From a virus: a stretch of DNA of 64,000 bases. Within the stretch, counting starts at the first letter, position 1. Each line of letters begins with the position of its first letter. Below the pieces are notes generated by a model, which had not been told where the DNA came from, did no database searches, and saw nothing but the letters and a program-made list of their open reading frames with translations. This document shows positions 1 through 64,000 of the stretch, piece after piece. The DNA lies in the IMG/VR virus record IMGVR_UViG_3300035070_002905, positions 32,001 through 96,000 of that record, one strand, 5' to 3'. Position numbers and translations under genes: made by a program.

Positions 1-1020
1 CACGCCGAGGGTAACGTTAAGATCCACACGCAGATGGTTCTAGACGAAGCCTGGAAGATCATCGACTCCGGCATCCTGACTGACCGAGAGGAGAAGCTAC
101 TGATCTTCTCTGCGATCTTCCACGATTACGCTAAGTCTATCACTACGACTACCGATGTACGCGGCGGTCGTGAATGCGTAGTATCCCCCGGTCATGAGGA
201 TGTAGGCGCCGCGCATATTCTACTGCTCCAGGCTCCCGATGAGCTTACTCCCGATGAATGGGTCGACGTAGCCCGTCTGGTTAAGTACCATCAGATGTGC
301 AAGAAGGCCGTCCGTAAGGAATTTACTCGCGGTCAGTACCTGGAGCTGCAGCGTAATGTAGGCGATATGCACCTGCTGTATCTACTGGAGGTCTGTGATT
401 TCCGCGGGCGTGACTGTGTGGATATCGAGGAGCAGTTCATGTACCTAGAAGAGTTCTGGGCTCAGTGCTCTGCGTTAGACCTTACTCGTCCGGATGGACT
501 TACTCCTAAGCAGTATGCCCTAGGATGTACGGCTATGGCTGAAGGTAGAATCTACGACTTGGCCGAGGTGACCAGCCTGCCATTTAACTACGAGGATCGT
601 CCTGAGGTTACAATCATGTGCGGTCTTCCGGGTTCAGGTAAGAGTACCTACGCAAGTAGCTTCACGGGCACTGTAATCAGCCTAGACGAGATTCGACGAG
701 CTAACCCTAAGATGGGTAACGATGAAGTCCGTCGCACGGCTATGGACCTCCTGCGAGCTTCTCTGCGTAACAATGAGGAGATCCTCTGGGATGCTACCTG
801 CTATCGTAAGGACTTCCGACTTAAGGTCCGCGACCTGGCCTGGCAGTACGGAGCGTTCGTACGGATAGTCGTCGTGACTACCGATCTATTCACCTGTATT
901 ACTAACGATGGGAATCGTCAGGAACCGGTAGGAGCAGAGGTGATCAGCAATCAATATGATCGCTTCCAGATGCCTAGTCAGGACGAGGCAGACGAGCTGA
1001 TTTTCTTCAATAATCAGTAG
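1..1020 (+). CDS. HD-domain phosphoesterase fused to P-loop polynucleotide kinase (HD-Pnk-like end-healing enzyme), 5'-truncated by the window edge
   Basis: Frame 1 is open from base 1 (HAEGNVKIHTQMV...). Motifs: FHDYAK and GHEDVGA (HD fold), Walker A GLPGSGKST, WDATCY..DFR. Confidence 0.75.
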   Translation, partial: HAEGNVKIHTQMVLDEAWKIIDSGILTDREEKLLIFSAIFHDYAKSITTTTDVRGGRECVVSPGHEDVGAAHILLLQAPDELTPDEWVDVARLVKYHQMCKKAVRKEFTRGQYLELQRNVGDMHLLYLLEVCDFRGRDCVDIEEQFMYLEEFWAQCSALDLTRPDGLTPKQYALGCTAMAEGRIYDLAEVTSLPFNYEDRPEVTIMCGLPGSGKSTYASSFTGTVISLDEIRRANPKMGNDEVRRTAMDLLRASLRNNEEILWDATCYRKDFRLKVRDLAWQYGAFVRIVVVTTDLFTCITNDGNRQEPVGAEVISNQYDRFQMPSQDEADELIFFNNQ

Positions 1021-1026
1021 ATTCCT

Positions 1027-1040
1027 GTTATAAATAATAT
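1027..1040 (+). promoter_or_regulatory. Class A promoter-like motif GTTATAAATAATAT
   Basis: Intergenic and directly followed by SD AAGGAGG. The same motif recurs at 10418, 15049, 34669 and 58225. Confidence 0.65.
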
Positions 1041-1053
1041 GTAAGGAGGATTT

Positions 1054-1212
1054 ATGATTATCCTATTGACATTCATTAGAGCTATCATGACCGATAAAAT
1101 CAACACCCGTACCTTAGGTGATGGCGTTATCTTTGGTATCTGGGTTGCAGGTATGGTCGAGATGGTTATGGAATACACATTACTACTTGGAGTAGCTAGC
1201 CAATGTTCGTAA
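1054..1212 (+). CDS. Small hydrophobic protein (52 aa, not in ORF track)
   Basis: Strong SD AAGGAGGA, then MIILLTFIRAIMTDK...GVASQCS*. Confidence 0.6.
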   Translation: MIILLTFIRAIMTDKINTRTLGDGVIFGIWVAGMVEMVMEYTLLLGVASQCS

Positions 1213-2366
1213 TCGAATATCTAAACAAACACTCTGGTACCGTAGAGGCCCTAGAGAAGCTCAAGGATGAGCTTGGAATTAAGTACTCTATCAACGAGAA
1301 CTATCCCGAGCTTGTAGTGCTCAACTACTGTCAGATAGATTCTCCTAAGCACCATCCGATTACGCTTGAGTGCCGCTCGCTGGTACTCGAGATGCCGATC
1401 TACAGCCATGCAGCTCCGGCTAATTGCTGTAAAGATTGGACGGTGATATCCTCGGCGTTCGACCGCTTCTTTAATCTGCAGGAAATTGACTGCGGATATA
1501 ACATGACGGAACTCCACTCGTACGATAAGGTGGACGGCTCTCTATGCTGTCTGTTCAACTATCACGGCGAGTGGCTCTACCGTACCCGCTCGATGATCAT
1601 GCCTACTGAGTCTATCTTCGGACACGACTACAGCTGGGGTTGGTTCATCGAGACTTGTCTGGGTTGGTCTATGGACTCGCTCAAACTCGATACGGATTAC
1701 ACGTATATCTTCGAGGTCTGCGGACCGGAGAATCGTGTGGTAACTCGTTACACTGAACGTAAGGCCTATCTACTGGCTGCTCGACATGGTAAGCTACGGC
1801 ACTACATGGCGGGTCATAAGGTAGATCAAGTTGCCCGTGAGCATGACTGGCCTCGACCTAAGCGATATACCTTCGAGTCTGTCGCCGAGATTACAGCTGC
1901 TGCACTGGCGCTACGAGACCTCGAAGAAGGTTACGTGATGTACGATCGTCACGAAGAGCCAGTCGTCAAGTGTAAGAACCCTGCCTATGTTGCAGCCCAT
2001 CACCTACGCGGTGAAGGTCCTAAGACGCCTAAGCAGATTATCAATCTGATCATTATCGGAGAAACCGATGAATACCTAGGAATCTTCCCTGAAGATAAAC
2101 CTAGTTTCGATCCTTATCTAGACGGCTGGGAAGTCCTCTGGAATGAAGTAGGCTCTCTCTGGCCTGTCGTTAAGGATATCGAAGATCACAGAGAGTTCGC
2201 TATCTCTATCAAAGATGCGGAGTGTAAGCATATCCTATTCGGAATGCGCAAAGGTCTAACTGGTCGAGAAGCATTCGATCGTTTCCTGGATACAGGTAAA
2301 CGTCGTCTGGTCGAGACATATGCGAGGAATTATGGACAAGCAGAAAGTACTAGAACAACTACGTGA
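1203..2366 (+). CDS. RNA ligase 1 (T4 Rnl1-like)
   Basis: ECRSLVLE, FDRFFN, nucleotidyltransferase motif I KVDGS, FEVCGPENRVV, EGYV, KCKNPAY. Confidence 0.85.
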   Translation: MFVIEYLNKHSGTVEALEKLKDELGIKYSINENYPELVVLNYCQIDSPKHHPITLECRSLVLEMPIYSHAAPANCCKDWTVISSAFDRFFNLQEIDCGYNMTELHSYDKVDGSLCCLFNYHGEWLYRTRSMIMPTESIFGHDYSWGWFIETCLGWSMDSLKLDTDYTYIFEVCGPENRVVTRYTERKAYLLAARHGKLRHYMAGHKVDQVAREHDWPRPKRYTFESVAEITAAALALRDLEEGYVMYDRHEEPVVKCKNPAYVAAHHLRGEGPKTPKQIINLIIIGETDEYLGIFPEDKPSFDPYLDGWEVLWNEVGSLWPVVKDIEDHREFAISIKDAECKHILFGMRKGLTGREAFDRFLDTGKRRLVETYARNYGQAESTRTTT

Positions 2367-2469
2367 TGCCATTCAAGATGCCGAGCAATTCGGCCTTGTA
2401 CGCACCGAAGATGGAACTCCGATCACCGGAGTATTGGATGGTCCAGACGGATTCACCCTGGTAGAATAA
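2332..2469 (+). CDS. Small hypothetical protein (45 aa)
   Basis: SD GAGGA; MDKQKVLEQLRDAIQDAEQFG...LVE*. Confidence 0.5.
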   Translation: MDKQKVLEQLRDAIQDAEQFGLVRTEDGTPITGVLDGPDGFTLVE

Positions 2470-2486
2470 CTAATAAAGGAGACTCT

Positions 2487-2618
2487 ATGTCTACTCAAGC
2501 AGAACGCAAAGCCGCATACCTTCAAGTATTTTGTTCAGCTCCACAGTTGAACCCGGGCAACTCAGGCAAGAACTATAAGCGTTCTTACAACAAGACTAAG
2601 AGCAACCGCTCAGAGTAA
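2487..2618 (+). CDS. Small basic protein (43 aa)
   Basis: SD AAAGGAG; MSTQAERKAAYLQVFCSAPQLNPGNSGKNYKRSYNKTKSNRSE*; followed by a TTCG hairpin at 2625-2638. Confidence 0.55.
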   Translation: MSTQAERKAAYLQVFCSAPQLNPGNSGKNYKRSYNKTKSNRSE

Positions 2619-2665
2619 TCTACGGGGCCTTCGGGCCCTATCTTAAATTCCTAAGAGGAAATCAA

Positions 2666-4045
2666 ATGCAGATCAATCCATTAAATCACCTTGGTAAAAT
2701 CGCACTAGGTCTATTTACGGCTATAGTAGTATTCACTGGTATGGGTTACAACGATTCAGGTGTATCGACACGTGTGCAACAGCCAATGTTCGGTTACAAC
2801 TGGATTACTGAAGAAGGTTACTACTTCAAGCTTCCGCTAGTCAGCCGTGACCGTTCGTACGACCAGATCATTACGGTTGCCGTAACGACTAACGAAGACA
2901 TCTGTAATACTGCATCTGTGTGTATTGCTCCAGATCGTGCAGGTATTCCGTTCGCAGATACTTACCGCATGCAGTTAGAATACCAGATGCGTTTCCGCAT
3001 TCCGGTAATCGAGTCTGGTCTTGACGAGCAGGGTATCCTTAAGGCTATCGGTCTTGAAGAGATGCACGGCGACGTTAAGAGCCTAGAGAACCTGCGTGGT
3101 AACACTCTACTACCATTCGCACAGACTCTGGTAAGCGATACTGCTAACCAAATGCTTGCGACTAAAGTGGCACAGGGTGGCCAGAACGCATTCCGTACTC
3201 GTCTAGCAGATCAGGCTAGTAATGGTATGCTGGTAACTACCGTACAGAAAGTTCCAGTTACAGCTGAAATTGCAGACACTTCAAGTGATCGTGATGCATC
3301 TACTACTAAGATGGGCCAGCAGTTCATCACCCAGGTAGTTGTACATGAAGATGATAAAGGCCTTGCTCTACGTAATCCTACATCTATCTCTGCGTACGGT
3401 GTGACTCTAGTTCCTAACTCTATTCAGATCATTAAGGCTACGCCGGTTGGTCGTCTAGTAACTTACATCGATAACAAGCAGAAGAACATTGCCCTGCAGA
3501 TCGAGCAAGAGGAAACTCAGAAGCTACAACGTCAGAAGGCTAAGACTGCACAGCTTAAAGGTGCTACTGACTTAGTTACTCGTACTAACCAGTTGAACAT
3601 CGAAAAGGCTGAAGCTGTAATCGCCGCTGAGAAGCGTAACGAAGAGGCTGCACTACAGGCCGAGAAAGAGTTGATCGAAGCTAATAAAGTTAAAGACCTG
3701 GCGGTAGTTGACAAGGCTCGTGAACTTGAAATCTCTACGGCTAACCTTGGTATCCAAGAAGCTAACTACAAGTCTACTAAGTTTGAAGCTCAGGCTATCA
3801 AAGAGAAGGGTCTTGCAGAGGCACAGGTTGCTAAAGCTAAACTTGGTGCGAAGAATGCCAACAAAGAGATCTACCTTGCAGAGCTAGACGTTGAGAAGAC
3901 TCGACTAATGGCTGACGCTCTACCTAAGATGCAGATCACTGGTCCTAGCGTAGTAATGGGCGCAGGTGGTAACGGTACTGGTATGGTACAAGATCTACTA
4001 TCTACAAGCTTAGCTAAAGGTCTTCTAGACCCTAAATCTAAGTAA
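2666..4045 (+). CDS. SPFH/band-7 (prohibitin/flotillin-like) membrane protein
   Basis: N-terminal TM segment, GYYFKLP motif, long AE/AK-rich C-terminal coiled coil, Gly-rich tail. Confidence 0.7.
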   Translation: MQINPLNHLGKIALGLFTAIVVFTGMGYNDSGVSTRVQQPMFGYNWITEEGYYFKLPLVSRDRSYDQIITVAVTTNEDICNTASVCIAPDRAGIPFADTYRMQLEYQMRFRIPVIESGLDEQGILKAIGLEEMHGDVKSLENLRGNTLLPFAQTLVSDTANQMLATKVAQGGQNAFRTRLADQASNGMLVTTVQKVPVTAEIADTSSDRDASTTKMGQQFITQVVVHEDDKGLALRNPTSISAYGVTLVPNSIQIIKATPVGRLVTYIDNKQKNIALQIEQEETQKLQRQKAKTAQLKGATDLVTRTNQLNIEKAEAVIAAEKRNEEAALQAEKELIEANKVKDLAVVDKARELEISTANLGIQEANYKSTKFEAQAIKEKGLAEAQVAKAKLGAKNANKEIYLAELDVEKTRLMADALPKMQITGPSVVMGAGGNGTGMVQDLLSTSLAKGLLDPKSK

Positions 4046-4051
4046 TCTAAC

Positions 4052-4095
4052 AGGGCCTTCGGGCCCTATTTAAGGGTCCTGCGGGACTCTTTTTT
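4052..4095 (+). terminator. Tandem hairpins / intrinsic terminator
   Basis: AGGGCC-TTCG-GGCCCT, then AGGGTCC-TGCG-GGACTCT plus a T tract. Confidence 0.75.
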
Positions 4096-4109
4096 AGCTG
4101 GAGAATATC

Positions 4110-4982
4110 ATGAATTTTTCTATTGTAGTACCTGGAAACTGTAACGCTACGTGCTCATTCTGTGACTCACACTATATGAGACGTGCACCTGATAACTATC
4201 TAGAGCTTCTCCGTGAGGCTGTAGAATATGCTACCGTAGAGCTAGGTATGCGCGAGTGCTCTATTACCGGCGGAGAGCCGACGATCAGTCCTATGCTACC
4301 AGAGATCCTTGAGATTGCTCGTGAGAGCTTCGAGAAAGTCGTACTGACTACTAACGGTACTCGTCTGGCATCTAATATGGAGTTGATCTGTGAGAATGTA
4401 GATCACGTTAATCTCAGTCGTCATGCCGTAGGGTTCCATGCTAATACTCAAGTATTCCGTACTACTGCTATTCCGGATGATTCAGTTGTCCCCTGCATGA
4501 TTACCGAGTTGAATAAGGCCGGTATAGACGTTACTCTGAACTGTGTCTACGAGGATGACATGGAGGATTCAATAGAATTCCTTCGATACGCTAATACTCT
4601 AGGCGCCAATCGCGTATGCTTCCGTAATGATCATCGTCTGGGTATGGACGAGACTACTCTGGAACGTCGCTGGGCGGACTGGACGGTCATCGAGACGGGT
4701 GGATGTCCTACCTGCCGAAGTTCTACGATCCTAGCGTTCGGTAAGGAGGTTACATTTAAAGCCTCGGTCGAAGAGCCTAGTCGTACAATCGGTAGTGTAT
4801 ATGAGTTAATCTTCCAGCCGGAAGGAAAGCTTACTACGGACTGGGCGGGAGAGATAGAGTACAGTATAGTAGATGCGTCGGATTGGAACTATATACCGAG
4901 CGCCCTGTTCCATGAAAGCGTAGCTGCAGTTACTCGTTCGGGTGGCTGTGGTCGTGTTGAATATAACTCGAGAGGTTGCTAA
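4110..4982 (+). CDS. Radical SAM protein
   Basis: CNATCSFC (CxxxCxxC), ITGGEP, TTNG. Confidence 0.85.
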   Translation: MNFSIVVPGNCNATCSFCDSHYMRRAPDNYLELLREAVEYATVELGMRECSITGGEPTISPMLPEILEIARESFEKVVLTTNGTRLASNMELICENVDHVNLSRHAVGFHANTQVFRTTAIPDDSVVPCMITELNKAGIDVTLNCVYEDDMEDSIEFLRYANTLGANRVCFRNDHRLGMDETTLERRWADWTVIETGGCPTCRSSTILAFGKEVTFKASVEEPSRTIGSVYELIFQPEGKLTTDWAGEIEYSIVDASDWNYIPSALFHESVAAVTRSGGCGRVEYNSRGC

Positions 4983-5293
4983 TGAACACTATTAAAGTAT
5001 TTGGTTTTGAACACGAGGGAATGCCTAAATGTATCCTTCTATGTGAAGAGTATATAGGTGGTAAGCCTGATATAGGTACCTTCCCGATGGAACTTAAAGA
5101 GGTTCTGTCGGCTACCCTAGTGCGCGGCGGTGCGTATCTAGAGACTAAGGGCTTTAAAGAGTTCTTTGAAGAGCTGCTAGAAGAGCGTTCTCTAGGCGAC
5201 GGCTGGTATACAGACGTTAACGACGATCTCGAGCATAAGGTTCGAGCGGCTATCCAGCTATTAATTAGCGCAGTAGGAGCAGACGTATTATGA
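4982..5293 (+). CDS. Hypothetical protein
   Basis: ORF coupled to both neighbours; SD GAGG. Confidence 0.6.
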   Translation: MNTIKVFGFEHEGMPKCILLCEEYIGGKPDIGTFPMELKEVLSATLVRGGAYLETKGFKEFFEELLEERSLGDGWYTDVNDDLEHKVRAAIQLLISAVGADVL

Positions 5294-5883
5294 TTACATT
5301 AACTAAAACTGGCGGAATAATGGTCGGCCATCCTGCAGGTACTCAAATCGTTCCTGCTAATCCGCTTCCCGGCAGAGAGTACGCTATGGATTGCGGCGAG
5401 AAGGTCTTCACCATCCCTTGCGAGAGTAAGGATCCTAGTGATCCGCAGGCGTACGTGTATCTTAAACCTGAGCACTATACAGTGACCAGTCGCTATACCG
5501 AGCAGGTTGAGCGGTGGTCGGACGGCGGTCATTGGATCGAGAAGGACGGAGAGTATATGGATACTTCCGACTGCTTCAATGAGTTACGAGCTCTGGAAAG
5601 CGGCATGCAGCCGTTAATCCCGGTAGTAGCTATCCACGACAGTGACCGATTCAGCGGTTTGTTCTACAGTAAGACTGCGGCACTGGCGTACTTCAATAGA
5701 GTATTCCAGGCGCAAGGTAAGAGCGACCTAGAGTTCCTATCCAGTAGAGATATGGATTCATCTCACGGATGGGCTGGTCAGGCCACCGAGGCTGCCCAAG
5801 TACGATCTACTCGCGTACTGACCGAAGACTCGCTACGAGAAGAAGAGAACATTACGTTAATCGAACAGGGGTTTACAGCATGA
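5290..5883 (+). CDS. Hypothetical protein
   Basis: ATGA overlaps at both ends. Confidence 0.6.
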   Translation: MITLTKTGGIMVGHPAGTQIVPANPLPGREYAMDCGEKVFTIPCESKDPSDPQAYVYLKPEHYTVTSRYTEQVERWSDGGHWIEKDGEYMDTSDCFNELRALESGMQPLIPVVAIHDSDRFSGLFYSKTAALAYFNRVFQAQGKSDLEFLSSRDMDSSHGWAGQATEAAQVRSTRVLTEDSLREEENITLIEQGFTA

Positions 5884-6767
5884 AAAAACTAGGTATTATT
5901 CTAACGATCGGCATTAGCAACTCAGGTAAGACTACGTTCACGCGTGAGTTCGTTAAAGAGAACCCTATGTACACGGACATCAACCGTGACGATATGCGCG
6001 TGGCATTCTTCTGCGGCGGCGATCAGAGCGAGTATGTCAACTATAAGTTCAGCCAGGGTCGTGAGCAGATGATTACTACGGTAGCTGAGGTACGTGCACG
6101 CTGTGCTATTACTAGCGGCCAGGGCGTGATCATTAGCGATACGAATCTTAACGCTACGACGCGTGATTTCTGGAAGGCATTCGCCGAGGAACATAACGTT
6201 CCTTACGAAGAGAAGATTTTCCCAGTAGATCTGCACGTGGCGCTGGCACGTAACCGCAAGCGTCCTATCACTCTACCGCCTCGCGTAATCCGCCAGCAGT
6301 ACGTAAACTTCCGTAAGTTCATGGGACTTCCGTTCTACGAGCCTAACGAATCTCTACCGGAGGCGGTGATCTGTGATCTAGACGGTACCTTCTGTATCCA
6401 TAATGGACGTACTCCGTTCGAGTATGATAAGGTCTCTACTGATCTACCCGATCAAGACGTCTGGTTCCTACTGGATAGTCTGCGTGATGCCGGTACCGAG
6501 ATCTTATTCTTTACCGGTCGTGAAGATAAAGACGATTGTCGTAAGGATACCTTAGACTGGCTGGCAGAGCGCGGCCATGCTCCTACGGTATTCGAGATGC
6601 GAGAAAGAGGCGACTCTCGACCGGACGTGCAGGTTAAGGAGGAGTTCCTTTGGAAGCATGCAGACGATTATAACATTACGCTGGCGCTGGACGATCGCAA
6701 TCAGGTGGTCGATCTATGGCGTACTCTAGGCATTAAGTGCTGGCAAGTTTCTGAGGGCGATTTCTAA
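5880..6767 (+). CDS. pseT: Polynucleotide 5'-kinase/3'-phosphatase (T4 PseT-like)
   Basis: GISNSGKTT Walker A, INRDDMR, SDTNL, then a HAD domain with CDLDGT, TGR and LDDRNQVV. True start is probably the ATG at 5880. Confidence 0.9.
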   Translation: MKKLGIILTIGISNSGKTTFTREFVKENPMYTDINRDDMRVAFFCGGDQSEYVNYKFSQGREQMITTVAEVRARCAITSGQGVIISDTNLNATTRDFWKAFAEEHNVPYEEKIFPVDLHVALARNRKRPITLPPRVIRQQYVNFRKFMGLPFYEPNESLPEAVICDLDGTFCIHNGRTPFEYDKVSTDLPDQDVWFLLDSLRDAGTEILFFTGREDKDDCRKDTLDWLAERGHAPTVFEMRERGDSRPDVQVKEEFLWKHADDYNITLALDDRNQVVDLWRTLGIKCWQVSEGDF

Positions 6768-6974
6768 ATGAGCGCGATACGCAGAGTTTTAGCAGAGAAG
6801 AAGTTGGCCCAGAAGGATTGCTGGGCTATGGGAGAGGCCCAGGACGGGGTTAACGAGGAGCTGTACGCCCCTCATTGGCATAACGAGACTGAGCCTTCGG
6901 ATTTCGAAAAGGCTCGCGCGTATGAAAAGCTTGTGGAGAAAATGAATGACATACGATTTGGAGATCGCAATTGA
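6768..6974 (+). CDS. Hypothetical protein
   Basis: ORF abutting pseT. Confidence 0.55.
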   Translation: MSAIRRVLAEKKLAQKDCWAMGEAQDGVNEELYAPHWHNETEPSDFEKARAYEKLVEKMNDIRFGDRN

Positions 6975-7488
6975 GGAGATAACTCTTCTATGCGAGATTG
7001 AATACGAGCGCCTGAATAAGCTCCCTAGGAAGACTCGATACCGTCCTCGTGGTACTAAGCCGGGAGATATACGCAATGATATCTTAGAGCAGTTCATAGA
7101 GCTTCTCGAGGATCTGTACTTCGAGGAGTTCGAGGACGAGCTCCCTGGGTACAATCGCATCGATAACTTCTCGTCTGTCTGGATGCCCCGCCTATGGGAT
7201 ATCTGCGAGGGTGGATGGGATCAGATGCACCCTAAGTATCTAACACCTGGTATCTGCTGCTGGGTGTTGACCATGAAGGAGAAGGGTAGGTCCTGGTACT
7301 GGATTGTAAATGAAATCTACGAGTGGGAAGCAGAACACCACTGGAACCTTAACGTTACTAAGAGGAAAGAAAATGTCAAGAACATGGCTAATGAGCGACC
7401 CGCACATCGAACATCAACGGATCGGCGTCTTCCGAGATATTCCCGAGGAGTATCTCGAGGCCGCGGACGGGGACGCGGTACTCGCTAA
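6946..7488 (+). CDS. Hypothetical protein
   Basis: SD GGAG; 3' end overlaps the next gene. Confidence 0.55.
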   Translation: MTYDLEIAIEEITLLCEIEYERLNKLPRKTRYRPRGTKPGDIRNDILEQFIELLEDLYFEEFEDELPGYNRIDNFSSVWMPRLWDICEGGWDQMHPKYLTPGICCWVLTMKEKGRSWYWIVNEIYEWEAEHHWNLNVTKRKENVKNMANERPAHRTSTDRRLPRYSRGVSRGRGRGRGTR

Positions 7489-7945
7489 CACACTACATAT
7501 TCGAGCGGATGTATGCCGCTTCGTTCGTCCACGTGATAAGCTACTTATCCTAGGCGATTCTACCTGGTCCGAGAAGGGGATCCTAGAGATCGCCTCTTGG
7601 CCTGGCGATAAGGAGAACTTCGGCGGTAACCACGATGATCTACACGCCGAGATCTACCTTCAAGCCTTCAGCAATATCCGTGGCTGTAAGAAACTCCGTA
7701 AGGGTCGTGGCTGGGCGAGTCACTTCCCGGTACACGAGCAGGAGCTACGCGGCCACTTCTGTAACCACGGGCATGTACATAGCGCTACCATTCCGGACTG
7801 GCGTTATGTTAACCTGTGCTGTGACAACCTGTATAAGGAGACGGGATTCAACCTGATCTCCCTGGAAGATCTTGACGCCACGCACGCACACCGTCGTGAG
7901 CATAAGGATACTCGAATCATTCTAGCACCGAGGAAGGCGAGTTAA
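7373..7945 (+). CDS. Calcineurin-like metallophosphoesterase
   Basis: SDPH, LGD, GNHD, SHFP and HGHVH motifs; start MSRTW at 7373. Confidence 0.85.
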   Translation: MSRTWLMSDPHIEHQRIGVFRDIPEEYLEAADGDAVLANTLHIRADVCRFVRPRDKLLILGDSTWSEKGILEIASWPGDKENFGGNHDDLHAEIYLQAFSNIRGCKKLRKGRGWASHFPVHEQELRGHFCNHGHVHSATIPDWRYVNLCCDNLYKETGFNLISLEDLDATHAHRREHKDTRIILAPRKAS

Positions 7946-7955
7946 CCAGCTAGTC

Positions 7956-8230
7956 TGCTACAATTATACAAAATGATACAGGAATGATACAGCCTAAAGC
8001 CTTGATTCTAAAGGGTTTACTGCTATTTGTAGCAATGTAGCAAAATAATCGGTAACTATACACATACTAATAGAGAGAGACATATAAGTTTTGCTAAAGT
8101 CTCTTATTAAATTATTATAAAGTATATACCAATATATTATGCTACAATGCTACATAGGGTGCTCAGGCCAGGTGGGATAAGGGCTGAGGCTGTATCATAC
8201 CCCTGCTACACGTTTGCTACAAATGATACA
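7956..8230. repeat. Palindromic iteron-like element 1 (TG[C/A]TACA heptamers around an AT-rich core); candidate replication origin
   Basis: TGCTACA at 7956, 8140, 8148, 8204, 8215; TGATACA at 7974, 7985, 8224; TGTAGCA at 8028, 8036; TGTATCA at 8191; AT-rich core ~8045-8139; no ORF. Confidence 0.75.
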
Positions 8231-8241
8231 AGGAATGTGAC

Positions 8242-8661
8242 ATGAAAGAATTTATACTGGACGGTATAGAAGAGATCCGAGATATTACCAGTGAACTACA
8301 CGCTAAGTACTTGGAGTATATCTCGGGAGAGGATCCTATCTGCGAACGCTTCTACGTCTTCCGCGCTGCTCCAGAAGACTGGAAGGAGCACGGCGGCTAT
8401 CTCCGTACCGGTGATGGAATACCTGGATGGGATCATAGGAATATGGACTGGGAGCGCTATCGTAATATCGACTGGGAGTGGATCATCGAGAATATGGCAG
8501 AGAGTAGCGGCAGTGGAGTAGACTGGGATTCTATTCCAGACGATCTCCAGGATAAAGACTGGCTGTACTCGGCTCTGCAGAGATTCCCAGATAGTTTCTT
8601 TGCGCAGGGCGTCGACGCCGTCCTTCAGAAGAACTTAGGCTCATACAAATACGACTGGTGA
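8242..8661 (+). CDS. Hypothetical protein
   Basis: SD AAGGA; 139-aa ORF. Confidence 0.65.
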   Translation: MKEFILDGIEEIRDITSELHAKYLEYISGEDPICERFYVFRAAPEDWKEHGGYLRTGDGIPGWDHRNMDWERYRNIDWEWIIENMAESSGSGVDWDSIPDDLQDKDWLYSALQRFPDSFFAQGVDAVLQKNLGSYKYDW

Positions 8662-8665
8662 TTTA

Positions 8666-9229
8666 ATGGCAAAGCTACACTACCACTACAGTGCAATGAA
8701 TGCAGGTAAGTCTTCGCACCTACTACAGGCTGCGTTTAACTACCAGGAGCGCGGCATGAAGGTCGCTCTATTTAACTTCCAAGGAGATACTCGTTTCGGA
8801 GAGGGCGTAATCGCCAGCCGTATCGGTCTGCAAATGCCGGCCGTACCGTTTAACGCCGAGACTGAATTCCTCGAGGAGATCTATAAGTTCGAAGACGTAG
8901 ACTGCATCTTCGTCGACGAGGCGCAGTTCCTGACGAAGGTTCAGGTAGAGTCCCTGACGAACCTAGTAGACCGTTACGATATTCCGGTAATGGCATACGG
9001 ACTTCGTACCGACTTCCTACTGGAACCATTCGAAGGCTCTAAGTATCTATTGGCCTGGGCCGATGAGATCAACGAGATTCCGTCTATCTGTACCTGCGGT
9101 CGTAAGGCCCGTGCAGTAGTTCGTATGGATGACGGTCGCGCGGTGACCTCTGGAGATCAGGTGGTCATCGGAGATTCGAACTACGTGAGTCTATGTCGTC
9201 GCTGCTATAAGGAGGCTATCAATGAGTAG
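8666..9229 (+). CDS. tdk: Thymidine kinase
   Basis: YSAMNAGKS, VDEAQFL, YGLRTDF, CTCG...YVSLCRRC. Confidence 0.95.
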   Translation: MAKLHYHYSAMNAGKSSHLLQAAFNYQERGMKVALFNFQGDTRFGEGVIASRIGLQMPAVPFNAETEFLEEIYKFEDVDCIFVDEAQFLTKVQVESLTNLVDRYDIPVMAYGLRTDFLLEPFEGSKYLLAWADEINEIPSICTCGRKARAVVRMDDGRAVTSGDQVVIGDSNYVSLCRRCYKEAINE

Positions 9230-9338
9230 TCACAGACGTCGCCTACGCCTCTCTGCGAGGCGTTAGTACGTCCAGGGAACACTTAGGCGACATATCTTAA
9301 TAACCTCTCACAGGGCTACACAGCTCGTAGGATACAGC

Positions 9339-9701
9339 ATGAACATTACAATAGGTAACAAGGAAGTAGGTGAGGCCATTCGTCGATACATCAAATCGGA
9401 GACCGGCATGGATGCCGAGGGTGATATCGCCTGGGATATCGGCGGAGATCATCCCGGCGAGCCACGTATCATTGGCATCCATTCCGAGATCAGGATCGAC
9501 GTTAATGTGGATATAAAAAAGCCTGCGCCCGACTTGAGTAAACCCACACCTCGTAAAATAAATGATCTAGGGGATATCTTTAGGGATAGAGCCATCGAGC
9601 GAGGTCTACCATACCAAGAGCCACAGCCTCGGTGGCAGCACCCTCACTACCAACCGCACACGATATTATGTAAGGGACAACATGTGGATACCAAGGCATA
9701 G
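9339..9701 (+). CDS. Hypothetical protein
   Basis: ORF in operon context. Confidence 0.55.
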   Translation: MNITIGNKEVGEAIRRYIKSETGMDAEGDIAWDIGGDHPGEPRIIGIHSEIRIDVNVDIKKPAPDLSKPTPRKINDLGDIFRDRAIERGLPYQEPQPRWQHPHYQPHTILCKGQHVDTKA

Positions 9702-9930
9702 CTACGCTTTAATTCAGGAAGATCCTCCTAAGCGTATCAGCAACATCATCGAAGCAACTATACACGAAGTTCCCTCTGACGAGGGTACTGTCATTCACGG
9801 CGGCGACACCGACCTAGAGATAGGTCAACGTGTTAAATTTAAACGTCATTTCACTACTACTGATATCGACGGCCAACTACTAATTAACGACAAGGATATA
9901 ATCGCATGCTTAGCGCCTACCAAGTCTTAG
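9682..9930 (+). CDS. GroES-like co-chaperonin
   Basis: IPRHSYALI...[17 protein letters not shown]...[10 protein letters not shown] parallels the GroES pattern (RPLHDRVIV...GEVLAVG..VKVGDIVIF...IMSESDILA). Confidence 0.6.
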
Positions 9931-10274
9931 ATGCACACGAAGAAGATATGATCGGTTCAATCTGGATCGTAGAAGACGGGACAGCGCGATGCGTTGCCGG
10001 TCGTAAGGATATGGAAGGCCTAGTAGTAGAAGAGTCTGATCTTCTATTCCTAGAGAGCCGACCTGTAGAAGTAAAGACCTGCCCTAAAGTAGAAGGCGGT
10101 CAACACCTCAATGTGAACGTACTGGATCGAGAGACGCTGATGGACGCAGCTGAGAATCCCGAGAAGTACCCTCAGTTAACCATCCGAGTCTCTGGATATG
10201 CAGTGCGTTTTAACTCACTGACTAAGGAGCAACAACAGGATGTCATCAACCGGACCTTCACAGAAGCAGTCTAA
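9906..10274 (+). CDS. grcA: Autonomous glycyl radical cofactor
   Basis: [11 protein letters not shown]...[31 protein letters not shown]. Confidence 0.95.
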
Positions 10275-10386
10275 TCCGGTAGCTAAGTACGCCCGTGACT
10301 TTAACGTCGCGGCCGTACACCGGGACCGTAAGAAAGATAATCGTAAAGGTTATCGCAAACACAAAGGCTCCTACGGGGGCCTTTAA
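10240..10386 (+). CDS. Small basic protein (48 aa), ArfA-like pattern; not in ORF track
   Basis: SD AAGGAG; [48 protein letters not shown]. Confidence 0.6.
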
Positions 10387-10393
10387 TTTTTTT
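10363..10393 (+). terminator. Intrinsic terminator
   Basis: AAAGGCTCC-TACG-GGGGCCTTT plus a T tract. Confidence 0.75.
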
Positions 10394-10417
10394 AGCTCAA
10401 CTTAAGTCCTAAAAATT

Positions 10418-10431
10418 GTTATAAGTAATAT
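10418..10431 (+). promoter_or_regulatory. Class A promoter-like motif GTTATAAGTAATAT
   Basis: Follows a terminator and precedes a new operon; repeated motif. Confidence 0.7.
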
Positions 10432-10472
10432 GTAAGGATGTATATTATTTGTCGTAATTAAAGGATATTATT

Positions 10473-11105
10473 ATGAAAAAGCTAATAGCGTTGTTATTTG
10501 TACTTATACTTTCAGGCTGTGCTAATGGAATACCTACTATGAGTTATTCTAGTACTACGCCGGAAGCCCTTGAGAATACTGAAAAACTATTCGTCGGAGT
10601 CCCCGTACTGCTAAGTATGGAAGGTTCTTCTGCACGTCTTAATGAGGACTGGATCGTCACCGTTAAGCACAACTCGCTAATCATGGGTCTACAAGGAGTA
10701 GAATCCTACGAACACCCTACGTGTGATATAGCATTGATTAAATCTAAAGGAGATAACGTAGTACCTACAGGTAAGTTGTATTCAAACGATAAGGTAGTCC
10801 ATGTCGGCTATCCCGTTGGAATGCCCCTGTCTGTGAATGAAGGAGTTTACCTAGGAGATACCTCCGTTCGAGGTTGGGGTGAATGTTCTTACTCTGCTAC
10901 TACCGGAGTCGTAATGAGCGGTATGAGTGGAGGTGGCGTGTATAACGCCGCAGGAGAATTAGTAGGAGTAAACCATGGGTTTGCTACGGGTGAGCTAGTC
11001 TGGCCCGACGGACGCACGGCAGATTCGCCAGCAGTATTCCTATCGCTATTCGCGGTAGAGGATTGGATCGAAGAAGTAACAGGTTTAAAGTTGTATGCTA
11101 ATTAA
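10473..11105 (+). CDS. Lipoprotein, trypsin-like serine protease
   Basis: Lipobox LSGC; TVKH, DIALI and GMSGG catalytic-triad motifs. Confidence 0.8.
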   Translation: MKKLIALLFVLILSGCANGIPTMSYSSTTPEALENTEKLFVGVPVLLSMEGSSARLNEDWIVTVKHNSLIMGLQGVESYEHPTCDIALIKSKGDNVVPTGKLYSNDKVVHVGYPVGMPLSVNEGVYLGDTSVRGWGECSYSATTGVVMSGMSGGGVYNAAGELVGVNHGFATGELVWPDGRTADSPAVFLSLFAVEDWIEEVTGLKLYAN

Positions 11106-11153
11106 TAACAGAGGGCATTTTCGAGTGTCCTCGATTATTAACTAGGAGATACC

Positions 11154-11579
11154 ATGAGACTACTATTATTATTAATGTCGTTCAGCCTACAGGCGCATCC
11201 ATTAGATGAGCTTGTAGATATATTCGACGAGCTACAGTACGATACCGTAGAGCAGTGCCAGGAGATTATCGATACCAATCCGGTAGCAGTCCCCGAGTCA
11301 CCGCAATGCCAGTACCTAGCAGAGAAGGGTGCGCGAGTCATCGAGGTCATCGCCCTGAGCATGGCCGCCGAGGGGATCCCTGTACATAAAGATAATCGTC
11401 GCGAGCTAATCACTCCGGCGATATTGGAGGTAGGTCTATTCGATGCTACCGTAGTAATAGCTGATGCCATGGACGTCTCGGACGCCTCTGTGTACATCGG
11501 CAAGAATCACCCAGAGATGGTTGAAAAGTATATTCGTCCAGAGATGGTCGACACGTTAACTAAAGCAGGTTTATTATGA
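11154..11579 (+). CDS. Exported hypothetical protein
   Basis: Signal-peptide-like MRLLLLLMSFSLQA. Confidence 0.65.
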   Translation: MRLLLLLMSFSLQAHPLDELVDIFDELQYDTVEQCQEIIDTNPVAVPESPQCQYLAEKGARVIEVIALSMAAEGIPVHKDNRRELITPAILEVGLFDATVVIADAMDVSDASVYIGKNHPEMVEKYIRPEMVDTLTKAGLL

Positions 11580-12229
11580 AACACTATTATGAATTTTTAT
11601 TAGAACTACCCGTACACCTACTGTCAGATTCATACGAGTACATTAAACGCTCGGATGCCGCTCATAACGAGGAGCATATCCGTGCCGTTGTACGTGCTGC
11701 AGATGATCTGGCAGATCGTTCAGAACTACCCCCGTCTATCCGTCCGCATCTAATGGCGGCGGCGTTGATGCACGACCTAGGCTGTGCCATTCGCGGTGGT
11801 CGAGATATCCACGAGACTCTCTCGGCTCAGATCGCCTACGGCTTACTTAAGGATTGCGGCATGTACCTAGAGCCTAACATCGTTCTACCGGCCATCCGTA
11901 AGCACCGTGCAAGTTACACCGGTGAACGTACCGGTAAGATCGAGAAGATCCTCGCAGCGGCAGATCGTTGCGATACCCTAAACCTAGGCCTGCTGTTCTA
12001 CCGTTCGGCTGTATACGCTATGGATGCCTATGATGTCTGTGAGGATGTCGCAATCGCCCATAGCCATGAGCACATCGCTACTAAGTACAAGTCGACCGGC
12101 CGCGGCTGTCTACTGAATAACTGTATGATGATGGAGTTCTACCCAGAAGAATGCCGCGAGATTACTGCGCGCATGGAAACTATCACCGTCGAAGAAGTAC
12201 GTCAACTAGTTATGGAGTTTAAGAAATGA
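11576..12229 (+). CDS. HD-domain hydrolase
   Basis: AHNEEH, LMHDLG, HETLSA, KHR, AADR. Confidence 0.8.
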   Translation: MKHYYEFLLELPVHLLSDSYEYIKRSDAAHNEEHIRAVVRAADDLADRSELPPSIRPHLMAAALMHDLGCAIRGGRDIHETLSAQIAYGLLKDCGMYLEPNIVLPAIRKHRASYTGERTGKIEKILAAADRCDTLNLGLLFYRSAVYAMDAYDVCEDVAIAHSHEHIATKYKSTGRGCLLNNCMMMEFYPEECREITARMETITVEEVRQLVMEFKK

Positions 12230-12660
12230 GCTTAGTTACTAATACGCAAAACCTAGCAGTTACTACTAGCCGCAAGATCGCAGATACTTTCGGTAAGCAG
12301 CATAAGCACGTACTTCGCGATATCGAATCGTACCTAGGTATGAAAGATCTTATTCTAAGTCCAGACCTGGACCTAGATTTTTCCGTTAACATTCAAGAAC
12401 TTGAAGGCGGCAATGGACGAGGCAAGGAGTACATCCTATCTGAAAGTGCCTGCACGCTAGTCATTATGTCGTACACCGGACCTCGCGCGATGGACTTTAA
12501 GAAGTCGTACATCCGGGAGTTCAACCGTATGCGCGGCTACTTGACTGCACGAGATTCTGCTCTGGCAGATTATGATGAGGATCGTGAAGATCCTGGAGAT
12601 AAATACGAGTTCGCTCGCATCGATGGTTTCCACGGTGTATTGGAGGACTTAGGGTTATAA
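12226..12660 (+). CDS. Rha-family phage regulatory protein
   Basis: TTSRKIADTFGKQHKHVLRDIE...YTG.RAMDFKKSYIREFNRM. Confidence 0.85.
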   Translation: MSLVTNTQNLAVTTSRKIADTFGKQHKHVLRDIESYLGMKDLILSPDLDLDFSVNIQELEGGNGRGKEYILSESACTLVIMSYTGPRAMDFKKSYIREFNRMRGYLTARDSALADYDEDREDPGDKYEFARIDGFHGVLEDLGL

Positions 12661-12673
12661 TTAAGGAGACATT

Positions 12674-12739
12674 ATGAGACGTTCAACTAAACTACGTCAA
12701 CGTAAGCGCCTATGGGCGTTCTATCAAAACAAAAAGTAA
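12674..12739 (+). CDS. Very basic 21-aa micro-peptide
   Basis: SD TAAGGAG; MRRSTKLRQRKRLWAFYQNKK*. Confidence 0.5.
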   Translation: MRRSTKLRQRKRLWAFYQNKK

Positions 12740-12747
12740 GGTATCTT

Positions 12748-13320
12748 ATGTACAGCAAAGCGTTAACTGAAATGATGAAGGTGGCTACCGAGCACGGTCT
12801 AACGGCCGATACTCTAGTTATGACTGAAGAGATGTCTGGGGATTGGAAGAGTAAGGTAGGAGAGGCCCTTCCAGAGGACTTCGAAGGCCTGTCTCCAGAA
12901 ACCATGGGCATGCTTAAGATTATCATCCACCCTCTACCGGAGAATCATCTAGTTCTCCAGGAAAGTGAGTACGTCAAGGGCCAGGTAATCTGGGATGGCG
13001 AGAAGGCAGCCTACGCAGGTATCCCTAAGAATCCTACAGATCCTGTAGACGTTCTTAATGATATGATCTATGATAAGTTCGTCAGCTGTGCCAAGATGGA
13101 AGACGGCGAGCGAGTCGCCTTGATCGTCATCACTGAAGCCTGTAAGCCGGCCATGATGAAAGTCTGGGATAAGATCTACACTCCTTACGGCGGGTACCAG
13201 CTCCATATCGTACCTACTGAAGGCTACATCATCTCGTTCGCAGGCCAGAGTACCGATACTCTAGCGTTAATGGACATCTTGGATCCTGAAGTAGTGGAGG
13301 AACTATGCAAGCGTATATAG
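12748..13320 (+). CDS. Hypothetical protein
   Basis: Probable start MYSKA at 12748 (SD TAAGG). Confidence 0.6.
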   Translation: MYSKALTEMMKVATEHGLTADTLVMTEEMSGDWKSKVGEALPEDFEGLSPETMGMLKIIIHPLPENHLVLQESEYVKGQVIWDGEKAAYAGIPKNPTDPVDVLNDMIYDKFVSCAKMEDGERVALIVITEACKPAMMKVWDKIYTPYGGYQLHIVPTEGYIISFAGQSTDTLALMDILDPEVVEELCKRI

Positions 13321-13700
13321 ACGGAAGACTAGAACACAGCTGGAGCTGGGTGTATTTCCATGCGGCTCTTAACGATCTGATGGATGAGATACAAGACGCT
13401 CAGTACGCCGCCGGCGAGATTGATCATACCGTTCCGGGAGACCTAGTCTCTGCCGACGTAGATCAGCAGGAGGCTCCCCTCGGAATCTCCCCTGTGAATA
13501 TCCCCAACCCAGATAAAGATGATCCGGGAGAGGAGGAATTCCTTAAAGCCACCCTCTACATGTGGGAGGACGGGAGTACCTCTCGGGGAGTCCAAGGGGA
13601 GTACAACCGACGTCGCGGCTTGATCATTCTAAACGATGACGAGCAGAAACATCACGACTATGCACGTAAGTGTATGGAGGAACGTAAGGGGTCTCTATGA
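13305..13700 (+). CDS. Hypothetical acidic protein
   Basis: SD GGAGG. Confidence 0.6.
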   Translation: MQAYIDGRLEHSWSWVYFHAALNDLMDEIQDAQYAAGEIDHTVPGDLVSADVDQQEAPLGISPVNIPNPDKDDPGEEEFLKATLYMWEDGSTSRGVQGEYNRRRGLIILNDDEQKHHDYARKCMEERKGSL

Positions 13701-13915
13701 GTAAACTAGGCGCTGCTGGACATACATTCGATGTCCTTCAGGCCGGCTATGAAATCCATAAGTACCGAAAGGGTAAAATAGGTAAGAGGGCTCTAGCAGA
13801 GAATCTCTCTATTGTTGGAGCCGGAGTAGTCGGCGGTATATTTGGTGGTGTTATCGGAGGCCTTGCAGCGGGAGCTGCAGCTGGTCGTCTGGTAGACCAC
13901 CTCAAGAAGGCTTAG
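13697..13915 (+). CDS. Small glycine-zipper membrane protein
   Basis: GAGVVGGIFGGVIGGLAAGAAAG; terminator hairpin at 13904-13926. Confidence 0.6.
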   Translation: MSKLGAAGHTFDVLQAGYEIHKYRKGKIGKRALAENLSIVGAGVVGGIFGGVIGGLAAGAAAGRLVDHLKKA

Positions 13916-13942
13916 GCCTTCTTTTTCGCTTAAGGAAGAAAC

Positions 13943-14200
13943 ATGAACGAGCCAATCAACTCGTACGAAGGCTGGATGATTAATCCGGCGTACTTAACAC
14001 CAGCGCATATGGGTCAGTTCCGGCCTGCGTATAAGGAGAACAAGATGTCATTGAAAGAGAAGGCTCTACGAATCGCTAAGGGTAACGACGGCGAAGTCGA
14101 GAAGGGTGAAGCTAAGAAATTCCATAAGAATATGAAGGATATGAAAGATGACGGCAAACTTAACCGATCAGCGGAGCTTGCAGCTAAAGCGCGCAAGTGA
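13943..14200 (+). CDS. Small protein whose N-terminus copies the tape-measure N-terminal motif; internal start at 14045
   Basis: 19/29 aa identical to TMP residues 6-34; second SD TAAGGAG before the in-frame ATG at 14045. Confidence 0.7.
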   Translation: MNEPINSYEGWMINPAYLTPAHMGQFRPAYKENKMSLKEKALRIAKGNDGEVEKGEAKKFHKNMKDMKDDGKLNRSAELAAKARK

Positions 14201-15038
14201 TGCTCTAGAGAAGCAGGCGATTCTCGGTGCGGTAACTAGTTACTTCGCTCAGAATGCATATGGCGCCAAGCTAGCTCGTTCGGGTAAGTTCAAGAAGGAG
14301 ATTGCTACTTCAGCCGCCCAGGGTATCCTAGGCAAGAAGGCTCCACGGACCCTTAAGACGGTCGGTAAGGATGCCTGGTATGGAGTGGCCGCTCCGGAAG
14401 TTAACTCTATTAAGAACGAGGCCTATACCCAGGCTCAGCTCTTCCGGAGTAAACATGACGTCGGCGGGATGCTCGGTAAGCTTAGTAAGCGAGATCAGGC
14501 GGTAGCCCGTCTAGCCGCTGCAGGTGATATGGAAGGACTTAAGCGTATCGGTCAGCACAATAACCCGATCATTAAGAAGATCCAGGAGCAGAAGTCTAAG
14601 TATAACGTTCCAGATATCCCTAAGAAGACCATGAAGGAAGTCGGCAAGCTACCCGAGGGTTCTCGTGTACCGTCTAGTAATAAGGCTGCCATTGCCGCTA
14701 ACGTAGCGAGTATTCCAGTACTGGGTACCGGTACCGCCGCGCTGAACGCCGCCAAGCTGGCTGCAGGTACAGAGGCTGCCGGTAAGACTAATCTGATGCA
14801 GAAGGCTAAGGACAAGTTCGTAACGAAGCCGTTGAAGGCTAGCTTTAAGGCCGGTGAGGTAGGCAAGGAGTTTAACGCTAAGAAGTACTGGGCGGAGAGT
14901 CTATCGATGAACCCGTTCACTGCAGAGGCTAATAGGCAGGCTCATAAGGCCGGTTCTACTAGTGGCAAGAACGAAATCGTCCAGCGTGCACGTGCCGCCA
15001 AGGCAGAGGCAAAACGCATGCAGAGTATCAATAAATAG
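14148..15038 (+). CDS. Lys/Ala-rich basic protein (possible internal virion protein)
   Basis: 296-aa K/A-rich ORF; function inferred from composition only. Confidence 0.6.
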   Translation: MTANLTDQRSLQLKRASDALEKQAILGAVTSYFAQNAYGAKLARSGKFKKEIATSAAQGILGKKAPRTLKTVGKDAWYGVAAPEVNSIKNEAYTQAQLFRSKHDVGGMLGKLSKRDQAVARLAAAGDMEGLKRIGQHNNPIIKKIQEQKSKYNVPDIPKKTMKEVGKLPEGSRVPSSNKAAIAANVASIPVLGTGTAALNAAKLAAGTEAAGKTNLMQKAKDKFVTKPLKASFKAGEVGKEFNAKKYWAESLSMNPFTAEANRQAHKAGSTSGKNEIVQRARAAKAEAKRMQSINK

Positions 15039-15048
15039 GTCCGAAATT

Positions 15049-15062
15049 GTTATAAGTAATAT
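15049..15062 (+). promoter_or_regulatory. Class A promoter-like motif GTTATAAGTAATAT
   Basis: Identical to the 10418 copy; followed by SD GGAGG. Confidence 0.7.
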
Positions 15063-15076
15063 AGAATGGAGGACTT

Positions 15077-15175
15077 ATGGATACTCTACAAGCAGCCGTA
15101 ATTGGCTTAAAAGTATTAGTGATAATTGCCGGTGTCTGCTATGCAGTCTACCATCTAGCTAACGGCTCAACCTAA
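15077..15175 (+). CDS. Small membrane peptide (32 aa)
   Basis: SD GGAGG; MDTLQAAVIGLKVLVIIAGVCYAVYHLANGST*; terminator-like hairpin at 15164-15191. Confidence 0.6.
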   Translation: MDTLQAAVIGLKVLVIIAGVCYAVYHLANGST

Positions 15176-15204
15176 TGGTTGGGCCTTTTTTACAGGGTAA
15201 GAAA

Positions 15205-15402
15205 ATGATTCAATCTAAGATCGATGGAATGGCTAAGGCCAAAGCAAAGAAAGTTCTACTGGCTAAAGCTATTGAAGCCGGACTGGATCCTGAACTAATG
15301 ACCGAGAACATTGAAGCTAAGCTCGATGATCTCCTACAAGCTGTACTCGACGATGTCGGTTACGCACAACTAGCGGGCATTGCCCTAAGTAAGATGGACT
15401 AA
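15205..15402 (+). CDS. Hypothetical protein
   Basis: Probable start MIQSK. Confidence 0.55.
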   Translation: MIQSKIDGMAKAKAKKVLLAKAIEAGLDPELMTENIEAKLDDLLQAVLDDVGYAQLAGIALSKMD

Positions 15403-15530
15403 ATGTATACTATCTGTCACCGTGAAAACGGGTATATCACCCACTCGTACGTCCTGGCAGATAGTCTGGGCGAAGCCCGAGTGAAAGCCTATGTAAATTA
15501 TTCTACTACAATGAACGTAATGAGGTTCGT

Positions 15531-15737
15531 ATGAAAAAACTATTAGTTATTGCCGTCCTGGTTCTTACAGGTTGCGGCGCACAGCCTAACCCTGAAGCCG
15601 AAGCAACGGCTTTAGCTAATAAATGCTTCTCAGGAGTAACCTCGCCGGTTGATTCCATGGAATGGCACAAGAAGTCTGACGACTGGAAAAACTCTTACTA
15701 CATGCACTTTGACGCAATCAACTGCGAGGAAATCTAA
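15531..15737 (+). CDS. Small lipoprotein
   Basis: MKKLLVIAVLV-LTGC lipobox. Confidence 0.7.
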   Translation: MKKLLVIAVLVLTGCGAQPNPEAEATALANKCFSGVTSPVDSMEWHKKSDDWKNSYYMHFDAINCEEI

Positions 15738-15738
15738 C

Positions 15739-16104
15739 ATGAAATATCTACTTATTATACTAGCGTTATTCTCTCTGGCCGGTTGTGGTAAAACTGAAAC
15801 TGTATGGGGAGCAACTACTGGATTCGATGACTACGGCTTTAAGAGAGCTTCGGTAATCGGAGTCTCTACTGATGGGGATCACTACCTGATGTACTCTTGC
15901 GTAGACCGAGGGGTCGAGCCTACTGTACATACCTTCATCGGGAACAATAAGACTCATAAGGTTATCAAAGGAGTTTCTACTGTAGAGCTGCATGCTGCTA
16001 AATACGGTGGAGATAAATACGCTGAAATAGAATCTATAGAGTTTTCCGTTAGTAATTTCGGTGAGACTATGGATGAAGCCTGGAGCTACTGCAGAGGTAA
16101 GTAA
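15739..16104 (+). CDS. Lipoprotein
   Basis: MKYLLIILALFS-LAGC lipobox; start at 15739. Confidence 0.7.
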   Translation: MKYLLIILALFSLAGCGKTETVWGATTGFDDYGFKRASVIGVSTDGDHYLMYSCVDRGVEPTVHTFIGNNKTHKVIKGVSTVELHAAKYGGDKYAEIESIEFSVSNFGETMDEAWSYCRGK

Positions 16105-16325
16105 TGCAAACACATCCTGATCTACGTAAGGTCTTTGAAGACGCGTACAACAATCGTATCCTGACGTTCACCCTGAACGGGATAACTTTCATAGAAGTAT
16201 GGTTTTCCGAAACTAAACATTACGAATACATTCGTGGTACAAACCGAGGCTCGCCGATGAAGTTCTGTGAGTCTGAAGTAAACACTGCACTACTAAACAA
16301 CAAGTTCACCTGGAGAACAAAATGA
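16104..16325 (+). CDS. Hypothetical protein
   Basis: Coupled ORF. Confidence 0.55.
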   Translation: MQTHPDLRKVFEDAYNNRILTFTLNGITFIEVWFSETKHYEYIRGTNRGSPMKFCESEVNTALLNNKFTWRTK

Positions 16326-17209
16326 AGAAACTATTAGCACTTGCACTATTCACACCTATGGCTTTCGCTATGCCTACCGACCTTGCAGATATCTGTGAGA
16401 ACCCTGTAGTTCTACCTGCAGTAGTCGAGTACGCCGAGTGGAAGTATGCTCAGCCTGAGAACATCACGCTGGATCTATTGGAGAGCCGTCCTGGTGGAAG
16501 CTGGAAGGAGAAGGGTAAGCAACTCTTCAAGGACGTCCGTACCGAGAACGACAAGATCGCGATGCGCCTAGAAGAGTACCTAGATGTAGCCGACTATGAA
16601 GTAGCCGACCGCGTACTCGTTAAATTCGTCAAGATCAACGGTTCGATCCAGGGAGATAAGGAAGTCGAAGAACTATGTAACGTAGTCTACTCGGCCGAGC
16701 AGTTCCGTACCTACCAGGCCCGTCGTGTCGGACAGCTTAACGATGTAAGCTACAAGATCGATCAACTAGTAGTGAACCAGCCGGTTACCGTACACGAGCA
16801 CGCTCAGGTTAAGCGTGCCGAGATCGCGAAGGCCGAGCAGGAACGTAAGGCTAAGGAAGAGGCGGCTATCCGTGAGGAGGCTAAGCAGGAGGCCCTTCGT
16901 CTAGAGGCGGAGATGGCCAAGAAGGAAGCTGCAGCTCGTGTGGCTGCCGAGAAGGCTAGGGCTAAAGATCTGCTGGAAGAGGAAGCCCTGAAGCTTACTA
17001 TGGAGCTCGAGCAGAACTACATGGTGATCGAGAACTCTGCGATTGAAGTAGAGAAACTTGAGCAGATCCGTGCCGAGCTAGTCGAGAAGCTTGACCTAGT
17101 TAATCAAGGCGTGGAAGGCGCTAAGAATCGTGCCGATCAAGCGAGCATGAATGCAAGTGGAATCAAAGTGGTCCTTAAGGGTCTTAAAGCTAAATTGGAG
17201 AAAATGTAA
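16322..17209 (+). CDS. Exported coiled-coil protein
   Basis: Signal peptide ending AFA; E/A/K-rich coiled coil. Confidence 0.65.
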   Translation: MKKLLALALFTPMAFAMPTDLADICENPVVLPAVVEYAEWKYAQPENITLDLLESRPGGSWKEKGKQLFKDVRTENDKIAMRLEEYLDVADYEVADRVLVKFVKINGSIQGDKEVEELCNVVYSAEQFRTYQARRVGQLNDVSYKIDQLVVNQPVTVHEHAQVKRAEIAKAEQERKAKEEAAIREEAKQEALRLEAEMAKKEAAARVAAEKARAKDLLEEEALKLTMELEQNYMVIENSAIEVEKLEQIRAELVEKLDLVNQGVEGAKNRADQASMNASGIKVVLKGLKAKLEKM

Positions 17210-17766
17210 TGAAATATCGTTTACTAGAAGGTGTACTAAATGCAATTTGTGATGCCGGAAATACGCCTTATGTTAAGTGTTCTAACCTGCACCCTAACTA
17301 CCGTGGGCCTGAAGAATACGCTGTGGCTGGCTTTACCATTCACGCTATAGGTGGCAATGATGTCACTCACTTCGGTCTTGACGAGAACGGGATCTGCTTC
17401 CGTGCGTCATACAAAGGTGTAGCTCAAGACGTAACGCTTCCGCTAGATGGAATCTCTGCGCTCTACGCTAAGGAAGATCCTGAGATGGGTCTGCATTTCG
17501 ATGTAGCCGATGAGTTCCGAGATGTATTCTCAGAGCAGCAGATGGCAGCTGAACAGCAGGCGGTTACCATGTACGCTCACATCCTACAGCTACGCGATAA
17601 GCATGAGTTCTTCATGGAATCCGTAGAGACTCAGGGCGAGCAGCTACACGAGAAGCTGAAGGAGATCGTACGCTCGGCTCCTGCTCCGGCTCCTGCTCCG
17701 GCTCCTGACGAGTCTACCGGTTTCCGTAAGGAAGCTCATGTAGGCTGGAAGCCGCAAGTAGTATAA
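17209..17766 (+). CDS. sspB: SspB-like ClpXP adaptor
   Basis: YRLLEGVLNAICDAGNTPYV...PEEYAVAG...FRASYKGVAQDVTLPLDGISALYAKE matches the SspB pattern; (AP)5 linker and C-terminal KPQVV. Confidence 0.75.
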   Translation: MKYRLLEGVLNAICDAGNTPYVKCSNLHPNYRGPEEYAVAGFTIHAIGGNDVTHFGLDENGICFRASYKGVAQDVTLPLDGISALYAKEDPEMGLHFDVADEFRDVFSEQQMAAEQQAVTMYAHILQLRDKHEFFMESVETQGEQLHEKLKEIVRSAPAPAPAPAPDESTGFRKEAHVGWKPQVV

Positions 17767-17771
17767 AGCAA

Positions 17772-17815
17772 GAAGGGCACCCGTCTGGGTGCCCTTCGCT
17801 TACTGCTTCTTTTTT
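17772..17815. terminator. Terminator between convergent operons
   Basis: GAAGGGCACCC-GTCT-GGGTGCCCTTC. Confidence 0.8.
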
Positions 17816-17817
17816 CG

Positions 17818-18348
17818 CTAATGTATACCAATCGACACCGACTTGAATATCACATCGGTTATCGACTGACCGTCGTTCTGTACTATGGCAAAGCGAATCT
17901 TATCGCTCGTGTTAAGTTCCAGCGAGAACTCTACCGACTGAGTGGAATCCCGGTTATTACGCGAGTGTTCGAACATGGTAGGCAGTCCGGCGATACGCCA
18001 GGTTGCTCCACCGTCTCTACTTACGAATGGCGTAATTGCCATCTCTCGGTTGGCCTGGGCTAGGTTAACGATAAACCTGCCGATTATGACGAATGGATTC
18101 ACGGAGAATCCACCTTGATATGTAACAGTGCCGTCTGTGGGATCTACAGTAAACTGATTCCCTTGGACTAGCGTGAACTCTGCAGGGTTGGCTACTTCAA
18201 TCTTAGAGTATAGACTGTAGGTATTCACCGATCCGCCCGAGGTAATCAGGTCGGTTATAGGTGTGGTTACTGCTGTATTCTCCCCGGTCAGCCCGAGGAT
18301 AGTTCGCATGTGTGGACTGGGTGCTCCGATGACCGTTGATAGAATCAT
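17818..18348 (-). CDS. Hypothetical beta-rich (probably virion) protein
   Basis: Last gene of the late-strand block; T/V/S-rich. Confidence 0.6.
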   Translation of the reverse strand: MILSTVIGAPSPHMRTILGLTGENTAVTTPITDLITSGGSVNTYSLYSKIEVANPAEFTLVQGNQFTVDPTDGTVTYQGGFSVNPFVIIGRFIVNLAQANREMAITPFVSRDGGATWRIAGLPTMFEHSRNNRDSTQSVEFSLELNTSDKIRFAIVQNDGQSITDVIFKSVSIGIH

Positions 18349-18653
18349 TACACCCCCGAATGAGTGGCCTTTAGGAATATAGGAGCTGCACCATCGTAAT
18401 CCGTTACGGTAACGAATAGCGGGCTCTTGAATCCTAGGACTACTTCAACTGAAAAATCTGTGGTATGTGTACCGCCGACAGGAAGTGTAGTCACAGGAGA
18501 TTTCTCTCCGTTTACTTCCAACTGCGTCTGCAGCTCTACTCGAGTGGTTGTACCCCAATCTCCTAGACAGGTCACGATCTCACGACCGGTAATCGAACTG
18601 TCCAACAACATGAATTCTGATACATCCCCTTCTATTTTTAGCTCTCTTGCCAT
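18348..18653 (-). CDS. Hypothetical (probably virion) protein
   Basis: SD GGAG precedes the ATG at 18653; the ORF-track start at 18743 runs through an RNA structure. Confidence 0.6.
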   Translation of the reverse strand: MARELKIEGDVSEFMLLDSSITGREIVTCLGDWGTTTRVELQTQLEVNGEKSPVTTLPVGGTHTTDFSVEVVLGFKSPLFVTVTDYDGAAPIFLKATHSGV

Positions 18654-18666
18654 ATGCTTTCTCCAT

Positions 18667-18743
18667 AAAAGAAAAGGCACCCGAAGGTGCCTCGATGAGT
18701 GGCCAGCCCGAGGTAAAGGAGGAAATCCCCGAACCGGCGCCAT
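18667..18743 (-). ncRNA. Candidate small RNA/leader with an anti-Shine-Dalgarno hairpin loop and its own terminator
   Basis: Class B promoter motif at 18749-18755; 12-bp stem (4 G-U pairs on the - strand) around loop AUUUCCUCCUUUA; then AGGCACC-UUCG-GGUGCCU-UUUCUUUU. Confidence 0.55.
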
Positions 18744-18748
18744 ACTCT

Positions 18749-18755
18749 TATTTTA
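18749..18755 (-). promoter_or_regulatory. Class B (late) promoter-like motif TAAAATA
   Basis: The same motif lies upstream of - strand genes at 21068, 24817, 26457, 30686, 34644, 55687 and 57394, and on + at 57417 and 57499. Confidence 0.65.
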
Positions 18756-18760
18756 CTACA

Positions 18761-21025
18761 CTATAAGGGGTATGCAGTAGGTGTACCGTCGGAAGCTACT
18801 CCTAATCGGTACCTGCTCCCGTTAGGTGCAAGCATATCTACTCCATCATACGCGAATATCTCTCGGAATCTATTAGTGACAGAGCCTAGATCGTATGCAT
18901 TATTAGAAGTAGGAGTTACGCTAGTAGTTTCTAGGTTAAGATTCCCGAATCTGCGGCCTGGGCTATAGTCTTGACTTGGGACGTCTGTAAATTTCACACC
19001 CCCTATGGCATTTGCGAATCCAGATACTCTAGCATTATTCTCCGAGTTGTACACTGTAATGAACACTGATGTGTTGGCCCGGAACTGTGCTATGGATACT
19101 TCCTGAGATACAACCTCGTCGGTGTGTAGATTGAATACCGTATCGAAACACTGATCTCTGGTTAGTGACTGAGTTACTAAATGGTTGACGGATCCGATTT
19201 GCTTAATATCAAATGTACACCTATAGGTAGCGAAGCCTTGGTCTGGACTAGATCCGTCATCTTTCCACGAGGTATTGTTATAGAGTGCACTTACCGTAGT
19301 CCCACCCGTCTGATGTTCATAAGTACCCTGGAAGCTTACATTAGTGCATATCCCTTGGATAAAGGAATTGATAGCTACTGTATTGGCATTGTATACATGA
19401 ACGTTAGAGATTACTGCGTTCGCACCTCGGTCGAAACGGATAGGCTGCCTGATGTTGTTGCCTGATACATTAGATATGGTACATGATTGAGAGTCGGCAG
19501 AGTGGGGGTACCCTGCTCCATTACCGAATATAGCTATTAGTTTCTCGCAGTCTGCGCCAACTACGTTAGATACTACTACGTTATTCTTTCTAGATCCGGT
19601 ATACCCATTAATAGCGAATACTGTATCGACCAGCGTACAGTACAATCCGTCTATGATAATATTGGCAGGTGCACCGGTATTACCCTCTACTATAACACCC
19701 CTACCTCCTCCACGTACAGCATCCCAGGATGCGTTGCGTACTACAGTATTATAGACACGTATTTCTGAAGTGTTATCACGAATGATAAACCCTGAGTTGG
19801 CTGCGAAATTACCACAGTCAATATCTAGATCGTGCACGTCGATATTCGTTGCATCCCACGCCATGAATACTGACTCGTATCCCGTAAGAATACCGGTAGC
19901 AATGAATGTACCTCTATTATAAAACTTAGTGTTACTACGGAACTCAAGTGCAGCCGATACATTATAAGTGCCTTCTGGAACAAATATATGTCCTGCCAGA
20001 TCTAGAGCAGCTTGAATAGCAGCTGTATCATCCGCTACACCATCACCTACCGCACCGAAGTCCTTGACGTTCACTACATCGGCAAAACGATCGCCTAGAG
20101 TACGGCTTACTGTAGCGCCGGTAGATGTAACTTCAGCTTCCGTAACGATGTTACTAATGATCTCTACGCGACGATTATACGTCAGAGTAGCTGCGGCACC
20201 GGCAGAGTCTACGGCACTAACCGTCAGAGTATCTCCGACTACATTCCAGCTCTGTACCGTGTAGGTATCAGTCCAGTTATTACCGTACTCCCAGAGGACT
20301 CCTGCAGTCTCTAGGATAGAGTGATTGCCAGTAGTACTTTCGACCATTACACCGTCGGCAAGCGTCCAGCGGTTCAGACGAAGTCCGTTAGCCAGCACCT
20401 GACGCTGACGTCCGGTAGCTTGAATCCAGTAAGCGTAGCTCTCTTGGGTATCACGGAAGCGATCGGATAGAGACTTAGTAGAAGTCCCATCGTTCACTAC
20501 CATCGAGTTCGGATCGACCCATGCCAGACGACCGCCCTGAACGCCCTCTAGGGTGGTTCCAGCCGGGAAGGTATGAGTTAGTCGGATAGACGTCGCAGAG
20601 ATCACTGAGTAGTCTACAGGAGTCTCTAGACGGCCTCGATCGACTAGTGGACCGGAAACGTATACTTCCAGACCGTCGGTCTCGATAGACGTGAAGACTA
20701 TATCAGTCTGTCCGTCGGTTAGCGTATGGCTTTCGCCCTGCGCCTTGTTGAATGGGATCTCGTTCGCCAGTGCACGGCCTACTAGAAGAAGCTCATCGCC
20801 TGCCGTAAGGGCAGTCGTTAGAGTAATCGTCGAGCCTGCAGCATCACGAGTATAATCCTGTGTCGCACCGAATAGTAGGCGGGCACCGTTTAGATAGACC
20901 TCTTCCGCCCCGTCGATGAACGTCAGGTCGAATACAGTCTCGCCGCCTACAGCTACAAACTGCTGGCGGTCGATGATAGAACCGGCGCTAGTATAGTCAC
21001 CGGTAATGTTACTTAGTCTTGCCAT
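18761..21025 (-). CDS. Tailspike / depolymerase-type receptor-binding protein
   Basis: DVVNVKDFGAVGDGVADDTAAIQAA followed by beta-helix-like sequence; repeated N-terminal VYLNG/DY modules. Confidence 0.85.
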   Translation of the reverse strand: MARLSNITGDYTSAGSIIDRQQFVAVGGETVFDLTFIDGAEEVYLNGARLLFGATQDYTRDAAGSTITLTTALTAGDELLLVGRALANEIPFNKAQGESHTLTDGQTDIVFTSIETDGLEVYVSGPLVDRGRLETPVDYSVISATSIRLTHTFPAGTTLEGVQGGRLAWVDPNSMVVNDGTSTKSLSDRFRDTQESYAYWIQATGRQRQVLANGLRLNRWTLADGVMVESTTGNHSILETAGVLWEYGNNWTDTYTVQSWNVVGDTLTVSAVDSAGAAATLTYNRRVEIISNIVTEAEVTSTGATVSRTLGDRFADVVNVKDFGAVGDGVADDTAAIQAALDLAGHIFVPEGTYNVSAALEFRSNTKFYNRGTFIATGILTGYESVFMAWDATNIDVHDLDIDCGNFAANSGFIIRDNTSEIRVYNTVVRNASWDAVRGGGRGVIVEGNTGAPANIIIDGLYCTLVDTVFAINGYTGSRKNNVVVSNVVGADCEKLIAIFGNGAGYPHSADSQSCTISNVSGNNIRQPIRFDRGANAVISNVHVYNANTVAINSFIQGICTNVSFQGTYEHQTGGTTVSALYNNTSWKDDGSSPDQGFATYRCTFDIKQIGSVNHLVTQSLTRDQCFDTVFNLHTDEVVSQEVSIAQFRANTSVFITVYNSENNARVSGFANAIGGVKFTDVPSQDYSPGRRFGNLNLETTSVTPTSNNAYDLGSVTNRFREIFAYDGVDMLAPNGSRYRLGVASDGTPTAYPL

Positions 21026-21078
21026 TTAGGAATTCCTTATGTTATGAGGTCGCGATCCTCGTATACATATTTTAGCAG

Positions 21079-21101
21079 AAAGCCCTCGCGAGGAGGGCTT
21101 T
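21079..21101 (-). terminator. Terminator (near-identical copies at 26466-26489 and 55698-55722)
   Basis: AGCCCTC-N5-GAGGGCT hairpin. Confidence 0.7.
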
Positions 21102-21105
21102 GGGT

Positions 21106-22569
21106 TTATATACCGAGATGCTCTTTGATACTTGCTATATCTTTAGCTTGACGTTGGATTATCTCCCCTTGAATACCGATGAATTCCTGGTACCCTATAG
21201 TATATACGTCTTCGCCGCCGTTAACTGAGTGATGTTGTAGTCCTGCAAAGTCCACGTTGTGTCGTAGCATGGCCTCCTCTACTTGCTGAGCTATAGCTCC
21301 TATATGGTACCTAGAACCCGACCTAGAGCCGTCTTTATCTACTGCGGTTACAGTGCCATCGGCATCCGTATCCGCGTATGACTCTCGATAATCCATACGG
21401 TATTGTCTCCATTCTATATCCATGAAGAATGCTATATGATCGTCTGTTAAAGACTTAATATCAATCTTATCGCGCCTATCAGAACGATCTTGAACTGCAC
21501 CATACGCGTATGTCGTAGTACCAGTAGTACCTAGTTGTATTTGATCATTACCAGTTACAGTAGAAGCCTGACCTATAGCCGTAGTTCTCGAAAACGCATG
21601 ATTCCTATTAGCCAGGTATCCTAGAGAAGAATTATACGTTCCAGTCAGACCCTCACACGCCTGTCGACCGAAGCCGGTATTGCCCGTCCCTACTCCTACT
21701 CCATATCCTGCACGATATCCCATCAAAGTAAGGTTGCTAGAGTCTATGGCAGAAGAGTCCCCTCTATATGCCGCCTGGTATCCTACTGCCGTATTATTAA
21801 TAGCGTTACTGTTTTCCAAGACTCTAGAGCCTATTGCAACGTTGAAATCAGAAGCAGTCGTGGCATTTCCGAGGGAGTAATCCCCTACCGCAACTTGAGA
21901 GTCTCCGTCAGATCCCAGACCTGCATGATATCCTACGGCAGTCTGGTTAGCGCCGTTACTCTGGTATCCAGATTGCTTACCTATAGATACTTTATTATTA
22001 CCGGTGGCCTGTTCACCTGCCCTCCACCCAATACCTACAGATTCCTCAGAGGTCGTAGTGTTGCCTGAATAGGATCCTACCCAAACACCTCTACCTCCGT
22101 TAAGATGGTTCCCCGTCTCTGCACCTATGGCAACAGTAGAAGATGCTCCCGTAGAGTCGTGCAGAGCTAGTCTGCCTACTCCAACTGAGTAACCAGAGTC
22201 AAAAGTACTAGAGGATATATCTGCATCTTGACCTGCCTGAATACCAACGAACACCCCATTCTCCCCAGTGGATCGATATCCTGCACGATATCCCACTGCA
22301 GTCTTCTGATCCCCTGAAGTTCTATCGGATACTCCGAATAGTCCGTTGTTTACTTGCCCACCATCGGTAGCGCTATATGCCACTGGAGTAGGGTATTCAG
22401 TCGGGTCGATGTACACATAATTCCCATATAAAGCATGTCCCGGCACGCTGTTTCTATAGAGAGTCCCGGGGTTTACAGTGGAATCTACTGTTACTACTCC
22501 ACCCCAAGTTATTCCGAATGAGGAGTCCCCTTCGTCAATCATTCGGTTATTTACTTTTGTTAAAGCCAT
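21106..22569 (-). CDS. Tail fibre with YadA-head-like repeats and C-terminal intramolecular chaperone (S74-like)
   Basis: Many xAVGYxAG repeats; SDRRDKIDI cleavage motif; GAIAQQVE; terminal coiled coil. Confidence 0.85.
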   Translation of the reverse strand: MALTKVNNRMIDEGDSSFGITWGGVVTVDSTVNPGTLYRNSVPGHALYGNYVYIDPTEYPTPVAYSATDGGQVNNGLFGVSDRTSGDQKTAVGYRAGYRSTGENGVFVGIQAGQDADISSSTFDSGYSVGVGRLALHDSTGASSTVAIGAETGNHLNGGRGVWVGSYSGNTTTSEESVGIGWRAGEQATGNNKVSIGKQSGYQSNGANQTAVGYHAGLGSDGDSQVAVGDYSLGNATTASDFNVAIGSRVLENSNAINNTAVGYQAAYRGDSSAIDSSNLTLMGYRAGYGVGVGTGNTGFGRQACEGLTGTYNSSLGYLANRNHAFSRTTAIGQASTVTGNDQIQLGTTGTTTYAYGAVQDRSDRRDKIDIKSLTDDHIAFFMDIEWRQYRMDYRESYADTDADGTVTAVDKDGSRSGSRYHIGAIAQQVEEAMLRHNVDFAGLQHHSVNGGEDVYTIGYQEFIGIQGEIIQRQAKDIASIKEHLGI

Positions 22570-22579
22570 TTGTTACTCC

Positions 22580-24775
22580 TTAATCTACTATCTTACCTAC
22601 ACCGAGTATACGCCACACACCCAGGTCGTTATACAGAGTGGCAGATGAATGTGCCCCTGCCTGATTACCTACGGTAAGACCTGTAGATCCAAAATCTTGG
22701 GTAGGAGTATCAGGTAGGCTTACTTGCCAGCTATATCCTATTAAATGTACTATGCGACCGTACTCAACTCCGTCTACGTCTATTTCACATCCAGTCTTAG
22801 CACTAGATCCACCCGTCAATCGATACCTATCGATACCTTGAGTTAGGGATACTACCTGATCATTACTAGTCAGCGATAGAGTGGAATCGTGGAATACTGG
22901 AGGTATTCCACCAGACCCACGTATCGTGTTAGTACCACCATCATATTGGATAGTAGAGGTGTCGTAGAGTCTTACTGGCTCGGTATCTGCAGTAGTAGCC
23001 TGACAATTTGTAACTCTTAACGTAGAACCGCCGCGCAGATATATGATCCTACTGAAAGTAGAGTTATTCATATATAGAGTAGAGCCTTCATTAACTTCTG
23101 CAGGTTCTAAGTCGATATCAAACCAAGTCATAGTCATAGTACCGCCACTAGATACTTCTATACCGTCATTTATCTGTGAACGTACCGTCGAACTTAATCC
23201 GGCACATCTAACCGTCCCTCCTGCACCTACAAATACTCCTAAGCTGCCTGCGCCTGACGAGAACACGTGATTTAACTGAGTTGCGTCAGTCTGTACCATT
23301 TGGATCAACCCGTATAGGCACTGTACGTTTCTGATTAAAGCGCCGCGCAAAGTTGAGTTAGATATAGTAATTACATCACCGTCTGTTAGAGTAACGATAT
23401 TATAATCACAGTTACGTATCTTAGAGTCCTTGGTGATCTCAAGTTGGCCGTTTGACTCAGTGTAGGCTCCGTATGTCGCGAACCCACGCCCATCGATGAT
23501 TGTCTTAAATACGTGAACGTAAGTATCAGTACGATGTGCAACCAGTAATCCAGAAGACTTATTTACTCCGTTACTCTGTATGGTTATACCGTTTATACCG
23601 ATGTTACCCTTCTGAATATATACACCGTATTTGTAATCGGAAGTAGTCTCTATGATTACATTTTCAGGGTTAGTCAGATTGCCACGTATAGTTATTGCAC
23701 CGTCTAACTCATCTCCGTTACTAGATGACCTGTATGCTGTAACCTTACCATATCCATATAGAATGGCAGCCCTAGCTTGACTTGATGCAGGCTCTACGCT
23801 TTCATTGTATAGACCATCGGCTAGTTGAATAGTCTGAGGATGATATATGATTTCAGGGATAGAGTTCCACGCCATTTGAACGGTCTTAAAGGGGTTGGCC
23901 TGAGATCCATCCCCTGCAGTATCGCTACCTGTAGGAGATACATACCAAGTCACTTCTTCAGTAGTCCTTCCTGCCTTTTGAGTAATATCGTATGTCCAAT
24001 TCTCCATGGTACGAGGAGCTATAGACCCTGCAGCTACTGCCAGAGCCTCCGAAACGTCGGTACCCGGTAGCTCGCCTGGAGACACTGGACGGTAGAACGT
24101 TACGCTTACCTGCGCGCCTGCAGGAGGAGCCTCGGTGAACGAGATCTGTCCCGGAGCGGTAGTATAGCTGTCTACTGGAATCTGCACGACGCCGTCTACC
24201 GTTACCAGGAAGCTGGTCGCCGGAGATGAGTCTGCATGCGGTGCGTCGAATGTCGTCTTCGTGCCATCACCTAGTTGTACCGGTTGAAGTACTGGAAGCT
24301 GCTGCTCGGGTACATCTTGGCTAAGACCGGCGAAGCGGCTGTACGGACGGTAGGTTAGTGCACCTGAACCATCTCGTACCTGTACGTCTAGACGATCTCC
24401 TACCGGAGTACCGATTGATACTACCGTGAACGACTCGGTCGCCTCATCGTCCGGCCACCACAGTTGACCGAGGTGGAAGAATGTCGAGGTCTTGCCTGCC
24501 AGATCTACCTGCCAGACACCGGTAGCGTCCTTAGAGAATGGAGCGATTGTGGCACCTACTACGCCGACGGTAGATTTACGCCCGGTCAACGCCTCTTGAT
24601 CGTCCATCTTAGGAACGAATACGTTGCCCGATGGAAGCGGGAAGCCTTCGCTTAGGAAGTCTCCTGTAGCATCGACTACTACGCCGTCGATCAGGGCTGG
24701 GTCCAGAACTCGCACTGGAGTCCCGGTAAGAATACTCGCCAGCTGCAGCTGCGCAAGTGTATTGAATACCTTCAT
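22580..24775 (-). CDS. Tailspike / receptor-binding protein
   Basis: GDGTKTTFDAP module; WYVSPTGSD..GDGSQANPFKTVQ; beta-helix-like body. Confidence 0.8.
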   Translation of the reverse strand: MKVFNTLAQLQLASILTGTPVRVLDPALIDGVVVDATGDFLSEGFPLPSGNVFVPKMDDQEALTGRKSTVGVVGATIAPFSKDATGVWQVDLAGKTSTFFHLGQLWWPDDEATESFTVVSIGTPVGDRLDVQVRDGSGALTYRPYSRFAGLSQDVPEQQLPVLQPVQLGDGTKTTFDAPHADSSPATSFLVTVDGVVQIPVDSYTTAPGQISFTEAPPAGAQVSVTFYRPVSPGELPGTDVSEALAVAAGSIAPRTMENWTYDITQKAGRTTEEVTWYVSPTGSDTAGDGSQANPFKTVQMAWNSIPEIIYHPQTIQLADGLYNESVEPASSQARAAILYGYGKVTAYRSSSNGDELDGAITIRGNLTNPENVIIETTSDYKYGVYIQKGNIGINGITIQSNGVNKSSGLLVAHRTDTYVHVFKTIIDGRGFATYGAYTESNGQLEITKDSKIRNCDYNIVTLTDGDVITISNSTLRGALIRNVQCLYGLIQMVQTDATQLNHVFSSGAGSLGVFVGAGGTVRCAGLSSTVRSQINDGIEVSSGGTMTMTWFDIDLEPAEVNEGSTLYMNNSTFSRIIYLRGGSTLRVTNCQATTADTEPVRLYDTSTIQYDGGTNTIRGSGGIPPVFHDSTLSLTSNDQVVSLTQGIDRYRLTGGSSAKTGCEIDVDGVEYGRIVHLIGYSWQVSLPDTPTQDFGSTGLTVGNQAGAHSSATLYNDLGVWRILGVGKIVD

Positions 24776-24844
24776 GATATCTCCTTGTTAAGCCGGATGC
24801 CTCCGGTTTGTATTTATATTTTAGAGGCACCAGGATATTTGCAA

Positions 24845-26428
24845 TTAGGCGGCTATAGGACCGAAACCTTTCCACGTACCAGGAGTACCTGCGGTAACGC
24901 ATACCCAACCTTCATACCCACCAGCAGTGACTACTGAAGGGTCTGCATATACCTTATCCCCTACTTTCCACGTTGCCGCAGATCCTGGATTACCTACATC
25001 TGGCGGGTTAAAGTAGAAACCATTGACTATCTGTGCTATGGTCGAGGATCCGTAGTAGGCGAACTGCATATCCTGAGGCAGAGCGTTAGTATCTACTACT
25101 ACTCGCTGCCCGAACTGCTCCCCTTCTGCACTTATAAAAGCTCTACACGCAGTAGAGTTAAACACGGTATTACCTGATATAATACCGAATGAGTTAGCTG
25201 GTAGTGCAGGAGCTCCTGATGCGGTCTGAATGATATGGTTAGTACCACTCCCTAGACCGCATCTCTCGAATGTGTTATTAGAAACATTAAAACTTATAGC
25301 ATTCATGCGTATACCTGCACCTTCTATATTAGATAAAAGATTACCGGATATACTCAGGGTCTTTTGCGTCAGAGATCTGTTGTATAGGATCCCCGCACTA
25401 GATCCTGCATTAGAGTTGATAATAATGTTATCATCAATATTAACGTACTCTCCGCTCGATACTGCTATACCATAGCCGTCATATCCCTCTACAGTGTTAC
25501 CTACAACCTTACAGAATCCTACGTCTTCCATCAGGCATTCTATGCCGTACACACCCGACCCTTTGACCATATTACCTTCTATCAAGTAATCTCGCATATC
25601 CTTAACCCAGATGCCTGATCCGGCAGTAGTCTCTATGAAGTTATTTCGGATTATATGATTGCCATTGGCGTTTAATACCGGAGCGTTACCTGCGTCGAAT
25701 CGTATCCCTCTAGAGCTTGCAGGATTGACTGCATCACCTACTACATTGGTAATATGATTACCTTCTACATGAATCCTCTCAAAGATGTGTCCTACACCTT
25801 CGATGTTAATTCCGCCAGTACCCCAGATATTTACTATAGTATTATCCTGTACCCATATATCCGTGCCTGCAGATATAGCCACTCCATTACCGAAGTTGCC
25901 TATGGGATCGCTAGAGTCACCTATATTATAAATAGTGTTTCCTCGTATACGTACATCTGAAGGTGCCACCCCTACTGTCCCATATCCACAGTAGATACCA
26001 ACTCGATATGCGTCGTGGACTATGTTGTTCTCTATTAATATACGCTTAGATCCAGTGGTCACGTGTATAGGGAATGGGTCTCCTGATGTATAGGAGTACG
26101 CGTCTTTGTTTCCGTCAAACTCCAGCATAGTTATAGTTACGTCTGAAACTGTATCCATACGAAACTGGGCTCTAGATGTAGTAGCCCGTAAGATAGCACC
26201 TTTACCGTATAGACAAGTTAGGCTGGGTACAGCTATCGGATCTGAGTACATGTATACTCCAGGGGGAAATTTTACATGCCCACCGCTACTCACCGCCGCC
26301 TGAATAGCCGCAGTATCATCCGTTACGCCATCTCCTACGGCGCCAAAGTCTTTCACAGAGACGATTCCAGTTGACTCCGGTGTCAGTGCCTGGTAGCCTC
26401 TATCTGCTAGATCACGTGATCTTGTCAT
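24845..26428 (-). CDS. Tailspike with short N-terminal peptide
   Basis: MTRSRDLA then VSVKDFGAVGDGVTDDTAAIQAA; parallel beta-helix repeats; GWVCVTAGTPGTW tail. Confidence 0.85.
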   Translation of the reverse strand: MTRSRDLADRGYQALTPESTGIVSVKDFGAVGDGVTDDTAAIQAAVSSGGHVKFPPGVYMYSDPIAVPSLTCLYGKGAILRATTSRAQFRMDTVSDVTITMLEFDGNKDAYSYTSGDPFPIHVTTGSKRILIENNIVHDAYRVGIYCGYGTVGVAPSDVRIRGNTIYNIGDSSDPIGNFGNGVAISAGTDIWVQDNTIVNIWGTGGINIEGVGHIFERIHVEGNHITNVVGDAVNPASSRGIRFDAGNAPVLNANGNHIIRNNFIETTAGSGIWVKDMRDYLIEGNMVKGSGVYGIECLMEDVGFCKVVGNTVEGYDGYGIAVSSGEYVNIDDNIIINSNAGSSAGILYNRSLTQKTLSISGNLLSNIEGAGIRMNAISFNVSNNTFERCGLGSGTNHIIQTASGAPALPANSFGIISGNTVFNSTACRAFISAEGEQFGQRVVVDTNALPQDMQFAYYGSSTIAQIVNGFYFNPPDVGNPGSAATWKVGDKVYADPSVVTAGGYEGWVCVTAGTPGTWKGFGPIAA

Positions 26429-26494
26429 TTTGTTTCTCCTTATGTTCAGTATACCTTATTTTACGAAAAAGCCCTCACGAGGAGGGCTTGGGGT

Positions 26495-26545
26495 TTAGTC
26501 GACGGACGCGCCGTCAATCATTCTGTTATTTCCTTTTGTTAACAT
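26495..26545 (-). CDS. 16-aa mini-ORF MLTKGNNRMIDGASVD (copy of the fibre N-terminal peptide, or gene remnant)
   Basis: SD TAAGGAG; matches MALTKVNNRMID of 21106..22569; same downstream terminator. Confidence 0.6.
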   Translation of the reverse strand: MLTKGNNRMIDGASVD

Positions 26546-26555
26546 TTATTGCTCC

Positions 26556-28715
26556 TTAATCAACTCTGCCGGCAATACGTTTAATCTTAAAAACTGAACC
26601 AGCCTTTAAAACACAATTCGTACTTTGGGTGACGACTTCTAGTCGAACAGTGTTATTCGGGTTGATCTGCCTACGTGTTGATAGCGTAATACTCTGATAG
26701 TCGGCATCAGCCGGGTTTGCGTAAGTACGAGTTAAGTTAGAGTTTACCGATCCAATCTTTAACTCCGCCCATCGTAGGCCGTCACCTAGGAATGAACCAT
26801 TAAACTCCACTTCGTACGTACTAACCATATCTCCATTATCCATGCCTTGAGTGTTGCCCCAAGGAGAGTTGGTTTCTACGGTATTGAACGTTATGATATT
26901 AGCTCCACTCGCTAGTGGAATATCTGTATTACCTACGTAACAAACAGCGTATGGTTCATTAAAAGAGTCGAAGTTAATGTTGGCGAATCCATCGGAATCA
27001 ATACGGTCTGGTATCAGAGGTTGACCAGATGAGACGTATGCATTACGGAAGTCTACTTTAGCGAAGCCCGTGATACTGAAGTATACGCTAGAGTTATCAC
27101 CTCCTGGCAAGGAACAACCTTCGAACGATACATAAGTTCCATCAATATCGTACAATTTCTGATTTGAACTGTTGTCGTAACCAAACAACTTCAGGTTCAT
27201 ACCATTAACTTCCATTGTCTCAGTACCTCTAGCATAAAACAATTTTGCAACAACAACTGATGCGTCAGTAAATAAACTGTTCTCTGCTCCACACGATGTA
27301 AGTGTTGTACCTAAGCAAGTGTTGAAACTGTAAGCATATGGAGTGTCACCTGAAGTCACGCCCCAACCCCAATCATCTACTGTAGCATTTGTAAATGCTG
27401 AGTAAGATAGTCCGAAGAAGCTCCAACCATTTAACACACGAGACGCACCACAGTTGTTAACTGTCAAGCTTGTACCTGAAGCAGTCTTTGTACCGATAGT
27501 GGCGTGGTTGATAATGTGATGAGCATTACGGAAGTCTATTGACTCTAATAGTGTTCTGTAGATATCGTTTGTATGAATACCCGCATTAACATATTGGAAC
27601 TCAATATCACTCAGGTGTGAATGAGCGAAAGATGGCCCATAGATACCGCTAATAGTGTAGTCATCAAACAACGTATCTGGTGTATGACCCTTAACACGGA
27701 AGTCTCGGAATGTCAAACCCCATTGAGCAGTGGCATTAGCTAAGCCTCGGCCTTCATCTAAATCGGCACCATCAGTGGCACTTGCTAGTCGACGAGAAGC
27801 AGCGATCATAAAGATACAGTCTTCATTGTAAGTGTAGCCACGAGTACCTGCTCCGTTTAACGCAGAGAATGTAGCATTAAGCTGTAGGCTGTAGTTATCC
27901 GCGCCTTGGAAGATTGTTGCGTACTTACCAGCACCCTGTATAACGATACCATCACATTCGTACATCTGAATAGCATTAGAGACGATATAGATTCCGGCGG
28001 GGAAGAAAAGCGTGTTACCGTAAGTGATGTTCCCTTTAGTTGTAATGAAATCCACTGCCGCCTGAATAGCCGCAGTATCATCCGTTACGCCATCACCTAC
28101 TGCACCGAAGTCCTTGACGTTCACTACGTCTGCCGCTCGGTCTGCTAGAGTACGTGCAGTAGTTCCTCCGGTCGCCGTCGCATAGCCTAGACTAACGTCT
28201 GTACCTTCAGCTACATCGGTAGTTACCGGTTTGAAGTACGTTACGTCGATCTCGGCTGCAGCTGCAGGAGCTGTAGTAAAGATGATCTGTCCGGGCGCCG
28301 TAGTATAATCAGTACCCGCACGCGAGACTAGCCCGTCGACTACCACGAAGAACGCCTGTGGAAGTTCGGCTGAAGTCCCCGGAGCATCGAAGGTAGTGGT
28401 CGTACCGTCACCGGTCTGACGCGGCTGGATTAGCGGTGTAGCAGTAGCTGCAGTGATCTCACGTGCCCATAGGCCATTACCTAGCTGATAGTCTGCTACA
28501 GCCGTCTGGATTAAATAATCGCTAAGCGGTGAGATTACTTTAACGTAATCCCCTAGTCCTAGCGCCGTGCTGCCTACCATCGCGGCAACATTGTCGAATA
28601 CATTTGTGATTTGACGTTTAGAAGACGTCCACTTTATGCCGTCGTAGGCGTAAGTGAATTGTCCTTCAGTGTACGTCTGTCCAACCACTGGGTTGGACGG
28701 AAACGTTAGTGCCAT
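26556..28715 (-). CDS. Tailspike / receptor-binding protein
   Basis: FPSNPVVGQTY..YDGIKW, GDGTTTTFDAP module, NVKDFGAVGDG motif. Confidence 0.85.
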   Translation of the reverse strand: MALTFPSNPVVGQTYTEGQFTYAYDGIKWTSSKRQITNVFDNVAAMVGSTALGLGDYVKVISPLSDYLIQTAVADYQLGNGLWAREITAATATPLIQPRQTGDGTTTTFDAPGTSAELPQAFFVVVDGLVSRAGTDYTTAPGQIIFTTAPAAAAEIDVTYFKPVTTDVAEGTDVSLGYATATGGTTARTLADRAADVVNVKDFGAVGDGVTDDTAAIQAAVDFITTKGNITYGNTLFFPAGIYIVSNAIQMYECDGIVIQGAGKYATIFQGADNYSLQLNATFSALNGAGTRGYTYNEDCIFMIAASRRLASATDGADLDEGRGLANATAQWGLTFRDFRVKGHTPDTLFDDYTISGIYGPSFAHSHLSDIEFQYVNAGIHTNDIYRTLLESIDFRNAHHIINHATIGTKTASGTSLTVNNCGASRVLNGWSFFGLSYSAFTNATVDDWGWGVTSGDTPYAYSFNTCLGTTLTSCGAENSLFTDASVVVAKLFYARGTETMEVNGMNLKLFGYDNSSNQKLYDIDGTYVSFEGCSLPGGDNSSVYFSITGFAKVDFRNAYVSSGQPLIPDRIDSDGFANINFDSFNEPYAVCYVGNTDIPLASGANIITFNTVETNSPWGNTQGMDNGDMVSTYEVEFNGSFLGDGLRWAELKIGSVNSNLTRTYANPADADYQSITLSTRRQINPNNTVRLEVVTQSTNCVLKAGSVFKIKRIAGRVD

Positions 28716-28743
28716 TTGTTACTCCTTTGGTTAAGTTCTCTGT

Positions 28744-30633
28744 TTATCTAGCCCTATAGGAAAAAGAGCCGCCAATTATCACGGTCGGTGATGCAGGTAT
28801 ATCTGCATCACTTAGAAGTGTCTGACCGTCAGGTTTGTATAATGTAATTACAGCGCCCCCGCCAGTTAAAGACATAACTCCACTCGTACTCGCAACGCCA
28901 CCAGTAAAGTTTTGATATCTAACTGAGGCATGCGCGTCCTCATCCACATTAATAGGGAATGGCAATCCCTGTATAGTACAAGATCCGGTCTGGGATCCAA
29001 CTGCGTTAACGTACATAGAAAAGTTAACTGTAACCATGTCATCAATTCTACTCCATGTTCCGCTTTGCTTAACATAAGCAATTCCAGAACTAGATCCCCC
29101 AATAAACAACTCAGGGGTCCATTCACCTTGTTGTATCGTTGTTATTAGGTTATCACGTCGATAGTCATGTAATTCAGGGATGATTTCAGTATAGAGGCCA
29201 TTCGGGCCATCATAGGTGTACTTAGACGTACTTGGCTTTGTTACATACATTGACGGAAATCTAAAATAGGTCGGCGGGTTAGTCCAATGAATTTTTGCAT
29301 CATCCTTTAATATCACGGATTCTTTAAAATAATCCACTGGAGATACCAATGGTAAGGGCCTATCCATCTCGCCACTGATAAATGTTATATCATCACCAGC
29401 CATTGCACTAACCATATACACGGGGTGCGTTGGAGTCTGTCTGTTTAAGTCTTGCCACTTGAAAAATGATCTGTGATTTACTACGGTTACTTTGTTATTT
29501 CCCTCGAAGTTGAAATAAATACCCTTCTCGACTGGATAGTTTGCATCAAGAGGGGTTAGCGTAAATCCTTCATTCCCACAGGATACCAGTGTTAAACACG
29601 TTGCATTTCTAAATGTAAAAGCCGCCTTATATGGGATATCACATCCGCAACCAACTATCTCAGAATATGTATGACCGAATATGTATCCGCCTAGGCCACA
29701 CCAAAGGGCCTCACATCCTTTGAAGTTTGTTGTTGTACCGCTCTGTGTCTCTATCGTTCCATACCCCTGAAAGCTTGTAACCTCAGATAACCATGGCTGC
29801 TTCATAAATAGCATCGTGCCTGTATTGTGGCAGCATACGTCCCTAATAAAAACGCTGTCTCCAGTTGAATAGTAAACGCCGTACGTATTCTGTTGCGAGT
29901 CTAATCCACCACCGCTTATATTTGGGTACCCAGTAGATATGTTCCCTCTGAGTGCGATATTTTCTAGTCTTTGATTTCCCGAGTGATATCTAGTTAAATC
30001 AGAAGGGTAATCAGGATGACGCTGATTATTGTGCATTTGAATTATCGAGTCGTTACCAGCTTCATCAAGGTTATTGGTACTTTTCCATATCGTACAAACC
30101 CACTCAGTTGCATCAATAGTTGGAGTCTGGCTACCAATTAGTGATTTATAAGGAGGAAGAATGATCGGATCGTGAATTTCGTAAAGACCCTCTGGAACAA
30201 AGGTAACAGCATGATTCGAGATGCAAGCTCTAAACGCAGGTTCCCAATTATCCCCCACCCTCGAATTCTCATAATCTAAAACATTTCCGATATCTGAAAA
30301 TCTATCGTAAAGTGTTCTAGGCGTATTACTACCTGCCGCCGTCACTAGGATCTCGTTACCTACTGCGTCGACCAGACCCTGAGGAGCATCTTCGACCCAT
30401 TGGCCTTGAGAAGTCCCTTCGTTCACGTGCCAGATATACGTCAGGCCGTTAGAATCGTCAAACCACTGGAGTCCCGGCTCGGGTGCTGCCGGTGGAGTAG
30501 CGCTCTGGATTTTAACGGCAGAGCTACCGTATTTAATAACTGATGTCCACTTAGTACCGTCCCACGTGTAACGGTAGTCTCCATACTCGTAGACCTGCCC
30601 TACGATCGGGGCGGTTGGGAAGCTAATAGCCAT
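28744..30633 (-). CDS. Tailspike / receptor-binding protein
   Basis: FPTAPIVGQVY..WDGTKW, QWFDDSNGLTYIW, FVPEGLY; GEWTP..Y.KQSG.W.RIDDMV C-terminal domain. Confidence 0.8.
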   Translation of the reverse strand: MAISFPTAPIVGQVYEYGDYRYTWDGTKWTSVIKYGSSAVKIQSATPPAAPEPGLQWFDDSNGLTYIWHVNEGTSQGQWVEDAPQGLVDAVGNEILVTAAGSNTPRTLYDRFSDIGNVLDYENSRVGDNWEPAFRACISNHAVTFVPEGLYEIHDPIILPPYKSLIGSQTPTIDATEWVCTIWKSTNNLDEAGNDSIIQMHNNQRHPDYPSDLTRYHSGNQRLENIALRGNISTGYPNISGGGLDSQQNTYGVYYSTGDSVFIRDVCCHNTGTMLFMKQPWLSEVTSFQGYGTIETQSGTTTNFKGCEALWCGLGGYIFGHTYSEIVGCGCDIPYKAAFTFRNATCLTLVSCGNEGFTLTPLDANYPVEKGIYFNFEGNNKVTVVNHRSFFKWQDLNRQTPTHPVYMVSAMAGDDITFISGEMDRPLPLVSPVDYFKESVILKDDAKIHWTNPPTYFRFPSMYVTKPSTSKYTYDGPNGLYTEIIPELHDYRRDNLITTIQQGEWTPELFIGGSSSGIAYVKQSGTWSRIDDMVTVNFSMYVNAVGSQTGSCTIQGLPFPINVDEDAHASVRYQNFTGGVASTSGVMSLTGGGAVITLYKPDGQTLLSDADIPASPTVIIGGSFSYRAR

Positions 30634-30727
30634 ATATGACTCTCCTTATGTTATGATTGCCGGGTGATCAATCCGGGTGTACTACTATTTTAGGCAAAAA
30701 GAAAGCCGCCCGAAGGTGGCCTTGTTG

Positions 30728-33700
30728 TTAGATTAGTTTCCAGTCTGAGGATCCGGATCCTATAGAGTTAACTACCATGTATGCATTGTTGGCTGTTACA
30801 TCTACGTATACCTGTCCGTAGTAAGTGCCGCTAAACGCAGGAGGAACTGATCCTATCTGAGCAAACGGGCCTAGATTGACGAAGGATGTTACTGTGGCAT
30901 CCTGTCTAATAGAGGTTTGACGGATACCCTTCAGTACCATATCGTTCGTACCCTCTACTAACTCTACCACGGTACCAGCTACTACTATAGATCTAATAGC
31001 TTCTACTCTATCAGAGACTACCTTATTATCAGATATATTTGCAGTCGAGGCATCTTGAACCCATATACCTGCCCTCGAGCTAGTAGGAGAGGTGACGGAG
31101 CAGTATTCGTCTACAATGTTATTTTTAACATCTATACTAGTAGAAGAGGAGTCTCCTCGAACTGATATAGGAGTAACTGAAGTGTTCCGTATGATATTAT
31201 CGGAAACCACTGCATTACCCGTCACCCATGCGTATATACCGTTCTTATCTATAGTAGATTGGAATCTACCGTCGATTATATTATTAGTGATATACGCGTT
31301 GACAGCAGACTGGTTAGACACGGATACTCCACAACCTAGGAAGGTGTTAGATACTATCGATATGTCACTTACAGGAGATCCTGAATCGATCTGTACCAGT
31401 AAGGCTCCTGCCATGGCACTAGCCCCTGCACCTCCATCGAAAGTATTTCCGCTGACAACAATGGAAGTATCCGCAACAGAACCTCGGTTCCTGAGGACTA
31501 CAAGATCCTGCTCTACGTTACCTACAAATCCATTAGCAGTTACTTGATTATCAGTTATACGCAAGACTCCCTTTCGATAAGTATTGGCGTCCCAGTCAGT
31601 GGAGTTACCTCCGGCATCTATAAAAGTACCTCTACCTACCTCTGCATAGAAGCACTGTACGATATTCCCAGATATCGTATGCTCCATACTTATAGGTTCA
31701 GTAATCTTAATAGCTGATGCACCTACCGAGTTACGGATGGTATTATCTATATAAGATATGCGGTGACCGCCTAGAGTACATCCTCCATCGATATAGTTAC
31801 CCTGGAACGTAATGTTCTCTCCATTACCATGAGTATCTACAGCTCCTACTGAAGTAGTACAGATAGAAGTACAGTTCGTAACTTGGCTGTTACGTACTAC
31901 TATAGACCCGTTAGATCCACCTCCTCCATGAGCTATTCCGTGTCGAATAGACTTAAAGAAGCTGTTAGTTAACGTCAGGTCCTGACAGTTACTTACACTA
32001 TAGCCATAATACGTGTTGTTAGGGCTAGCTAAGCGATTACTCATATCTACTACTAAGTTCGTAGAGGATACATACCTGCATCGGTCTACTAATATGGCAG
32101 CGTAATCAAAAGAGTTCGCCTTTATATCCTCCAGGTGCAATCCCATAACTCCTGCGATTCGCAACCCAAAGTCTTGAGTTAAGTTCTCTTCACAGACTAG
32201 ACTGAATCCTTTAGCCGTAAAAGAAGTACCTGTGTGTCGGTATATACGGACATCCGTAAGATCGTTATATCCGTCGTATAGAGATTCCTTACTATATACA
32301 GTATTTCCTATTACCTGATTAACCTCTAGGAACTCTCCTTTATAATAGTTATCTCTGGCAGGATTAAAGGATCCTATAGTTGCATCCCATATGATCAGTT
32401 CGTCGCCTGCGCTTATGCTAGATGCGTCTACTACGTCTATAGACCTCTCCCCTACTTCACCTACGGTAGATGCCAGAGTAGTCACCTGGGTAAGCCAGTT
32501 AGAGTCGTCCTCCCCATACCTAAACGCTGTAGTTATAGAATCTCCCGAGATGATAAATCGTACTGAGTCAGAGCCCTCTCCCTTAAAGGCACTACATGGG
32601 GTGAGGTCTATTTGAGACGTTATTTTATAGCTTCCAGGAGGAGTATAAACCGATCCTCTAGTATTAATGGCTGCCTGGATAGCTGCAGTATCATCCGTTA
32701 CACCATCGCCTACTGCACCGAAGTCCTTAACGTTTACTACATCGGCGAAACGCTGGTTAAGTGCACGAGCCTGCGTAGAGCCTACTGAAAGAATCTCTGC
32801 TGCGTTAATCGACTCAGCCGTCTGTGCCGCCGCCTGTGGAGAATCATCTACCCATTGATAGCTATTCCCATCGTTGAACCAGATGTATGTACGTCCAGAT
32901 TCTGTATCGTACCAGCGAGCATTGTCTACTGGGTTCTCTGGAGGAGTAGGCTGTACGTATGAACGTGAGTCACTTGCCTCTGAACGAATCTGTGCGATCT
33001 CGGTTAGTACGTTGTTAAGATCCTCTGTACCTAGCTCACCGTTCTGGTAGTGGCTCGACTTGATACATAGTACGTACGCCACGTTATCCGGACGAGTCTC
33101 TGCACCGCCTGCCGCTACGCCAGTACCGTTAGCTACTAGAGCTGAAGTGCCTGCTCCGGTAGGAACCTGACCGATGCCGTAAGGAGTTCCACCTACAGTA
33201 AGATCCATCTCGCCTACAGAAGAGCCTTGCTGACTACCGATTACTCGTGCCTGCATTGTACCAAAGAACTGTAGCGTAGCCACCGTCCAGTACTGATCGC
33301 TGTTAGGGTGTTGCAGACCGCCTGCGCCTAGTACACGCCAGTGACGGTGTGCAGCCAGTTCAGTCGATGCGATTGTTACCAGTGCGTTGTTCGTATTGCC
33401 TGGTACGACTGCCGAAGCGTCAAACCATACGCCACCATCGTCAGAATACTGAAGACGGATCTGGCTAGGCAGGTATTGAGCGCCTAGAGATTCTGCATTG
33501 AACAGAGTGATCGAGTTAACTGTAGTCGGAGCATCGAACGAGTAGCCGATAGACTGATCTGCGAAGTTAACCGTAGTCGTAGTCGATGTATTACCATCCC
33601 ATAGATTCTCTGTAGTACCTGGGAATGTAGTAGTCATCCAGCGGCCTAGCTCGTTGGCAATCAACTGGCTTGGAATCTGCGTAGTATCTGTACCTGCACC

Positions 33701-34606
33701 GAAGTCGTAGCATCGTACGAAGTCGCCGCGTGAATCTGGTAGAGTAGCCACTTCCGCTGCAGGGTTACCTGTCAGGAATGTCACTAGCTCTGGGTACATA
33801 GAACGAGTGATCGTTCCACCGATTGTACGCAACCAGCCTGCCGGTACGTTGTTATTCGGGAAGTAACCCATAAAGCCTACCGGTACATCTGCCACGCGTG
33901 TAGCTGCAGGAATACCGATGTGACGTACGCTGATAGTCTCCGAGCGAGGCACGAAGTTAAGCGTCAGGACATTACCTGCCAGACTGTACTCAGTAGTCGA
34001 TAGGATCGAACCGTTACGGATAACAATTACAGATGAACGGCTAGGAGCCTGACGGCTAAGCGTAATGTCACGTGTGTTGTTAGCTGCAGAGAATACATGC
34101 TGCTCTTCGGTGATCTCGTTAACGTTGTACGGGTGGTTAACCTGGCTGATCTGCCATTGCGTACCGTCGAAGATCAACTGGATGTAAGCGTTACGTAGAT
34201 CTAGTACTAGGTCTGTATCGCCTTCAATCGTAGAGCCTGTAGGTATAACCGTTACTGGACTTACTGCGAAAGACGAGTCTCGGTCGGCTACTGCTACTAG
34301 ATTACCTACTACTGGATTAGCCGGTAGCGTGATTGTGATACCACCTGCAGCCATGTAGCCGATCTTATCGGTAGCCGTTACGTCGGCATCGGCGTTAATC
34401 CATGATAGGCCCTGTGGAGGTAGGCTAGACCACTGGATGCCGCTATCACCGCCTCCAGAAAATGCTTCCAGGAATTTACCGCCCTGGCCGGCGTATCCCG
34501 GAGCATCGTTAAGATCACTCCAGTTTAGTACCGCTTTGACTTCCGTGCGGATATGCTCCAGAAGTTCGTCGGATATGGTAGAAATACCAACTCTTGTATT
34601 TGCCAT
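30728..34606 (-). CDS. Large multidomain tail fibre/tailspike (probable anchoring RBP)
   Basis: Collar-like PVGFMGYF...LPDSRGDFVR, ETRPDNVA, a discoidin-like segment, WYDTESGRTYIW, NVKDFGAVGDG plus beta-helix. Confidence 0.85.
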   Translation of the reverse strand: MANTRVGISTISDELLEHIRTEVKAVLNWSDLNDAPGYAGQGGKFLEAFSGGGDSGIQWSSLPPQGLSWINADADVTATDKIGYMAAGGITITLPANPVVGNLVAVADRDSSFAVSPVTVIPTGSTIEGDTDLVLDLRNAYIQLIFDGTQWQISQVNHPYNVNEITEEQHVFSAANNTRDITLSRQAPSRSSVIVIRNGSILSTTEYSLAGNVLTLNFVPRSETISVRHIGIPAATRVADVPVGFMGYFPNNNVPAGWLRTIGGTITRSMYPELVTFLTGNPAAEVATLPDSRGDFVRCYDFGAGTDTTQIPSQLIANELGRWMTTTFPGTTENLWDGNTSTTTTVNFADQSIGYSFDAPTTVNSITLFNAESLGAQYLPSQIRLQYSDDGGVWFDASAVVPGNTNNALVTIASTELAAHRHWRVLGAGGLQHPNSDQYWTVATLQFFGTMQARVIGSQQGSSVGEMDLTVGGTPYGIGQVPTGAGTSALVANGTGVAAGGAETRPDNVAYVLCIKSSHYQNGELGTEDLNNVLTEIAQIRSEASDSRSYVQPTPPENPVDNARWYDTESGRTYIWFNDGNSYQWVDDSPQAAAQTAESINAAEILSVGSTQARALNQRFADVVNVKDFGAVGDGVTDDTAAIQAAINTRGSVYTPPGSYKITSQIDLTPCSAFKGEGSDSVRFIISGDSITTAFRYGEDDSNWLTQVTTLASTVGEVGERSIDVVDASSISAGDELIIWDATIGSFNPARDNYYKGEFLEVNQVIGNTVYSKESLYDGYNDLTDVRIYRHTGTSFTAKGFSLVCEENLTQDFGLRIAGVMGLHLEDIKANSFDYAAILVDRCRYVSSTNLVVDMSNRLASPNNTYYGYSVSNCQDLTLTNSFFKSIRHGIAHGGGGSNGSIVVRNSQVTNCTSICTTSVGAVDTHGNGENITFQGNYIDGGCTLGGHRISYIDNTIRNSVGASAIKITEPISMEHTISGNIVQCFYAEVGRGTFIDAGGNSTDWDANTYRKGVLRITDNQVTANGFVGNVEQDLVVLRNRGSVADTSIVVSGNTFDGGAGASAMAGALLVQIDSGSPVSDISIVSNTFLGCGVSVSNQSAVNAYITNNIIDGRFQSTIDKNGIYAWVTGNAVVSDNIIRNTSVTPISVRGDSSSTSIDVKNNIVDEYCSVTSPTSSRAGIWVQDASTANISDNKVVSDRVEAIRSIVVAGTVVELVEGTNDMVLKGIRQTSIRQDATVTSFVNLGPFAQIGSVPPAFSGTYYGQVYVDVTANNAYMVVNSIGSGSSDWKLI

Positions 34607-34668
34607 TCTTGGCTCCTTTAGTTACGTTGCGCGCGCTATACTCTATTTTACACATAATAGGGATTTCG

Positions 34669-34682
34669 GTTATAAGTGATAT
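34669..34682 (+). promoter_or_regulatory. Class A promoter-like motif GTTATAAGTGATAT, divergent from the class B motif at 34644-34650
   Basis: Located at the strand switch. Confidence 0.65.
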
Positions 34683-34719
34683 AGAGAGGGACATGATAAC
34701 GACTATCTATGGAGGATTG

Positions 34720-35217
34720 ATGGATCATACTGAATATTACCTAGGGATCGACCCTGCATGGAAGACCTGTGCGGTAGCCTTGATGAACGATCGTAATGAA
34801 GTCATTAAGTCTATCGTACTGGACCCGTCTACCATGGAGATGGCCGAGGTTCCCGATGTAGTAGAAGCTTGGCTGGGAGGTGGATTCCACCAGATTATCG
34901 GCTGCTGCATGGAGCGTTTCGTCTACTATGAAGGCGTGCACAATCCAGACAGCGAGCGGATTCTGATGGTAATCGGCCAGCTACAATATTGGTTACGCAC
35001 TAAGAACATTCCCTGTACGCTCTGGAGAGCATACGATTGGAAGAGTCGTCTTAGTAAGCACTTATTTAAAGAACGGGATTTCCGTAATCCCAGTGATCGC
35101 TTCGATAAGGTATTCTCAGTGGCAGCTGCAGAATGTTGTACCGGCGTGAAATTCGAAACAGACCACGAGGCCGATGCAGGATGCTTGGCCTATCTAGCAG
35201 GAGCTATGTATGCATAA
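34720..35217 (+). CDS. RuvC-like Holliday junction resolvase
   Basis: YLGIDP, CCMER, DHEADA acidic motifs; SD GGAGG before the ATG at 34720. Confidence 0.75.
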   Translation: MDHTEYYLGIDPAWKTCAVALMNDRNEVIKSIVLDPSTMEMAEVPDVVEAWLGGGFHQIIGCCMERFVYYEGVHNPDSERILMVIGQLQYWLRTKNIPCTLWRAYDWKSRLSKHLFKERDFRNPSDRFDKVFSVAAAECCTGVKFETDHEADAGCLAYLAGAMYA

Positions 35218-35920
35218 GTTTACTGAGTACCAAGGACGAGTACTCAATAGTGTAGAATACAACGGCGTGCCTTACGCGCGCATGGGCGATATCATCGAGT
35301 GCATTGTACCGGGCGGCTGGTCGGACTACGAGCAGGTACTCAACTCGGATCAGGGTCTCATCGAAGATCTCGACTTGATATATCTACCGGATGATGTATT
35401 CTGTGAAGCTGATGGCTGGCACATTCCAGTCAGTAAAATAAGCTGCTGGTTATTCACCATTAAAGTCCGCGACTGCGATGACGATATGCAGGATCGCTTC
35501 CGTACCTTCCGACGTGACTGTGAGAAATCCTTTCGAGTCACTTGGGGTATGGACGTCGAGGACGTACGGGTACGCGTGCGCGAGATGCCCTTCCAGGAGC
35601 AGGCGTCTTACGAGGAGCTACTCTGGGCCTTCCGATCTCTAGGAGTTCCAGTAGAAGATGAACCTGATGAGTTAATCATCTACGACGTACTAACTAATCT
35701 CGCCTCGCATAGTGAATGCGGACGGGCTGGACAGAAACTGGCAGACATGCTGACGTACATCGACGACCTTCCCGGTGGCGAGTACATCTTGGAATACATT
35801 GAAAACTACTTACTAAATCGCCTACCGGACTCGGTGGATCTGCAGGACTTCCTTGAAGAGCTAGACCGCCGCGTATCGTTTATGGCAAGCCAATTCATAG
35901 GAGAAACAAATGCAAAATAA
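35210..35920 (+). CDS. Antirepressor N-terminal (P22 Ant-N-like) domain protein
   Basis: VEYNGVPYARMGDIIE..GW...IPVSKISCWLFTI. Confidence 0.55.
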   Translation: MHKFTEYQGRVLNSVEYNGVPYARMGDIIECIVPGGWSDYEQVLNSDQGLIEDLDLIYLPDDVFCEADGWHIPVSKISCWLFTIKVRDCDDDMQDRFRTFRRDCEKSFRVTWGMDVEDVRVRVREMPFQEQASYEELLWAFRSLGVPVEDEPDELIIYDVLTNLASHSECGRAGQKLADMLTYIDDLPGGEYILEYIENYLLNRLPDSVDLQDFLEELDRRVSFMASQFIGETNAK

Positions 35921-36491
35921 GATTCACGATATCATGGACCACGCCTGGGATCATCCTGCAGTGGACGAAGTACACACCATGCGAGTTGGCTTAATCACAA
36001 ACACCGTTGGACAGGCTCGTCCTGTCGTCATTACAGATCTAGATGATATTATGTTAGAAGAACCTAAAGTGGACCTCTCTAAGATCATCGAAGAACTGCC
36101 TCTAATCGTACACTTCGGTGTCGACCATCTTATCGCTGTACTAATCGTCTTGGACGCTGACTCTGGTAAAATTCAGTGCTATCCTTTCAGTAATGATAAT
36201 GAACATAACAAATGGTTCGTCTACGATATCGCGTTCGACATTGTCGATCATGATAAAGTGGAAGTCCGTCCAGTTCATCCATGGGTCACTGTTGCAGATG
36301 ATCTTTACCAAGAAACTTACGAGCATATGGAGGCATTAGCATCTGTATGTATGTCATTCCTCACTCGATTGGGTGAAGGGACTCTAGTAGAATCAGAGGA
36401 TAACTTCGAGCGACTCAATAAGAAGCGCACGAAGAATGGGAAATTTCCTCGACGACCTAATTGGAACTTAATATGTGGAAGCCAAGTTTAG
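35910..36491 (+). CDS. Hypothetical protein
   Basis: SD AGGAG. Confidence 0.6.
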   Translation: MQNKIHDIMDHAWDHPAVDEVHTMRVGLITNTVGQARPVVITDLDDIMLEEPKVDLSKIIEELPLIVHFGVDHLIAVLIVLDADSGKIQCYPFSNDNEHNKWFVYDIAFDIVDHDKVEVRPVHPWVTVADDLYQETYEHMEALASVCMSFLTRLGEGTLVESEDNFERLNKKRTKNGKFPRRPNWNLICGSQV

Positions 36492-37162
36492 AATTTACTT
36501 TACGATTGAAATGGTTTACTTTTACTACTAAGATCGTTCACATGTACCGCAAGGTACGTGACAAGGTGATGAACTATATCACTAAGCACGACCTTGAAGA
36601 GTGCAACGGAACTTCTATGGCTGCGGCATTCGCTGGCGGCACATGCGTAGGTATTACTGCAACTTCAAACCATGCAGGGAACCGTGATGTCACGGTACCT
36701 GCGGGTATTCTACTAGGCGCTGGCGCTGTGGTAGGAACTATTGCTATGCTCTGCTGGGGTAGAATGCCGGGGAGCAAGAGAGAGCTTACAGAGGAAGAGT
36801 GGGATACCGCTCTGCAGATAGTCGGAATGACTAACCTGACCTGTGTAGCTACTACTATGCCTAAGCACGTCGATATTGCATACGCTATGGTTACCGGAAC
36901 CAGTCTCCTGGAGATTGACGACGAGGAACTACGCGATCGATTCATGCCTAAAGAGGAGGAGCCGGATTTCGATGAAAGTAACTTCTTCATGAGCGACGAT
37001 GACGACGAAGAAGATGACGAGGACGACTGGAAGAGTACGCCTAAGAAATCGAAAAGAAAAATGAACTTGGACTGGGACTTCCCAATTAAAGATCCAGATG
37101 ACTACAGGGAAAGTAAGTTAGAGGATAAATACTCAGGAGATAAATCATGGCTAGTGATCTAA
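36461..37162 (+). CDS. Hypothetical membrane protein with acidic tract (start uncertain)
   Basis: Hydrophobic segment; DDDDEEDDEDD. Confidence 0.55.
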   Translation: MELNMWKPSLEFTLRLKWFTFTTKIVHMYRKVRDKVMNYITKHDLEECNGTSMAAAFAGGTCVGITATSNHAGNRDVTVPAGILLGAGAVVGTIAMLCWGRMPGSKRELTEEEWDTALQIVGMTNLTCVATTMPKHVDIAYAMVTGTSLLEIDDEELRDRFMPKEEEPDFDESNFFMSDDDDEEDDEDDWKSTPKKSKRKMNLDWDFPIKDPDDYRESKLEDKYSGDKSWLVI

Positions 37163-37674
37163 AAACCTACCTACCTGTAGAACTCAAGCGCTACCGCAGA
37201 CGTTACGCATTCCGCTCTAAGCGAGATGACGATGGACGTCAGGAATACGTGATTAAGTTCAAAGGGTGGAACGGAGAGTTAACTAAAAAGATGACTCAAG
37301 CAGAAGCTCGAAAGTTCTGTACCACGTATTCTAATGGGGTAATGAAGCATGCAGTAGAGTGTGCTCCATATCACGAACACGGGCGTGAGGCCTTTAGAAC
37401 TCGTAAGGTAATTGGAGATCCGGTGATCGGTACTCTGATGCGGTCGTTTAAAAATATGGCCGTAGAAGAGACCGAGAAGAAGGATTCGAAAGACAAAGCA
37501 AAGGAGATGCTTAATGATAATCGGAATAGCGGGACCAGCAAAGGCGGGGAAGGACACAGTAGCGGCGATGATCGGGTGGCAGACGACGAGTTTCGCCGAT
37601 CCTCTAAAAGAGGTTACCGCTCTAACCTTCGACATTCCTCGCGAGGACCTAGAGACTCAGGAGGGGAAGGCTAG
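37147..37674 (+). CDS. Hypothetical basic protein
   Basis: SD AGGAG; tail overlaps the next gene. Confidence 0.55.
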   Translation: MASDLKTYLPVELKRYRRRYAFRSKRDDDGRQEYVIKFKGWNGELTKKMTQAEARKFCTTYSNGVMKHAVECAPYHEHGREAFRTRKVIGDPVIGTLMRSFKNMAVEETEKKDSKDKAKEMLNDNRNSGTSKGGEGHSSGDDRVADDEFRRSSKRGYRSNLRHSSRGPRDSGGEG

Positions 37675-38140
37675 TAAGCATCCTAACGGATTCGGCTTTA
37701 CTAACCGCGAGCTGCTCCAGATGGTCGGTACGGATATGTTCCGTAAGGTAATTCACAACGACGTGTGGACGGAGAAATTCAAACGCACCATTAGCAGTGG
37801 AGGTAATTGGATTGTTCCTGATGTACGCTTTGATGGAGAAGCTCAGACTATTCTGGATGCAGGTGGAATCATTCTTGACGTGGTACCGGGATACGACGGA
37901 TATGAAGAAATTCCTGGTACTCATAGCAGTGAAGCTGGTATTAATCCTGATCTGGTTAATTATCGTATATACAATGATTCTTCCATAGACGATCTACAGC
38001 ACCGTACCTGGGAGACTTGCTGGGCGCTGAACATTCAGTTCCCCGGCGAGTTCGATGAAGTACTCCGTACGATGAATATGGATGATCCTGTAATGGACGG
38101 CTGGGTGGAGGCTCTACATGAAGCACAAGACATGGCTTAA
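37514..38140 (+). CDS. Deoxynucleoside monophosphate kinase
   Basis: IIGIAGPAKAGKDT, SFADPLK, RELLQMVGTD, DVRF, HSSE. Confidence 0.9.
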   Translation: MIIGIAGPAKAGKDTVAAMIGWQTTSFADPLKEVTALTFDIPREDLETQEGKASKHPNGFGFTNRELLQMVGTDMFRKVIHNDVWTEKFKRTISSGGNWIVPDVRFDGEAQTILDAGGIILDVVPGYDGYEEIPGTHSSEAGINPDLVNYRIYNDSSIDDLQHRTWETCWALNIQFPGEFDEVLRTMNMDDPVMDGWVEALHEAQDMA

Positions 38141-38594
38141 GTGCGCTCAGGCGGTAGCTGAGGATTCTAAGTGTATCTCGATGAAGGTAGGTTGTGTGCT
38201 CGTTAGCGATGGGCATGTGATCTCTACTGGATATAATGGTTCGGCTAAGGGCGATCATAACTGTTCGGATGTCCACAAGGAACGTGGCCCCGAGCATTCT
38301 GATTGGTCGAATAAGTTCGAGATTCACTCGGAGATGAATGCCATCATCCACTGTCCGGTGAGTACTTACGGTATGATTGCATACGTAACGCATTCTCCGT
38401 GTTGGAACTGTACTAAGCATCTGGTGGCGGCCGGTGCTAAGTCCATTCACTTCATGGAGATGTACTACCGTATGGATCCCGACGAGTGGTCTGAGGTAAT
38501 CGACTATTGTAAGCGTATGGGCGTAACGCTAGTTCAGTGGAAGGATAGCTTTCTTCCTGAGAAGATCTGGGTGAGTAAGGTGGAAGCATGTTAG
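38118..38594 (+). CDS. dCMP deaminase
   Basis: KVGCVL, STGYNG, HSEMNAI, SPCWNC. Confidence 0.9.
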   Translation: MKHKTWLKCAQAVAEDSKCISMKVGCVLVSDGHVISTGYNGSAKGDHNCSDVHKERGPEHSDWSNKFEIHSEMNAIIHCPVSTYGMIAYVTHSPCWNCTKHLVAAGAKSIHFMEMYYRMDPDEWSEVIDYCKRMGVTLVQWKDSFLPEKIWVSKVEAC

Positions 38595-38911
38595 GATTCG
38601 TAGACAAGCTAATCGATTCTCTCCCGGATATGATGATTGAACATGAGTACTATAGCCATACCTTTAGCGATGGTACGGTTACTCTTCAGATCAACTCATG
38701 GAACTATTACAACGAGGCGGATAATGACGCTCCTCGTGTAGTAGGTAGTTCCAATTGTACAAGTGATATGGGTATCGAACTGACTCTGTTTATAGATAGA
38801 GCCAACATTACTCGCAAACTTAGTCAATCTGAGATAGAGCGTATATCTAATGCGGCTATCGATATGGTTGAAGATGATGTTAACAATAAGATGGAGAAAT
38901 GGCTATGCTAA
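38588..38911 (+). CDS. Hypothetical protein
   Basis: Coupled ORF. Confidence 0.55.
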   Translation: MLGFVDKLIDSLPDMMIEHEYYSHTFSDGTVTLQINSWNYYNEADNDAPRVVGSSNCTSDMGIELTLFIDRANITRKLSQSEIERISNAAIDMVEDDVNNKMEKWLC

Positions 38912-39135
38912 TTCTAATGCAGCTAACTGTAATTATCGCAAGTGTACTATCTAGTGCCCTGTGCTTTCAAAAGGCATGGAGTGCAGAGGGCCACGACTGG
39001 TTCTCTCTATGGAATATCCTAGCGTTTATCGTCCCTATGGTCATGTTCGCTCTAATGGGTCTGGGCAACGGGTTGATGGTTCCTCTACTTCTACTGGCTC
39101 ACTCGTATTCTGAGAAGCTGTGGGAGAGAGGCTAA
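38899..39135 (+). CDS. Small membrane protein
   Basis: Hydrophobic segments. Confidence 0.55.
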   Translation: MAMLILMQLTVIIASVLSSALCFQKAWSAEGHDWFSLWNILAFIVPMVMFALMGLGNGLMVPLLLLAHSYSEKLWERG

Positions 39136-39358
39136 TGGGTATGCTACTCGGCGTATTTATTCTAGTGCTATTCGTGTACTTTTTACTGGTCAAGATGAAG
39201 GGAGGAAAGGTAGTCTCAGGGAACTGGGACTGCGGAGATGATGACGACTACAAGGGATATTAAAGAAAGACGCAGGGCCCTTCTGGGCCTTGCAATTACG
39301 TGCATGTTTTTATTTGGTGCTGCATGGGCATGCGGAATGAGCTAATTGGAGTAATACT

Positions 39359-39628
39359 ATGAATTTACGATTAGACAATCGTCGAGTGTCTTGTAACGAA
39401 CTTAAGGTACACGGCGTTATTTACCATATGTTCTCTGTATGGTTTTCACAGGATGAGATAGACGATGGTCTACATCGTAGAGTCAAAGGATTGACTGGAC
39501 AGTACTTCTACTCGGTTGTAGACGGCCCTTCAGGTTGCTTAGATCGACAGGATAGCGGGCAGTCGTTTACCTTTGGTACGCTGCGTAAACATGAGATCAA
39601 ATCTCTAGGAGAGCTACGTGGCAATTAA
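39359..39628 (+). CDS. Hypothetical protein
   Basis: SD GGAG. Confidence 0.55.
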   Translation: MNLRLDNRRVSCNELKVHGVIYHMFSVWFSQDEIDDGLHRRVKGLTGQYFYSVVDGPSGCLDRQDSGQSFTFGTLRKHEIKSLGELRGN

Positions 39629-40031
39629 ACTGTATAGCGCATTAGACACCGATATCATCTGCACTACCTTTATTGAAGGTGTACGCGTAGACTTCGGATG
39701 GCATGAGGATATGCATCCTCCTACACACTATTCCATAGACTACGATGGAGAGATCTACATAGGTACTCATGCATTCTGGATTGCATCTGAGCCTCATGAG
39801 CTTGATGATGACGGAGACCTGGTTGTCAACTGGAACGAGATGAGTGAGGATGGACATCAGGTTAGTCTAATAGGTAAGTGGGGTGAATTTAATACCGGCC
39901 TGTACGGCGAGCTTACTCTGGTAGATGTCGAAGGTCCTCCTATTATCGAAATAACTAAATACGGAGAGGCGGAGAAATGTAACTGCGCCGACTGCCGACG
40001 AGAGAGGGAGACCGAAGATGGGGATGTATGA
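39618..40031 (+). CDS. Hypothetical protein, paralogue A (C-terminal CxCxxC)
   Basis: DIICTTFIEG.RVDFGW.ED..PPTHY..DYDGE shared with the next gene. Confidence 0.65.
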   Translation: MAIKLYSALDTDIICTTFIEGVRVDFGWHEDMHPPTHYSIDYDGEIYIGTHAFWIASEPHELDDDGDLVVNWNEMSEDGHQVSLIGKWGEFNTGLYGELTLVDVEGPPIIEITKYGEAEKCNCADCRRERETEDGDV

Positions 40032-40449
40032 CGCCCAGCCAGATGACATTATCTGCACTACCGTTATCGAAGGTAAGCGAATCGACTTCGCCTGGCCTGA
40101 AGATCTATTGCCTCCAACTCACTTTAACTTTGACTACGACGGAGAGTTCATCGTAGGCAATTATCCTTTCTATGATCCGGATCGCCCTCACCATGAAAGT
40201 AGTCTATCCACTAACTGGGCTACAAGAGACGGTCTCTCATTTATGGATGGGTACCTTGCTACCGGCGTAGGATACACTAACATAGAGAACTCTGCACTTA
40301 GCGGTGAGATTACTCTGGTAGAAGTCGAGGAAGATACTCTTATCCAGTATGCCGAGGGCACTTCTAAGAGGGAGGAAGTCTCCTGTGAGTGTCCGGACTG
40401 TCGACCTGATATGCATGCCAGCGATGAGAACTATGCGTTAGGCGCATAG
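40018..40449 (+). CDS. Hypothetical protein, paralogue B (C-terminal CxCxxC)
   Basis: DIICTTVIEG.RIDFAW.ED..PPTHF..DYDGE. Confidence 0.65.
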   Translation: MGMYDAQPDDIICTTVIEGKRIDFAWPEDLLPPTHFNFDYDGEFIVGNYPFYDPDRPHHESSLSTNWATRDGLSFMDGYLATGVGYTNIENSALSGEITLVEVEEDTLIQYAEGTSKREEVSCECPDCRPDMHASDENYALGA

Positions 40450-40450
40450 C

Positions 40451-40479
40451 AAAAGAGCCTCACTAGGAGGCTCTTTTTT
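40451..40479. terminator. Bidirectional terminator
   Basis: AAAAGAGCCTC-ACTAG-GAGGCTCTTTTTT between convergent genes. Confidence 0.85.
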
Positions 40480-40482
40480 AGC

Positions 40483-40875
40483 TTATGGGATAAGTTCCCA
40501 GTGCGGTAGATCGTTAAACTTCTGATCAGTCGTACGTTTATCACCATCCCAGTCACCACCGTATCGAACTTTGATACCCAACTCTTCAGCTACGCGGAAT
40601 ACGTAACCTGCAAATAGGTAGAATCGTCCTAGGTCGTCCCAATCGATAGGATATGGCGCCACGTCTACTGCAATCGAAGGAGAAGTGTTGTGCTTACTCT
40701 CTGGATACTTCAACTTACTCTTACCAGTATAATACGCCTGGTTCTGTTCGTCTTCTCCACGCTCTCCGCAGAGGATACTACAGTCGAAAGTCTTAACGAC
40801 TTCCTGGAAGAGGCGCTGGAGGTCTGGATGACAGGTCTCTAGACGCGCTCTACTTGATTTTCCGAATTTTGCCAT
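40483..40875 (-). CDS. Endolysin, M15-family peptidase (L-Ala-D-Glu type)
   Basis: FGKSSRARLETCHPDL, GERG..EQ, SKH, AVDVAP, YGGDW, DLPHWEL; SD AGGAG. Confidence 0.9.
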   Translation of the reverse strand: MAKFGKSSRARLETCHPDLQRLFQEVVKTFDCSILCGERGEDEQNQAYYTGKSKLKYPESKHNTSPSIAVDVAPYPIDWDDLGRFYLFAGYVFRVAEELGIKVRYGGDWDGDKRTTDQKFNDLPHWELIP

Positions 40876-40963
40876 TATGTCACTCCTGGGCGGCAGCCCT
40901 CTGTAAGCCATTCTAAGAGACTTTGGCCCTAAGGCATGCCATTGGTCACCTTAGGGTCTAATC

Positions 40964-41356
40964 TCATCGTGCTGGCGTTTCTGGAAGCGCTGGATAGGTC
41001 TCTACGACCTCTGGAGCCTCCAAGTTGTATTCGATTAGAAGTAGATCAAATGCTGACTTCATGACGGTGATTACGTCATCGGCCAGAGCTTCAGTTGAAA
41101 CCCATTTTTTAGCATCTGTGTACTTACATAATCGCTTGCCAAAGTTACTAGTCCAGTCGGTACTGTAGTCGGGATACTTGGCGATCTCGTCAAGGTGCCC
41201 AACTACCTGCCAATCGAGTAAACTGCCGTCTAGATCCACAGTCCACAGAAAGATATTCCGTGGAAAGTCTACTTCACTATTCGTATCGTCTACTACGGCT
41301 TCTACCAACCACTGACCCGAGTCAAAGCTCTTCGTGATAGTTAGATAGTTTGCCAT
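40964..41356 (-). CDS. Hypothetical virion protein
   Basis: In the baseplate operon. Confidence 0.55.
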   Translation of the reverse strand: MANYLTITKSFDSGQWLVEAVVDDTNSEVDFPRNIFLWTVDLDGSLLDWQVVGHLDEIAKYPDYSTDWTSNFGKRLCKYTDAKKWVSTEALADDVITVMKSAFDLLLIEYNLEAPEVVETYPALPETPAR

Positions 41357-41856
41357 TAGATATACCTGATTCTCCACTGAAAGATTAACGAGAAGGCATC
41401 GGTCTTAGAGATAGATCGGAACGTCTTGATATTGAACATATCACCTGACTCCTTGAAGAGTGCAGTCTCACTGATCTCCTGTCCATTACCCTCATCCTGA
41501 CTTAGCGAGTATACGATCTGAATGTATACCTGAGTATCATCAGTAGGATCGCTAGGAGTAATCGTCACGTCTGTGTTGATACCCGTATTGATCGGAGCGT
41601 ATAGATCGTTGTTAGTAGGATCTGGTGCGATTGGACGTAAGCCCTCTGGATCTAGCACACCGCCGGTCCCTACCTTGAACGTATTCAGTAGATCGAACGG
41701 TGTAGTGTTATCATATAGGAATGCCAGGTGATGACGGCGGCTGGGCATGGTGATCGTATTGCGCTCTGTCAGCACATGCTCCTGATTACCGTCCTGGTAT
41801 TCCTTAAAGATTGTTAGCTCTCCGTATGCGCACGGGGCTGATTCTTCCAACCTCAT
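41356..41856 (-). CDS. Baseplate/fibre-attachment protein
   Basis: N.IT..., FKVGTGG, EGNG..ISETALF...MFNIKTF..I.K pattern. Confidence 0.6.
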   Translation of the reverse strand: MRLEESAPCAYGELTIFKEYQDGNQEHVLTERNTITMPSRRHHLAFLYDNTTPFDLLNTFKVGTGGVLDPEGLRPIAPDPTNNDLYAPINTGINTDVTITPSDPTDDTQVYIQIVYSLSQDEGNGQEISETALFKESGDMFNIKTFRSISKTDAFSLIFQWRIRYI

Positions 41857-44054
41857 TGTAGTCTCCTTATTACATTAATTCGCTCAGCTACACCAGTATC
41901 AGTAGTAGGTACGCCACCACGATTCATGTACATAACTGGGTTGGCACCTCGTCCGAGTTCATCGTCTTCGAGGTAGTCATCGTATATCCCATCTGCTCTA
42001 CTACGGTCTAGTAGGAACCTTGCCTGATTCTCTTCCACCATTCCTCGAGTAATCTTAACGTCGGCGCCTGCGCCTACTGGATACTCGTATACGGCACGTA
42101 GATCGTCTGCGTCTTCTACCGGGAACATCGTAGGGACTTGCTTAGTAGCATCTACCAACCAGCCCACCGTCCAAGTATCGTCATCTACCCTCTGGAAGAA
42201 TAGCTTACCGTCAGACTCGATATCCGCCACTGAAGGTGCGTACATCTGGTATGCGTAAGGCGACCACTTAGGGTTTAATCCTACATTAGCGTACGGGAAG
42301 TTAAAGTCTCCCGAGAACTCTGCTAGGATGTTCTGTGTACGCGTTACGATGTTATCGTAGTGCTCGAACATATCGACGCTACGTAGGAAGTACTGGGCTC
42401 TACCGTTGATGTTAAAGCTTGGGTTCACATAACGTATTTTAGTTACTACCTCGTTAGCTGTCATCAGGTATAGCGGCACTACGTTCCTATCGTTGAACGT
42501 TACCGTATCTCCCAGAGGGAAAGTATCGGCAGATACGACTGTACGAGTTATACCAGATTGGATATCCGGTCTCGGGTTGCCATCTCCATCGAATCCCTGC
42601 GTATTGTAAGAGCGGTAACCCCTACTGATAACGCCACGGCTTGTCGGCTTATTAGTATCTCCACGTGAACCCATTAGAAGTCCAGTGTACGCCCCGTACT
42701 TATCTCCGATAGTCTGGAACTCTGGAGTCCACCCTGAATTTCCAGGCCAGTCACCGTAGCCGAGTAGAGTAGCAGTGTACTCAGAGCCTTGGAATCGGTT
42801 ATACCAATGCTTACCGCGCAGGAAGTAAGGTCGATACTCGGGATCGGTAGGGTCCTCGTAAGATGCTCCGCGGTCCATATAGCGAACGCTAGGAGGTGCA
42901 ATACAGGTATCATCTAAGTGAGACTGTGCGTCGTACTTAAAGTCGTCTACCAGGTTAACCGGCTCGTCTTCCAGTATCGCCTTCCATACGAAGATCGGAA
43001 AGGTATACGAAGGCTTGGCGTAGTTAACTAGTCGCTGTGCAGTCGTAAAGGCCTTAACGGTCTGGTCGGGCTGAGGCGTAATGATTACCTGGAACATATG
43101 GTGCTTTAGGAAGTCCTGCATCATACGGTCGCCTACAGATCCTGGAGAACAGCGCCCTACATCTCGTGAGGAGTATCCATTAAGAACTTCATTAGGCAGA
43201 TACACGTTGTACCACCATTCGCCGTTATCGTAGTAATCCTGTACTTCAATCCAAGAGGATAGTAGTTGGCCTTCCTGTAGAGTGTCGCCTACCGCTAGGT
43301 CTGGATACATACCGTAAGGAAGTAGGTAGCTCTGACTTGCGGTAAACACTAGATGGTTACGATTAGTCAAATCCTGAGTAATACTAAGGACTTCTTCCGT
43401 AGCACGCGCGTATGGCATTCCCATTGTAAGGTTAACGCCACGCTCGATGTTACTCTTATTAGGTCCATTGGCGTATAGATAGTAGACACCTTGAAGGAAT
43501 TGCTTGTAGTTGAATACAGAGTCTTCCTCATCGAATTCTACTAGGCGCCCGAAGCTGTTATTGATCCACTTATCGTCGACCTCTACGTCTGACATCCAGA
43601 TAGCGTATTGTGGAGTACCCGTCTCAGTGTACCGTACGGGGAACTTATATTCGCTAATCGGCTTGTTAAACTTGATCGTACTATTAGTAGTGTTGATCTC
43701 GTAATCTCTGCCATTATTAAGCGTCTGGGTTGGTAGTAGCGCTCGGTTCATCAAGCGCTCTGCAGACCAGGTACCGTCTACTAGGTTGAACTCGGTGAGA
43801 TCTAGAGGATCTACCGAGTCGCTATCGCTTAGTAGCAGTAATTTAATACGTGTATGGTAGCGCTTCTGGATGTCATCAAGGGAGATCCCCGCGCTACGCT
43901 GTAAGAAATTGCTGTACACCTCTGCCAGACTAATCGTCTCGGAGGCTAGGATACCTTCTACTAACTCAGAATCGCCAAATACGTTGGTCCAGAAGTCCGA
44001 AATGCCGTACATATAGACTAGGGAACCATCGCTAACATTTGGTGCTTCTATCAT
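41853..44054 (-). CDS. Baseplate wedge protein
   Basis: Position after the J-like gene; LY.NGP...NIE.G.N and AKPSYT motifs. Confidence 0.6.
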   Translation of the reverse strand: MIEAPNVSDGSLVYMYGISDFWTNVFGDSELVEGILASETISLAEVYSNFLQRSAGISLDDIQKRYHTRIKLLLLSDSDSVDPLDLTEFNLVDGTWSAERLMNRALLPTQTLNNGRDYEINTTNSTIKFNKPISEYKFPVRYTETGTPQYAIWMSDVEVDDKWINNSFGRLVEFDEEDSVFNYKQFLQGVYYLYANGPNKSNIERGVNLTMGMPYARATEEVLSITQDLTNRNHLVFTASQSYLLPYGMYPDLAVGDTLQEGQLLSSWIEVQDYYDNGEWWYNVYLPNEVLNGYSSRDVGRCSPGSVGDRMMQDFLKHHMFQVIITPQPDQTVKAFTTAQRLVNYAKPSYTFPIFVWKAILEDEPVNLVDDFKYDAQSHLDDTCIAPPSVRYMDRGASYEDPTDPEYRPYFLRGKHWYNRFQGSEYTATLLGYGDWPGNSGWTPEFQTIGDKYGAYTGLLMGSRGDTNKPTSRGVISRGYRSYNTQGFDGDGNPRPDIQSGITRTVVSADTFPLGDTVTFNDRNVVPLYLMTANEVVTKIRYVNPSFNINGRAQYFLRSVDMFEHYDNIVTRTQNILAEFSGDFNFPYANVGLNPKWSPYAYQMYAPSVADIESDGKLFFQRVDDDTWTVGWLVDATKQVPTMFPVEDADDLRAVYEYPVGAGADVKITRGMVEENQARFLLDRSRADGIYDDYLEDDELGRGANPVMYMNRGGVPTTDTGVAERINVIRRLQ

Positions 44055-45619
44055 TCGTTCGCTCCTATGGTCAGATTACGTAGGTAGAACTTCTCGGTCG
44101 GGATCGTATCATAAGTATCCACGATTGTAGTAGAGGAAGTAGTCAGATCTCTCGCTACCTTCTCTCCGGTTAAGTTCAGTGGAAGTACAAAGTCGGTTAC
44201 TCCAGAAGAGTAGATCGCTTGGATCACTTCGCTGGCGTATAGAGTACCTCCGTTAGGGATGCTCGCTATGTAAGTCTCTACCGCTGTACGAGTATCCGTA
44301 GTGTCAGTAGGCGGAGTACCGTGCGTAAGGATATTCACATCGATAAATACCGGTACGAACGCCCTTGCCAGGTAGTCTGCTGTAACTACTCGATTATCCT
44401 CGCCGTCAAGCCATGTCTGCACACCGCCTAGCCCTGAGAATACCTGTGCGTCCAGCGTAACCTTAGCGTTCGGCTGGCCTATAAAGCGAACCTGAGTGAT
44501 CTGCTTAGAGGATAGCCCCATATCTAACTCGCCTACCAGCGGAACGCCGTCCGTATAGGTAGTACTATTAGAGATCTGCGTAGTAAACGGTGTGTTTGCA
44601 GGGACATCGTCTGGATCTGATCCAGGAGGCGGTGCACTAGACTGCGTTATGCTAATTACCGGACCTTCTATGTTGATCAAGCCGGCTGCGTCAGTAGTAA
44701 ACTGGTTCGACTGGATAATCGGGTCTGTATCTACTAGGATATCTGTAAAGCCGCCACGATGGTAATCGATAAGATCGCCGTAGTTAGGGTGTAACGGGTC
44801 AATATTCTCAATCTTAATCAAATCGCGGTATAGGTAAGGACTTCCTAGCCCGAATACCTGCACGCTATTGATGTAGTTGAACTGATCGGTAATCAACGAG
44901 CGTATAGAACGGTCATTTATCAGGTTACGCGTAGAGATCGAATCGTATGAGCGGCCTACCATCTCGGTATTCGTCTCGGCAGCGATCGCCTGCTGCGAGT
45001 TATACAAGATCTCGCCCTGTAGGAAGTACGGAGAGAAGATCGTGAAGTATAATAGGTCGCCTTCGCTTAGGTTATACTCAGTAGTCTGTCCCTCGGACTG
45101 TAACGTGATGTCTACGTACCATAGATCCTGACTGTTATCATACTCGAAGTAGAACTGACCGGTAACTGGAGTAGTAACTGGCGGTAGTACTGTAGTATTC
45201 GCTCGTGGAGTGAAGTACAGAGTATCATCGGTAGAGAATCGAGCGGTAGCAGGTATCTGTACGGCCGTAGGAGTTCCCGTAGGAAAGCTAAAGTACAGTC
45301 GGCTAACTACCTGTGCGCTAGTGCCCGTCTTACGGGTGATGAAAAAGTTGCTCAGACGGCGATCTACGATATCTGCATCGGAAGCATCCGTGATATTGTT
45401 TAGATCAGACTCGTCGAAGTAGTAGGTGATAGCCTTCTGGATCGATGCCATCATTACTGCATTAGGTCGGACGATCATGTCTCTAATAGCAGTACCCTGT
45501 CTGAAGTCATACGTCGGGAACAGAGCTGATAGATACTGAGCTGCGAATACTTCCGCCTCTACAATATCGGCTCTCTCTACCGTTATGCCTTCTATAATTC
45601 CAAATAAGTTAGTAGCCAT
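44051..45619 (-). CDS. Baseplate J-like (gp6-type) wedge protein
   Basis: DFRQGTAIRD, NFFITRK.G..A, ETN.E...R, GGFTDI, YI.SIP.GG.LYASE. Confidence 0.75.
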   Translation of the reverse strand: MATNLFGIIEGITVERADIVEAEVFAAQYLSALFPTYDFRQGTAIRDMIVRPNAVMMASIQKAITYYFDESDLNNITDASDADIVDRRLSNFFITRKTGTSAQVVSRLYFSFPTGTPTAVQIPATARFSTDDTLYFTPRANTTVLPPVTTPVTGQFYFEYDNSQDLWYVDITLQSEGQTTEYNLSEGDLLYFTIFSPYFLQGEILYNSQQAIAAETNTEMVGRSYDSISTRNLINDRSIRSLITDQFNYINSVQVFGLGSPYLYRDLIKIENIDPLHPNYGDLIDYHRGGFTDILVDTDPIIQSNQFTTDAAGLINIEGPVISITQSSAPPPGSDPDDVPANTPFTTQISNSTTYTDGVPLVGELDMGLSSKQITQVRFIGQPNAKVTLDAQVFSGLGGVQTWLDGEDNRVVTADYLARAFVPVFIDVNILTHGTPPTDTTDTRTAVETYIASIPNGGTLYASEVIQAIYSSGVTDFVLPLNLTGEKVARDLTTSSTTIVDTYDTIPTEKFYLRNLTIGANE

Positions 45620-46116
45620 TATTCGTTCACCGTAATCCCTAAGCTAGTGAATGGAAGTGCGATAGGAGCCGATTCGCCTGCACGTGAGATTAGCTGGACG
45701 TTAATAGCTACGGAGTCATCTGTAGAGATGATACCTAGAACCTTCGCCGACTCTAACTGTGAGGTCGTTCCTGCAGAGCTGATATTGAGGATAGACTTAG
45801 TCTGAAGCTCTGCCTGCTTAATTGCACTCTCTATATCCGAACGAAGAATGTGTAGGTCCGACGTCTGGATATTTCGTTGTTGGTTAAAAGTAGAAAATGA
45901 CGTACCGCGTGTTCCGTGTATTACATCGGATCGGGGTGACGTCATGAGTACCTTCATAAATGTCTGTGCGATCTTCTGTATACCAGAGATACGCTTAGGG
46001 TTCCTACCGAACCCCAGATCGATTGCACCTTTAGGATAGCCTTCTGGGAAATCGAAAAAGAGGACGTCGTATGTAGACGTCCCGTCTAAGTTTGCTGTAT
46101 TACCTACGCGTGCCAT
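45619..46116 (-). CDS. Baseplate gp25/W-like protein
   Basis: ISGIQKIAQ.F.K.LMT..GT.F; position upstream of the J-like gene. Confidence 0.65.
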   Translation of the reverse strand: MARVGNTANLDGTSTYDVLFFDFPEGYPKGAIDLGFGRNPKRISGIQKIAQTFMKVLMTSPRSDVIHGTRGTSFSTFNQQRNIQTSDLHILRSDIESAIKQAELQTKSILNISSAGTTSQLESAKVLGIISTDDSVAINVQLISRAGESAPIALPFTSLGITVNE

Positions 46117-46475
46117 TAGTTACCAGCCTCCTTCGCTTGTTGGAGCAGGTTATTAGACTGCCTGTTGTAGTTCCACTTAGCAATGTTGTCCGTCTCTTCC
46201 TGAAGGGCATCTGCGTAGTAGTCTCCACGGCCCATTAGGCGGATGGCGTACTCTGCTGTCTGCGCCAGGTTATCTCGATACCCTCTAATAAGTGCAGCCT
46301 CGGGCTGTCCAGGTCGATCACCAGATACGGATTGAACTACTGCTCTTACTGCAGTGAAATCATTCGGGTCTCTATCGTTGAACTCTTCTGGTACGTTGAG
46401 AGGATCTTCGAGGTATAGTCGTTTACTCTCTAGGTACACCAGGAATTCATCATACATACCAAGAAGATTATCCAT
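46116..46475 (-). CDS. Hypothetical protein
   Basis: Coupled ORF. Confidence 0.6.
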   Translation of the reverse strand: MDNLLGMYDEFLVYLESKRLYLEDPLNVPEEFNDRDPNDFTAVRAVVQSVSGDRPGQPEAALIRGYRDNLAQTAEYAIRLMGRGDYYADALQEETDNIAKWNYNRQSNNLLQQAKEAGN

Positions 46476-47157
46476 CGTACTTCTCCAATAGGCTCTGAAC
46501 TTTATTTTTTAGCTTACGCTGAGTATAGTTCAACTTGTTGGTGTCCATACCGAACTGCTCGGTCATATCTGCCTGACTCATACCGGAAGTCTTACTATCG
46601 AAGAACTTCAATTCGTCGGGCTTCAGGTTTTCCTTAATGTAGTTCAGCTTGATAGTGTCATCAGAGAACTGACTGGCTACGCCTGCGACTTCCTGACGAG
46701 ACTCGTAGATATCCTGGAACAGGTTTTCCTTAAGATCCACTACCTCTTTAACCGTCCAGTTAAGGCGAGTAGCCAGTTCCTGATCGGTAGGTGCACGTAG
46801 AAGCTCAGACTCTAGATCGTCTAGCGCCTTCTTGTAGTGCTTGAACTTACCCTGCTGCTTATCTTCCGACATACGCACTACGTTCTGGTAGGTGTAGTTC
46901 AGACGACTCGCCTGGGCGATATGGTTGAATACGTGTGTTGAGAGCTTAGCACCTTTACTAGGATCATACGTCTCGATACCCGAGATGGCGTGCTTAGAGA
47001 TCTCTGCCTTAAGCGCTGCGTCGGGTAGCGAACCGGATAACTGTTGGTGCTTCTTATTGAGGACAGGCTGGAGAGCCATTAGAACCTTAGTGCGGTCCTT
47101 CATGTTACCAGTCTGTTGATATACTTGATACAGCTCGTCTTCTTTATACTGTGCCAT
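46468..47157 (-). CDS. Sigma-70-family RNA polymerase sigma factor
   Basis: Region 2 GIETYDPSKGAKLSTH; region 3 LLRAPTDQELATRLNW; region-4-like GMSQADM. Confidence 0.8.
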   Translation of the reverse strand: MAQYKEDELYQVYQQTGNMKDRTKVLMALQPVLNKKHQQLSGSLPDAALKAEISKHAISGIETYDPSKGAKLSTHVFNHIAQASRLNYTYQNVVRMSEDKQQGKFKHYKKALDDLESELLRAPTDQELATRLNWTVKEVVDLKENLFQDIYESRQEVAGVASQFSDDTIKLNYIKENLKPDELKFFDSKTSGMSQADMTEQFGMDTNKLNYTQRKLKNKVQSLLEKYDG

Positions 47158-47420
47158 TAGACTTCTCCCGATAATACTTTCGATGTTACTACAGTGTACG
47201 CGTAGTTGAGCATGAACTGCTGGAAACTCTTGCTATACTGCCTGTTAATGAAGCAGTTACGTGCAGTAGAGTTCGGAGCGAGTTGCCCGGATACGCTATT
47301 AGGTACAATGAAGTAATTACGACGTTTCTCGTTGATGAGGTCACTTGACGACTTATTACTGTTGGTCGGAAATGAGAGGGACGGCGGGGAACCGCCCTCT
47401 GGATAACGTCTACCTTCCAT
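47157..47420 (-). CDS. Hypothetical protein
   Basis: SD AAAGGAG before the ATG at 47420. Confidence 0.55.
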   Translation of the reverse strand: MEGRRYPEGGSPPSLSFPTNSNKSSSDLINEKRRNYFIVPNSVSGQLAPNSTARNCFINRQYSKSFQQFMLNYAYTVVTSKVLSGEV

Positions 47421-47430
47421 CTTGACTCCT

Positions 47431-49689
47431 TTAATATTCCAAGAATGGGCTTGATTCAGCATCAATACCTGCTGATACTATTTTACCGCCTTCTTGGGTC
47501 GTATCTTGGAGTCTGGTAGGGTTACGTACATACTCGACATCGGTTAGATCAGTAGAAATCCAATCGTCTATGTCGACATATCCGGTTTGTCCATCAGCAA
47601 TACGTTCTTGTTCGAGCTCGTAGAGTGAAGTGATGTTGCGTGCGACTAGCATCAGGCTGCCCTGTACCGTGTCGTAGAATGGTCCCTCTCCATCTGTAGT
47701 CCAATGACCGCCCGTATCTGCTGTACGGGTGAACGGAATCATTGTACCGGTAGTGTAGTCCTGTAATAGAGCCGGTTCGGCTGCCCCTACTCCTAGTACT
47801 TCTTGGTATACTTGACAGGCCTTTATGTAGCCCTTAGAGTTACCGTAGATACGCGGGTCTTCTGCCAGATCGAACGTAGCCATTAGGTATGGGTTGATCG
47901 CTGGTAGATTGAACTTAGCCAGTTCTGCTAGGGTCGATAGGCTGGTCATCCCGTATGTGGTAGATGACATACCATCTGCAGAGATATCATGTGTGATACT
48001 CGTACAGAAACCGTGGTAGCTATCTCGACTAGGTACAGGATCGACTACGTCCATCGGATATCCTACTACGGCGTACGGGTTAAATACTCCGGTAGCTGAA
48101 CCCTGACGAGACTTAGCGGTCTCCTGTGCAAACTCCTGGTCTGCGTATAGGAAGTTAAGGCGTTCGAAACTAGCGATCCCTGAGCTAGTCCCCAGTGGAT
48201 TGTAGTTAGGATTGCCTGGGTACATAGTGTTCCAAGCCTGTAGAGCTGCATTATACTCTGTACCGACTACCTCTGTGCCGCCGCCTTCAGTGTCCTTCTC
48301 TTCCAGGTAGCCACGCATTAGGTTGTACTTCATAGGTAGCTGCGTGACCTGAGCACGTATGCCCTGACCCCACTCGTACTTACCGACCTTGTTATTGTAA
48401 GAAGATCGTGAGCTGCCCAGGTTACCGCCTGCACCTCCGCCACGGGCGTACCGTACCGAGTGTGGGCTAGTATAAGTAATGCTTGGACCCATCTGACCCA
48501 TACCTGCCAGGCCTGCTGTAGGATTGGCTAGGTTGACGGTACGTGTAGGAGTCGCCGAGTACATACTCTGCATGTTAAACGAGTAGTACATGTTCGGGAG
48601 TAGCACGTTACATATCGGAGCGTAGTAGTATGGTAGGCGAGGCTTCGTGATATACTCGATGATAGAACCGTCTGCTCGGCTGACCGGGCTGTTCAGGGTA
48701 ATCATATCGTACTCGAGTAGATCTAGCATCATCGATACCAGTTGACCATAGCTTCCTATCTCGGGACTCGGCATGCCGGCCTGTAGAGATTGCAGTGCTG
48801 CTACCGATAGTTCTTTCTGTGCGGCCTCCCCTACGAACGTCTTATACGCTAGGGGGATCATAGTAGGCTTGTTGTCTACATCGGGATTGGCCTTAGCGTT
48901 CTCTTCCGGTCTGAAGTTGTACGTGCTAGTTGCAATGCCGTTCTCGATAGTCGGGTGGCCGGTCATTCGCTTCCAGAACTTGATACCGTCTTCTACCATC
49001 GGAGTGAATAGCTCCCTCATGGCTTCCGAGTCGTTAGAACCAACGTTCCTCTGTGCGTCTAGCTTCAGGATATTCCATAGTACGCGGATCATTCCCGGTG
49101 TACCCTGTAGGCGTAGTGCCTCGGCGGCGTCTGCTACATTCTGATGGCTGTCCGTGCCTGCCGTAGCGCTGATACCTTGTAGAGCTTTGATCATCGCCGT
49201 CTCGCGGCTGAACTCTGCAGTAGTCGTAGCGCCGGTAGCTGTAGGGTCGGTCTCGCTTAGAGCGCCCTGTACTAGCTGGCTAGAGTAGCGGATCAGGATA
49301 TCGCTCAGTACACGTGAGTGGTGAACGGCCTGTAGTGTAATCTGCTGCTGTGCTCCGTTAGAGCTGATAGACTTAGTATCGGATACTGCACCGATGATCC
49401 CAGAGAAGATCAGCTTATAGCCGTCCTGCTGGGTAGCTCGTGTAGCTCCCGAGATTACCTCATTAGGAGTAACGCCGTAGTTGTAGTCTCTAAAAAAGAT
49501 CTCTACCTTAGGCTGGTAGTTCCTACCGATCTCCTGCAGGCCTGCGAAAGGCGGCAGCGAGATGTCGGCGGTAGGGTTCTGCTGGTAAACGTTACTGATC
49601 CGAATATGGTTAAAGGGCACCTGAATGCCCTCTATGTATACCCGGTAGTCTTCGTACAGCATGTCTAATCCTGTTCGATTAAGTGACAC
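47431..49689 (-). CDS. Baseplate hub-like protein
   Basis: VYIEGIQVPF, LIFSG.I, FNPYAVVGYP, ITHDISA. Confidence 0.6.
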   Translation of the reverse strand: MSLNRTGLDMLYEDYRVYIEGIQVPFNHIRISNVYQQNPTADISLPPFAGLQEIGRNYQPKVEIFFRDYNYGVTPNEVISGATRATQQDGYKLIFSGIIGAVSDTKSISSNGAQQQITLQAVHHSRVLSDILIRYSSQLVQGALSETDPTATGATTTAEFSRETAMIKALQGISATAGTDSHQNVADAAEALRLQGTPGMIRVLWNILKLDAQRNVGSNDSEAMRELFTPMVEDGIKFWKRMTGHPTIENGIATSTYNFRPEENAKANPDVDNKPTMIPLAYKTFVGEAAQKELSVAALQSLQAGMPSPEIGSYGQLVSMMLDLLEYDMITLNSPVSRADGSIIEYITKPRLPYYYAPICNVLLPNMYYSFNMQSMYSATPTRTVNLANPTAGLAGMGQMGPSITYTSPHSVRYARGGGAGGNLGSSRSSYNNKVGKYEWGQGIRAQVTQLPMKYNLMRGYLEEKDTEGGGTEVVGTEYNAALQAWNTMYPGNPNYNPLGTSSGIASFERLNFLYADQEFAQETAKSRQGSATGVFNPYAVVGYPMDVVDPVPSRDSYHGFCTSITHDISADGMSSTTYGMTSLSTLAELAKFNLPAINPYLMATFDLAEDPRIYGNSKGYIKACQVYQEVLGVGAAEPALLQDYTTGTMIPFTRTADTGGHWTTDGEGPFYDTVQGSLMLVARNITSLYELEQERIADGQTGYVDIDDWISTDLTDVEYVRNPTRLQDTTQEGGKIVSAGIDAESSPFLEY

Positions 49690-50353
49690 TTCCGTATACT
49701 CCGTAGTAAGCGATGATTGCTAGAGCACGCTCTAGTATATCCTCTATTGTGTACAAGTAGTCATTCTCATCGATGTTCTGTCGTAGACTCCTCAGTCGAG
49801 GTACCAGACGATCCATCTCTGCATGACTTGTTATTAGACTCCAGTTCTCCGGGATAGTCGGTAGGACCGGTACGCCTAGCTGCTCGTAGCCCAGCAAGGC
49901 TCCTGAGTATGTGCCGGCTAGATAGTTCATATATCCACGAGTATCACCGGTAAGCGCATAGCTAGATCCTACTGCAGGGTTTAGCGTTACACCTACTCGA
50001 GCTCCGTAGCCACGACCGCATAGACGACAGAAGCCGTTCTCGGTTAGGCAGTTACCGGTATCTCTAGTCCGTACGAAGTAGTTGCCTGCAGTCAGGCGTT
50101 CTACTAGATATGGATCATCTATTGGCGCGTTGGTGTCCAGTGCGATTAAGCCGAGTACCTCATAGTCCGTGTCGGGGATATCCATCCTGCGTCCTATAGT
50201 AGTCTCACAGTCAATCTCCGTGCACGGCATGGTAGGATTAAGTATCTTGTTAGCGAACGAACGTAGAATAGGATCCGTGTTAGGGATCGCATCTAGGTTG
50301 AACACGTTCTGTAGTAGTAGGGAGTTCGAATAGGAACGTACACCTAATGCCAT
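49679..50353 (-). CDS. Protein with an RNA polymerase beta-prime Zn-site-II-like segment
   Basis: EIDCETTIG...EVLGLIA...VRTRDTGNCLTENGFCRLCGRG; SD GGAGG before the ATG at 50353. Confidence 0.6.
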   Translation of the reverse strand: MALGVRSYSNSLLLQNVFNLDAIPNTDPILRSFANKILNPTMPCTEIDCETTIGRRMDIPDTDYEVLGLIALDTNAPIDDPYLVERLTAGNYFVRTRDTGNCLTENGFCRLCGRGYGARVGVTLNPAVGSSYALTGDTRGYMNYLAGTYSGALLGYEQLGVPVLPTIPENWSLITSHAEMDRLVPRLRSLRQNIDENDYLYTIEDILERALAIIAYYGVYGSVT

Positions 50354-50354
50354 A

Positions 50355-51671
50355 TTAGCCTCCCATCTTAATTGGTAGTGAAGGATCAAGCTCTGGCTCT
50401 TCCGTCTGAGGCGTAATGCCTAGCGATAGAGTGGCTCGTTGATTTACCACTAGTACTGCAGCTTCTCCTGTAGGAGTTCCTCGGGCAGCGCCCTTAGTTC
50501 CTCCGGCAGATAGCGATAGCATTGCAGGACCAGCATCTACATCAGGGCCTCCCGCTACATCTATTCGTCCACCTCCGCCTTCTCCGATAGAGCCTACCTT
50601 AGCGGACAGACTATCTGGGAAGTTACAGATCTTCGTAATAGCGTTATCGATATTGTTCGCCGCTCCATACACTGCACGGGTGGCCGACTCTATATTCCCG
50701 ATGATGTCATCGATGCCCGACTCGATTGCGTCTATGAAGCTCACTGCCTCGTTAGCGAATGCTGCTACCTGAGCGGCTAGATCGACTAGCGGTGCGGTGA
50801 AGTTACTGATGAAGTCGTTGATATCACCGAAGAAGTCCGTTACGTCCGAGGCCGAGAACCCGATTAGATCCTTAATGGTCGGCAGCGTAATGATCGACTT
50901 AGTATAATTACCGGTAGACAGGCCTGCAGTGACGTTAGCCGTGGGCGAGTCGTCGGGTAGAGGCACTAGGCTAGCCGTGTTGTTCGCAGTACGTGCAAAT
51001 ATGTCGGACGCCGTGATCGTAGGATCTCGCGTAGTAAGCGTAGTGTAGTTAATGTCACCCGAGCCGTCTGCATTTAGGAAGTACTCATCGGTAGAACGGA
51101 TGATGAACTCTCGTGCGATGAAGCTTGCAGTGAACCGTACGTCAGTATCTCGGTCTGCGCCCTGCTGTATCTGGATACTCAGGAAGGCACCGGTGAACTG
51201 TGCGTTGTTAATCGACATCTCTACGTACGAGTATTCCTGTGCAGCCTTACTACCGCGTAAGAAGTCTTTGTATAGCGAGAGGAACTGTGCGAACTGATCG
51301 TTGTCTAGGTCGTCTACTATGATACCGCTTAGGTTTACTACAATCGGTGCATGCCCGTAGAAGTATACGGCCTCTTTACCTCCGAAGGTATGTACAATCT
51401 GCTGTTTCTCTACGATGCCGTAATCGATGTTCTGTGCTATAAAGTTAATGTATCCAAGGCCGTCAGGGTTTAGTACATCCCACAGAGCATTCGACTGATA
51501 CTGCTGTTGGGTCTGACTGGCATTGGAGTGAAAGGTCGCCCATTCTTCATTCGGTACGTGGAAACGTAGAGAAGCCGCTGTACCGCGGCTCTCTTCTGCT
51601 ACCCTATATCGTGGACGTACAGTCTGGAGACGTTCTCCATTCTGATTAATACGACTTGGTAATTCAGCCAT
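50355..51671 (-). CDS. Tail tube initiator/baseplate protein
   Basis: EKQQIVHTFG...YFYG.AP.V.NLSG; immediately downstream of the TMP. Confidence 0.55.
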   Translation of the reverse strand: MAELPSRINQNGERLQTVRPRYRVAEESRGTAASLRFHVPNEEWATFHSNASQTQQQYQSNALWDVLNPDGLGYINFIAQNIDYGIVEKQQIVHTFGGKEAVYFYGHAPIVVNLSGIIVDDLDNDQFAQFLSLYKDFLRGSKAAQEYSYVEMSINNAQFTGAFLSIQIQQGADRDTDVRFTASFIAREFIIRSTDEYFLNADGSGDINYTTLTTRDPTITASDIFARTANNTASLVPLPDDSPTANVTAGLSTGNYTKSIITLPTIKDLIGFSASDVTDFFGDINDFISNFTAPLVDLAAQVAAFANEAVSFIDAIESGIDDIIGNIESATRAVYGAANNIDNAITKICNFPDSLSAKVGSIGEGGGGRIDVAGGPDVDAGPAMLSLSAGGTKGAARGTPTGEAAVLVVNQRATLSLGITPQTEEPELDPSLPIKMGG

Positions 51672-51673
51672 TG

Positions 51674-51871
51674 TTACTCCCTTACGGTGGTCTGACGCAT
51701 AACGTTACGTTGTTCCAGTAGTTCCTTCTGTCCGAAGACTCCGCCTAGCTGTGTAGGCATGAACTGCTTCTCGGAATCCGTAGCTAGATGCCTTAGACGC
51801 CCTATTGTAGATTCCACATGAACCTTAAAGATTTCAGTGGATGTCATATTAACTAGTTTAATGCTGGCCAT
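51674..51871 (-). CDS. Hypothetical protein
   Basis: Coupled ORF. Confidence 0.55.
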   Translation of the reverse strand: MASIKLVNMTSTEIFKVHVESTIGRLRHLATDSEKQFMPTQLGGVFGQKELLEQRNVMRQTTVRE

Positions 51872-54807
51872 TATCTACCTACCTTATTCTTGTAGTCCTC
51901 TGTGGACATATGCCAAGGAGTGTCCTGGCGTAAGTTACGTTCGTTCAACTGCTTCATCTGCTGAGTCAACTCGTTAGTGGCAAAGCTATTGGCTTTCACC
52001 TGGCTGGCTAGGTCTCCGCTGTTGAGTAGATTGTCGAGGTTCTTACCGATATCCTTGAAGGCCGAAGTATCAATCCCCAGGTCGTCGTCAGACTTACCTG
52101 CAGCTTTCTCTTCTTGGTACTTCATAGCGTCAGCGATAAGCTTGGCGTCAGTATCGTTGTTGCCACCGAATATACTGCTAATGGCTCCCGTATTGAAGTC
52201 ATTCTCGATTGCCCGTGCACCGCCTCTATTGTTAATGTACTCTTCGGCGTCTTCACGAGAGAACCCTAGACTAGATAGCCTCTGAAGGATATCCTCTTTG
52301 CCATTAATGTTGGCTGCACTCGCCGACTTAATACCGCCTCCGACTGTCATACCAGTAAGCGGATCGAATGTCCCAGTAGTTGTAGGCATAGTATCGCGAG
52401 TCTTACCAGCTGCCTTAGCTGCCGTACCGACTATAGCGTCTATCTCACCTCCTGCCACTACCCTACGTGCCTCTTCTTCAGATACTCCGTAACCCTTAAG
52501 GTATTGTATCTGCTCGGCTTTGGATGCTCCCGTTAGGCGGGCTTTGATCGCCTTGTTCATATCGCCAGAGTAAGTGTCCTGGTATGCGCCACGTAGTACA
52601 TCTCCGCTAACGCCACGATCACCCATACGACTAGCAATGAAGTCATCGCCTGATTTCTTAAAGGCGCTTGCTGATACCTGCTTAACCTTAGTACGTCGGA
52701 TCTCATTTTTAGCTGCACCCTCATTTACCAGTTGGTTTACTCGAGTGGTTATGCCTGCAGGATCGTCTGTACCGAATACCGCACCGCCTGACTGCTTGTT
52801 TACCTTATAGGCTAGCGTCTCGATACGATCGAGCTCTTCCTGGGTATAGCTGTCACGTCCCAGTAAGCTCATTAGCTCACGGGCGTCTTGCTGTGCCTGT
52901 CCTTCAGCCTTAGCTGACTGAGTGGTAATACCGGTAATCACCGAGGTCCACTTATCGTTAGTCGAGAAGCTGCCTCCGCTAGTAGCTCCAGTAACCGGGC
53001 TAGTATAAGTACCCTGCATTGAACCTGACTGTAAGCCGACTACATTGCCGCCAGCGTCGTAACCCTCAGCACGCGCGGTACCGGGTACGCCTAGGATCGA
53101 TGCTGTAGTACTCTCCCAAGCATCCGCTAGCCATGAACTAGCAGCCAGAGGAGCTGTGCCTATTCCTGCACCTGCACCACGTGTATTAGATCCAATCTGA
53201 CGGAACTCGTTCTGAATAGCGCCTAGACCCCAGACGCCTGCCATCGATAGCCCTTCACGACCACGACGGTTAGCCGTCTCACGACGACCAGATGCATCCG
53301 ATGCTAGAGATCGGTTAGTACGGTTAGTAGGATCCTGCTCTGCCTGATATGCCAGTACAAGCGACTGGAACTCTTGCGAGCTATAGCCGTTCTGCTGTGC
53401 CACCGTAGCCAGGTTCTCGATCTTACTAGCGTCCATGCCCGAAGCACGTGCCAGACTCTGTAGCATCTTGAGTGGACCGTTGATCATGCCGTCGCTACCT
53501 ATGAACTCACTCATATTAGCGCCTTGGTTCATGAACTGCTTACCCATGGTACCGTAAGGATCAGCCGCGAACTGTGCTCCGAATGCAGAGGTCGTACCTA
53601 CTACACTAGAGCCTGGACGCATACCGCCCATCATCATCATTTGGCCCATCGGAGAGCTCATCATACGCATGCCGCCTTGCATTACGTTCTGAGTCATCCC
53701 CTCCATACCGCCTAGAGCTGCTACCTGTCCTGCAGAGATTAACCCTGAACGACGTGCTCCTGAGAAGCCGGCGAATATGTCTGCAGCCTGTGTCTGACCG
53801 AGTATCGGTGCGACGCCGTATTGGCTGGCGATCATCTGCCCTTGGTTACCTACGGTATTCATTAGCTGGTCTACGCTGACGCCTGATGCTGCCGAGGCAG
53901 AACTCATCATACGCATGACCGTTCCCATCTGAGAGATGTTCTCAACGCCGGCTCCACGCATGCGACTCATATAGTCCACAGCTTCTTTAACGGAGTCAGT
54001 GTTAGCTAACGTCATGATAGTCTTAACGTTATCGGCCATAGCCTTAACGCCTTCGGTAATACGGTTGACGTCCATATTGCCTATGTTGTTGAACATGCCT
54101 GAAGCCATACCGTAGTCGCCGATCGCGTTGAAGTCCTCTGCGGAGAACGTGAAGTCCTCTGCACCGGCTTTAGTTAACGCGCTGGACAGCTGGGTTGCTC
54201 TAGTATTACTAATACCGTAAGCTCCTGAAGCATTAGCGCCCTGGCCTGATACGAAGGTATCGCCTAGACGGTCACGCCAGTTCTGTGCTCCCCGACGAGC
54301 CTCTACGTATGGGTCCATTACATTACGGTCTGCGAAGCTAGCAACTCCAGCTGCGGCAGCCATCGGTAGCATTGCACCGGCTACAAAGCCACCTGCTGCT
54401 CCACCTATTGCTCCCATGCCGACTCTACCGGCTATACCGCGTCCTAGGGCTGAACCGAATCGGTTAGCTCCACCGGATAGCAGTCTATCTGCACCGTACC
54501 AGGCAGCCAGTGGGATCGCACCCTTCTGCATAGCACTCATGCCTGCGTCCATCGGTGCGAACGCAATGTTAGATCTGTGTGCTCCGTAGTATTGGGAAGG
54601 ATCGTCTCGAGCCCTCCTATCATCTCCGAATGGCGTAAACGCCTCGTGCATCGAATAGCCTAAACCAAAACGGGGAGCGTACGGGTTATCCGCTTGCTCC
54701 CTCTGGTAGGCTGGTCGAAACTGAGACATATAAGCCGGCGTCATGTAGGCAGGGTCTATGTTCCATCCCTGGTACGTGCTCATCGGCGTATTGAATTGAT
54801 CAACCAT
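51871..54807 (-). CDS. Tape measure protein
   Basis: 978 aa, A/G/M-rich helical, hydrophobic Gly-rich segment; lies directly after a frameshifted chaperone pair. Confidence 0.75.
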   Translation of the reverse strand: MVDQFNTPMSTYQGWNIDPAYMTPAYMSQFRPAYQREQADNPYAPRFGLGYSMHEAFTPFGDDRRARDDPSQYYGAHRSNIAFAPMDAGMSAMQKGAIPLAAWYGADRLLSGGANRFGSALGRGIAGRVGMGAIGGAAGGFVAGAMLPMAAAAGVASFADRNVMDPYVEARRGAQNWRDRLGDTFVSGQGANASGAYGISNTRATQLSSALTKAGAEDFTFSAEDFNAIGDYGMASGMFNNIGNMDVNRITEGVKAMADNVKTIMTLANTDSVKEAVDYMSRMRGAGVENISQMGTVMRMMSSASAASGVSVDQLMNTVGNQGQMIASQYGVAPILGQTQAADIFAGFSGARRSGLISAGQVAALGGMEGMTQNVMQGGMRMMSSPMGQMMMMGGMRPGSSVVGTTSAFGAQFAADPYGTMGKQFMNQGANMSEFIGSDGMINGPLKMLQSLARASGMDASKIENLATVAQQNGYSSQEFQSLVLAYQAEQDPTNRTNRSLASDASGRRETANRRGREGLSMAGVWGLGAIQNEFRQIGSNTRGAGAGIGTAPLAASSWLADAWESTTASILGVPGTARAEGYDAGGNVVGLQSGSMQGTYTSPVTGATSGGSFSTNDKWTSVITGITTQSAKAEGQAQQDARELMSLLGRDSYTQEELDRIETLAYKVNKQSGGAVFGTDDPAGITTRVNQLVNEGAAKNEIRRTKVKQVSASAFKKSGDDFIASRMGDRGVSGDVLRGAYQDTYSGDMNKAIKARLTGASKAEQIQYLKGYGVSEEEARRVVAGGEIDAIVGTAAKAAGKTRDTMPTTTGTFDPLTGMTVGGGIKSASAANINGKEDILQRLSSLGFSREDAEEYINNRGGARAIENDFNTGAISSIFGGNNDTDAKLIADAMKYQEEKAAGKSDDDLGIDTSAFKDIGKNLDNLLNSGDLASQVKANSFATNELTQQMKQLNERNLRQDTPWHMSTEDYKNKVGR

Positions 54808-55117
54808 CTATTAGTCCTCTTACAACAGCCTGTCCGTCCTCCAGTTCCATAGTTGGACGTAAGTGCTTAACGTTATTCTGGTATTCATCCATCATCTCTG
54901 CGTATCGATCTTCGATGTCTTCAAACCAAAGCGCCGCTACTGCCTTACGGTATTGAGTCTTCATCAGGTCGATGTTATTTGTTGCTGCAGCTATCTGAGT
55001 CATGAGCATATGGCTTTCGGTCGCCTTCTGCTTACCTAGCGCCTTACGCAGTTGTCTATCTCGCATAGAAAGAAGGGGACCTGGATCGATCCCCTTTATG
55101 TAAAGTTCCATGCGCAT
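54800..55117 (-). CDS. Tail assembly chaperone, T (frameshift) portion
   Basis: In the -1 frame of the upstream gene and open back through the slippery site. Confidence 0.7.
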   Translation of the reverse strand: MRMELYIKGIDPGPLLSMRDRQLRKALGKQKATESHMLMTQIAAATNNIDLMKTQYRKAVAALWFEDIEDRYAEMMDEYQNNVKHLRPTMELEDGQAVVRGLIDG

Positions 55118-55134
55118 ATTCGCCCATGACTCTT

Positions 55135-55659
55135 TTAAAAATTTTCTTCGCCGTACCCTAGGGCATTACGGATAGAGACATCGAAGGTGGACATGTGACG
55201 GCTAAGCATCTCGACTACCTGACTTGGGAGTGCGCGTACTTTGTCGTAGCGGGCCTTCTGGTCCATGCCGCTGTAGTCTGTACCGTTAAGATCCATCAGC
55301 GAGTATGATAGGCTCAGTACCGCAGCCATCGTCTGGTATGCAGACATCGTCTGGAACTGCATGCCGTCTAGCTGGCGGGCAATCTTCACGTCTTCATCCG
55401 CCGTGCGGCTCTTAAGCTTGCACGAGTAGCGCTTACCTAGCGGGAATGTCTCTTCGTATGAGCCCTGGAAGAATAGATCGTCGTAGATCTTAAGGAACTT
55501 AGCCTTCTCTGCCTCGCTCGGGCCTTCTACTACAGGCTCTTCTGGTAATTCAGGTAGTGTAGGCGTCACCTCGGCCTCTTCCTGTGCTTCAGCTACTAGC
55601 ATCGGCTCGTCGAAGTCCAGTGAGTTATCTACTTCAGCGAAGTCTAGTTTGTTTTCCAT
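55135..55659 (-). CDS. Tail assembly chaperone G
   Basis: Ends GAA AAT TTT TAA; upstream of the TMP. Confidence 0.7.
   Translation of the reverse strand: MENKLDFAEVDNSLDFDEPMLVAEAQEEAEVTPTLPELPEEPVVEGPSEAEKAKFLKIYDDLFFQGSYEETFPLGKRYSCKLKSRTADEDVKIARQLDGMQFQTMSAYQTMAAVLSLSYSLMDLNGTDYSGMDQKARYDKVRALPSQVVEMLSRHMSTFDVSIRNALGYGEENF
55138..55144 (-). other. -1 programmed frameshift slippery heptamer A AAU UUU
   Basis: The -1 frame reads ...LKESWANMRMELY into the next ORF. Confidence 0.7.
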
Positions 55660-55729
55660 TGTGTTTCTCCTTTTAGTATGTACCTATATTTTAGGCATAA
55701 AGAAGCCCTCACGAGGAGGGCTGGATGAT

Positions 55730-57370
55730 TTACTCTACGAAACGCTCGAAGTGTCCACAGGTGTACTGGTAGCCGAGGTATGCGAATGTAACCGCATGGA
55801 ACCAGTCATCAGGGATGTTCGGGTCTTTAACGTATAGACGCTTACCGACTCGAGTCTCTTCCTCGTAGATAGCCAGTGCGTCATTCCACAGGTATTCCGT
55901 CTGTTCCCAGCAGGGAGCAAGGAAGCGTCCTGGACCCCAACGCATAGCTGACATGATGTTATCCATGGCACGCGTACGGTCGGCTGCAAGGTAGTTACCC
56001 TTAGTATTCCAGTATAGCATCGTATCGCTTGATACATACTGGGTCATGATCGCACGGTTATGGCCGAAGCGTTGCTGCATGATCTCGCCTTGTAGTACAC
56101 CGACACCACGGTCCGAGCTGATACACTTAACGTTCCACTTATTAGCCATCTCACATACCAGGTCGACCTGATCGTGGATCTTCGCATCGGCGTACTTCTT
56201 AGAGTCTAGTAGAACGATCGAGTTGTCTGCACATATACCAATGACGACTGCGATGGTCGACGATGACTTACTGCCTGATACCGACCAGTCGACACCGAGG
56301 ATGGTCGAGTGGATGCTCCCGATCTTAGCCTCTAGGTGTGGCGGGACGTTAGAGCCATCGGGTAGAGGCCACTCGCGCCACTCGGGGTCTGAACATGCCT
56401 GAGCCTCGCCCAAGCTGAGTGATGATGCACCCATATCTGTAGCCAGACCGAATACTTCGTTAGCTAGTGTGGCTGGAGTGTACAGACCGCCTTTAAGTGA
56501 GTCCTCTACTTTCTTGTAGAGCTGAGGCCACTTAGGCTTACGGTCACCGGTCTCACCTTCAACCGAGATGTTGGCACCGAAGATTAGCTGTGGGAGATGC
56601 AGACCGACACGGTCCTTCTCGTTAAACTTAACCCACTGCCCGTCGAAGAAGTCGAAGCGTGAGTGACAGTGTGGACATACCATGTGCTTAGGGTTAACAC
56701 ACATCTCCATACACGTGTCGAAGTCATGTGGAATCACCCACTTGCTGCACTTATCGCACTTCTTAACCCATTCCTGCTTATTGCTCAACTGCCAGAGCTG
56801 CTCTAGGGTATTCGCCGTTGACTTACTCGTACCGGTGAACATCTGGTAGCCGAACTGAGAGGTGTTGAGGATCTCACCGATTACCGGGATGATGTCCATC
56901 GACACGTCCTGCACCTCATCGATACACATTAGGTCGGCTGTTAGACCACGCACACGGTCGGCATCTGCGCCGGTCTGTGCATACGACAGGTATACTGTAC
57001 TCTTATTCTTGTATGTCTTTTGGAATACGTTACCGACGTCCTTCTGATCCACACAGTACTTGCTGATATACTCACAGTCCCTGAAGATGTCCAGGTAACC
57101 AGAGGAGAATCGCTTGGTTTGTATCTGTGAAGGCGTGATGTATAACGATTGGAACCAGGGCTGTGCGACCGAGCCAATATTGATGCGTCCTGCAAGGCCT
57201 AGTGACTTACCCACCTGACGTGACGCCTTGAGTACTAGGTAATCCTCGTACGTATCATAAATCTTGCGTTGTGGACCGTAGTTGTTGCCAAACTCCACAC
57301 GTGACCCACGGAAATCTAGTATTGCCTCTGCAATCTGACTGCCCTTGAGCTTACTCATATCGATGTTCAT
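55730..57370 (-). CDS. Terminase large subunit
   Basis: KASRQVGKS (Walker A), RVRGL, CIDEVQD (Walker B), FTGT, CxxC..CxxC insert, GVDW nuclease, DDWFHA. Confidence 0.85.
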   Translation of the reverse strand: MNIDMSKLKGSQIAEAILDFRGSRVEFGNNYGPQRKIYDTYEDYLVLKASRQVGKSLGLAGRINIGSVAQPWFQSLYITPSQIQTKRFSSGYLDIFRDCEYISKYCVDQKDVGNVFQKTYKNKSTVYLSYAQTGADADRVRGLTADLMCIDEVQDVSMDIIPVIGEILNTSQFGYQMFTGTSKSTANTLEQLWQLSNKQEWVKKCDKCSKWVIPHDFDTCMEMCVNPKHMVCPHCHSRFDFFDGQWVKFNEKDRVGLHLPQLIFGANISVEGETGDRKPKWPQLYKKVEDSLKGGLYTPATLANEVFGLATDMGASSLSLGEAQACSDPEWREWPLPDGSNVPPHLEAKIGSIHSTILGVDWSVSGSKSSSTIAVVIGICADNSIVLLDSKKYADAKIHDQVDLVCEMANKWNVKCISSDRGVGVLQGEIMQQRFGHNRAIMTQYVSSDTMLYWNTKGNYLAADRTRAMDNIMSAMRWGPGRFLAPCWEQTEYLWNDALAIYEEETRVGKRLYVKDPNIPDDWFHAVTFAYLGYQYTCGHFERFVE

Positions 57371-57525
57371 AAAGTCTCCTTGTTTGCTATACTTATTTTA
57401 GTTTGAGAATACACCCTAAAATATCTTAATGTATGCTTGACGATATCAAAGGAGGGGTGGTAGGTCATCTAGTACCGGCGCCCGTTCCTTCTAGATATTA
57501 AAATAGTAGTAAAGAGGAGGCTTTT

Positions 57526-58200
57526 ATGTCACATATAAAACCAAAGGACCTCTACAAGCGTAGAGACCGATATAACAAGAAGATTCGCGGGTTCCACCCC
57601 CTCGTAGATGACCTGCTAGACGGCAAGATCGACGAGGAGTTGATGGAAGAGGTCAACGAGATCTACCACGACTCAGATATCACCAAAATACACGTAGAAG
57701 CTGCATTATGTTCAGATAGTAGCTACGATAAGATCTCCGAGGTGCTAGGTATCCCTGCAGACATCCTCGAATTGTACCACGACTGGATGTATCCTATCCG
57801 TGAACTCGGGTTGTCTTACAAGATACGTCATATCAACAAACTACCGGCAGGTACTGGACGAACTTACAAACAGTACGTGCATACAGAGGGTCTAGACTAC
57901 CTGATTCACCTCCTCGGTGGTAAAGTGGAGGTCTCACCTACTGAAATCATCAAAGAAAGCATGCAGACTGCTTACATGAAGGGCAAAGAGGCTCGTCATA
58001 GTAATATTTCATCAGAATCAAGCAAACAGGCACGAAATTGGATGCGAGACGGTGTTCAAACCGCATTAATCGTTAAAAATGAGCTTGGCGGCGCTGATAA
58101 CTACGATGCAGTGGCTGAATTGAGTGAAAAACTACAACTTGTACACGGCAAGGACGATGCGGCAAGCGCAGAAGACCTTGGAATTACTTTGGAGCCCTAG
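57526..58200 (+). CDS. Hypothetical protein, divergent from terL (possible terminase small subunit)
   Basis: Class B motif at 57499; HTH-like YDKISEVLGIP; function inferred from position. Confidence 0.5.
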   Translation: MSHIKPKDLYKRRDRYNKKIRGFHPLVDDLLDGKIDEELMEEVNEIYHDSDITKIHVEAALCSDSSYDKISEVLGIPADILELYHDWMYPIRELGLSYKIRHINKLPAGTGRTYKQYVHTEGLDYLIHLLGGKVEVSPTEIIKESMQTAYMKGKEARHSNISSESSKQARNWMRDGVQTALIVKNELGGADNYDAVAELSEKLQLVHGKDDAASAEDLGITLEP

Positions 58201-58224
58201 TGGCTCCATTTTTTTCGTTTTCCT

Positions 58225-58233
58225 GTTATAAGT
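58225..58233 (+). promoter_or_regulatory. Class A promoter-like motif (partial) GTTATAAGT
   Basis: Follows a terminator-like hairpin/T tract ending ~58215. Confidence 0.5.
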
Positions 58234-58269
58234 CCCTTGAGTATACAAACAATTTACCAGGAGATGCTG

Positions 58270-58431
58270 ATGAAGTATTTCACACAGTCCAGTGGAGTGT
58301 ACGCCGTGATCCTCGTAGCATTATGTGCTTTGATGGCCTACGCGTGTTCATTTACTGTAGTCGCACTGATCCCAGGCATGTTTGGGATTCTAACTATCAT
58401 GAGTTATATGGATGACGTATGGAATATTTAA
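58270..58431 (+). CDS. Small membrane protein
   Basis: SD AGGAG; hydrophobic. Confidence 0.55.
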   Translation: MKYFTQSSGVYAVILVALCALMAYACSFTVVALIPGMFGILTIMSYMDDVWNI

Positions 58432-58583
58432 AGAGTGAGAACGTTGTAGGTCTAGCAGGTACAATCCTTGCGCTAGTCATCATGGGAGCTATCCTCGCGC
58501 TGTGCACCTGGTTGGTGTTCCAGTCTGCGTGGTGGTTGTTACCAATATTCTTAGGGCTCATGGCTCTCGGGGAGGCTGGATGA
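58419..58583 (+). CDS. Small membrane protein (54 aa, not in ORF track)
   Basis: MEYLKSENVVGLAGTILALVIMGAILALCTWLVF...GEAG*. Confidence 0.5.
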   Translation: MEYLKSENVVGLAGTILALVIMGAILALCTWLVFQSAWWLLPIFLGLMALGEAG

Positions 58584-58966
58584 GTGAATGGACAGAATAC
58601 CTCAGTCGTGCAGTCAACGGGTCGGGTGAACTGGCCATTCATGTGGATGAGCGTGAGAATCGCATCATTTTAGACACCGGCGAGAAGAATAAGCTGCGTC
58701 TAGGTCATAAAGCGTGGAAACATGCTGGTTTTGAGCTAAATCTACCTGATTATGAGGGTAAATTGACGCATATTCGCTGTTCTTATCGTGAAGTGCAGCT
58801 CGAGAAGGTAATTCTACACGATAAACGCTATGAACTCGTTACTACTACCGGTTCGTATAATATCGTGCACCGTGCCTTCTGGCCTAACCGTGAGAACCAG
58901 CAACACTACGAGCACATGGACGGATTCGTCGAGCGTGTGCCTAAAAATAAATACTTTGTACAGTGA
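58580..58966 (+). CDS. Hypothetical protein
   Basis: SD GGAGG; ATGA coupling. Confidence 0.6.
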   Translation: MSEWTEYLSRAVNGSGELAIHVDERENRIILDTGEKNKLRLGHKAWKHAGFELNLPDYEGKLTHIRCSYREVQLEKVILHDKRYELVTTTGSYNIVHRAFWPNRENQQHYEHMDGFVERVPKNKYFVQ

Positions 58967-58972
58967 GGTAAC

Positions 58973-59179
58973 ATGGTACCAGAATATTTCTCACTTGATT
59001 TCAAGGGCGTAGTCGCTGCAGTCAAGTCTAAAGAGTATATTACAGATGAGATGGCTATTCTCAAAGTTACTCCGGTCTCCGGTGGACTTCGAGTCGAGCA
59101 CGTGACGTTCAGTCGCTGTTGTCCACCTGAATATGACACTACTACCGTAACAGAAGAGGAAATTAACAATGAAATTTGA
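58973..59179 (+). CDS. Hypothetical protein
   Basis: SD GAGG. Confidence 0.5.
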   Translation: MVPEYFSLDFKGVVAAVKSKEYITDEMAILKVTPVSGGLRVEHVTFSRCCPPEYDTTTVTEEEINNEI

Positions 59180-59423
59180 AGTTATCGCAACGCGCCTAAC
59201 AAATAAGAGCAACCGAGTAGAAGTTGCACTGCAAGCTCTTAAAGATATGCAAGATGAATGCTTCCACGATCATGTTGAAGAGACCTTCGAACCATATTTC
59301 GAAACGATGGGCATTTATCGTGCAGCTCCCTGGTCAATGATGAGCGGTCCAGAGTATTTCTACGTGTGTGTCCAGCAAGTTGGCACCGGTCACCGATATG
59401 AAATCCTCAAGTTGCTACAATAA
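59169..59423 (+). CDS. Hypothetical protein
   Basis: SD GAGG. Confidence 0.55.
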   Translation: MKFEVIATRLTNKSNRVEVALQALKDMQDECFHDHVEETFEPYFETMGIYRAAPWSMMSGPEYFYVCVQQVGTGHRYEILKLLQ

Positions 59424-59735
59424 TACACGTTGCTACACGTTTTGCTACACGCTAAAGCTAGGCCCTGCCTGGCTTTTCTTGTTTTTGTAGCAATGTAGCA
59501 TGTAGCAGTCGTTTTAGATACACACTTATAGAGAAAGACATACTAATACTTGGTCTTATATATAAATAAATAAAATCTCGTTTAGTGTATAGATGTGTAT
59601 AATAATGATACTCTCTCTACTAGTATGTGTATGTAAACGGATTTTTTTGCTACAATGCTACAAAATGGCACAAACCCTTACCCCGCCTAGAGAAATCGTG
59701 TAGCAAACCATGTAGCAAACTGTATTTTTGTAGCA
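59413..59735. repeat. Palindromic iteron-like element 2; candidate replication origin
   Basis: TGCTACA at 59413, 59431, 59443, 59648, 59656; TGTAGCA at 59486, 59494, 59501, 59699, 59711, 59729; AT-rich core. Confidence 0.8.
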
Positions 59736-59780
59736 AAACGACTCTTAAATTAGCTATTGACAAACGAAAGGACTGATGAT

Positions 59781-60164
59781 ATGAATCATCAAATAACTCT
59801 TACTCGTGGAGATCGGGAAGGCTTCGAGGAGTTTACCGACATCTTCACTAACGAAAGAAACAACAAAATCATCATCTGGTTTGAAGGTGACATATGTGGA
59901 CGCGGTGTACAATTCGGATTCGGTCACCCAGATCCGGACGCCTACTTCGAGATTCTAGATATAGAGGAGCCGGTAGGTTCTTTTGAAAGTCTAGAGCTAT
60001 ACGACGCCGAGCAGGTACATCCTGACACCCATCGCATGACGTATATCATCGTCACCGATCAAGGCCGCTACCCTATATGTATATTCCAGCATGAATCCAT
60101 CAATGTTAGCACGCAGTCTATCTGGAAGGGTGAAGTAGGCCGAGACTGGGAGAGTATACTATGA
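59781..60164 (+). CDS. Tandem paralogue 1 (ends WESIL)
   Basis: FGF..DPDAYFE, YIIVTD.GRYPIC. Confidence 0.7.
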   Translation: MNHQITLTRGDREGFEEFTDIFTNERNNKIIIWFEGDICGRGVQFGFGHPDPDAYFEILDIEEPVGSFESLELYDAEQVHPDTHRMTYIIVTDQGRYPICIFQHESINVSTQSIWKGEVGRDWESIL

Positions 60165-60541
60165 GTCCAGTATCAACGCTGAGACGTGGTGATCGTCCCG
60201 GGTTCTACGATCTGGTAGACATCCAGATCTCGCCAGAAGGCTCCCGTCTACACCTGCGGTTCGAAGAGGGTACTAGCAATACCGGTATCACCTTCGGATT
60301 TCACGACGACCCAGACGCCTACTTCGAGATGCCTGAATTCGATGAGCTCGAGGGCGAGTTCCTCCGCCTAGAGGTATACCCTCGCGAGTGGGTCCACGAG
60401 TATACAACGGCACGTGTAGAGTATATAATAGTCACCGATAAGGGTCGCTATCCGATATGCATAATGAAGCATCAATCAGATGATGATAGTGGTGTAAGTC
60501 ACTGGGCCCACAATCCTAACTGGGAGAGTATCCTATGGTAA
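60161..60541 (+). CDS. Tandem paralogue 2 (ends WESILW)
   Basis: Same motifs as paralogue 1. Confidence 0.7.
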   Translation: MSPVSTLRRGDRPGFYDLVDIQISPEGSRLHLRFEEGTSNTGITFGFHDDPDAYFEMPEFDELEGEFLRLEVYPREWVHEYTTARVEYIIVTDKGRYPICIMKHQSDDDSGVSHWAHNPNWESILW

Positions 60542-60912
60542 TGGCAACACTTGGTCCTACCGATGGTCTGGTAGACTTCCACGATATCCACACACAGGAG
60601 GGCAATGAGATCCTCCTCGAGTACCTCGACCGCGACGGTGCTCCCGTAGGCGTCGCCTGGGGCTTTAACGTACGAGACAACTGCACCTACGAGATCCTAG
60701 ACTTCACCGAACCCACCGGTGATCACATCCGCACCATCTTCGGAGCCCGACACACCCTCCACGAGGATACCACGGCTACGATGACGGTAACGATAGTCAC
60801 CGAGGACGGAGAGTTCCCGATCACCATCCTACAACACGGTCGTTCACGTGCAGACACCACCGGTCGCTGGATACGAGAGGTCCACCATGATGAGTGGGAG
60901 AGTATCCTATGA
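60535..60912 (+). CDS. Tandem paralogue 3 (ends WESIL)
   Basis: WGF, YEILD..EP.G, IVTEDGEFPI. Confidence 0.7.
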   Translation: MVMATLGPTDGLVDFHDIHTQEGNEILLEYLDRDGAPVGVAWGFNVRDNCTYEILDFTEPTGDHIRTIFGARHTLHEDTTATMTVTIVTEDGEFPITILQHGRSRADTTGRWIREVHHDEWESIL

Positions 60913-61253
60913 TCCTAGCAGAAATAAAGTACACAGGCGGTCGGACTAAGATATACGACATCTTCCACTACGATGAGTGTAGTCTATTCTTCCAGTTCGA
61001 CGATGGCTTCGTCCAATATGGATACGAGCACGGCCGTACCTGTGAACTAATCGCACCCGACGACTTCGAAGGTGACTTCGTAACGCTCATCCTGCATGAA
61101 TCTAACGAAGTACATCGAAATGTACACGAATCTCTGGCTGTACTACGCACTACAGTCGGGGAATACCACTTCCTCATCCGCACCCACGGCTCGCCCACTA
61201 CCATCGGACGACACACGAACAACCTACCCGTGGACGCGGAGAGCATACTATAA
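60909..61253 (+). CDS. Tandem paralogue 4 (ends AESIL)
   Basis: YGY, EGDFV.L, LRTTVGEY. Confidence 0.65.
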   Translation: MILAEIKYTGGRTKIYDIFHYDECSLFFQFDDGFVQYGYEHGRTCELIAPDDFEGDFVTLILHESNEVHRNVHESLAVLRTTVGEYHFLIRTHGSPTTIGRHTNNLPVDAESIL

Positions 61254-61263
61254 GGAGCAACAC

Positions 61264-61497
61264 ATGGCAATTCTTGGAACAATCTTCGGCAGCCTCGGCA
61301 TGTTACTATCGGCAATCTCAATCCGCTTCGGTTGGATTATCATACTGGCTGCAGGCATCATCGACCTAATCAACGGAGCCGGCGTCGGCGCTGCACTATG
61401 GACGTGCACGTGGACCTTCTTCGTGCTCGTAGTTTGTGCGATTTTAGGCTTTATCTTCTCGGCTATCGTAACTGCAATCTCTGCTGATAATCTGTAA
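61264..61497 (+). CDS. Small membrane protein
   Basis: SD AAGGAG; hydrophobic throughout. Confidence 0.6.
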   Translation: MAILGTIFGSLGMLLSAISIRFGWIIILAAGIIDLINGAGVGAALWTCTWTFFVLVVCAILGFIFSAIVTAISADNL

Positions 61498-61532
61498 TAA
61501 AATACCTCTACCCCCAAATAAAAGGAATTACA

Positions 61533-63773
61533 ATGAAACTGACTGATACTCGTCAAATGATGGCCGACGCTAAGTTCTTCGAAGCATACTCTCGCTACAA
61601 CAGCACCCCTGCAGACTTTCTAGCAGGCACTGCCGGCTACGAGAGCTGGGAGACCTCAGTCAAGCGTGTAATGGATATGCACCGCACCAAGTACGCAGCA
61701 GAGATGACGCCTGAACTTGAAGAGATGATCGCATTCGCCCAGAAGGCATACACCGAGAAACGTGTACTAGGTGCACAGCGTGCCCTACAATTCGGTGGCG
61801 ATCAGATCCTAAAGCATAACGCTAAGATGTACAACTGTACCGTAAGTCACTGTAACCGTCCCGAGTTCTTCGGTGAAGCCATGCACATGCTCCTCTGCGG
61901 TGCCGGTGTAGGCTTCTCGGTTCAGTCACACCACGTCGAGCAGATTCCTCCGCTTAAAGCCCGTGGTAAACGCGCTAAGACATACGTGGTAGATGATTCT
62001 ATCGAAGGCTGGGCGAACTCGATCGACGTCCTAATCTCATCATTCATGAGTGAAGGCGCCAAACATCCAGAGTACTCTGGCTGTCACATCTCGTTCGACC
62101 TAAGCAACATCCGTCCACGCGGCTCATTCATCTCGGGTGGCTTCAAGGCTCCGGGCGCTGCTCCGCTACGTAAGGCCCTCGACCTAGTCGAAGCCCTGCT
62201 GGTACCTGTAGCCCTAGCCGGACGTAAGCTCAAACCGATCGAAGCCTATGATATCACCATGTACGCAGCCGATGCAGTAATCTCTGGCGGTGTACGTCGT
62301 TCAGCTACCATCTGTCTATTCGACGTGACCGACGAAGAGATGATGAACAGTAAGACCGGCGACTGGTTCAACAGTAACCCTCAACGCGGCCGAAGCAATA
62401 ACTCGGCGGTAATCCTACGTGACGAGATCACATGGGAGGAGTTCGAGCCAATCATGGAGAAGATCAAGGACTTCGGCGAGCCGGGCTTCATCTTCACCGA
62501 CAATAAGGAGTTCGCGTACAACCCGTGCGTGGAGATCGGCATGCTGCCTACCCTCGACGAGGATACCGACGGCATCCCTGCAGGTACACCGGGCTGGCAG
62601 TGCTGTAACCTAGCCGAGATGAACGGCGGACTGATCACCAGCCTCGAGGACTTCCGCATCGCCGCACGCGCCGGAGCGATCGTCTGTACACTACAGGCAG
62701 GCTACACCGACTTCGCCTTCCAGACGCCGGCCACCCGTGCCATCGTCGAGCGTGAAGCACTGATCGGCGTATCGATCACCGGCTGGATGAATAACCCTGA
62801 AGTACTCTTCAATGAGGAGAACATGAAGGAGTGCGCCGAGCTGATCCAGGCGGTAAACAAGGAAGTGGCAGCGATCATCGGGATCAACCCGGCAGCCCGT
62901 ACTACCTGTGTGAAGCCATCGGGCAACGCCAGCGTACTACTGGGCACTGCATCGGGCATCCACGGCGAGCACTCACCTAACTACCTGCGTCACATCCAAC
63001 TGGGTAAAGACACCGAGGTAGGTAAGCTGCTCGCCGAGGTCAACCCGGCCATGTGTGAAGACTCAGTCTGGACCGATGCATACTGTGTAGGCTTCCCGAT
63101 CGTAGCACCGTCGACCTCTATCTACAAAGAGGATCTATACGGCATCGAGCAACTGGAATACGTGAAGAAAGCACAACAGGTATGGGTAGAGCACGGCACC
63201 GACGTAGAACTGGGCGTCCACCCTAAGCTACGCCATAACGTGAGCAATACGATCTCCGTCCAGGACGGTACCTGGGGTGAAGTCGCCGAGTACGTCTTCG
63301 AGAACCGCTTCTACTTCGCCGGCATCTCCTTCCTAGGGGCTTCAGGCGATAAGGATTACGCCCAGGCGCCTAACGCCCAGGTGTACACCGAGGAGCAGCT
63401 GGTAGACATGTACGGTGCAGCATCGTTCTTCGCCAGCGGTCTGATCGTAGACGGCATCGACGCCTTCAACGGTGATCTATGGGATGCCTGTGCGGCAGTC
63501 CTCTGGAATCGCGAGATCCCAGTAGACAAGACGACCGTCCTACAGATTGACTGGGTGCGTCGCTTCAAGAAGTTCGCTAGCAACTACTTCGACGGTGACC
63601 AGGTGAAAGCCAGCTACTGTCTGAAGGATGTACAATACTTCCACAAATGGACTAAGATCCAGAACACTCTAGCGAGTATCAACTGGATCAACGACTTAGG
63701 CCAGAAGGAGTACACCGAGGTGGACACTATGGCTGCCGTGGCATGTTCAGGAGTAAAAGGTTGTGAAATCTGA
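61533..63773 (+). CDS. nrdA: Ribonucleotide reductase large subunit
   Basis: MYNC, LLCGAGVGF, GGVRRSA, NPCVEI, CNL, TTCVKPSGN, C-terminal CSGVKGC. Class I versus II is not resolvable here. Confidence 0.9.
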   Translation: MKLTDTRQMMADAKFFEAYSRYNSTPADFLAGTAGYESWETSVKRVMDMHRTKYAAEMTPELEEMIAFAQKAYTEKRVLGAQRALQFGGDQILKHNAKMYNCTVSHCNRPEFFGEAMHMLLCGAGVGFSVQSHHVEQIPPLKARGKRAKTYVVDDSIEGWANSIDVLISSFMSEGAKHPEYSGCHISFDLSNIRPRGSFISGGFKAPGAAPLRKALDLVEALLVPVALAGRKLKPIEAYDITMYAADAVISGGVRRSATICLFDVTDEEMMNSKTGDWFNSNPQRGRSNNSAVILRDEITWEEFEPIMEKIKDFGEPGFIFTDNKEFAYNPCVEIGMLPTLDEDTDGIPAGTPGWQCCNLAEMNGGLITSLEDFRIAARAGAIVCTLQAGYTDFAFQTPATRAIVEREALIGVSITGWMNNPEVLFNEENMKECAELIQAVNKEVAAIIGINPAARTTCVKPSGNASVLLGTASGIHGEHSPNYLRHIQLGKDTEVGKLLAEVNPAMCEDSVWTDAYCVGFPIVAPSTSIYKEDLYGIEQLEYVKKAQQVWVEHGTDVELGVHPKLRHNVSNTISVQDGTWGEVAEYVFENRFYFAGISFLGASGDKDYAQAPNAQVYTEEQLVDMYGAASFFASGLIVDGIDAFNGDLWDACAAVLWNREIPVDKTTVLQIDWVRRFKKFASNYFDGDQVKASYCLKDVQYFHKWTKIQNTLASINWINDLGQKEYTEVDTMAAVACSGVKGCEI

Positions 63774-63966
63774 TCTATGGCCCGAACTACAGTTCCCACC
63801 TATTAACCTGTGGAATGTCTGGCCGACTGAAGCAGCTGCCGACGTTCACCTACAGCACTTCATTAAGAGCTGGTACGGTGAAGAGAAGCAGTCTGCTCCG
63901 GTAGAACGGACTACGAAAATACACGAGGGTGCACAACGCATCCTCAACTATGCTAAGGGCGCCTAA
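63763..63966 (+). CDS. Small hypothetical protein
   Basis: ORF followed by a terminator hairpin at 63956-63979. Confidence 0.55.
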   Translation: MKSDLWPELQFPPINLWNVWPTEAAADVHLQHFIKSWYGEEKQSAPVERTTKIHEGAQRILNYAKGA

Positions 63967-64000
63967 GGGCGTCCTTTTTCTTGGGAGTAACAAAATGAAA

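Follow-up and report, generated by a model that had tools for sequence, protein, structure and literature searches.

A small open reading frame (ORF) in the window, the 64,000-nucleotide stretch of viral DNA analysed here (positions 32,001 to 96,000 of IMG/VR record IMGVR_UViG_3300035070_002905), encodes an 85-aa basic protein that begins with a copy of the N-terminus of a 978-aa protein, very probably the tape measure protein (TMP) of the same phage. The copy lies some 40 kb from the TMP gene, is under selection at the protein level and recurs at the head of small proteins in related phages. We tentatively interpret the 85-aa protein, with a probability of about 40%, as a late trans-acting copy of the head-proximal docking peptide of TMP that would bring a basic passenger to the same site; the interpretation leans on analogy with tails of solved structure. 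Positions of the features are collected in Table 1.

Table 1. Features of the two loci in the window and of related loci, with the observations on which each assignment rests.
Feature	Position	Strand	Basis
TAAAATA-G-GTA, late-type promoter-like motif	13774..13784	+	Within the 72-aa ORF, 169 nt before the small ORF; conserved in L004
Terminator-like hairpin	13904..13923	+	Between the 72-aa gene and the small gene; pattern scan
Small basic protein, 85 aa, pI 9.6	13943..14200	+	TMP-like N-terminal motif fused in frame to ORF2-type basic domain
Motif-coding segment, residues 2-33 of the 85-aa protein	13946..14041	+	BLASTP, codon comparison and profile
Internal Shine-Dalgarno TAAGGAG and in-frame ATG 14045	14032..14047	+	Sequence; homologous Shine-Dalgarno and ATG in L005
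Lys/Ala-rich helical protein, 296 aa, pI 10.2	14148..15038	+	Homologue of Arash gp100
TMP, 978 aa (very probable)	51871..54807	-	TAC-fold gene two genes upstream, Pfam matches in relatives, virion homologue Arash gp4, synteny
TMP N-terminal motif, residues 6-37	54697..54792	-	Most conserved 30-residue block of the TMP family
Conserved helical protein, 105 aa	54800..55117	-	Stop overlaps TMP start; homologues Arash gp3, D69 0003
Tail assembly chaperone (TAC), 174 aa	55135..55659	-	Fold match to HK97 2ob9 and YqbN 3klu
TAAAATA, promoter-like motif	55687..55693	-	34 nt upstream of the TAC-TMP operon
Back-to-back TAAAATA spacers	L016 3222-3285 (D69 53721-53784); L005 396-455; L020 3950-4001; L022 469-528		
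Motif mini-proteins P0049 (45 aa), P0097 (47 aa), P0020 (52 aa), P0130 (55 aa)			
Motif mini-proteins L005 ORF (57 aa), P0001 (84 aa, window type), P0067 (101 aa), P0094 (108 aa)			

The small protein and the tape measure protein

When the two proteins were compared by BLASTP, residues 2-34 of the 85-aa protein aligned without gaps to residues 6-38 of the 978-aa protein, with 19 of 33 positions identical, 28 of 33 similar and an E-value of 2e-13. A gapless match with 19 identities had been described in the sequence-only reading of the window, and it held over this extended alignment. The motif-coding segment and its counterpart in the TMP gene are identical at 61 of 96 nucleotides. An independent recount over the 32 aligned codons gave 19 identical residues, 17 of them with a synonymous choice; 14 of these 17 use different codons, exactly as had been claimed. 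Because so many codons differ, the similarity has been kept at the protein level and does not come from a recent DNA copy.

The 172,110-bp virus record that contains the window, estimated to be 95% complete, carries just two copies of the motif according to a search of the whole record: one in the 85-aa ORF and one in TMP. In a profile search of the phage's own genome the 85-aa protein scored 83.6 bits to the motif profile. The ORF has a ribosome-binding site of its own, AAGGA, located 6 nt upstream of the start at 13943. The 85-aa protein had no family match in Pfam, PHROGs or Atlas, a megablast of its locus against phage records gave no match, and its sequence shows neither a signal peptide nor a membrane segment. 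Its predicted model is disordered (pLDDT 0.43, Atlas), as would be expected of a docking peptide modelled alone. The closest orthologue, the 84-aa protein P0001 from Logan contig L004, is 93% identical.

That the 978-aa protein is the TMP had been proposed from its sequence, and the proposal is backed by a gene with the fold of a tail assembly chaperone (TAC) two genes upstream, the chaperone-adjacent position expected of a TMP gene, as well as by Pfam matches in relatives. The AF2 model of the 174-aa product of the upstream gene has a pLDDT above 90 for residues 49-174, and its best Foldseek match was the HK97 tail assembly chaperone 2ob9 (probability 0.97). In a comparison with 48,161 chains by VIA-align, the two best matches were both tail assembly chaperones, 2ob9 with Z 7.2 (91 residues, rmsd 3.3) and YqbN 3klu with Z 6.4, the third match having Z 4.4. 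The TAC fold is preceded by an acidic disordered N-terminal extension of ∼48 residues, and the protein ends in an invariant ENF.

No Pfam or PHROG match was observed for the 978-aa protein of the window itself. Two of the 18 members of its family match Pfam, one of them PF10145 PhageMin_Tail (2.3e-5) and the other PF20155 TMP_3 (1.3e-3). No PHROG match was found for the family, a search of PDB sequences with the TMP profile gave matches at chance level only, and a search for related loci with the single TMP sequence found nothing.

Gene order gave a further line of evidence. The conserved order starts with the large terminase (TerL), followed by genes for proteins of ∼175 aa and ∼105 aa, the large protein, and proteins of ∼70, ∼470 and ∼230 aa; then come a large cell-wall hydrolase, a sigma-like gene and baseplate-like genes. 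This order is common to Salmonella phage Arash, Vibrio phages D69, D181 and D148 and several metagenomic contigs. Virions of Arash contain its TMP homologue, gp4 (1097 aa), and have a tail of 140 nm (PMC10585845), which gives ∼0.13 nm of tail per residue. With 1952 spectra gp4 was the second most detected virion protein of Arash, above the major capsid protein (PMC10585845, Table 2); this is surprisingly many spectra for a protein that should number 3-6 copies per particle.

Upstream of the TMP start at 54807, at a distance of 7 nt, there is a GAGGA, and the start itself overlaps the stop codon of the gene before it. The public IMG/VR call of TMP, P0003, is an 848-aa protein that starts at an internal Met and omits 130 N-terminal residues, the motif included. 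We favour the start at 54807, with a product of 978 aa, because homologues align from residue 1 and because of the GAGGA site and the stop overlap. The overlap between the 105-aa gene and TMP is a candidate case of translational coupling, and the 105-aa protein is a candidate second chaperone.

A family of small proteins with the motif

The motif, with the core TPAYMxxFRPAY, was present at or near the N-terminus of 17 TMP homologues. These are 27-36% identical apart from the two closest, namely the window's own gene call and the 76%-identical protein of L004. In the 18-sequence alignment the most conserved block of TMP is a 30-residue segment starting at residue 5, with a mean column conservation of 0.69. 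We used a 38-position profile of the motif in a search of 1.84 billion representative proteins and obtained 158 clusters at E <= 1e-3, with nearly all matches falling in the first 70 residues of the protein; given this number and this N-terminal placement, the similarity is far beyond chance. Among the 150 clusters listed, 124 have lengths of 800-1370 aa with the match in the first ∼70 residues. Some of the short matches come from TMP genes truncated where a contig stops.

At least eight of the clusters consist of complete proteins of 45-108 aa with the motif at their own N-terminus, to which gene 0071 of Vibrio phage D69 (VPHD69_0071) is to be added, an annotated 55-aa motif gene situated 51 kb from the TMP gene. 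An N-terminal motif copy in a stand-alone ORF of ∼110 aa or less, away from the TMP gene, was found for the window ORF, P0001, P0020, P0049, P0097, P0130, P0067, P0094, the L005 ORF and D69 0071. Database-wide E-values ranged from 1.7e-15 to 5.6e-5 for P0049, P0097, P0020, P0130, P0067, P0094, the L005 ORF and D69 0071. P0094 is encoded in a complete genome of 148.9 kb (G005). The mini-gene loci were away from the TMP genes in all cases examined. Thus the profile search of the genome and its relatives, which the sequence-only reading had named as a check, found the motif kept in small proteins of related phages and neither absent nor degenerate.

In the usual architecture the motif (net charge -3 to +1) is followed by a Lys/Arg-rich tail (+4 to +7), and the pI of the protein is 9.1-10.3. 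Exceptions are P0067, with a Gly-rich hydrophobic segment, and P0094, with an unrelated tail of 78 residues. The motif is attached to at least four kinds of tail. The view of the motif as a portable element fits these data well: across lineages it was joined to a short basic helix, to the ORF2-like domain seen in the window, to the Gly-rich segment of P0067 and to the unrelated tail of P0094. It begins at residues 2-5, and no hydrophobic N-terminal segment was seen among the small family members.

The mini-gene was not found in Arash, nor in six of the seven complete IMG/VR relatives. Because of these absences we consider it an accessory rather than a core gene, dispensable for tail assembly. 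Each small motif shares more positions with TMP motifs (12-20 of 27) than with the rest of the small motifs (9-15 of 27), a pattern that a single TMP-type binding surface acting on all of them would be expected to produce. A comparison of the small motif with the TMP motif of the same genome, possible for four pairs, gave no clear signal of co-variation.

A Shine-Dalgarno sequence (TAAGGAG) and an in-frame ATG at 14045, just after the motif, had been pointed out earlier, together with the idea of two products, one with the motif and one without it. Both elements are in place: TAAGGAG occupies 14032-14038, 6 nt before the ATG, and the putative short form would have 51 aa. The relative L005 supports the idea of two products, as the ORF that corresponds to the 14045 start is a separate gene there. 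In L005 a 57-aa ORF, made of the motif and a basic tail, ends in TAATG and so overlaps the start of a separate 67-aa gene, P0002, whose product is homologous to the 85-aa protein of the window from Met35 onward. Comparison of the two DNA sequences showed that the window lineage is without ∼66 nt present in L005, comprising the basic tail and the stop codon, and that it has kept the second gene's ATG and ribosome-binding site. As the two genes are separate and overlapping in L005, we read the window ORF as a fusion of the motif ORF with the next small gene. A deletion of ∼66 nt in the window lineage would have joined the two, and the starts at 13943 and 14045 may now yield a tagged and an untagged form.

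Sequences upstream of the genes suggest the time of expression. Within the window, TerL, the TAC-TMP operon and the tail-spike genes on the - strand all have TAAAATA, with GTA after it, in front of them. The position of TAAAATA before virion genes leads us to read it as a probable late promoter. The same TAAAATA is located 12-45 nt before the mini-gene start in five lineages (D69, L005, L020, L022 and L024), the distance in L024 being 12 nt to the start codon. The mini-gene of D69, L005, L020 and L022 points away from a neighbouring homologue of the window's 296-aa gene, and the spacer of 50-62 nt between them contains two back-to-back TAAAATA. In the 7-kb D69 locus, L005 and L022 this pair accounts for all copies of TAAAATA on either strand. 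The spacer appears as a compact bidirectional element, late-promoter-like and conserved in four lineages. The mini-gene of the window has no TAAAATA directly upstream; the nearest copy is 169 nt away in a coding region, with the hairpin in between.

The mini-gene family is thus likely to be composed of late genes, as far as promoter motifs can tell. The late-type promoter motifs before the mini-gene in relatives and the lack of a signal peptide argue against an early role or a role in periplasmic exclusion, and fit a role in tail assembly or in the virion. The phage of the window is probably lytic.

Possible functions of the copied motif

It is known from solved structures of long tails that the TMP C-terminus is at the tail tip and the N-terminus is head-proximal. 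In 80alpha the tail completion protein, which touches the DNA end, is joined in a beta-sheet by residues 1-37 of the three TMP copies (PMC11661146), and in T5 the head-proximal part of the lumen is filled by the TMP N-terminus (PMC11784142). In these two phages, as in our model, the first ∼37 residues dock head-proximally in the tail lumen, next to the DNA end, with the partner offering a basic face to the DNA (PMC11661146, PMC11784142). The likeness has its bounds: both are siphophages, their TMP N-termini have no sequence relation to the motif described here, and no trans-acting copy of a TMP N-terminus has been described for them. Since the motif occupies the same place in TMP as the docking segments of solved tails and is the most conserved part of the protein, we read it as a probable docking peptide for a conserved phage component.

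By analogy, the TMP N-terminus of the window's phage would be located in the head-proximal tail lumen, held by a neck or tail-completion component beside the DNA end. Through the common motif the mini-protein would bind to this conserved phage site too, or would assemble together with the TMP N-termini; its basic tail would face the DNA or the acidic wall of the lumen. It is in this sense that we infer the docking site, the incorporation of the mini-protein into the virion and the role of its basic tail. Arash is the only relative with virion proteomics, and it is a phage without the mini-gene.

To our knowledge, the anchoring of TMP at its head-proximal end is poorly understood, the first structure dating from 2024, and the same can be said of what lies between TMP and the DNA and of whether phages place extra proteins there. 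The family described here offers a natural experiment, in which a TMP end of ∼30 residues is carried by small proteins with differing tails in some lineages only. Cultivable phages are at hand on both sides: Vibrio D69, D181 and D148 have the mini-gene, Salmonella Arash is without it. The clade, 150-190-kb myophages that package an RNA polymerase, is little studied. No description of a small protein copying the TMP N-terminus was found in the literature searched.

A terminal docking or loading peptide common to several proteins is already known as a principle; its version with a TMP N-terminus appears to be new. The T4 internal proteins IPI, IPII, IPIII and Alt share an N-terminal capsid targeting sequence; they are small basic proteins ejected with the DNA. 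As in the present case, a short N-terminal peptide is common to several proteins and the passengers are small and basic; however, in T4 the tag directs proteins to the prohead core and is removed by the prohead protease, whereas the tag described here is shared with TMP only; the likeness is one of function alone. In the contractile injection systems PVC and Afp a disordered N-terminal leader directs cargo into the tube lumen. Unlike the mini-proteins, these systems have a dedicated AAA ATPase and leaders that are not copies of a TMP end, and the particle considered here is a DNA phage. CpmB of SaPI1 mimics the C-terminus of the 80alpha scaffolding protein and binds the same structural partner in assembly. 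That protein is encoded by a satellite, hijacks a helper and acts on the capsid, in contrast to the copy described here, which is phage-encoded and tail-related.

Tail completion proteins of the lambda gpZ/80alpha gp51 type are folded proteins of roughly 130-190 aa in which a beta-hairpin pairs with TMP N-termini. We considered and rejected the possibility that the mini-proteins belong to this type: they have 45-108 aa, are predicted to be disordered and have no family match. Both could act at the same site.

One could go further and regard the motif as a loading tag for the lumen of the tail or neck, whose bearers would be captured beside the TMP N-termini, kept in the space between TMP and the end of the DNA, and ejected ahead of the genome. 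We consider this stronger proposal possible, if somewhat unlikely. If it were true, a DNA phage would for the first time be seen to carry natural passengers in its tail lumen, the mini-proteins would be a counterpart of the capsid-targeted internal proteins of T4 and of the cargo leaders of contractile injection systems, and the tag would be usable for loading foreign proteins into phage tails.

Alternatively, the mini-protein may be a soluble competitor or assembly regulator that stays out of the particle and transiently fills the site for the TMP N-terminus on a chaperone, terminator or completion protein. Its effect would be to time capping, or to hold the partner in solution for as long as it takes a tube to reach full length and expose the end of TMP. 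The evidence of the motif, its conservation and the late promoters applies to such a regulator just as it does to a docking copy, and candidate partners, TAC and the second small conserved protein, are encoded directly upstream of TMP. Still, no observation points specifically to competition, which also leaves the conserved basic tail without explanation, and many relatives that have this TMP motif do not carry the gene. We find this explanation doubtful.

The patchy accessory distribution of the gene and the faster divergence of the small motif compared with the TMP motif are typical of counter-defence genes, and raise the possibility of a decoy: the mini-protein could soak up a host sensor or inhibitor of the TMP N-terminus, or block the TMPs of related incoming phages. 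Co-expression with TMP would suit a sensor triggered by newly made TMP. On the other hand, no defence system is known to sense the motif and the basic tail is again unexplained. As to exclusion, the mini-protein has neither a signal peptide nor a membrane segment and so cannot encounter, in the periplasm, the TMP of an incoming phage, and the late promoter motif is a poor fit to superinfection exclusion. Taken together, a decoy or exclusion role is distinctly unlikely.

It could also be supposed that the motif binds a conserved host factor needed by TMP after ejection, and that the mini-protein pre-loads or modulates this factor. The motif is extremely conserved among phages that infect Salmonella, Vibrio and marine hosts and have an overall TMP identity of only 21-32%, which is in line with this supposition. 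However, TMP N-termini leave the tail last, in solved tails they contact phage proteins (PMC11661146, PMC11784142), and the motif has no likeness to a curated family (Pfam, PHROG) or to a known host-binding motif; such a role is quite improbable.

Finally, short N-terminal fragments of structural genes do occur in the genome, e.g. the 16-codon ORF 26495-26545, yet the comparative data effectively refute the idea that the small gene is a functionless relic, left when the 5′-end of the TMP gene was partially duplicated, as synonymous sites are scrambled with the protein sequence kept, intact ORFs with ribosome-binding sites are present in at least nine lineages, and the architecture of motif plus basic tail is conserved.

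Neighbouring genes and local variation

The 85-aa ORF runs, at its end, into the 296-aa ORF, which lies in the +1 frame and whose start may in fact be TTG at 14178; the public call has 286 aa and homologues agree with it. The homologue in Arash, gp100, was detected in the virion proteome with 98.8% coverage and 471 spectra (PMC10585845). For the 296-aa protein itself, AF2 gave an all-helical model that is unreliable (pLDDT 50); an Atlas search with this protein gave nothing above 0.86.

A homologue of the 296-aa gene, or a short relative of it, adjoins the mini-gene in seven of nine lineages, in three arrangements. We considered whether the mini-protein serves as an adaptor for the 296-aa protein and downgraded this candidate role: the family of the 296-aa protein exists without the mini-gene in Arash, G001 and G006, the reverse is seen in G005, and the adjacency of the two genes belongs to a longer collinear block. 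A complex prediction from the alignments of the small protein and the 296-aa protein had a score of 0.00, which gives no verdict either way.

Fusion of the 85-aa and 296-aa products by +1 frameshifting was considered as well and rejected; AAG-TGA offers no slippery site, and the resemblance that, with the overlap, had suggested it is not significant (E 0.2). This resemblance links the last residues of the 85-aa ORF, and of P0067, to the N-terminus of 296-aa homologues in other phages, with 7 of 10 residues identical. Possibly it dates from the rearrangement by which the 85-aa and 296-aa genes came to point in the same direction.

The 16-codon ORF 26495-26545, on the - strand, resembles the first 15 residues of the product of the fibre gene 21106-22569; its translation was checked. 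With it, a second mini-ORF of this genome copies the N-terminus of a structural protein.

Just upstream of the small gene, a 72-aa protein is encoded (13697-13915, +) whose C-terminal half is hydrophobic and Gly-zipper-like; no similarity was observed between this protein and the Gly-rich segment of P0067. In L004 a 541-aa gene (5090-6715) takes the place of the 296-aa ORF, and the 202-aa gene of the window (12712-13320) is absent from the contig. From these two differences we conclude that the region is variable between close relatives.

Follow-up and report, generated by a model that had tools for sequence, protein, structure and literature searches.

The locus described here lies in a 172-kb uncultured phage genome held as an IMG/VR record, of which bases 32001-96000 were analysed as one stretch of 64,000 nucleotides (hereafter the window; sites beyond it are given in the same numbering). 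All features of the unit are on the minus strand (Table 1). The preliminary description of this DNA had placed there a late promoter motif, a hairpin, a terminator capped by UUCG, a GGAG Shine-Dalgarno (SD) sequence and the ATG at 18653, and each of these was found where it had been placed. Six tailspike/tail-fibre genes lie in a row on the minus strand (18761-30633), and the unit follows directly on the downstream side of this row. The nearest of the six, the pectate-lyase type tailspike gene, has no terminator of its own ahead of the one beginning at 18693. On the other side of the unit follow a 101-aa gene, for which the gene calls of public assemblies also use ATG 18653 as the start, and a 176-aa gene that is translationally coupled to it through a TAATG overlap.

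The two proteins encoded downstream are short, are all-beta and match no family. The 101-aa protein had no PHROG match and gave a low-confidence beta structure model, and the models of the two proteins (pLDDT 50 and 66, the former that of the 176-aa protein) were too weak for fold searches. A feature and structure atlas search with the 176-aa protein returned weak look-alikes, viral proteins of 150-200 aa, some in clusters with C1q domains. A C1q/TNF-like jelly-roll is therefore possible as a lead only, and the protein may be a small trimeric fibre head. No match to cultured phages was obtained with 900 nt of the region by blastn, a tRNA/tmRNA scan was empty, and the phage carries no S21 gene, a possible partner of a mimic of the 16S tail.

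Table 1. Positions of the features of the unit, its flanking genes and related sites
Feature	Position	Strand	Remarks
Tailspike gene, pectate-lyase type	18761..21025	-	stop TAG 18763-18761
Late ('class B') promoter core A-G-TAAAATA	18749..18757	-	TAAAATA itself 18755-18749
Predicted transcription start, A of GTA = A of ATG	18743	-	from the conserved (G)TA
ATG	18743-18741	-	
Extended 5' hairpin	18695..18743	-	AUGG paired with linker UCAU, lengthening the 12-bp stem
Core hairpin 1	18702..18738	-	12 bp including 4 G-U
5' arm of hairpin 1, GCCGGUUCGGGG	18738-18727	-	
13-nt loop of hairpin 1, AUUUCCUCCUUUA	18714..18726	-	anti-SD core between U runs
3' arm of hairpin 1, CCUCGGGCUGGC	18713-18702	-	
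Intrinsic terminator	18667..18693	-	8-bp stem, UUCG loop and U tract; also detected by terminator scan
Terminator stem-loop, GAGGCACC-UUCG-GGUGCCUU	18693-18674	-	U tract to 18667
SD GGAG (18664-18661) and start codon (ATG 18653), 101-aa gene	18651..18664	-	
101-aa gene, all-beta protein	18348..18653	-	dN/dS 0.16
176-aa gene	17818..18348	-	TAATG overlap with 101-aa gene; dN/dS 0.15
Strong terminator closing the two-gene unit	17772..17797	-	
TATAAT/TATAAG motif with hairpin, three sites	132652-132671, 139524-139545; 105508-105483	+, +; -	window numbering
Hairpins of the T7-like clade	L124/L002, L126-L136		scaffold-capsid spacer, ~150-260 nt before capsid ATG
Hairpin of Roseobacter phage CRP-143 (Autographiviridae; nearest cultured)	L137:1020-1075		8-bp hairpin, loop UUUUUCUCUCCUUUU, same spacer

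Structure of the predicted RNA

The preliminary description had argued from the four G-U pairs in the 12-bp stem that the minus-strand RNA is the folded species, and folding bears this out. Over the same 126 nt the minus strand reaches -40.8 kcal/mol and the plus strand -31.7 kcal/mol, with hairpin 1 lost on the plus strand. The predicted RNA of 77 nt (18743-18667) folds at -33.7 kcal/mol (z = -3.7), a stability matched by none of 200 shuffled sequences. We conclude that a real, strand-specific RNA element is present on the minus strand.

In the predicted RNA the linker between hairpin 1 and the terminator (CACUCAUC) takes part in the extended 5' hairpin, which leaves no free 5' end, and of the whole molecule only the 13-nt loop is single-stranded. 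CCUCC lies inside this loop, where a longer part of the 16S rRNA tail (CCUCCUUU) stands between U runs. The loop reads the same in both directions.

Nothing rose above noise when the region was compared with Rfam at E values up to 10 (the best hit, Atu_C8, scored 16 bits against a gathering score of 50), nor did its relatives and the look-alike loci described below give anything meaningful at the same threshold. An exact 21-mer of the hairpin had no match in metagenome contigs. Genome-wide, hairpins with CUCC in the loop number 43 against 44.5 in shuffled sequences, so they are not enriched. A second hairpin with CUCCUUUACC in its loop, on an 8-bp stem, is located beyond the window at 70628-70659 on the plus strand (genome 102628-102659); it lies inside a 395-aa gene and was judged a chance match. 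The sequence CUCCUUUA was at one point considered for its presumed resemblance to boxA, the NusB/NusE site. This reading was dropped, the match being poor and T7-like phages not being known to use Nus factors.

The terminator has the anatomy of an intrinsic terminator, with a GC-rich stem (five G-C pairs in the 8 bp), a short loop and a U tract directly 3' of the stem, where UUUUCUUUU follows. Its shape is shared with the terminators that end other late units, for example at 116229-116208. Three other late-unit terminators on the minus strand are nearly the same sequence as one another, GCCCUCCUCG(C/U)GAGGGC (21098-21082, 26488-26470 and 55722-55704). Each of them directly precedes a TAAAATA promoter, and in each CCUCC spans the 5' arm and the loop.

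Late promoter and predicted start

Of the 36 TAAAATA copies in the genome, 16 lie between genes and in the same orientation as a gene whose start codon is no more than 110 nt away. Permutations of the motif with the same composition give at most five such copies, the overlapping AAAATAT excepted. TAAAATA is a genuine late motif. In most of the good copies (G)TA follows after 4-6 nt, and by comparison with these other late sites transcription probably starts here at A18743.

The motif is 96 nt from the start codon, while most other copies are 21-53 nt from theirs, the hairpin and the terminator making up the difference; the terminator follows the motif after 62 nt. At most other late sites the usual order is terminator and then promoter, whereas here the promoter comes first, and no other late motif in the 172-kb genome has its strong terminator on the downstream instead of the upstream side. 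Motifs of the TATAAT or TATAAG type 15-25 nt ahead of strong terminator-like hairpins were noted at three sites beyond the window (Table 1), and these may be further promoter-proximal stop units, of an early class.

The order of promoter, hairpin and terminator implies, as the preliminary description had proposed, a predicted RNA of about 75-77 nt as the main product. The explanation that we favour, while giving it a little less than an even chance, is that the unit makes a small RNA by promoter-proximal termination, that it also limits downstream transcription, and that the RNA acts by SD pairing. The late promoter would fire at A18743 and, judging by the anatomy of the terminator, most polymerases would stop at 18667-18670. 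The product would be an RNA of about 77 nt with two helices and one open stretch, the loop AUUUCCUCCUUUA. The 101-aa and 176-aa genes lack a promoter of their own downstream of the terminator; transcription into them would be restricted in the same step, and they would be reached by read-through only. Some read-through must occur, because the downstream genes are under purifying selection. A C1q-like 176-aa protein would fit a minor fibre or tip component that is needed in low copy.

Conservation in related phages

A search of a large protein database recovered two relatives of the 176-aa protein, with 94% and 79% identity, which led to Logan contigs (loci L007 and L008). The source samples of the two contigs are SRR14864987 and SRR27204694. 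Three large protein searches found the same two relatives only, and IMG/VR protein-pattern scans with the 101-aa protein, the 176-aa protein and an SspB-like neighbour found none. In L007 and L008 the 101-aa/176-aa pair and the convergent SspB-like neighbour are syntenic with the window. The upstream fibre gene is unrelated in each: L007 has an Mtd_N and Peptidase_S74 fibre in this place, and L008 a protein of 317 aa. The homology of both with the window begins at the promoter, exactly at AGTAAAATA. The fibre-gene breakpoint thus coincides with the late promoter (window 18757, L007:3593, L008:3588), a pattern suggesting that receptor-binding genes are swapped as cassettes at regulatory junctions.

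From this point the promoter, hairpin 1 and linker are identical between the window and L008 over 63 of 63 nt, and likewise in L007, the loop included. By comparison, identity between the window and L008 is 75-76% in the two genes and 73% in the next intergenic spacer. Synonymous divergence of the downstream genes is near saturation (dS 0.92-1.06) and dN/dS is 0.15, from which it follows that the two genes are functional. With neutral sites so close to saturation, the 63-nt identity is far beyond chance; even at the coding-region rate its probability is 0.75^63, or about 1e-8. A single recent crossover does not account for it, since diverged sequence follows directly. At the level of these alignments, which comprise two independent lineages only (the window and L007 are near-identical here), the unit is shown to be tied to the downstream operon and not to the upstream gene, and to be more tightly constrained than the neighbouring proteins.

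These comparisons bear on whether the block has any function as RNA. It could instead be a junction for the exchange of tail-fibre cassettes, or a tailspike terminator beside a promoter-like motif that arose by chance. The upstream fibre gene does differ in all three phages, with the breakpoint right at the block, and the terminator at 18693 is the only one available to the tailspike transcript. However, two crossovers within the block would be required to leave identity over 63 nt with immediate divergence downstream, the asymmetry of the G-U pairs speaks for an RNA of one strand, the motif fits the late consensus including the GTA, and the loop recurs in phages without such cassettes (see below). 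We regard an absence of RNA function as improbable.

The preliminary description had also suggested an attenuator read from the ATG at 18743, and an N-terminally extended protein starting from the same codon would amount to a related proposal. The codon coincides with the predicted start of transcription, its frame is that of the 101-aa gene in the window and in L007, and leaderless initiation is possible in principle. In L008, however, the terminator is 2 nt shorter, which shifts the frame by 2 nt, so that the 30-codon extension no longer joins the gene in frame and its ORF runs for 41 codons before stopping within the gene. The proposal fails on this point, the extension being kept in frame in the window and L007 only while the loop is conserved in all three. 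The ATG moreover is not preceded by an SD and is taken up in the extended stem (AUGG with UCAU), the public gene calls pass it over in favour of ATG 18653, and 30 open codons are expected by chance in about 24% of cases ((61/64)^30). A peptide or extended protein starting here is very hard to credit.

The terminator has changed in another way than hairpin 1. In L008 it is a 7-bp GC stem (AGGCGCC/GGCGCCU) with the loop CACGU followed by U6; only 16 of 27 nt (59%) are identical to the window, yet it still folds. In the sequences compared, the terminator is conserved for shape and hairpin 1 letter for letter. The covariation that the preliminary description had looked to across related phages did not materialise in hairpin 1 among the three phages, the stem with its four G-U pairs being as invariant as the loop. 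RNAalifold on the three sequences likewise gave no compensatory pair; MAFFT had misaligned the L008 terminator, and single folds were used in place of that alignment. An invariant stem exceeds what pairing by the loop alone would need, and hints at contact with a protein or with the polymerase.

It is here that the main rival to the small-RNA explanation arises, namely that the unit serves to regulate read-through. A phage or host factor, or RNA polymerase itself, would recognise hairpin 1, and this would decide whether the terminator is passed, the short RNA being a by-product and the anti-SD appearance of the loop serving protein binding or being incidental. The logic is that of lambda PR'-qut-tR' or of put in phage HK022, which consists of two stem-loops and acts on host RNA polymerase. 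In architecture only, the unit resembles put and the nut-type sites of lambda, having a conserved structured RNA after a promoter and before a terminator that has to be passed. A conserved promoter-proximal element followed by a strong terminator and then by genes under purifying selection without a promoter of their own is what such control would look like, and a wholly invariant hairpin and linker next to a drifting terminator are typical of a recognition site that is read in its sequence. Unlike put with its two stems, however, the unit has only one hairpin ahead of its terminator. In the window, L007 and L008 no conserved pairing that competes with the terminator was found; GAGG in the 5' arm of the terminator could pair with CCUC of the loop, an option lost in L008, which reads CAGG. 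Read-through control of this kind seems to us unlikely, though it is a serious competitor.

Predicted pairing of the loop

Under the small-RNA explanation the loop would most likely pair with SD regions in an A-rich context, such as AAAGGAG or GGAGGAAA. Its targets in trans could be mRNAs of the phage or of the host, among them the few read-through transcripts of the operon to which it belongs. The U runs would extend the pairing into A-rich sequence on either side of the SD, which looks like a design for binding SDs in general. The best predicted partners are generic GGAGG and AAGGAG sites, and no private ribosome-binding site (RBS) tag matching the loop was found in the phage.

The preliminary description had cast the RNA as one that masks strong SDs of host or early phage mRNAs late in infection. 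Trans-acting SD masking by the predicted RNA is plausible, but the selectivity was not borne out: plus-strand genes, which are mostly non-structural, are not predicted to pair more strongly than the virion genes of the minus strand (p = 0.13). AAGGAG, the RBS type of a third of the minus-strand genes, matches the 3' half of the loop. Pairing with the late RBS type of the phage itself would be no weaker than pairing with other types, and a selective benefit is for that reason not obvious.

Pairing in cis, with the GGAG downstream, had been put forward as a switch. This SD pairs with the loop through GGAG/CUCC only, over 4 bp at -6.4 kcal/mol, which ranks it 162nd of 243 RBSs of the phage and below the genome median, and the terminator intervenes between loop and SD. 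The cis switch has no specific support at this locus. A broader version of it would have the unit act as a leader, in which the 5' hairpin protects the end of the RNA and a pseudoknot-like lock between loop and SD tunes translation of the 101-aa gene on the read-through mRNA. The fully paired 5' end of the predicted RNA would suit such a leader, and other late leaders of the genome likewise open with small GC hairpins. Beyond the poor pairing in cis, most transcripts should stop short of the SD. The remaining evidence on this leader comes from other phages.

The loop in other phages

IMG/VR was searched for exact matches to the loop together with its closing pairs. Most of the matches were RBSs on the opposite strand, and hairpins on unrelated stems were also returned. 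Counting stems of at least 7 bp, there are 4-5 independent families among about 90 contexts, whereas the rate observed in these loci themselves, 0.0041, would give 0.36.

In one of these loci, L004, the stem is 11-15 bp long and the loop is 8 nt before UAAGGGAG and the start codon; loop and UAAGGGAG can pair over 8 bp, with no terminator in between. In L002 and L005, from T7-like phages, the hairpin lies between the scaffold and capsid genes. In L033, L092, L086 and L054 an outer stem encloses the loop hairpin and a second hairpin capped by GAAA. The resulting three-way junction of about 60 nt (L092:1249-1308, L033:725-785, also L086 and L054) has an outer stem GGGGUA/UACCCC and the loop AUUUCCUCCUUUA, L033 and L092 differ by compensating changes in both of its inner stems, and it sits between convergent ORFs, one of which it overlaps at the final codons.

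Relatives of the L002 capsid gene were then fetched regardless of whether a hairpin was present. Every lineage of this T7-like marine clade carries a lineage-specific stem with a loop that contains CUCCUUU between the scaffold and capsid genes (Table 1), the loops being AUUUCCUCCUUU(A/G), AUUUACUCCUUUG, GUUUCUCGUCUCCUUUA and GUUUCGUCUCCUUUA. A loop-anchored alignment of seven of the hairpins gave 95% pairing and changes on both sides at all nine pairs; the seven were picked for forming hairpins, and the alignment is only illustrative.

These loci bear on the explanations above in different ways. For the cis leader, L004 offers 8 bp of loop-SD pairing free of an intervening terminator, and in six of the seven T7-like loci the best partner of the loop is 16-24 nt after the hairpin. 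An SD-like purine tract follows the hairpins of this clade at the same distance of 16-24 nt. However, the pairing energies in the T7-like loci are no better than with shuffled downstream sequence. On balance we think it distinctly unlikely that the unit of the window is a leader acting in cis. Read-through control leaves the recurrence of the loop in T7-like phages unexplained, as their single-subunit polymerase is not known to use such factors.

A wider proposal is that the AUUUCCUCCUUUA loop, with its core CUCCUUU and carried on a stable hairpin, is a convergent and widespread phage device that displays the 16S tail at the head of late structural-gene transcripts and masks or seizes SDs, or else acts as a decoy for a factor that binds the tail. 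We hold this generalisation to be doubtful. No description of an anti-SD-loop RNA in phages was found in the literature.

Relation to known RNAs and implications

The closest phage precedents for the small-RNA explanation are in giant phages. In 201phi2-1 and phiKZ, 5'UTR-derived small RNAs that arise by premature termination, one of them upstream of a tail gene, were detected by ONT-cappable-seq, and such short RNAs upstream of late genes still have no function assigned to them (PMC11512511). The unit described here would share with them a start with a near-immediate terminator upstream of a late or tail gene, conserved in related large phages. It differs in that the RNA here is predicted only, and in that no anti-SD loop is known to be reported for theirs (PMC11512511). 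A relation to them in sequence or fold is not expected.

StxS is made at PR'-tR'; it acts in trans, and one gene on the transcript downstream is also repressed by it (PMC7547250). Like StxS and the 6S-type RNA of lambda, the predicted RNA would be a short product of a late promoter that is terminated directly downstream. In contrast to what is known of the present unit, StxS belongs to the Q antiterminator system of a temperate lambdoid phage, is bound by Hfq and processed by RNase E, and has a seed that is not anti-SD (PMC7547250).

For the proposed mode of action the nearest parallel is bacterial. RoxS/RsaE of the Bacillota use unpaired C-rich motifs to pair with the G-rich SD regions of many mRNAs (PMC4409812, PMC6158497). 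A C-rich motif is similarly held single-stranded here, as CCUCC in the 13-nt loop. RsaE/RoxS, however, have several C-rich regions and constitute an Rfam family, whereas the present element has a single loop and does not match the covariance model of that family. What would be new here is a predicted small RNA of a phage, made by premature termination, that bears a displayed copy of the 16S tail.

Little is understood of the regulatory RNAs that phages encode, and the unit is a clean, testable case, with a predicted RNA of about 77 nt whose single open loop nearly copies the tail by which the ribosome docks on mRNA. Although the phage itself is uncultured, the recurrence of the loop in the cultured Roseobacter phage CRP-143 makes bench testing possible. 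If the loop acts on ribosome-binding sites, it would be a simple and general means by which a phage steers translation, and would also offer a compact part for synthetic control of translation. If the wider proposal of a convergent device is true, unrelated phages, from this 172-kb phage to the T7-like marine podoviruses including CRP-143, would reprogramme translation late in infection.

Follow-up and report, generated by a model that had tools for sequence, protein, structure and literature searches.

The window, i.e., the whole 64,000-nt stretch of viral DNA that was analyzed (positions 32,001 to 96,000 of IMG/VR record IMGVR_UViG_3300035070_002905), carries a tail-baseplate operon whose relevant features are listed in Table 1. 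One of its genes encodes a small protein, referred to here as P0001. Translation of P0001 begins with an ATG at 50353, and the TAA stop codon of the preceding gene (50355-50357) lies 1 nt ahead of it, an arrangement that indicates translational coupling of P0001 with the upstream, tube-fold gene.

Table 1. Coordinates of P0001, its internal features and its neighbors in the window
Feature	Position	Strand	Basis or remark
P0001, stand-alone beta-prime-like protein, 224 aa	49679..50353	minus	ORF and translation
Shine-Dalgarno sequence of P0001, GGAGG	50359..50363	minus	Sequence read
Zn-binding beta-barrel module of P0001, residues 40-135	49949..50236	minus	Homologous to beta-prime second Zn site
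Codon of C49	50207-50209	minus	
Codon of C102	50048-50050	minus	
Codon of C109	50027-50029	minus	
Codon of C112	50018-50020	minus	
Tail-tube-fold protein (tube-initiator or Mu gp43-like), 438 aa	50355..51671	minus	Model of N-terminal domain, ESM-Atlas leads, synteny
Putative hub or spike-like protein, 743 aa from ATG 49662	47431..49662	minus	ESM-Atlas leads
Gly/Ala-rich protein, probable tape measure, 978 aa	51871..54807	minus	Position, composition
Sigma70-family gene in the P0001 operon	46468..47157	minus	Pfam, PHROG, PDB
Baseplate wedge (gp6/J-like) protein	44051..45619	minus	PHROG baseplate wedge subunit (E 1.8e-14); weak Pfam Baseplate_J

The presence of a baseplate wedge gene identifies the module as that of a contractile-tail baseplate. 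The AlphaFold model of the 438-aa protein is poor overall (pLDDT 52) and usable in its N-terminal domain only, where residues of about 20-195 match the tube-fold baseplate chains of phi812, Pa193, T4, Mu, PVC and pyocin R2 with Z scores of 7.7-9.4. In relatives, this gene is always found directly upstream of the P0001 homologue; a predicted complex of the two proteins scored 0.02, a value uninformative about binding. The gene downstream of P0001, for which the ORF listing also gives an alternative start at GTG 49689 (752 aa), is a candidate for a gpD/VgrG-like baseplate hub, as suggested by ESM-Atlas shape matches to Phage_GPD, VgrG and Sipho_Gp37 that are leads only (TM <0.5 by query). Its orthologues of about 1160 aa contain lysozyme or peptidase M15 domains. 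The 978-aa protein is a probable tape measure because it follows the terminase and small genes in the gene order and because of the composition of its consensus; it gave no family match with Pfam, PHROG or a PDB profile, and profile searches of the three large neighbors of P0001 against PDB sequences returned nothing useful. The sigma gene matched Pfam Sigma70_r3 (E 1e-6, above cut-off), a PHROG sigma factor family (E 1.8e-7) and sigma factors of the PDB (E 3e-4). An initial, sequence-only reading of this DNA had placed P0001 between a tube-initiator-like gene and a hub gene and about 2.5 kb from a sigma factor. Both placements hold, with a tube fold of Z up to 9.4 on one side, a hub by shape lead on the other, and the sigma70-family gene at a distance of 2.5 kb.

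The P0001 translation includes TEIDCETTIG, EVLGLIALD and VRTRDTGNCLTENGFCRLCGRG, and its cysteines (C49, C102, C109 and C112) form the pattern TExDC...C-x6-C-x2-C. In E. coli beta-prime, the second Zn site consists of C814/C888/C895/C898 and falls within the region described by Pfam RNA_pol_Rpb1_5; the counterpart of the P0001 Zn module is located at about 805-925 of that protein. A catalytic Asp motif of the NADFDGD type is absent from the 224-aa sequence. The protein thus looks as it was first described, i.e., about 224 aa in length, with a C...Cx6Cx2C pattern and without NADFDGD.

Searches with the single P0001 sequence revealed little. There was no Pfam match at E<=10, not even to RNA_pol_Rpb1_5 (PF04998), no PHROG match, and only a non-significant beta-prime match (E 1.8) by phmmer against the PDB. 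The P0001 family comprises 130 representative clusters at 50% identity, mostly of 205-290 aa, and a profile built from 81 members produced 85 PDB matches, all of them to beta-prime and all at the second Zn site, with a best E of 6e-11. C49, C102 and C109 are invariant in all 81 members, and C112 is kept in 79. The AlphaFold model of P0001 is very confident (pLDDT 94.9), and its best VIA structure match is beta-prime (Z 9.2, rmsd 3.2 Å, 94 residues aligned), with 214 beta-prime chains matching at Z>=5 and model residues 40-167 mapping onto E. coli beta-prime 805-1258. Likewise, the best 50 Foldseek matches were all beta-prime, and all ten ESM-Atlas shape matches were Rpb1-domain-5 (Rpb1_5) proteins, spanning residues 16-214. 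The kinship with RpoC claimed from the sequence is therefore found at the profile and the structure level alike, the latter including the Foldseek comparison that had been proposed as a check.

P0001 and the bacterial second Zn site share a common fold, the four Cys positions with their C-x6-C-x2-C spacing, a preceding TExDC and a following GxxVG. P0001 differs from bacterial beta-prime in being a stand-alone, 224-aa product of a tail-operon gene that lacks the catalytic Asp triad, the full bridge helix, the trigger-loop Arg/His and the jaw. In the VIA alignment, the bridge helix is alignable at its C-terminal end only. At the trigger-loop stretch of the phage's own beta-prime-C (LT-QMILSTKH), P0001 contains no Arg or His after its aligned LT. 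P0001 is a genuine but non-catalytic copy of the beta-prime Zn-binding module. From its four cysteines, it is predicted to bind Zn.

The 172-kb phage encodes one complete RNAP elsewhere in its genome, composed of a beta::beta-prime-N fusion and beta-prime-C. The latter is a 609-aa protein (145926-147755, outside the window) encoded together with the fusion gene; it is a complete Rpb1_4/5 protein (PDB match to beta-prime, E 9e-44) and has its own intact Zn site. PF00623 matched only the 1520-aa fusion gene and PF04998 only beta-prime-C, while genome scans with Pfam Rpb1_1, Rpb1_2, Rpb1_5 and Rpb2_6 (E<=10) detected no RNAP set beyond these two proteins. When the phage RNAP proteins were compared by phmmer with all ORFs, P0001 was the sole further paralogue, and no RNAP-like neighbor was found. 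Since the genome is about 95% complete, an overlooked RNAP fragment is unlikely but possible. The search for more beta and beta-prime pieces that had been suggested at the outset therefore yielded just the fusion and beta-prime-C, and the idea that P0001 is a piece of a split phage RNAP is not supported, given the single RNAP set, the intact Zn site of beta-prime-C and neighbors that are tail proteins.

A related idea is that P0001 belongs to a second, split and highly divergent multi-subunit RNAP of the virion type (phiKZ-like/AR9-like). Weak fold matches to chains of the phiKZ and AR9 non-virion RNAPs (Z 3.8 and 3.2) and to BFVD entries for jumbo-phage RNAP pieces, and matches of 4/81 and 3/81 family members to two PHROG "RNA polymerase beta subunit" families could be read in this way. 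The phage-encoded pieces of the jumbo phages (phiKZ nvRNAP 7ogp_D, AR9 nvRNAP 7s00_D) do contain the same beta-prime module; however, they are 480-510 aa long and combine with further fragments to form an active enzyme, whereas no such partners of P0001 were found in the genome. The Pfam and phmmer scans above also argue against this, as do large flanking genes that are tube-fold and hub-like rather than RNAP pieces, and the loss of the catalytic aspartates and trigger-loop Arg/His. This explanation is highly improbable and has been largely refuted.

With respect to origin, the family HMM scored 53-61 bits on five phage beta-prime-C proteins vs. <=45 bits on any PDB beta-prime, and the phage's own beta-prime-C was the best-scoring relative of the family (58.5 bits). 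By BLASTP, P0001 and this protein are 29% identical over 90 residues that cover the same cysteines (E 1e-6). Both paralogues are present in all four complete relatives, and P0001 evolves faster than beta-prime-C, with identities between relatives of 43-48% vs. 56-58%. P0001 most likely arose by duplication of the beta-prime-C gene of this phage lineage, with beta-prime-C presumably being the parent copy.

The order of genes at the locus (tape measure, small gene, tube-initiator-like, P0001, hub, small gene, sigma) is kept down to about 30% identity. The tube-initiator-like/P0001/hub block was found in the relatives examined; in one locus (L010), the hub has moved, the tube-initiator/P0001 pair is still adjacent, and sigma directly follows the P0001 homologue. 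Some orthologues in the same position contain Laminin_G_3 (ConA-like lectin) domains, with lectin inserts that reach about 860 aa, and others have an insert that resembles tail-fiber proteins, as judged from a 22-bit profile match and two PHROG matches. The fiber-like insert went unrecognized by Pfam, and a BLASTP comparison of a 288-aa family member with the tailspike of the window was not significant. A BFVD search provided no clear structural-protein match for P0001, and structure searches found its fold in none of the baseplate proteins of known structure.

The orthologue in Salmonella phage Arash, gp7 (WGL32458.1), is 42% identical over its full length and occupies the same gene position. 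It is annotated simply as a "structural protein", and the searched parts of the Arash paper make no mention of a beta-prime relationship (PMC10585845). The paper reports gp7 in purified virions by MS, with 77% coverage and 202 spectra, or about 0.9 spectra per residue, compared to 0.6-1.0 for the baseplate neighbors gp6, gp8 and gp13, and 2.0 for the sigma factor gp10. The Arash "structural proteome" is a permissive list of 116 proteins that includes RNAP beta, beta-prime, sigma and metabolic enzymes, so detection of gp7 is weak proof of a tail location. Assignment of P0001 to the virion structural proteins of the Arash/Vibrio D181-like clade of RNAP-encoding myoviruses is based on its position in the tail module and on these permissive MS data.

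The sequence-only reading had offered three options: a piece of a split RNAP, a mimic of the RNAP surface, or an RNAP domain co-opted as a tail component. Its beta-prime homology stands and its split-RNAP piece is not supported; the co-opted tail component fits best, based on synteny, the lectin and fiber inserts, and the MS of Arash gp7. It is moderately likely that P0001 is an exapted beta-prime module serving as a structural adaptor of the baseplate core. P0001 would be a non-catalytic, Zn-stabilized miniature of the "Rpb1 domain 5" core. Of the bridge helix it retains the C-terminal end and of the first trigger helix the base, together with the second-Zn beta-barrel and some helices that follow, whereas the trigger-loop tip, the jaw and all catalytic parts were deleted. 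The duplicated copy of beta-prime-C most likely became a virion protein of low copy number in the baseplate core. It would be co-produced with the hub and the tube-initiator-like protein and would act as a rigid adaptor on the periphery of the hub. The loop that comes after the Zn module would point outward and, in relatives, bear the fiber-like beta domain or ConA-like lectin domain.

Contractile baseplates possess LysM "glue" or hub-adaptor proteins, such as T4 gp53, pyocin R2 PA0627 and the LysM domain of Afp7/Pvc7. P0001 may be the positional counterpart of such proteins (e.g., T4 gp53 and pyocin PA0627), as it is likewise small and encoded beside tube-initiator and hub genes, an analogy of gene order alone. 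Its fold is wholly different, being a beta-prime-like Zn barrel plus helices, and the model does not show a LysM fold. Pfam found no LysM (PF01476) match in the genome, but the divergence of baseplate LysM domains makes this weak evidence.

An unlikely alternative to the adaptor role is that the P0001 module binds a partner surface on the phage RNAP itself or on the sigma factor encoded alongside, in which case it might act as an escort in assembly or packaging, or as a tether that keeps a virion-packaged holoenzyme near the tail for co-injection. The entire protein imitates a beta-prime core module and is closest to the phage's own beta-prime-C, a gene of the sigma70 family is a conserved member of the operon, lying immediately after the P0001 homologue in L010, and RNAP beta, beta-prime and sigma are, like gp7, abundant in Arash virion preparations. 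However, the normalized spectral counts of gp7 are closer to those of the baseplate proteins than to those of RNAP and sigma, and the lectin/fiber-like inserts of orthologues are difficult to square with an intracellular RNAP partner. Moreover, the second-Zn module is an internal structural element of RNAP and is not known to serve sigma as a docking surface. A more specific version, in which P0001 docks the virion-packaged holoenzyme or the operon's sigma factor to the baseplate hub, is very unlikely; if true, polymerase and DNA would be delivered together via the contractile tail, and the transcription and injection machines would be physically linked.

P0001 could also be carried within the hub or the tube, alongside the tape measure, and be released into the host at infection. 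A gene located between the tape-measure/tube-initiator genes and the hub, and a homologue detected in the Arash virions of the permissive MS list, are consistent with such a lumen protein, but a compact, globular Zn domain of 224 aa that carries lectin inserts of the size noted above in some orthologues is a poor fit for a tube lumen, and the model contains no transmembrane or unfolded segments. This scenario is quite unlikely. Extremely improbable is a decaying, functionless duplicate, for which nothing speaks except the absence of an assigned activity. It is contradicted by the 130 clusters, in which the ORF is intact, the cysteines are invariant and the position is conserved, and by a fold that is modeled very confidently.

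Multi-subunit RNAP core modules are not known to have been reused outside of polymerases, and literature searches turned up neither a beta-prime Zn module that stands alone nor one in a virion operon. If P0001 is a baseplate component, it would be a clear case of a transcription-enzyme domain exapted for a tail machine, and the usual hub adaptor may have been replaced by a non-orthologous protein. Compact and very confidently folded, the Zn module might also be useful as a minimal system for studying how the second Zn site contributes to the folding of beta-prime. Finally, the protein puts the focus on a clade of myoviruses of about 150-190 kb that has received little study, that includes Arash and the Vibrio phages D69/D148/D181, and to which the "mReC" lineage (PMC7481178) probably belongs. 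In this clade, RNAP, a sigma factor and the P0001 paralogue all appear in virion preparations.

P0001, the 224-aa beta-prime Zn-site-like protein under study, begins at an ATG that is preceded by GGAGG and lies 1 nt past the stop (TAA) of the 438-aa gene upstream. Its translation contains the peptide strings and the Cys spacing (C49...C102-x6-C109-x2-C112) described in the sequence-only reading and, as that reading also held, no NADFDGD-like motif anywhere in the protein. The source record is a 172,110-bp IMG/VR virus estimated to be 95% complete, of which the window covers positions 32001-96000.

Coordinates of P0001, its tail-module neighbours and the phage RNA polymerase genes (window positions unless marked as positions in the whole phage record, G000)
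Feature	Position	Strand	Remarks
P0001	49679-50353	-	224 aa; ORF and translation
Hub-like gene	47431-49689	-	GTG 49689 listed by ORF finder
sigma70-family gene	46468-47157	-	after hub gene and one small gene
Tailspike	30728-34606	-	1292 aa; pectate-lyase-like, collar and F5/8-type-C domains
Beta::beta-prime-N fusion	G000 148370-152932 (outside window)	-	1520 aa; Rpb2_6 and Rpb1_1/Rpb1_2
Beta-prime-C	G000 145926-147755 (outside window)	-	609 aa; PF04998; after fusion gene

Pfam and PHROG scans with the single P0001 sequence returned nothing, and phmmer against the PDB reached only Bacillus subtilis beta-prime, at E 1.8. An exhaustive HMMER search placed P0001 in a family of 130 representative clusters, in which stand-alone proteins of 205-290 aa predominate, and a profile was built from 81 of these. 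All 85 distinct PDB sequences that it matched were beta-prime, always at the second Zn site, the best being residues 883-997 of a mycobacterial subunit (E 6e-11). In the family alignment, C49, C102 and C109 are present in 81/81 members and C112 in 79/81. The AlphaFold model of P0001 made from this alignment has a pLDDT of 94.9 and a pTM of 0.89, and its best 50 Foldseek matches in the PDB include nothing but beta-prime (E from 1.5e-3, probability up to 1.0). In an exhaustive VIA search the top rank went to M. tuberculosis beta-prime (Z 8.4, rmsd 3.3 Å, 96 residues), while a second look found 214 beta-prime chains with Z of at least 5, the best at Z 9.2 (94 residues, rmsd 3.2 Å, 22% identity). 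The proposed homology to RpoC is thus borne out; a lack of any significant RpoC match had been named as the result that would count against it, and both profile and structure match beta-prime.

The likeness appears to go beyond a Zn knuckle. Model residues 40-167 align by VIA with E. coli beta-prime 805-1258, longer alignments reach the bridge helix at its C-terminal end, and the matches in an ESM-Atlas shape search were RNA_pol_Rpb1_5 proteins in 10/10 cases (residues 16-214 covered, TM 0.46 by query). Because these fold matches extend past the Zn site, the modelled protein as a whole resembles a trimmed-down version of the Rpb1 domain 5 core.

The suggestion that P0001 is a piece of a split phage polymerase did not survive a genome-wide search for other beta and beta-prime pieces. 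Only one clear RNAP set was found, outside the window. Its 1520-aa ORF is a beta::beta-prime-N fusion, since Rpb2_6 and Rpb1_1/Rpb1_2 lie on one reading frame, and its beta-prime-C subunit matches beta-prime in the PDB at E 9e-44. Beta-prime-C has its own TEPDC...C-x6-C-x2-C, and therefore no gap is left for P0001 to fill. Four RNAP Pfam families, run against the genome at E<=10, picked up no additional RNAP fragments, so P0001 was rejected as a polymerase piece, and a role as subunit of a second split RNAP, which would call for such partners, is very improbable. The two proteins also differ after the aligned LT, where P0001 lacks Arg and His whereas the trigger-loop segment of beta-prime-C has Lys-His (TKH). 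Beta-prime-C is 56-58% identical in Salmonella phage Arash and three complete IMG/VR genomes.

Judged by alignment scores, the simplest reading of P0001's origin would be a duplication of the lineage's own beta-prime-C. The family HMM gives 53-61 bits on beta-prime-C of the source phage and four relatives, whereas no cellular PDB beta-prime scores above 45 bits; BLASTP of P0001 against its own beta-prime-C gives E 1e-6, and 4/4 complete relatives hold both genes.

The placement of P0001 between tube-initiator-like and hub genes holds, with the hub assignment a lead from Atlas shape likeness of the 743/752-aa protein to gpD, VgrG and Sipho_Gp37 hubs. Residues ~20-195 of the 438-aa protein, whose model is weak overall (pLDDT 52), have a tail-tube fold (Z 7.7-9.4 against baseplate chains). 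Its best matches are baseplate chains of phi812, Pa193, Bas63, XM1, A-1(L) "initiators", Milano, P1, T4, PVC, Mu and pyocin R2, and the leads from Atlas point the same way (tail tube initiator, DNA_circ_N, GpU). For the hub gene, ATG 49662, 16 nt downstream of P0001, is a more likely start than the GTG, judging from an upstream AGGA and a 743-aa orthologue. Longer hub orthologues (~1160 aa) contain an inserted domain, either lysozyme (PF00959) or peptidase M15, as tail-associated lysins do; the source copy has neither. Two small genes and then a gp6/J-like wedge protein follow the sigma70-family gene. Upstream of the block lie the large terminase and a 978-aa protein rich in Gly and Ala, which is probably the tape measure.

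This block is kept, down to ~30% identity, in Arash, five IMG/VR contigs and several metagenomic contigs. Vibrio phages D69, D148 and D181 have a P0001 homologue near Arash's record position (position only compared). In IMGVR_UViG_3300036764_000324 (2669-11342), the tube-initiator-like gene is preceded by the transposed hub and tape-measure genes; this tube-fold gene still adjoins the P0001 homologue, which directly precedes the sigma gene. At the locus of a distant relative (L006, 1-1539), Prok-JAB and Prok-E2 genes adjoin the terminase.

In purified Arash virions the P0001 orthologue, gp7, was detected by 202 spectra and 7 unique peptides at 77% coverage, a result that speaks to presence in the preparation, not location (PMC10585845). 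The data set comprises 116 proteins. RNAP beta is the most abundant of them, and beta-prime, sigma and metabolic enzymes are also listed; sigma gp10 has 100% coverage (PMC10585845). Spectra per residue are ~0.9 for gp7, 0.6-1.0 for the baseplate neighbours gp6, gp8 and gp13, and 2.0 for gp10 (from PMC10585845). Since sigma is encoded within the baseplate operon, as in every relative examined, and Arash virions hold sigma with very abundant beta and beta-prime, a virion-packaged multi-subunit holoenzyme is suggested for this clade of myoviruses <200 kb.

That operon-encoded sigma and virion RNAP could give P0001 an RNAP- or sigma-linked role, which we regard as unlikely in view of its orthologues. 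At the same gene position, these have big additions behind the Zn module. Forms of 512-858 aa have Laminin_G_3/ConA-like lectin domains, and the majority form (~285 aa) has a ~70-aa insert with a 22-bit profile match to residues 152-227, in the N-terminal region of the tailspike encoded in the window; this may point to a shuffled beta domain of fibre type. Two family members match a PHROG tail-fibre family. Lectin and fibre-type domains are common among exposed tail proteins, whereas they would be unusual in a partner of RNAP. The neighbouring tape-measure and hub genes would suit a lumenal or ejected protein, a distinctly improbable reading, while strong conservation makes a functionless relic scarcely credible.

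We lean slightly towards P0001 as an exapted, Zn-stabilised beta-prime module, which would have been recruited as an adaptor in the baseplate core with an insertion site that may point outward. Co-option as a tail component, raised by the sequence-only reading, gains from the inserts, synteny and gp7's presence in the Arash preparation; the spectra leave its location aside. The gene position is presumably that of LysM "glue"/adaptor proteins in several contractile systems, by analogy only, and a search of the phage genome yielded no LysM domain.

Among cultured phages the family occurs in only four, where its members are annotated as hypothetical or "structural protein", and it is unmentioned in the literature searched, including the description of an RNAP-encoding Caudovirales lineage (PMC7481178). 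The fold and the Zn module are already known; what is new is that the module stands alone and that its gene lies in a tail operon.
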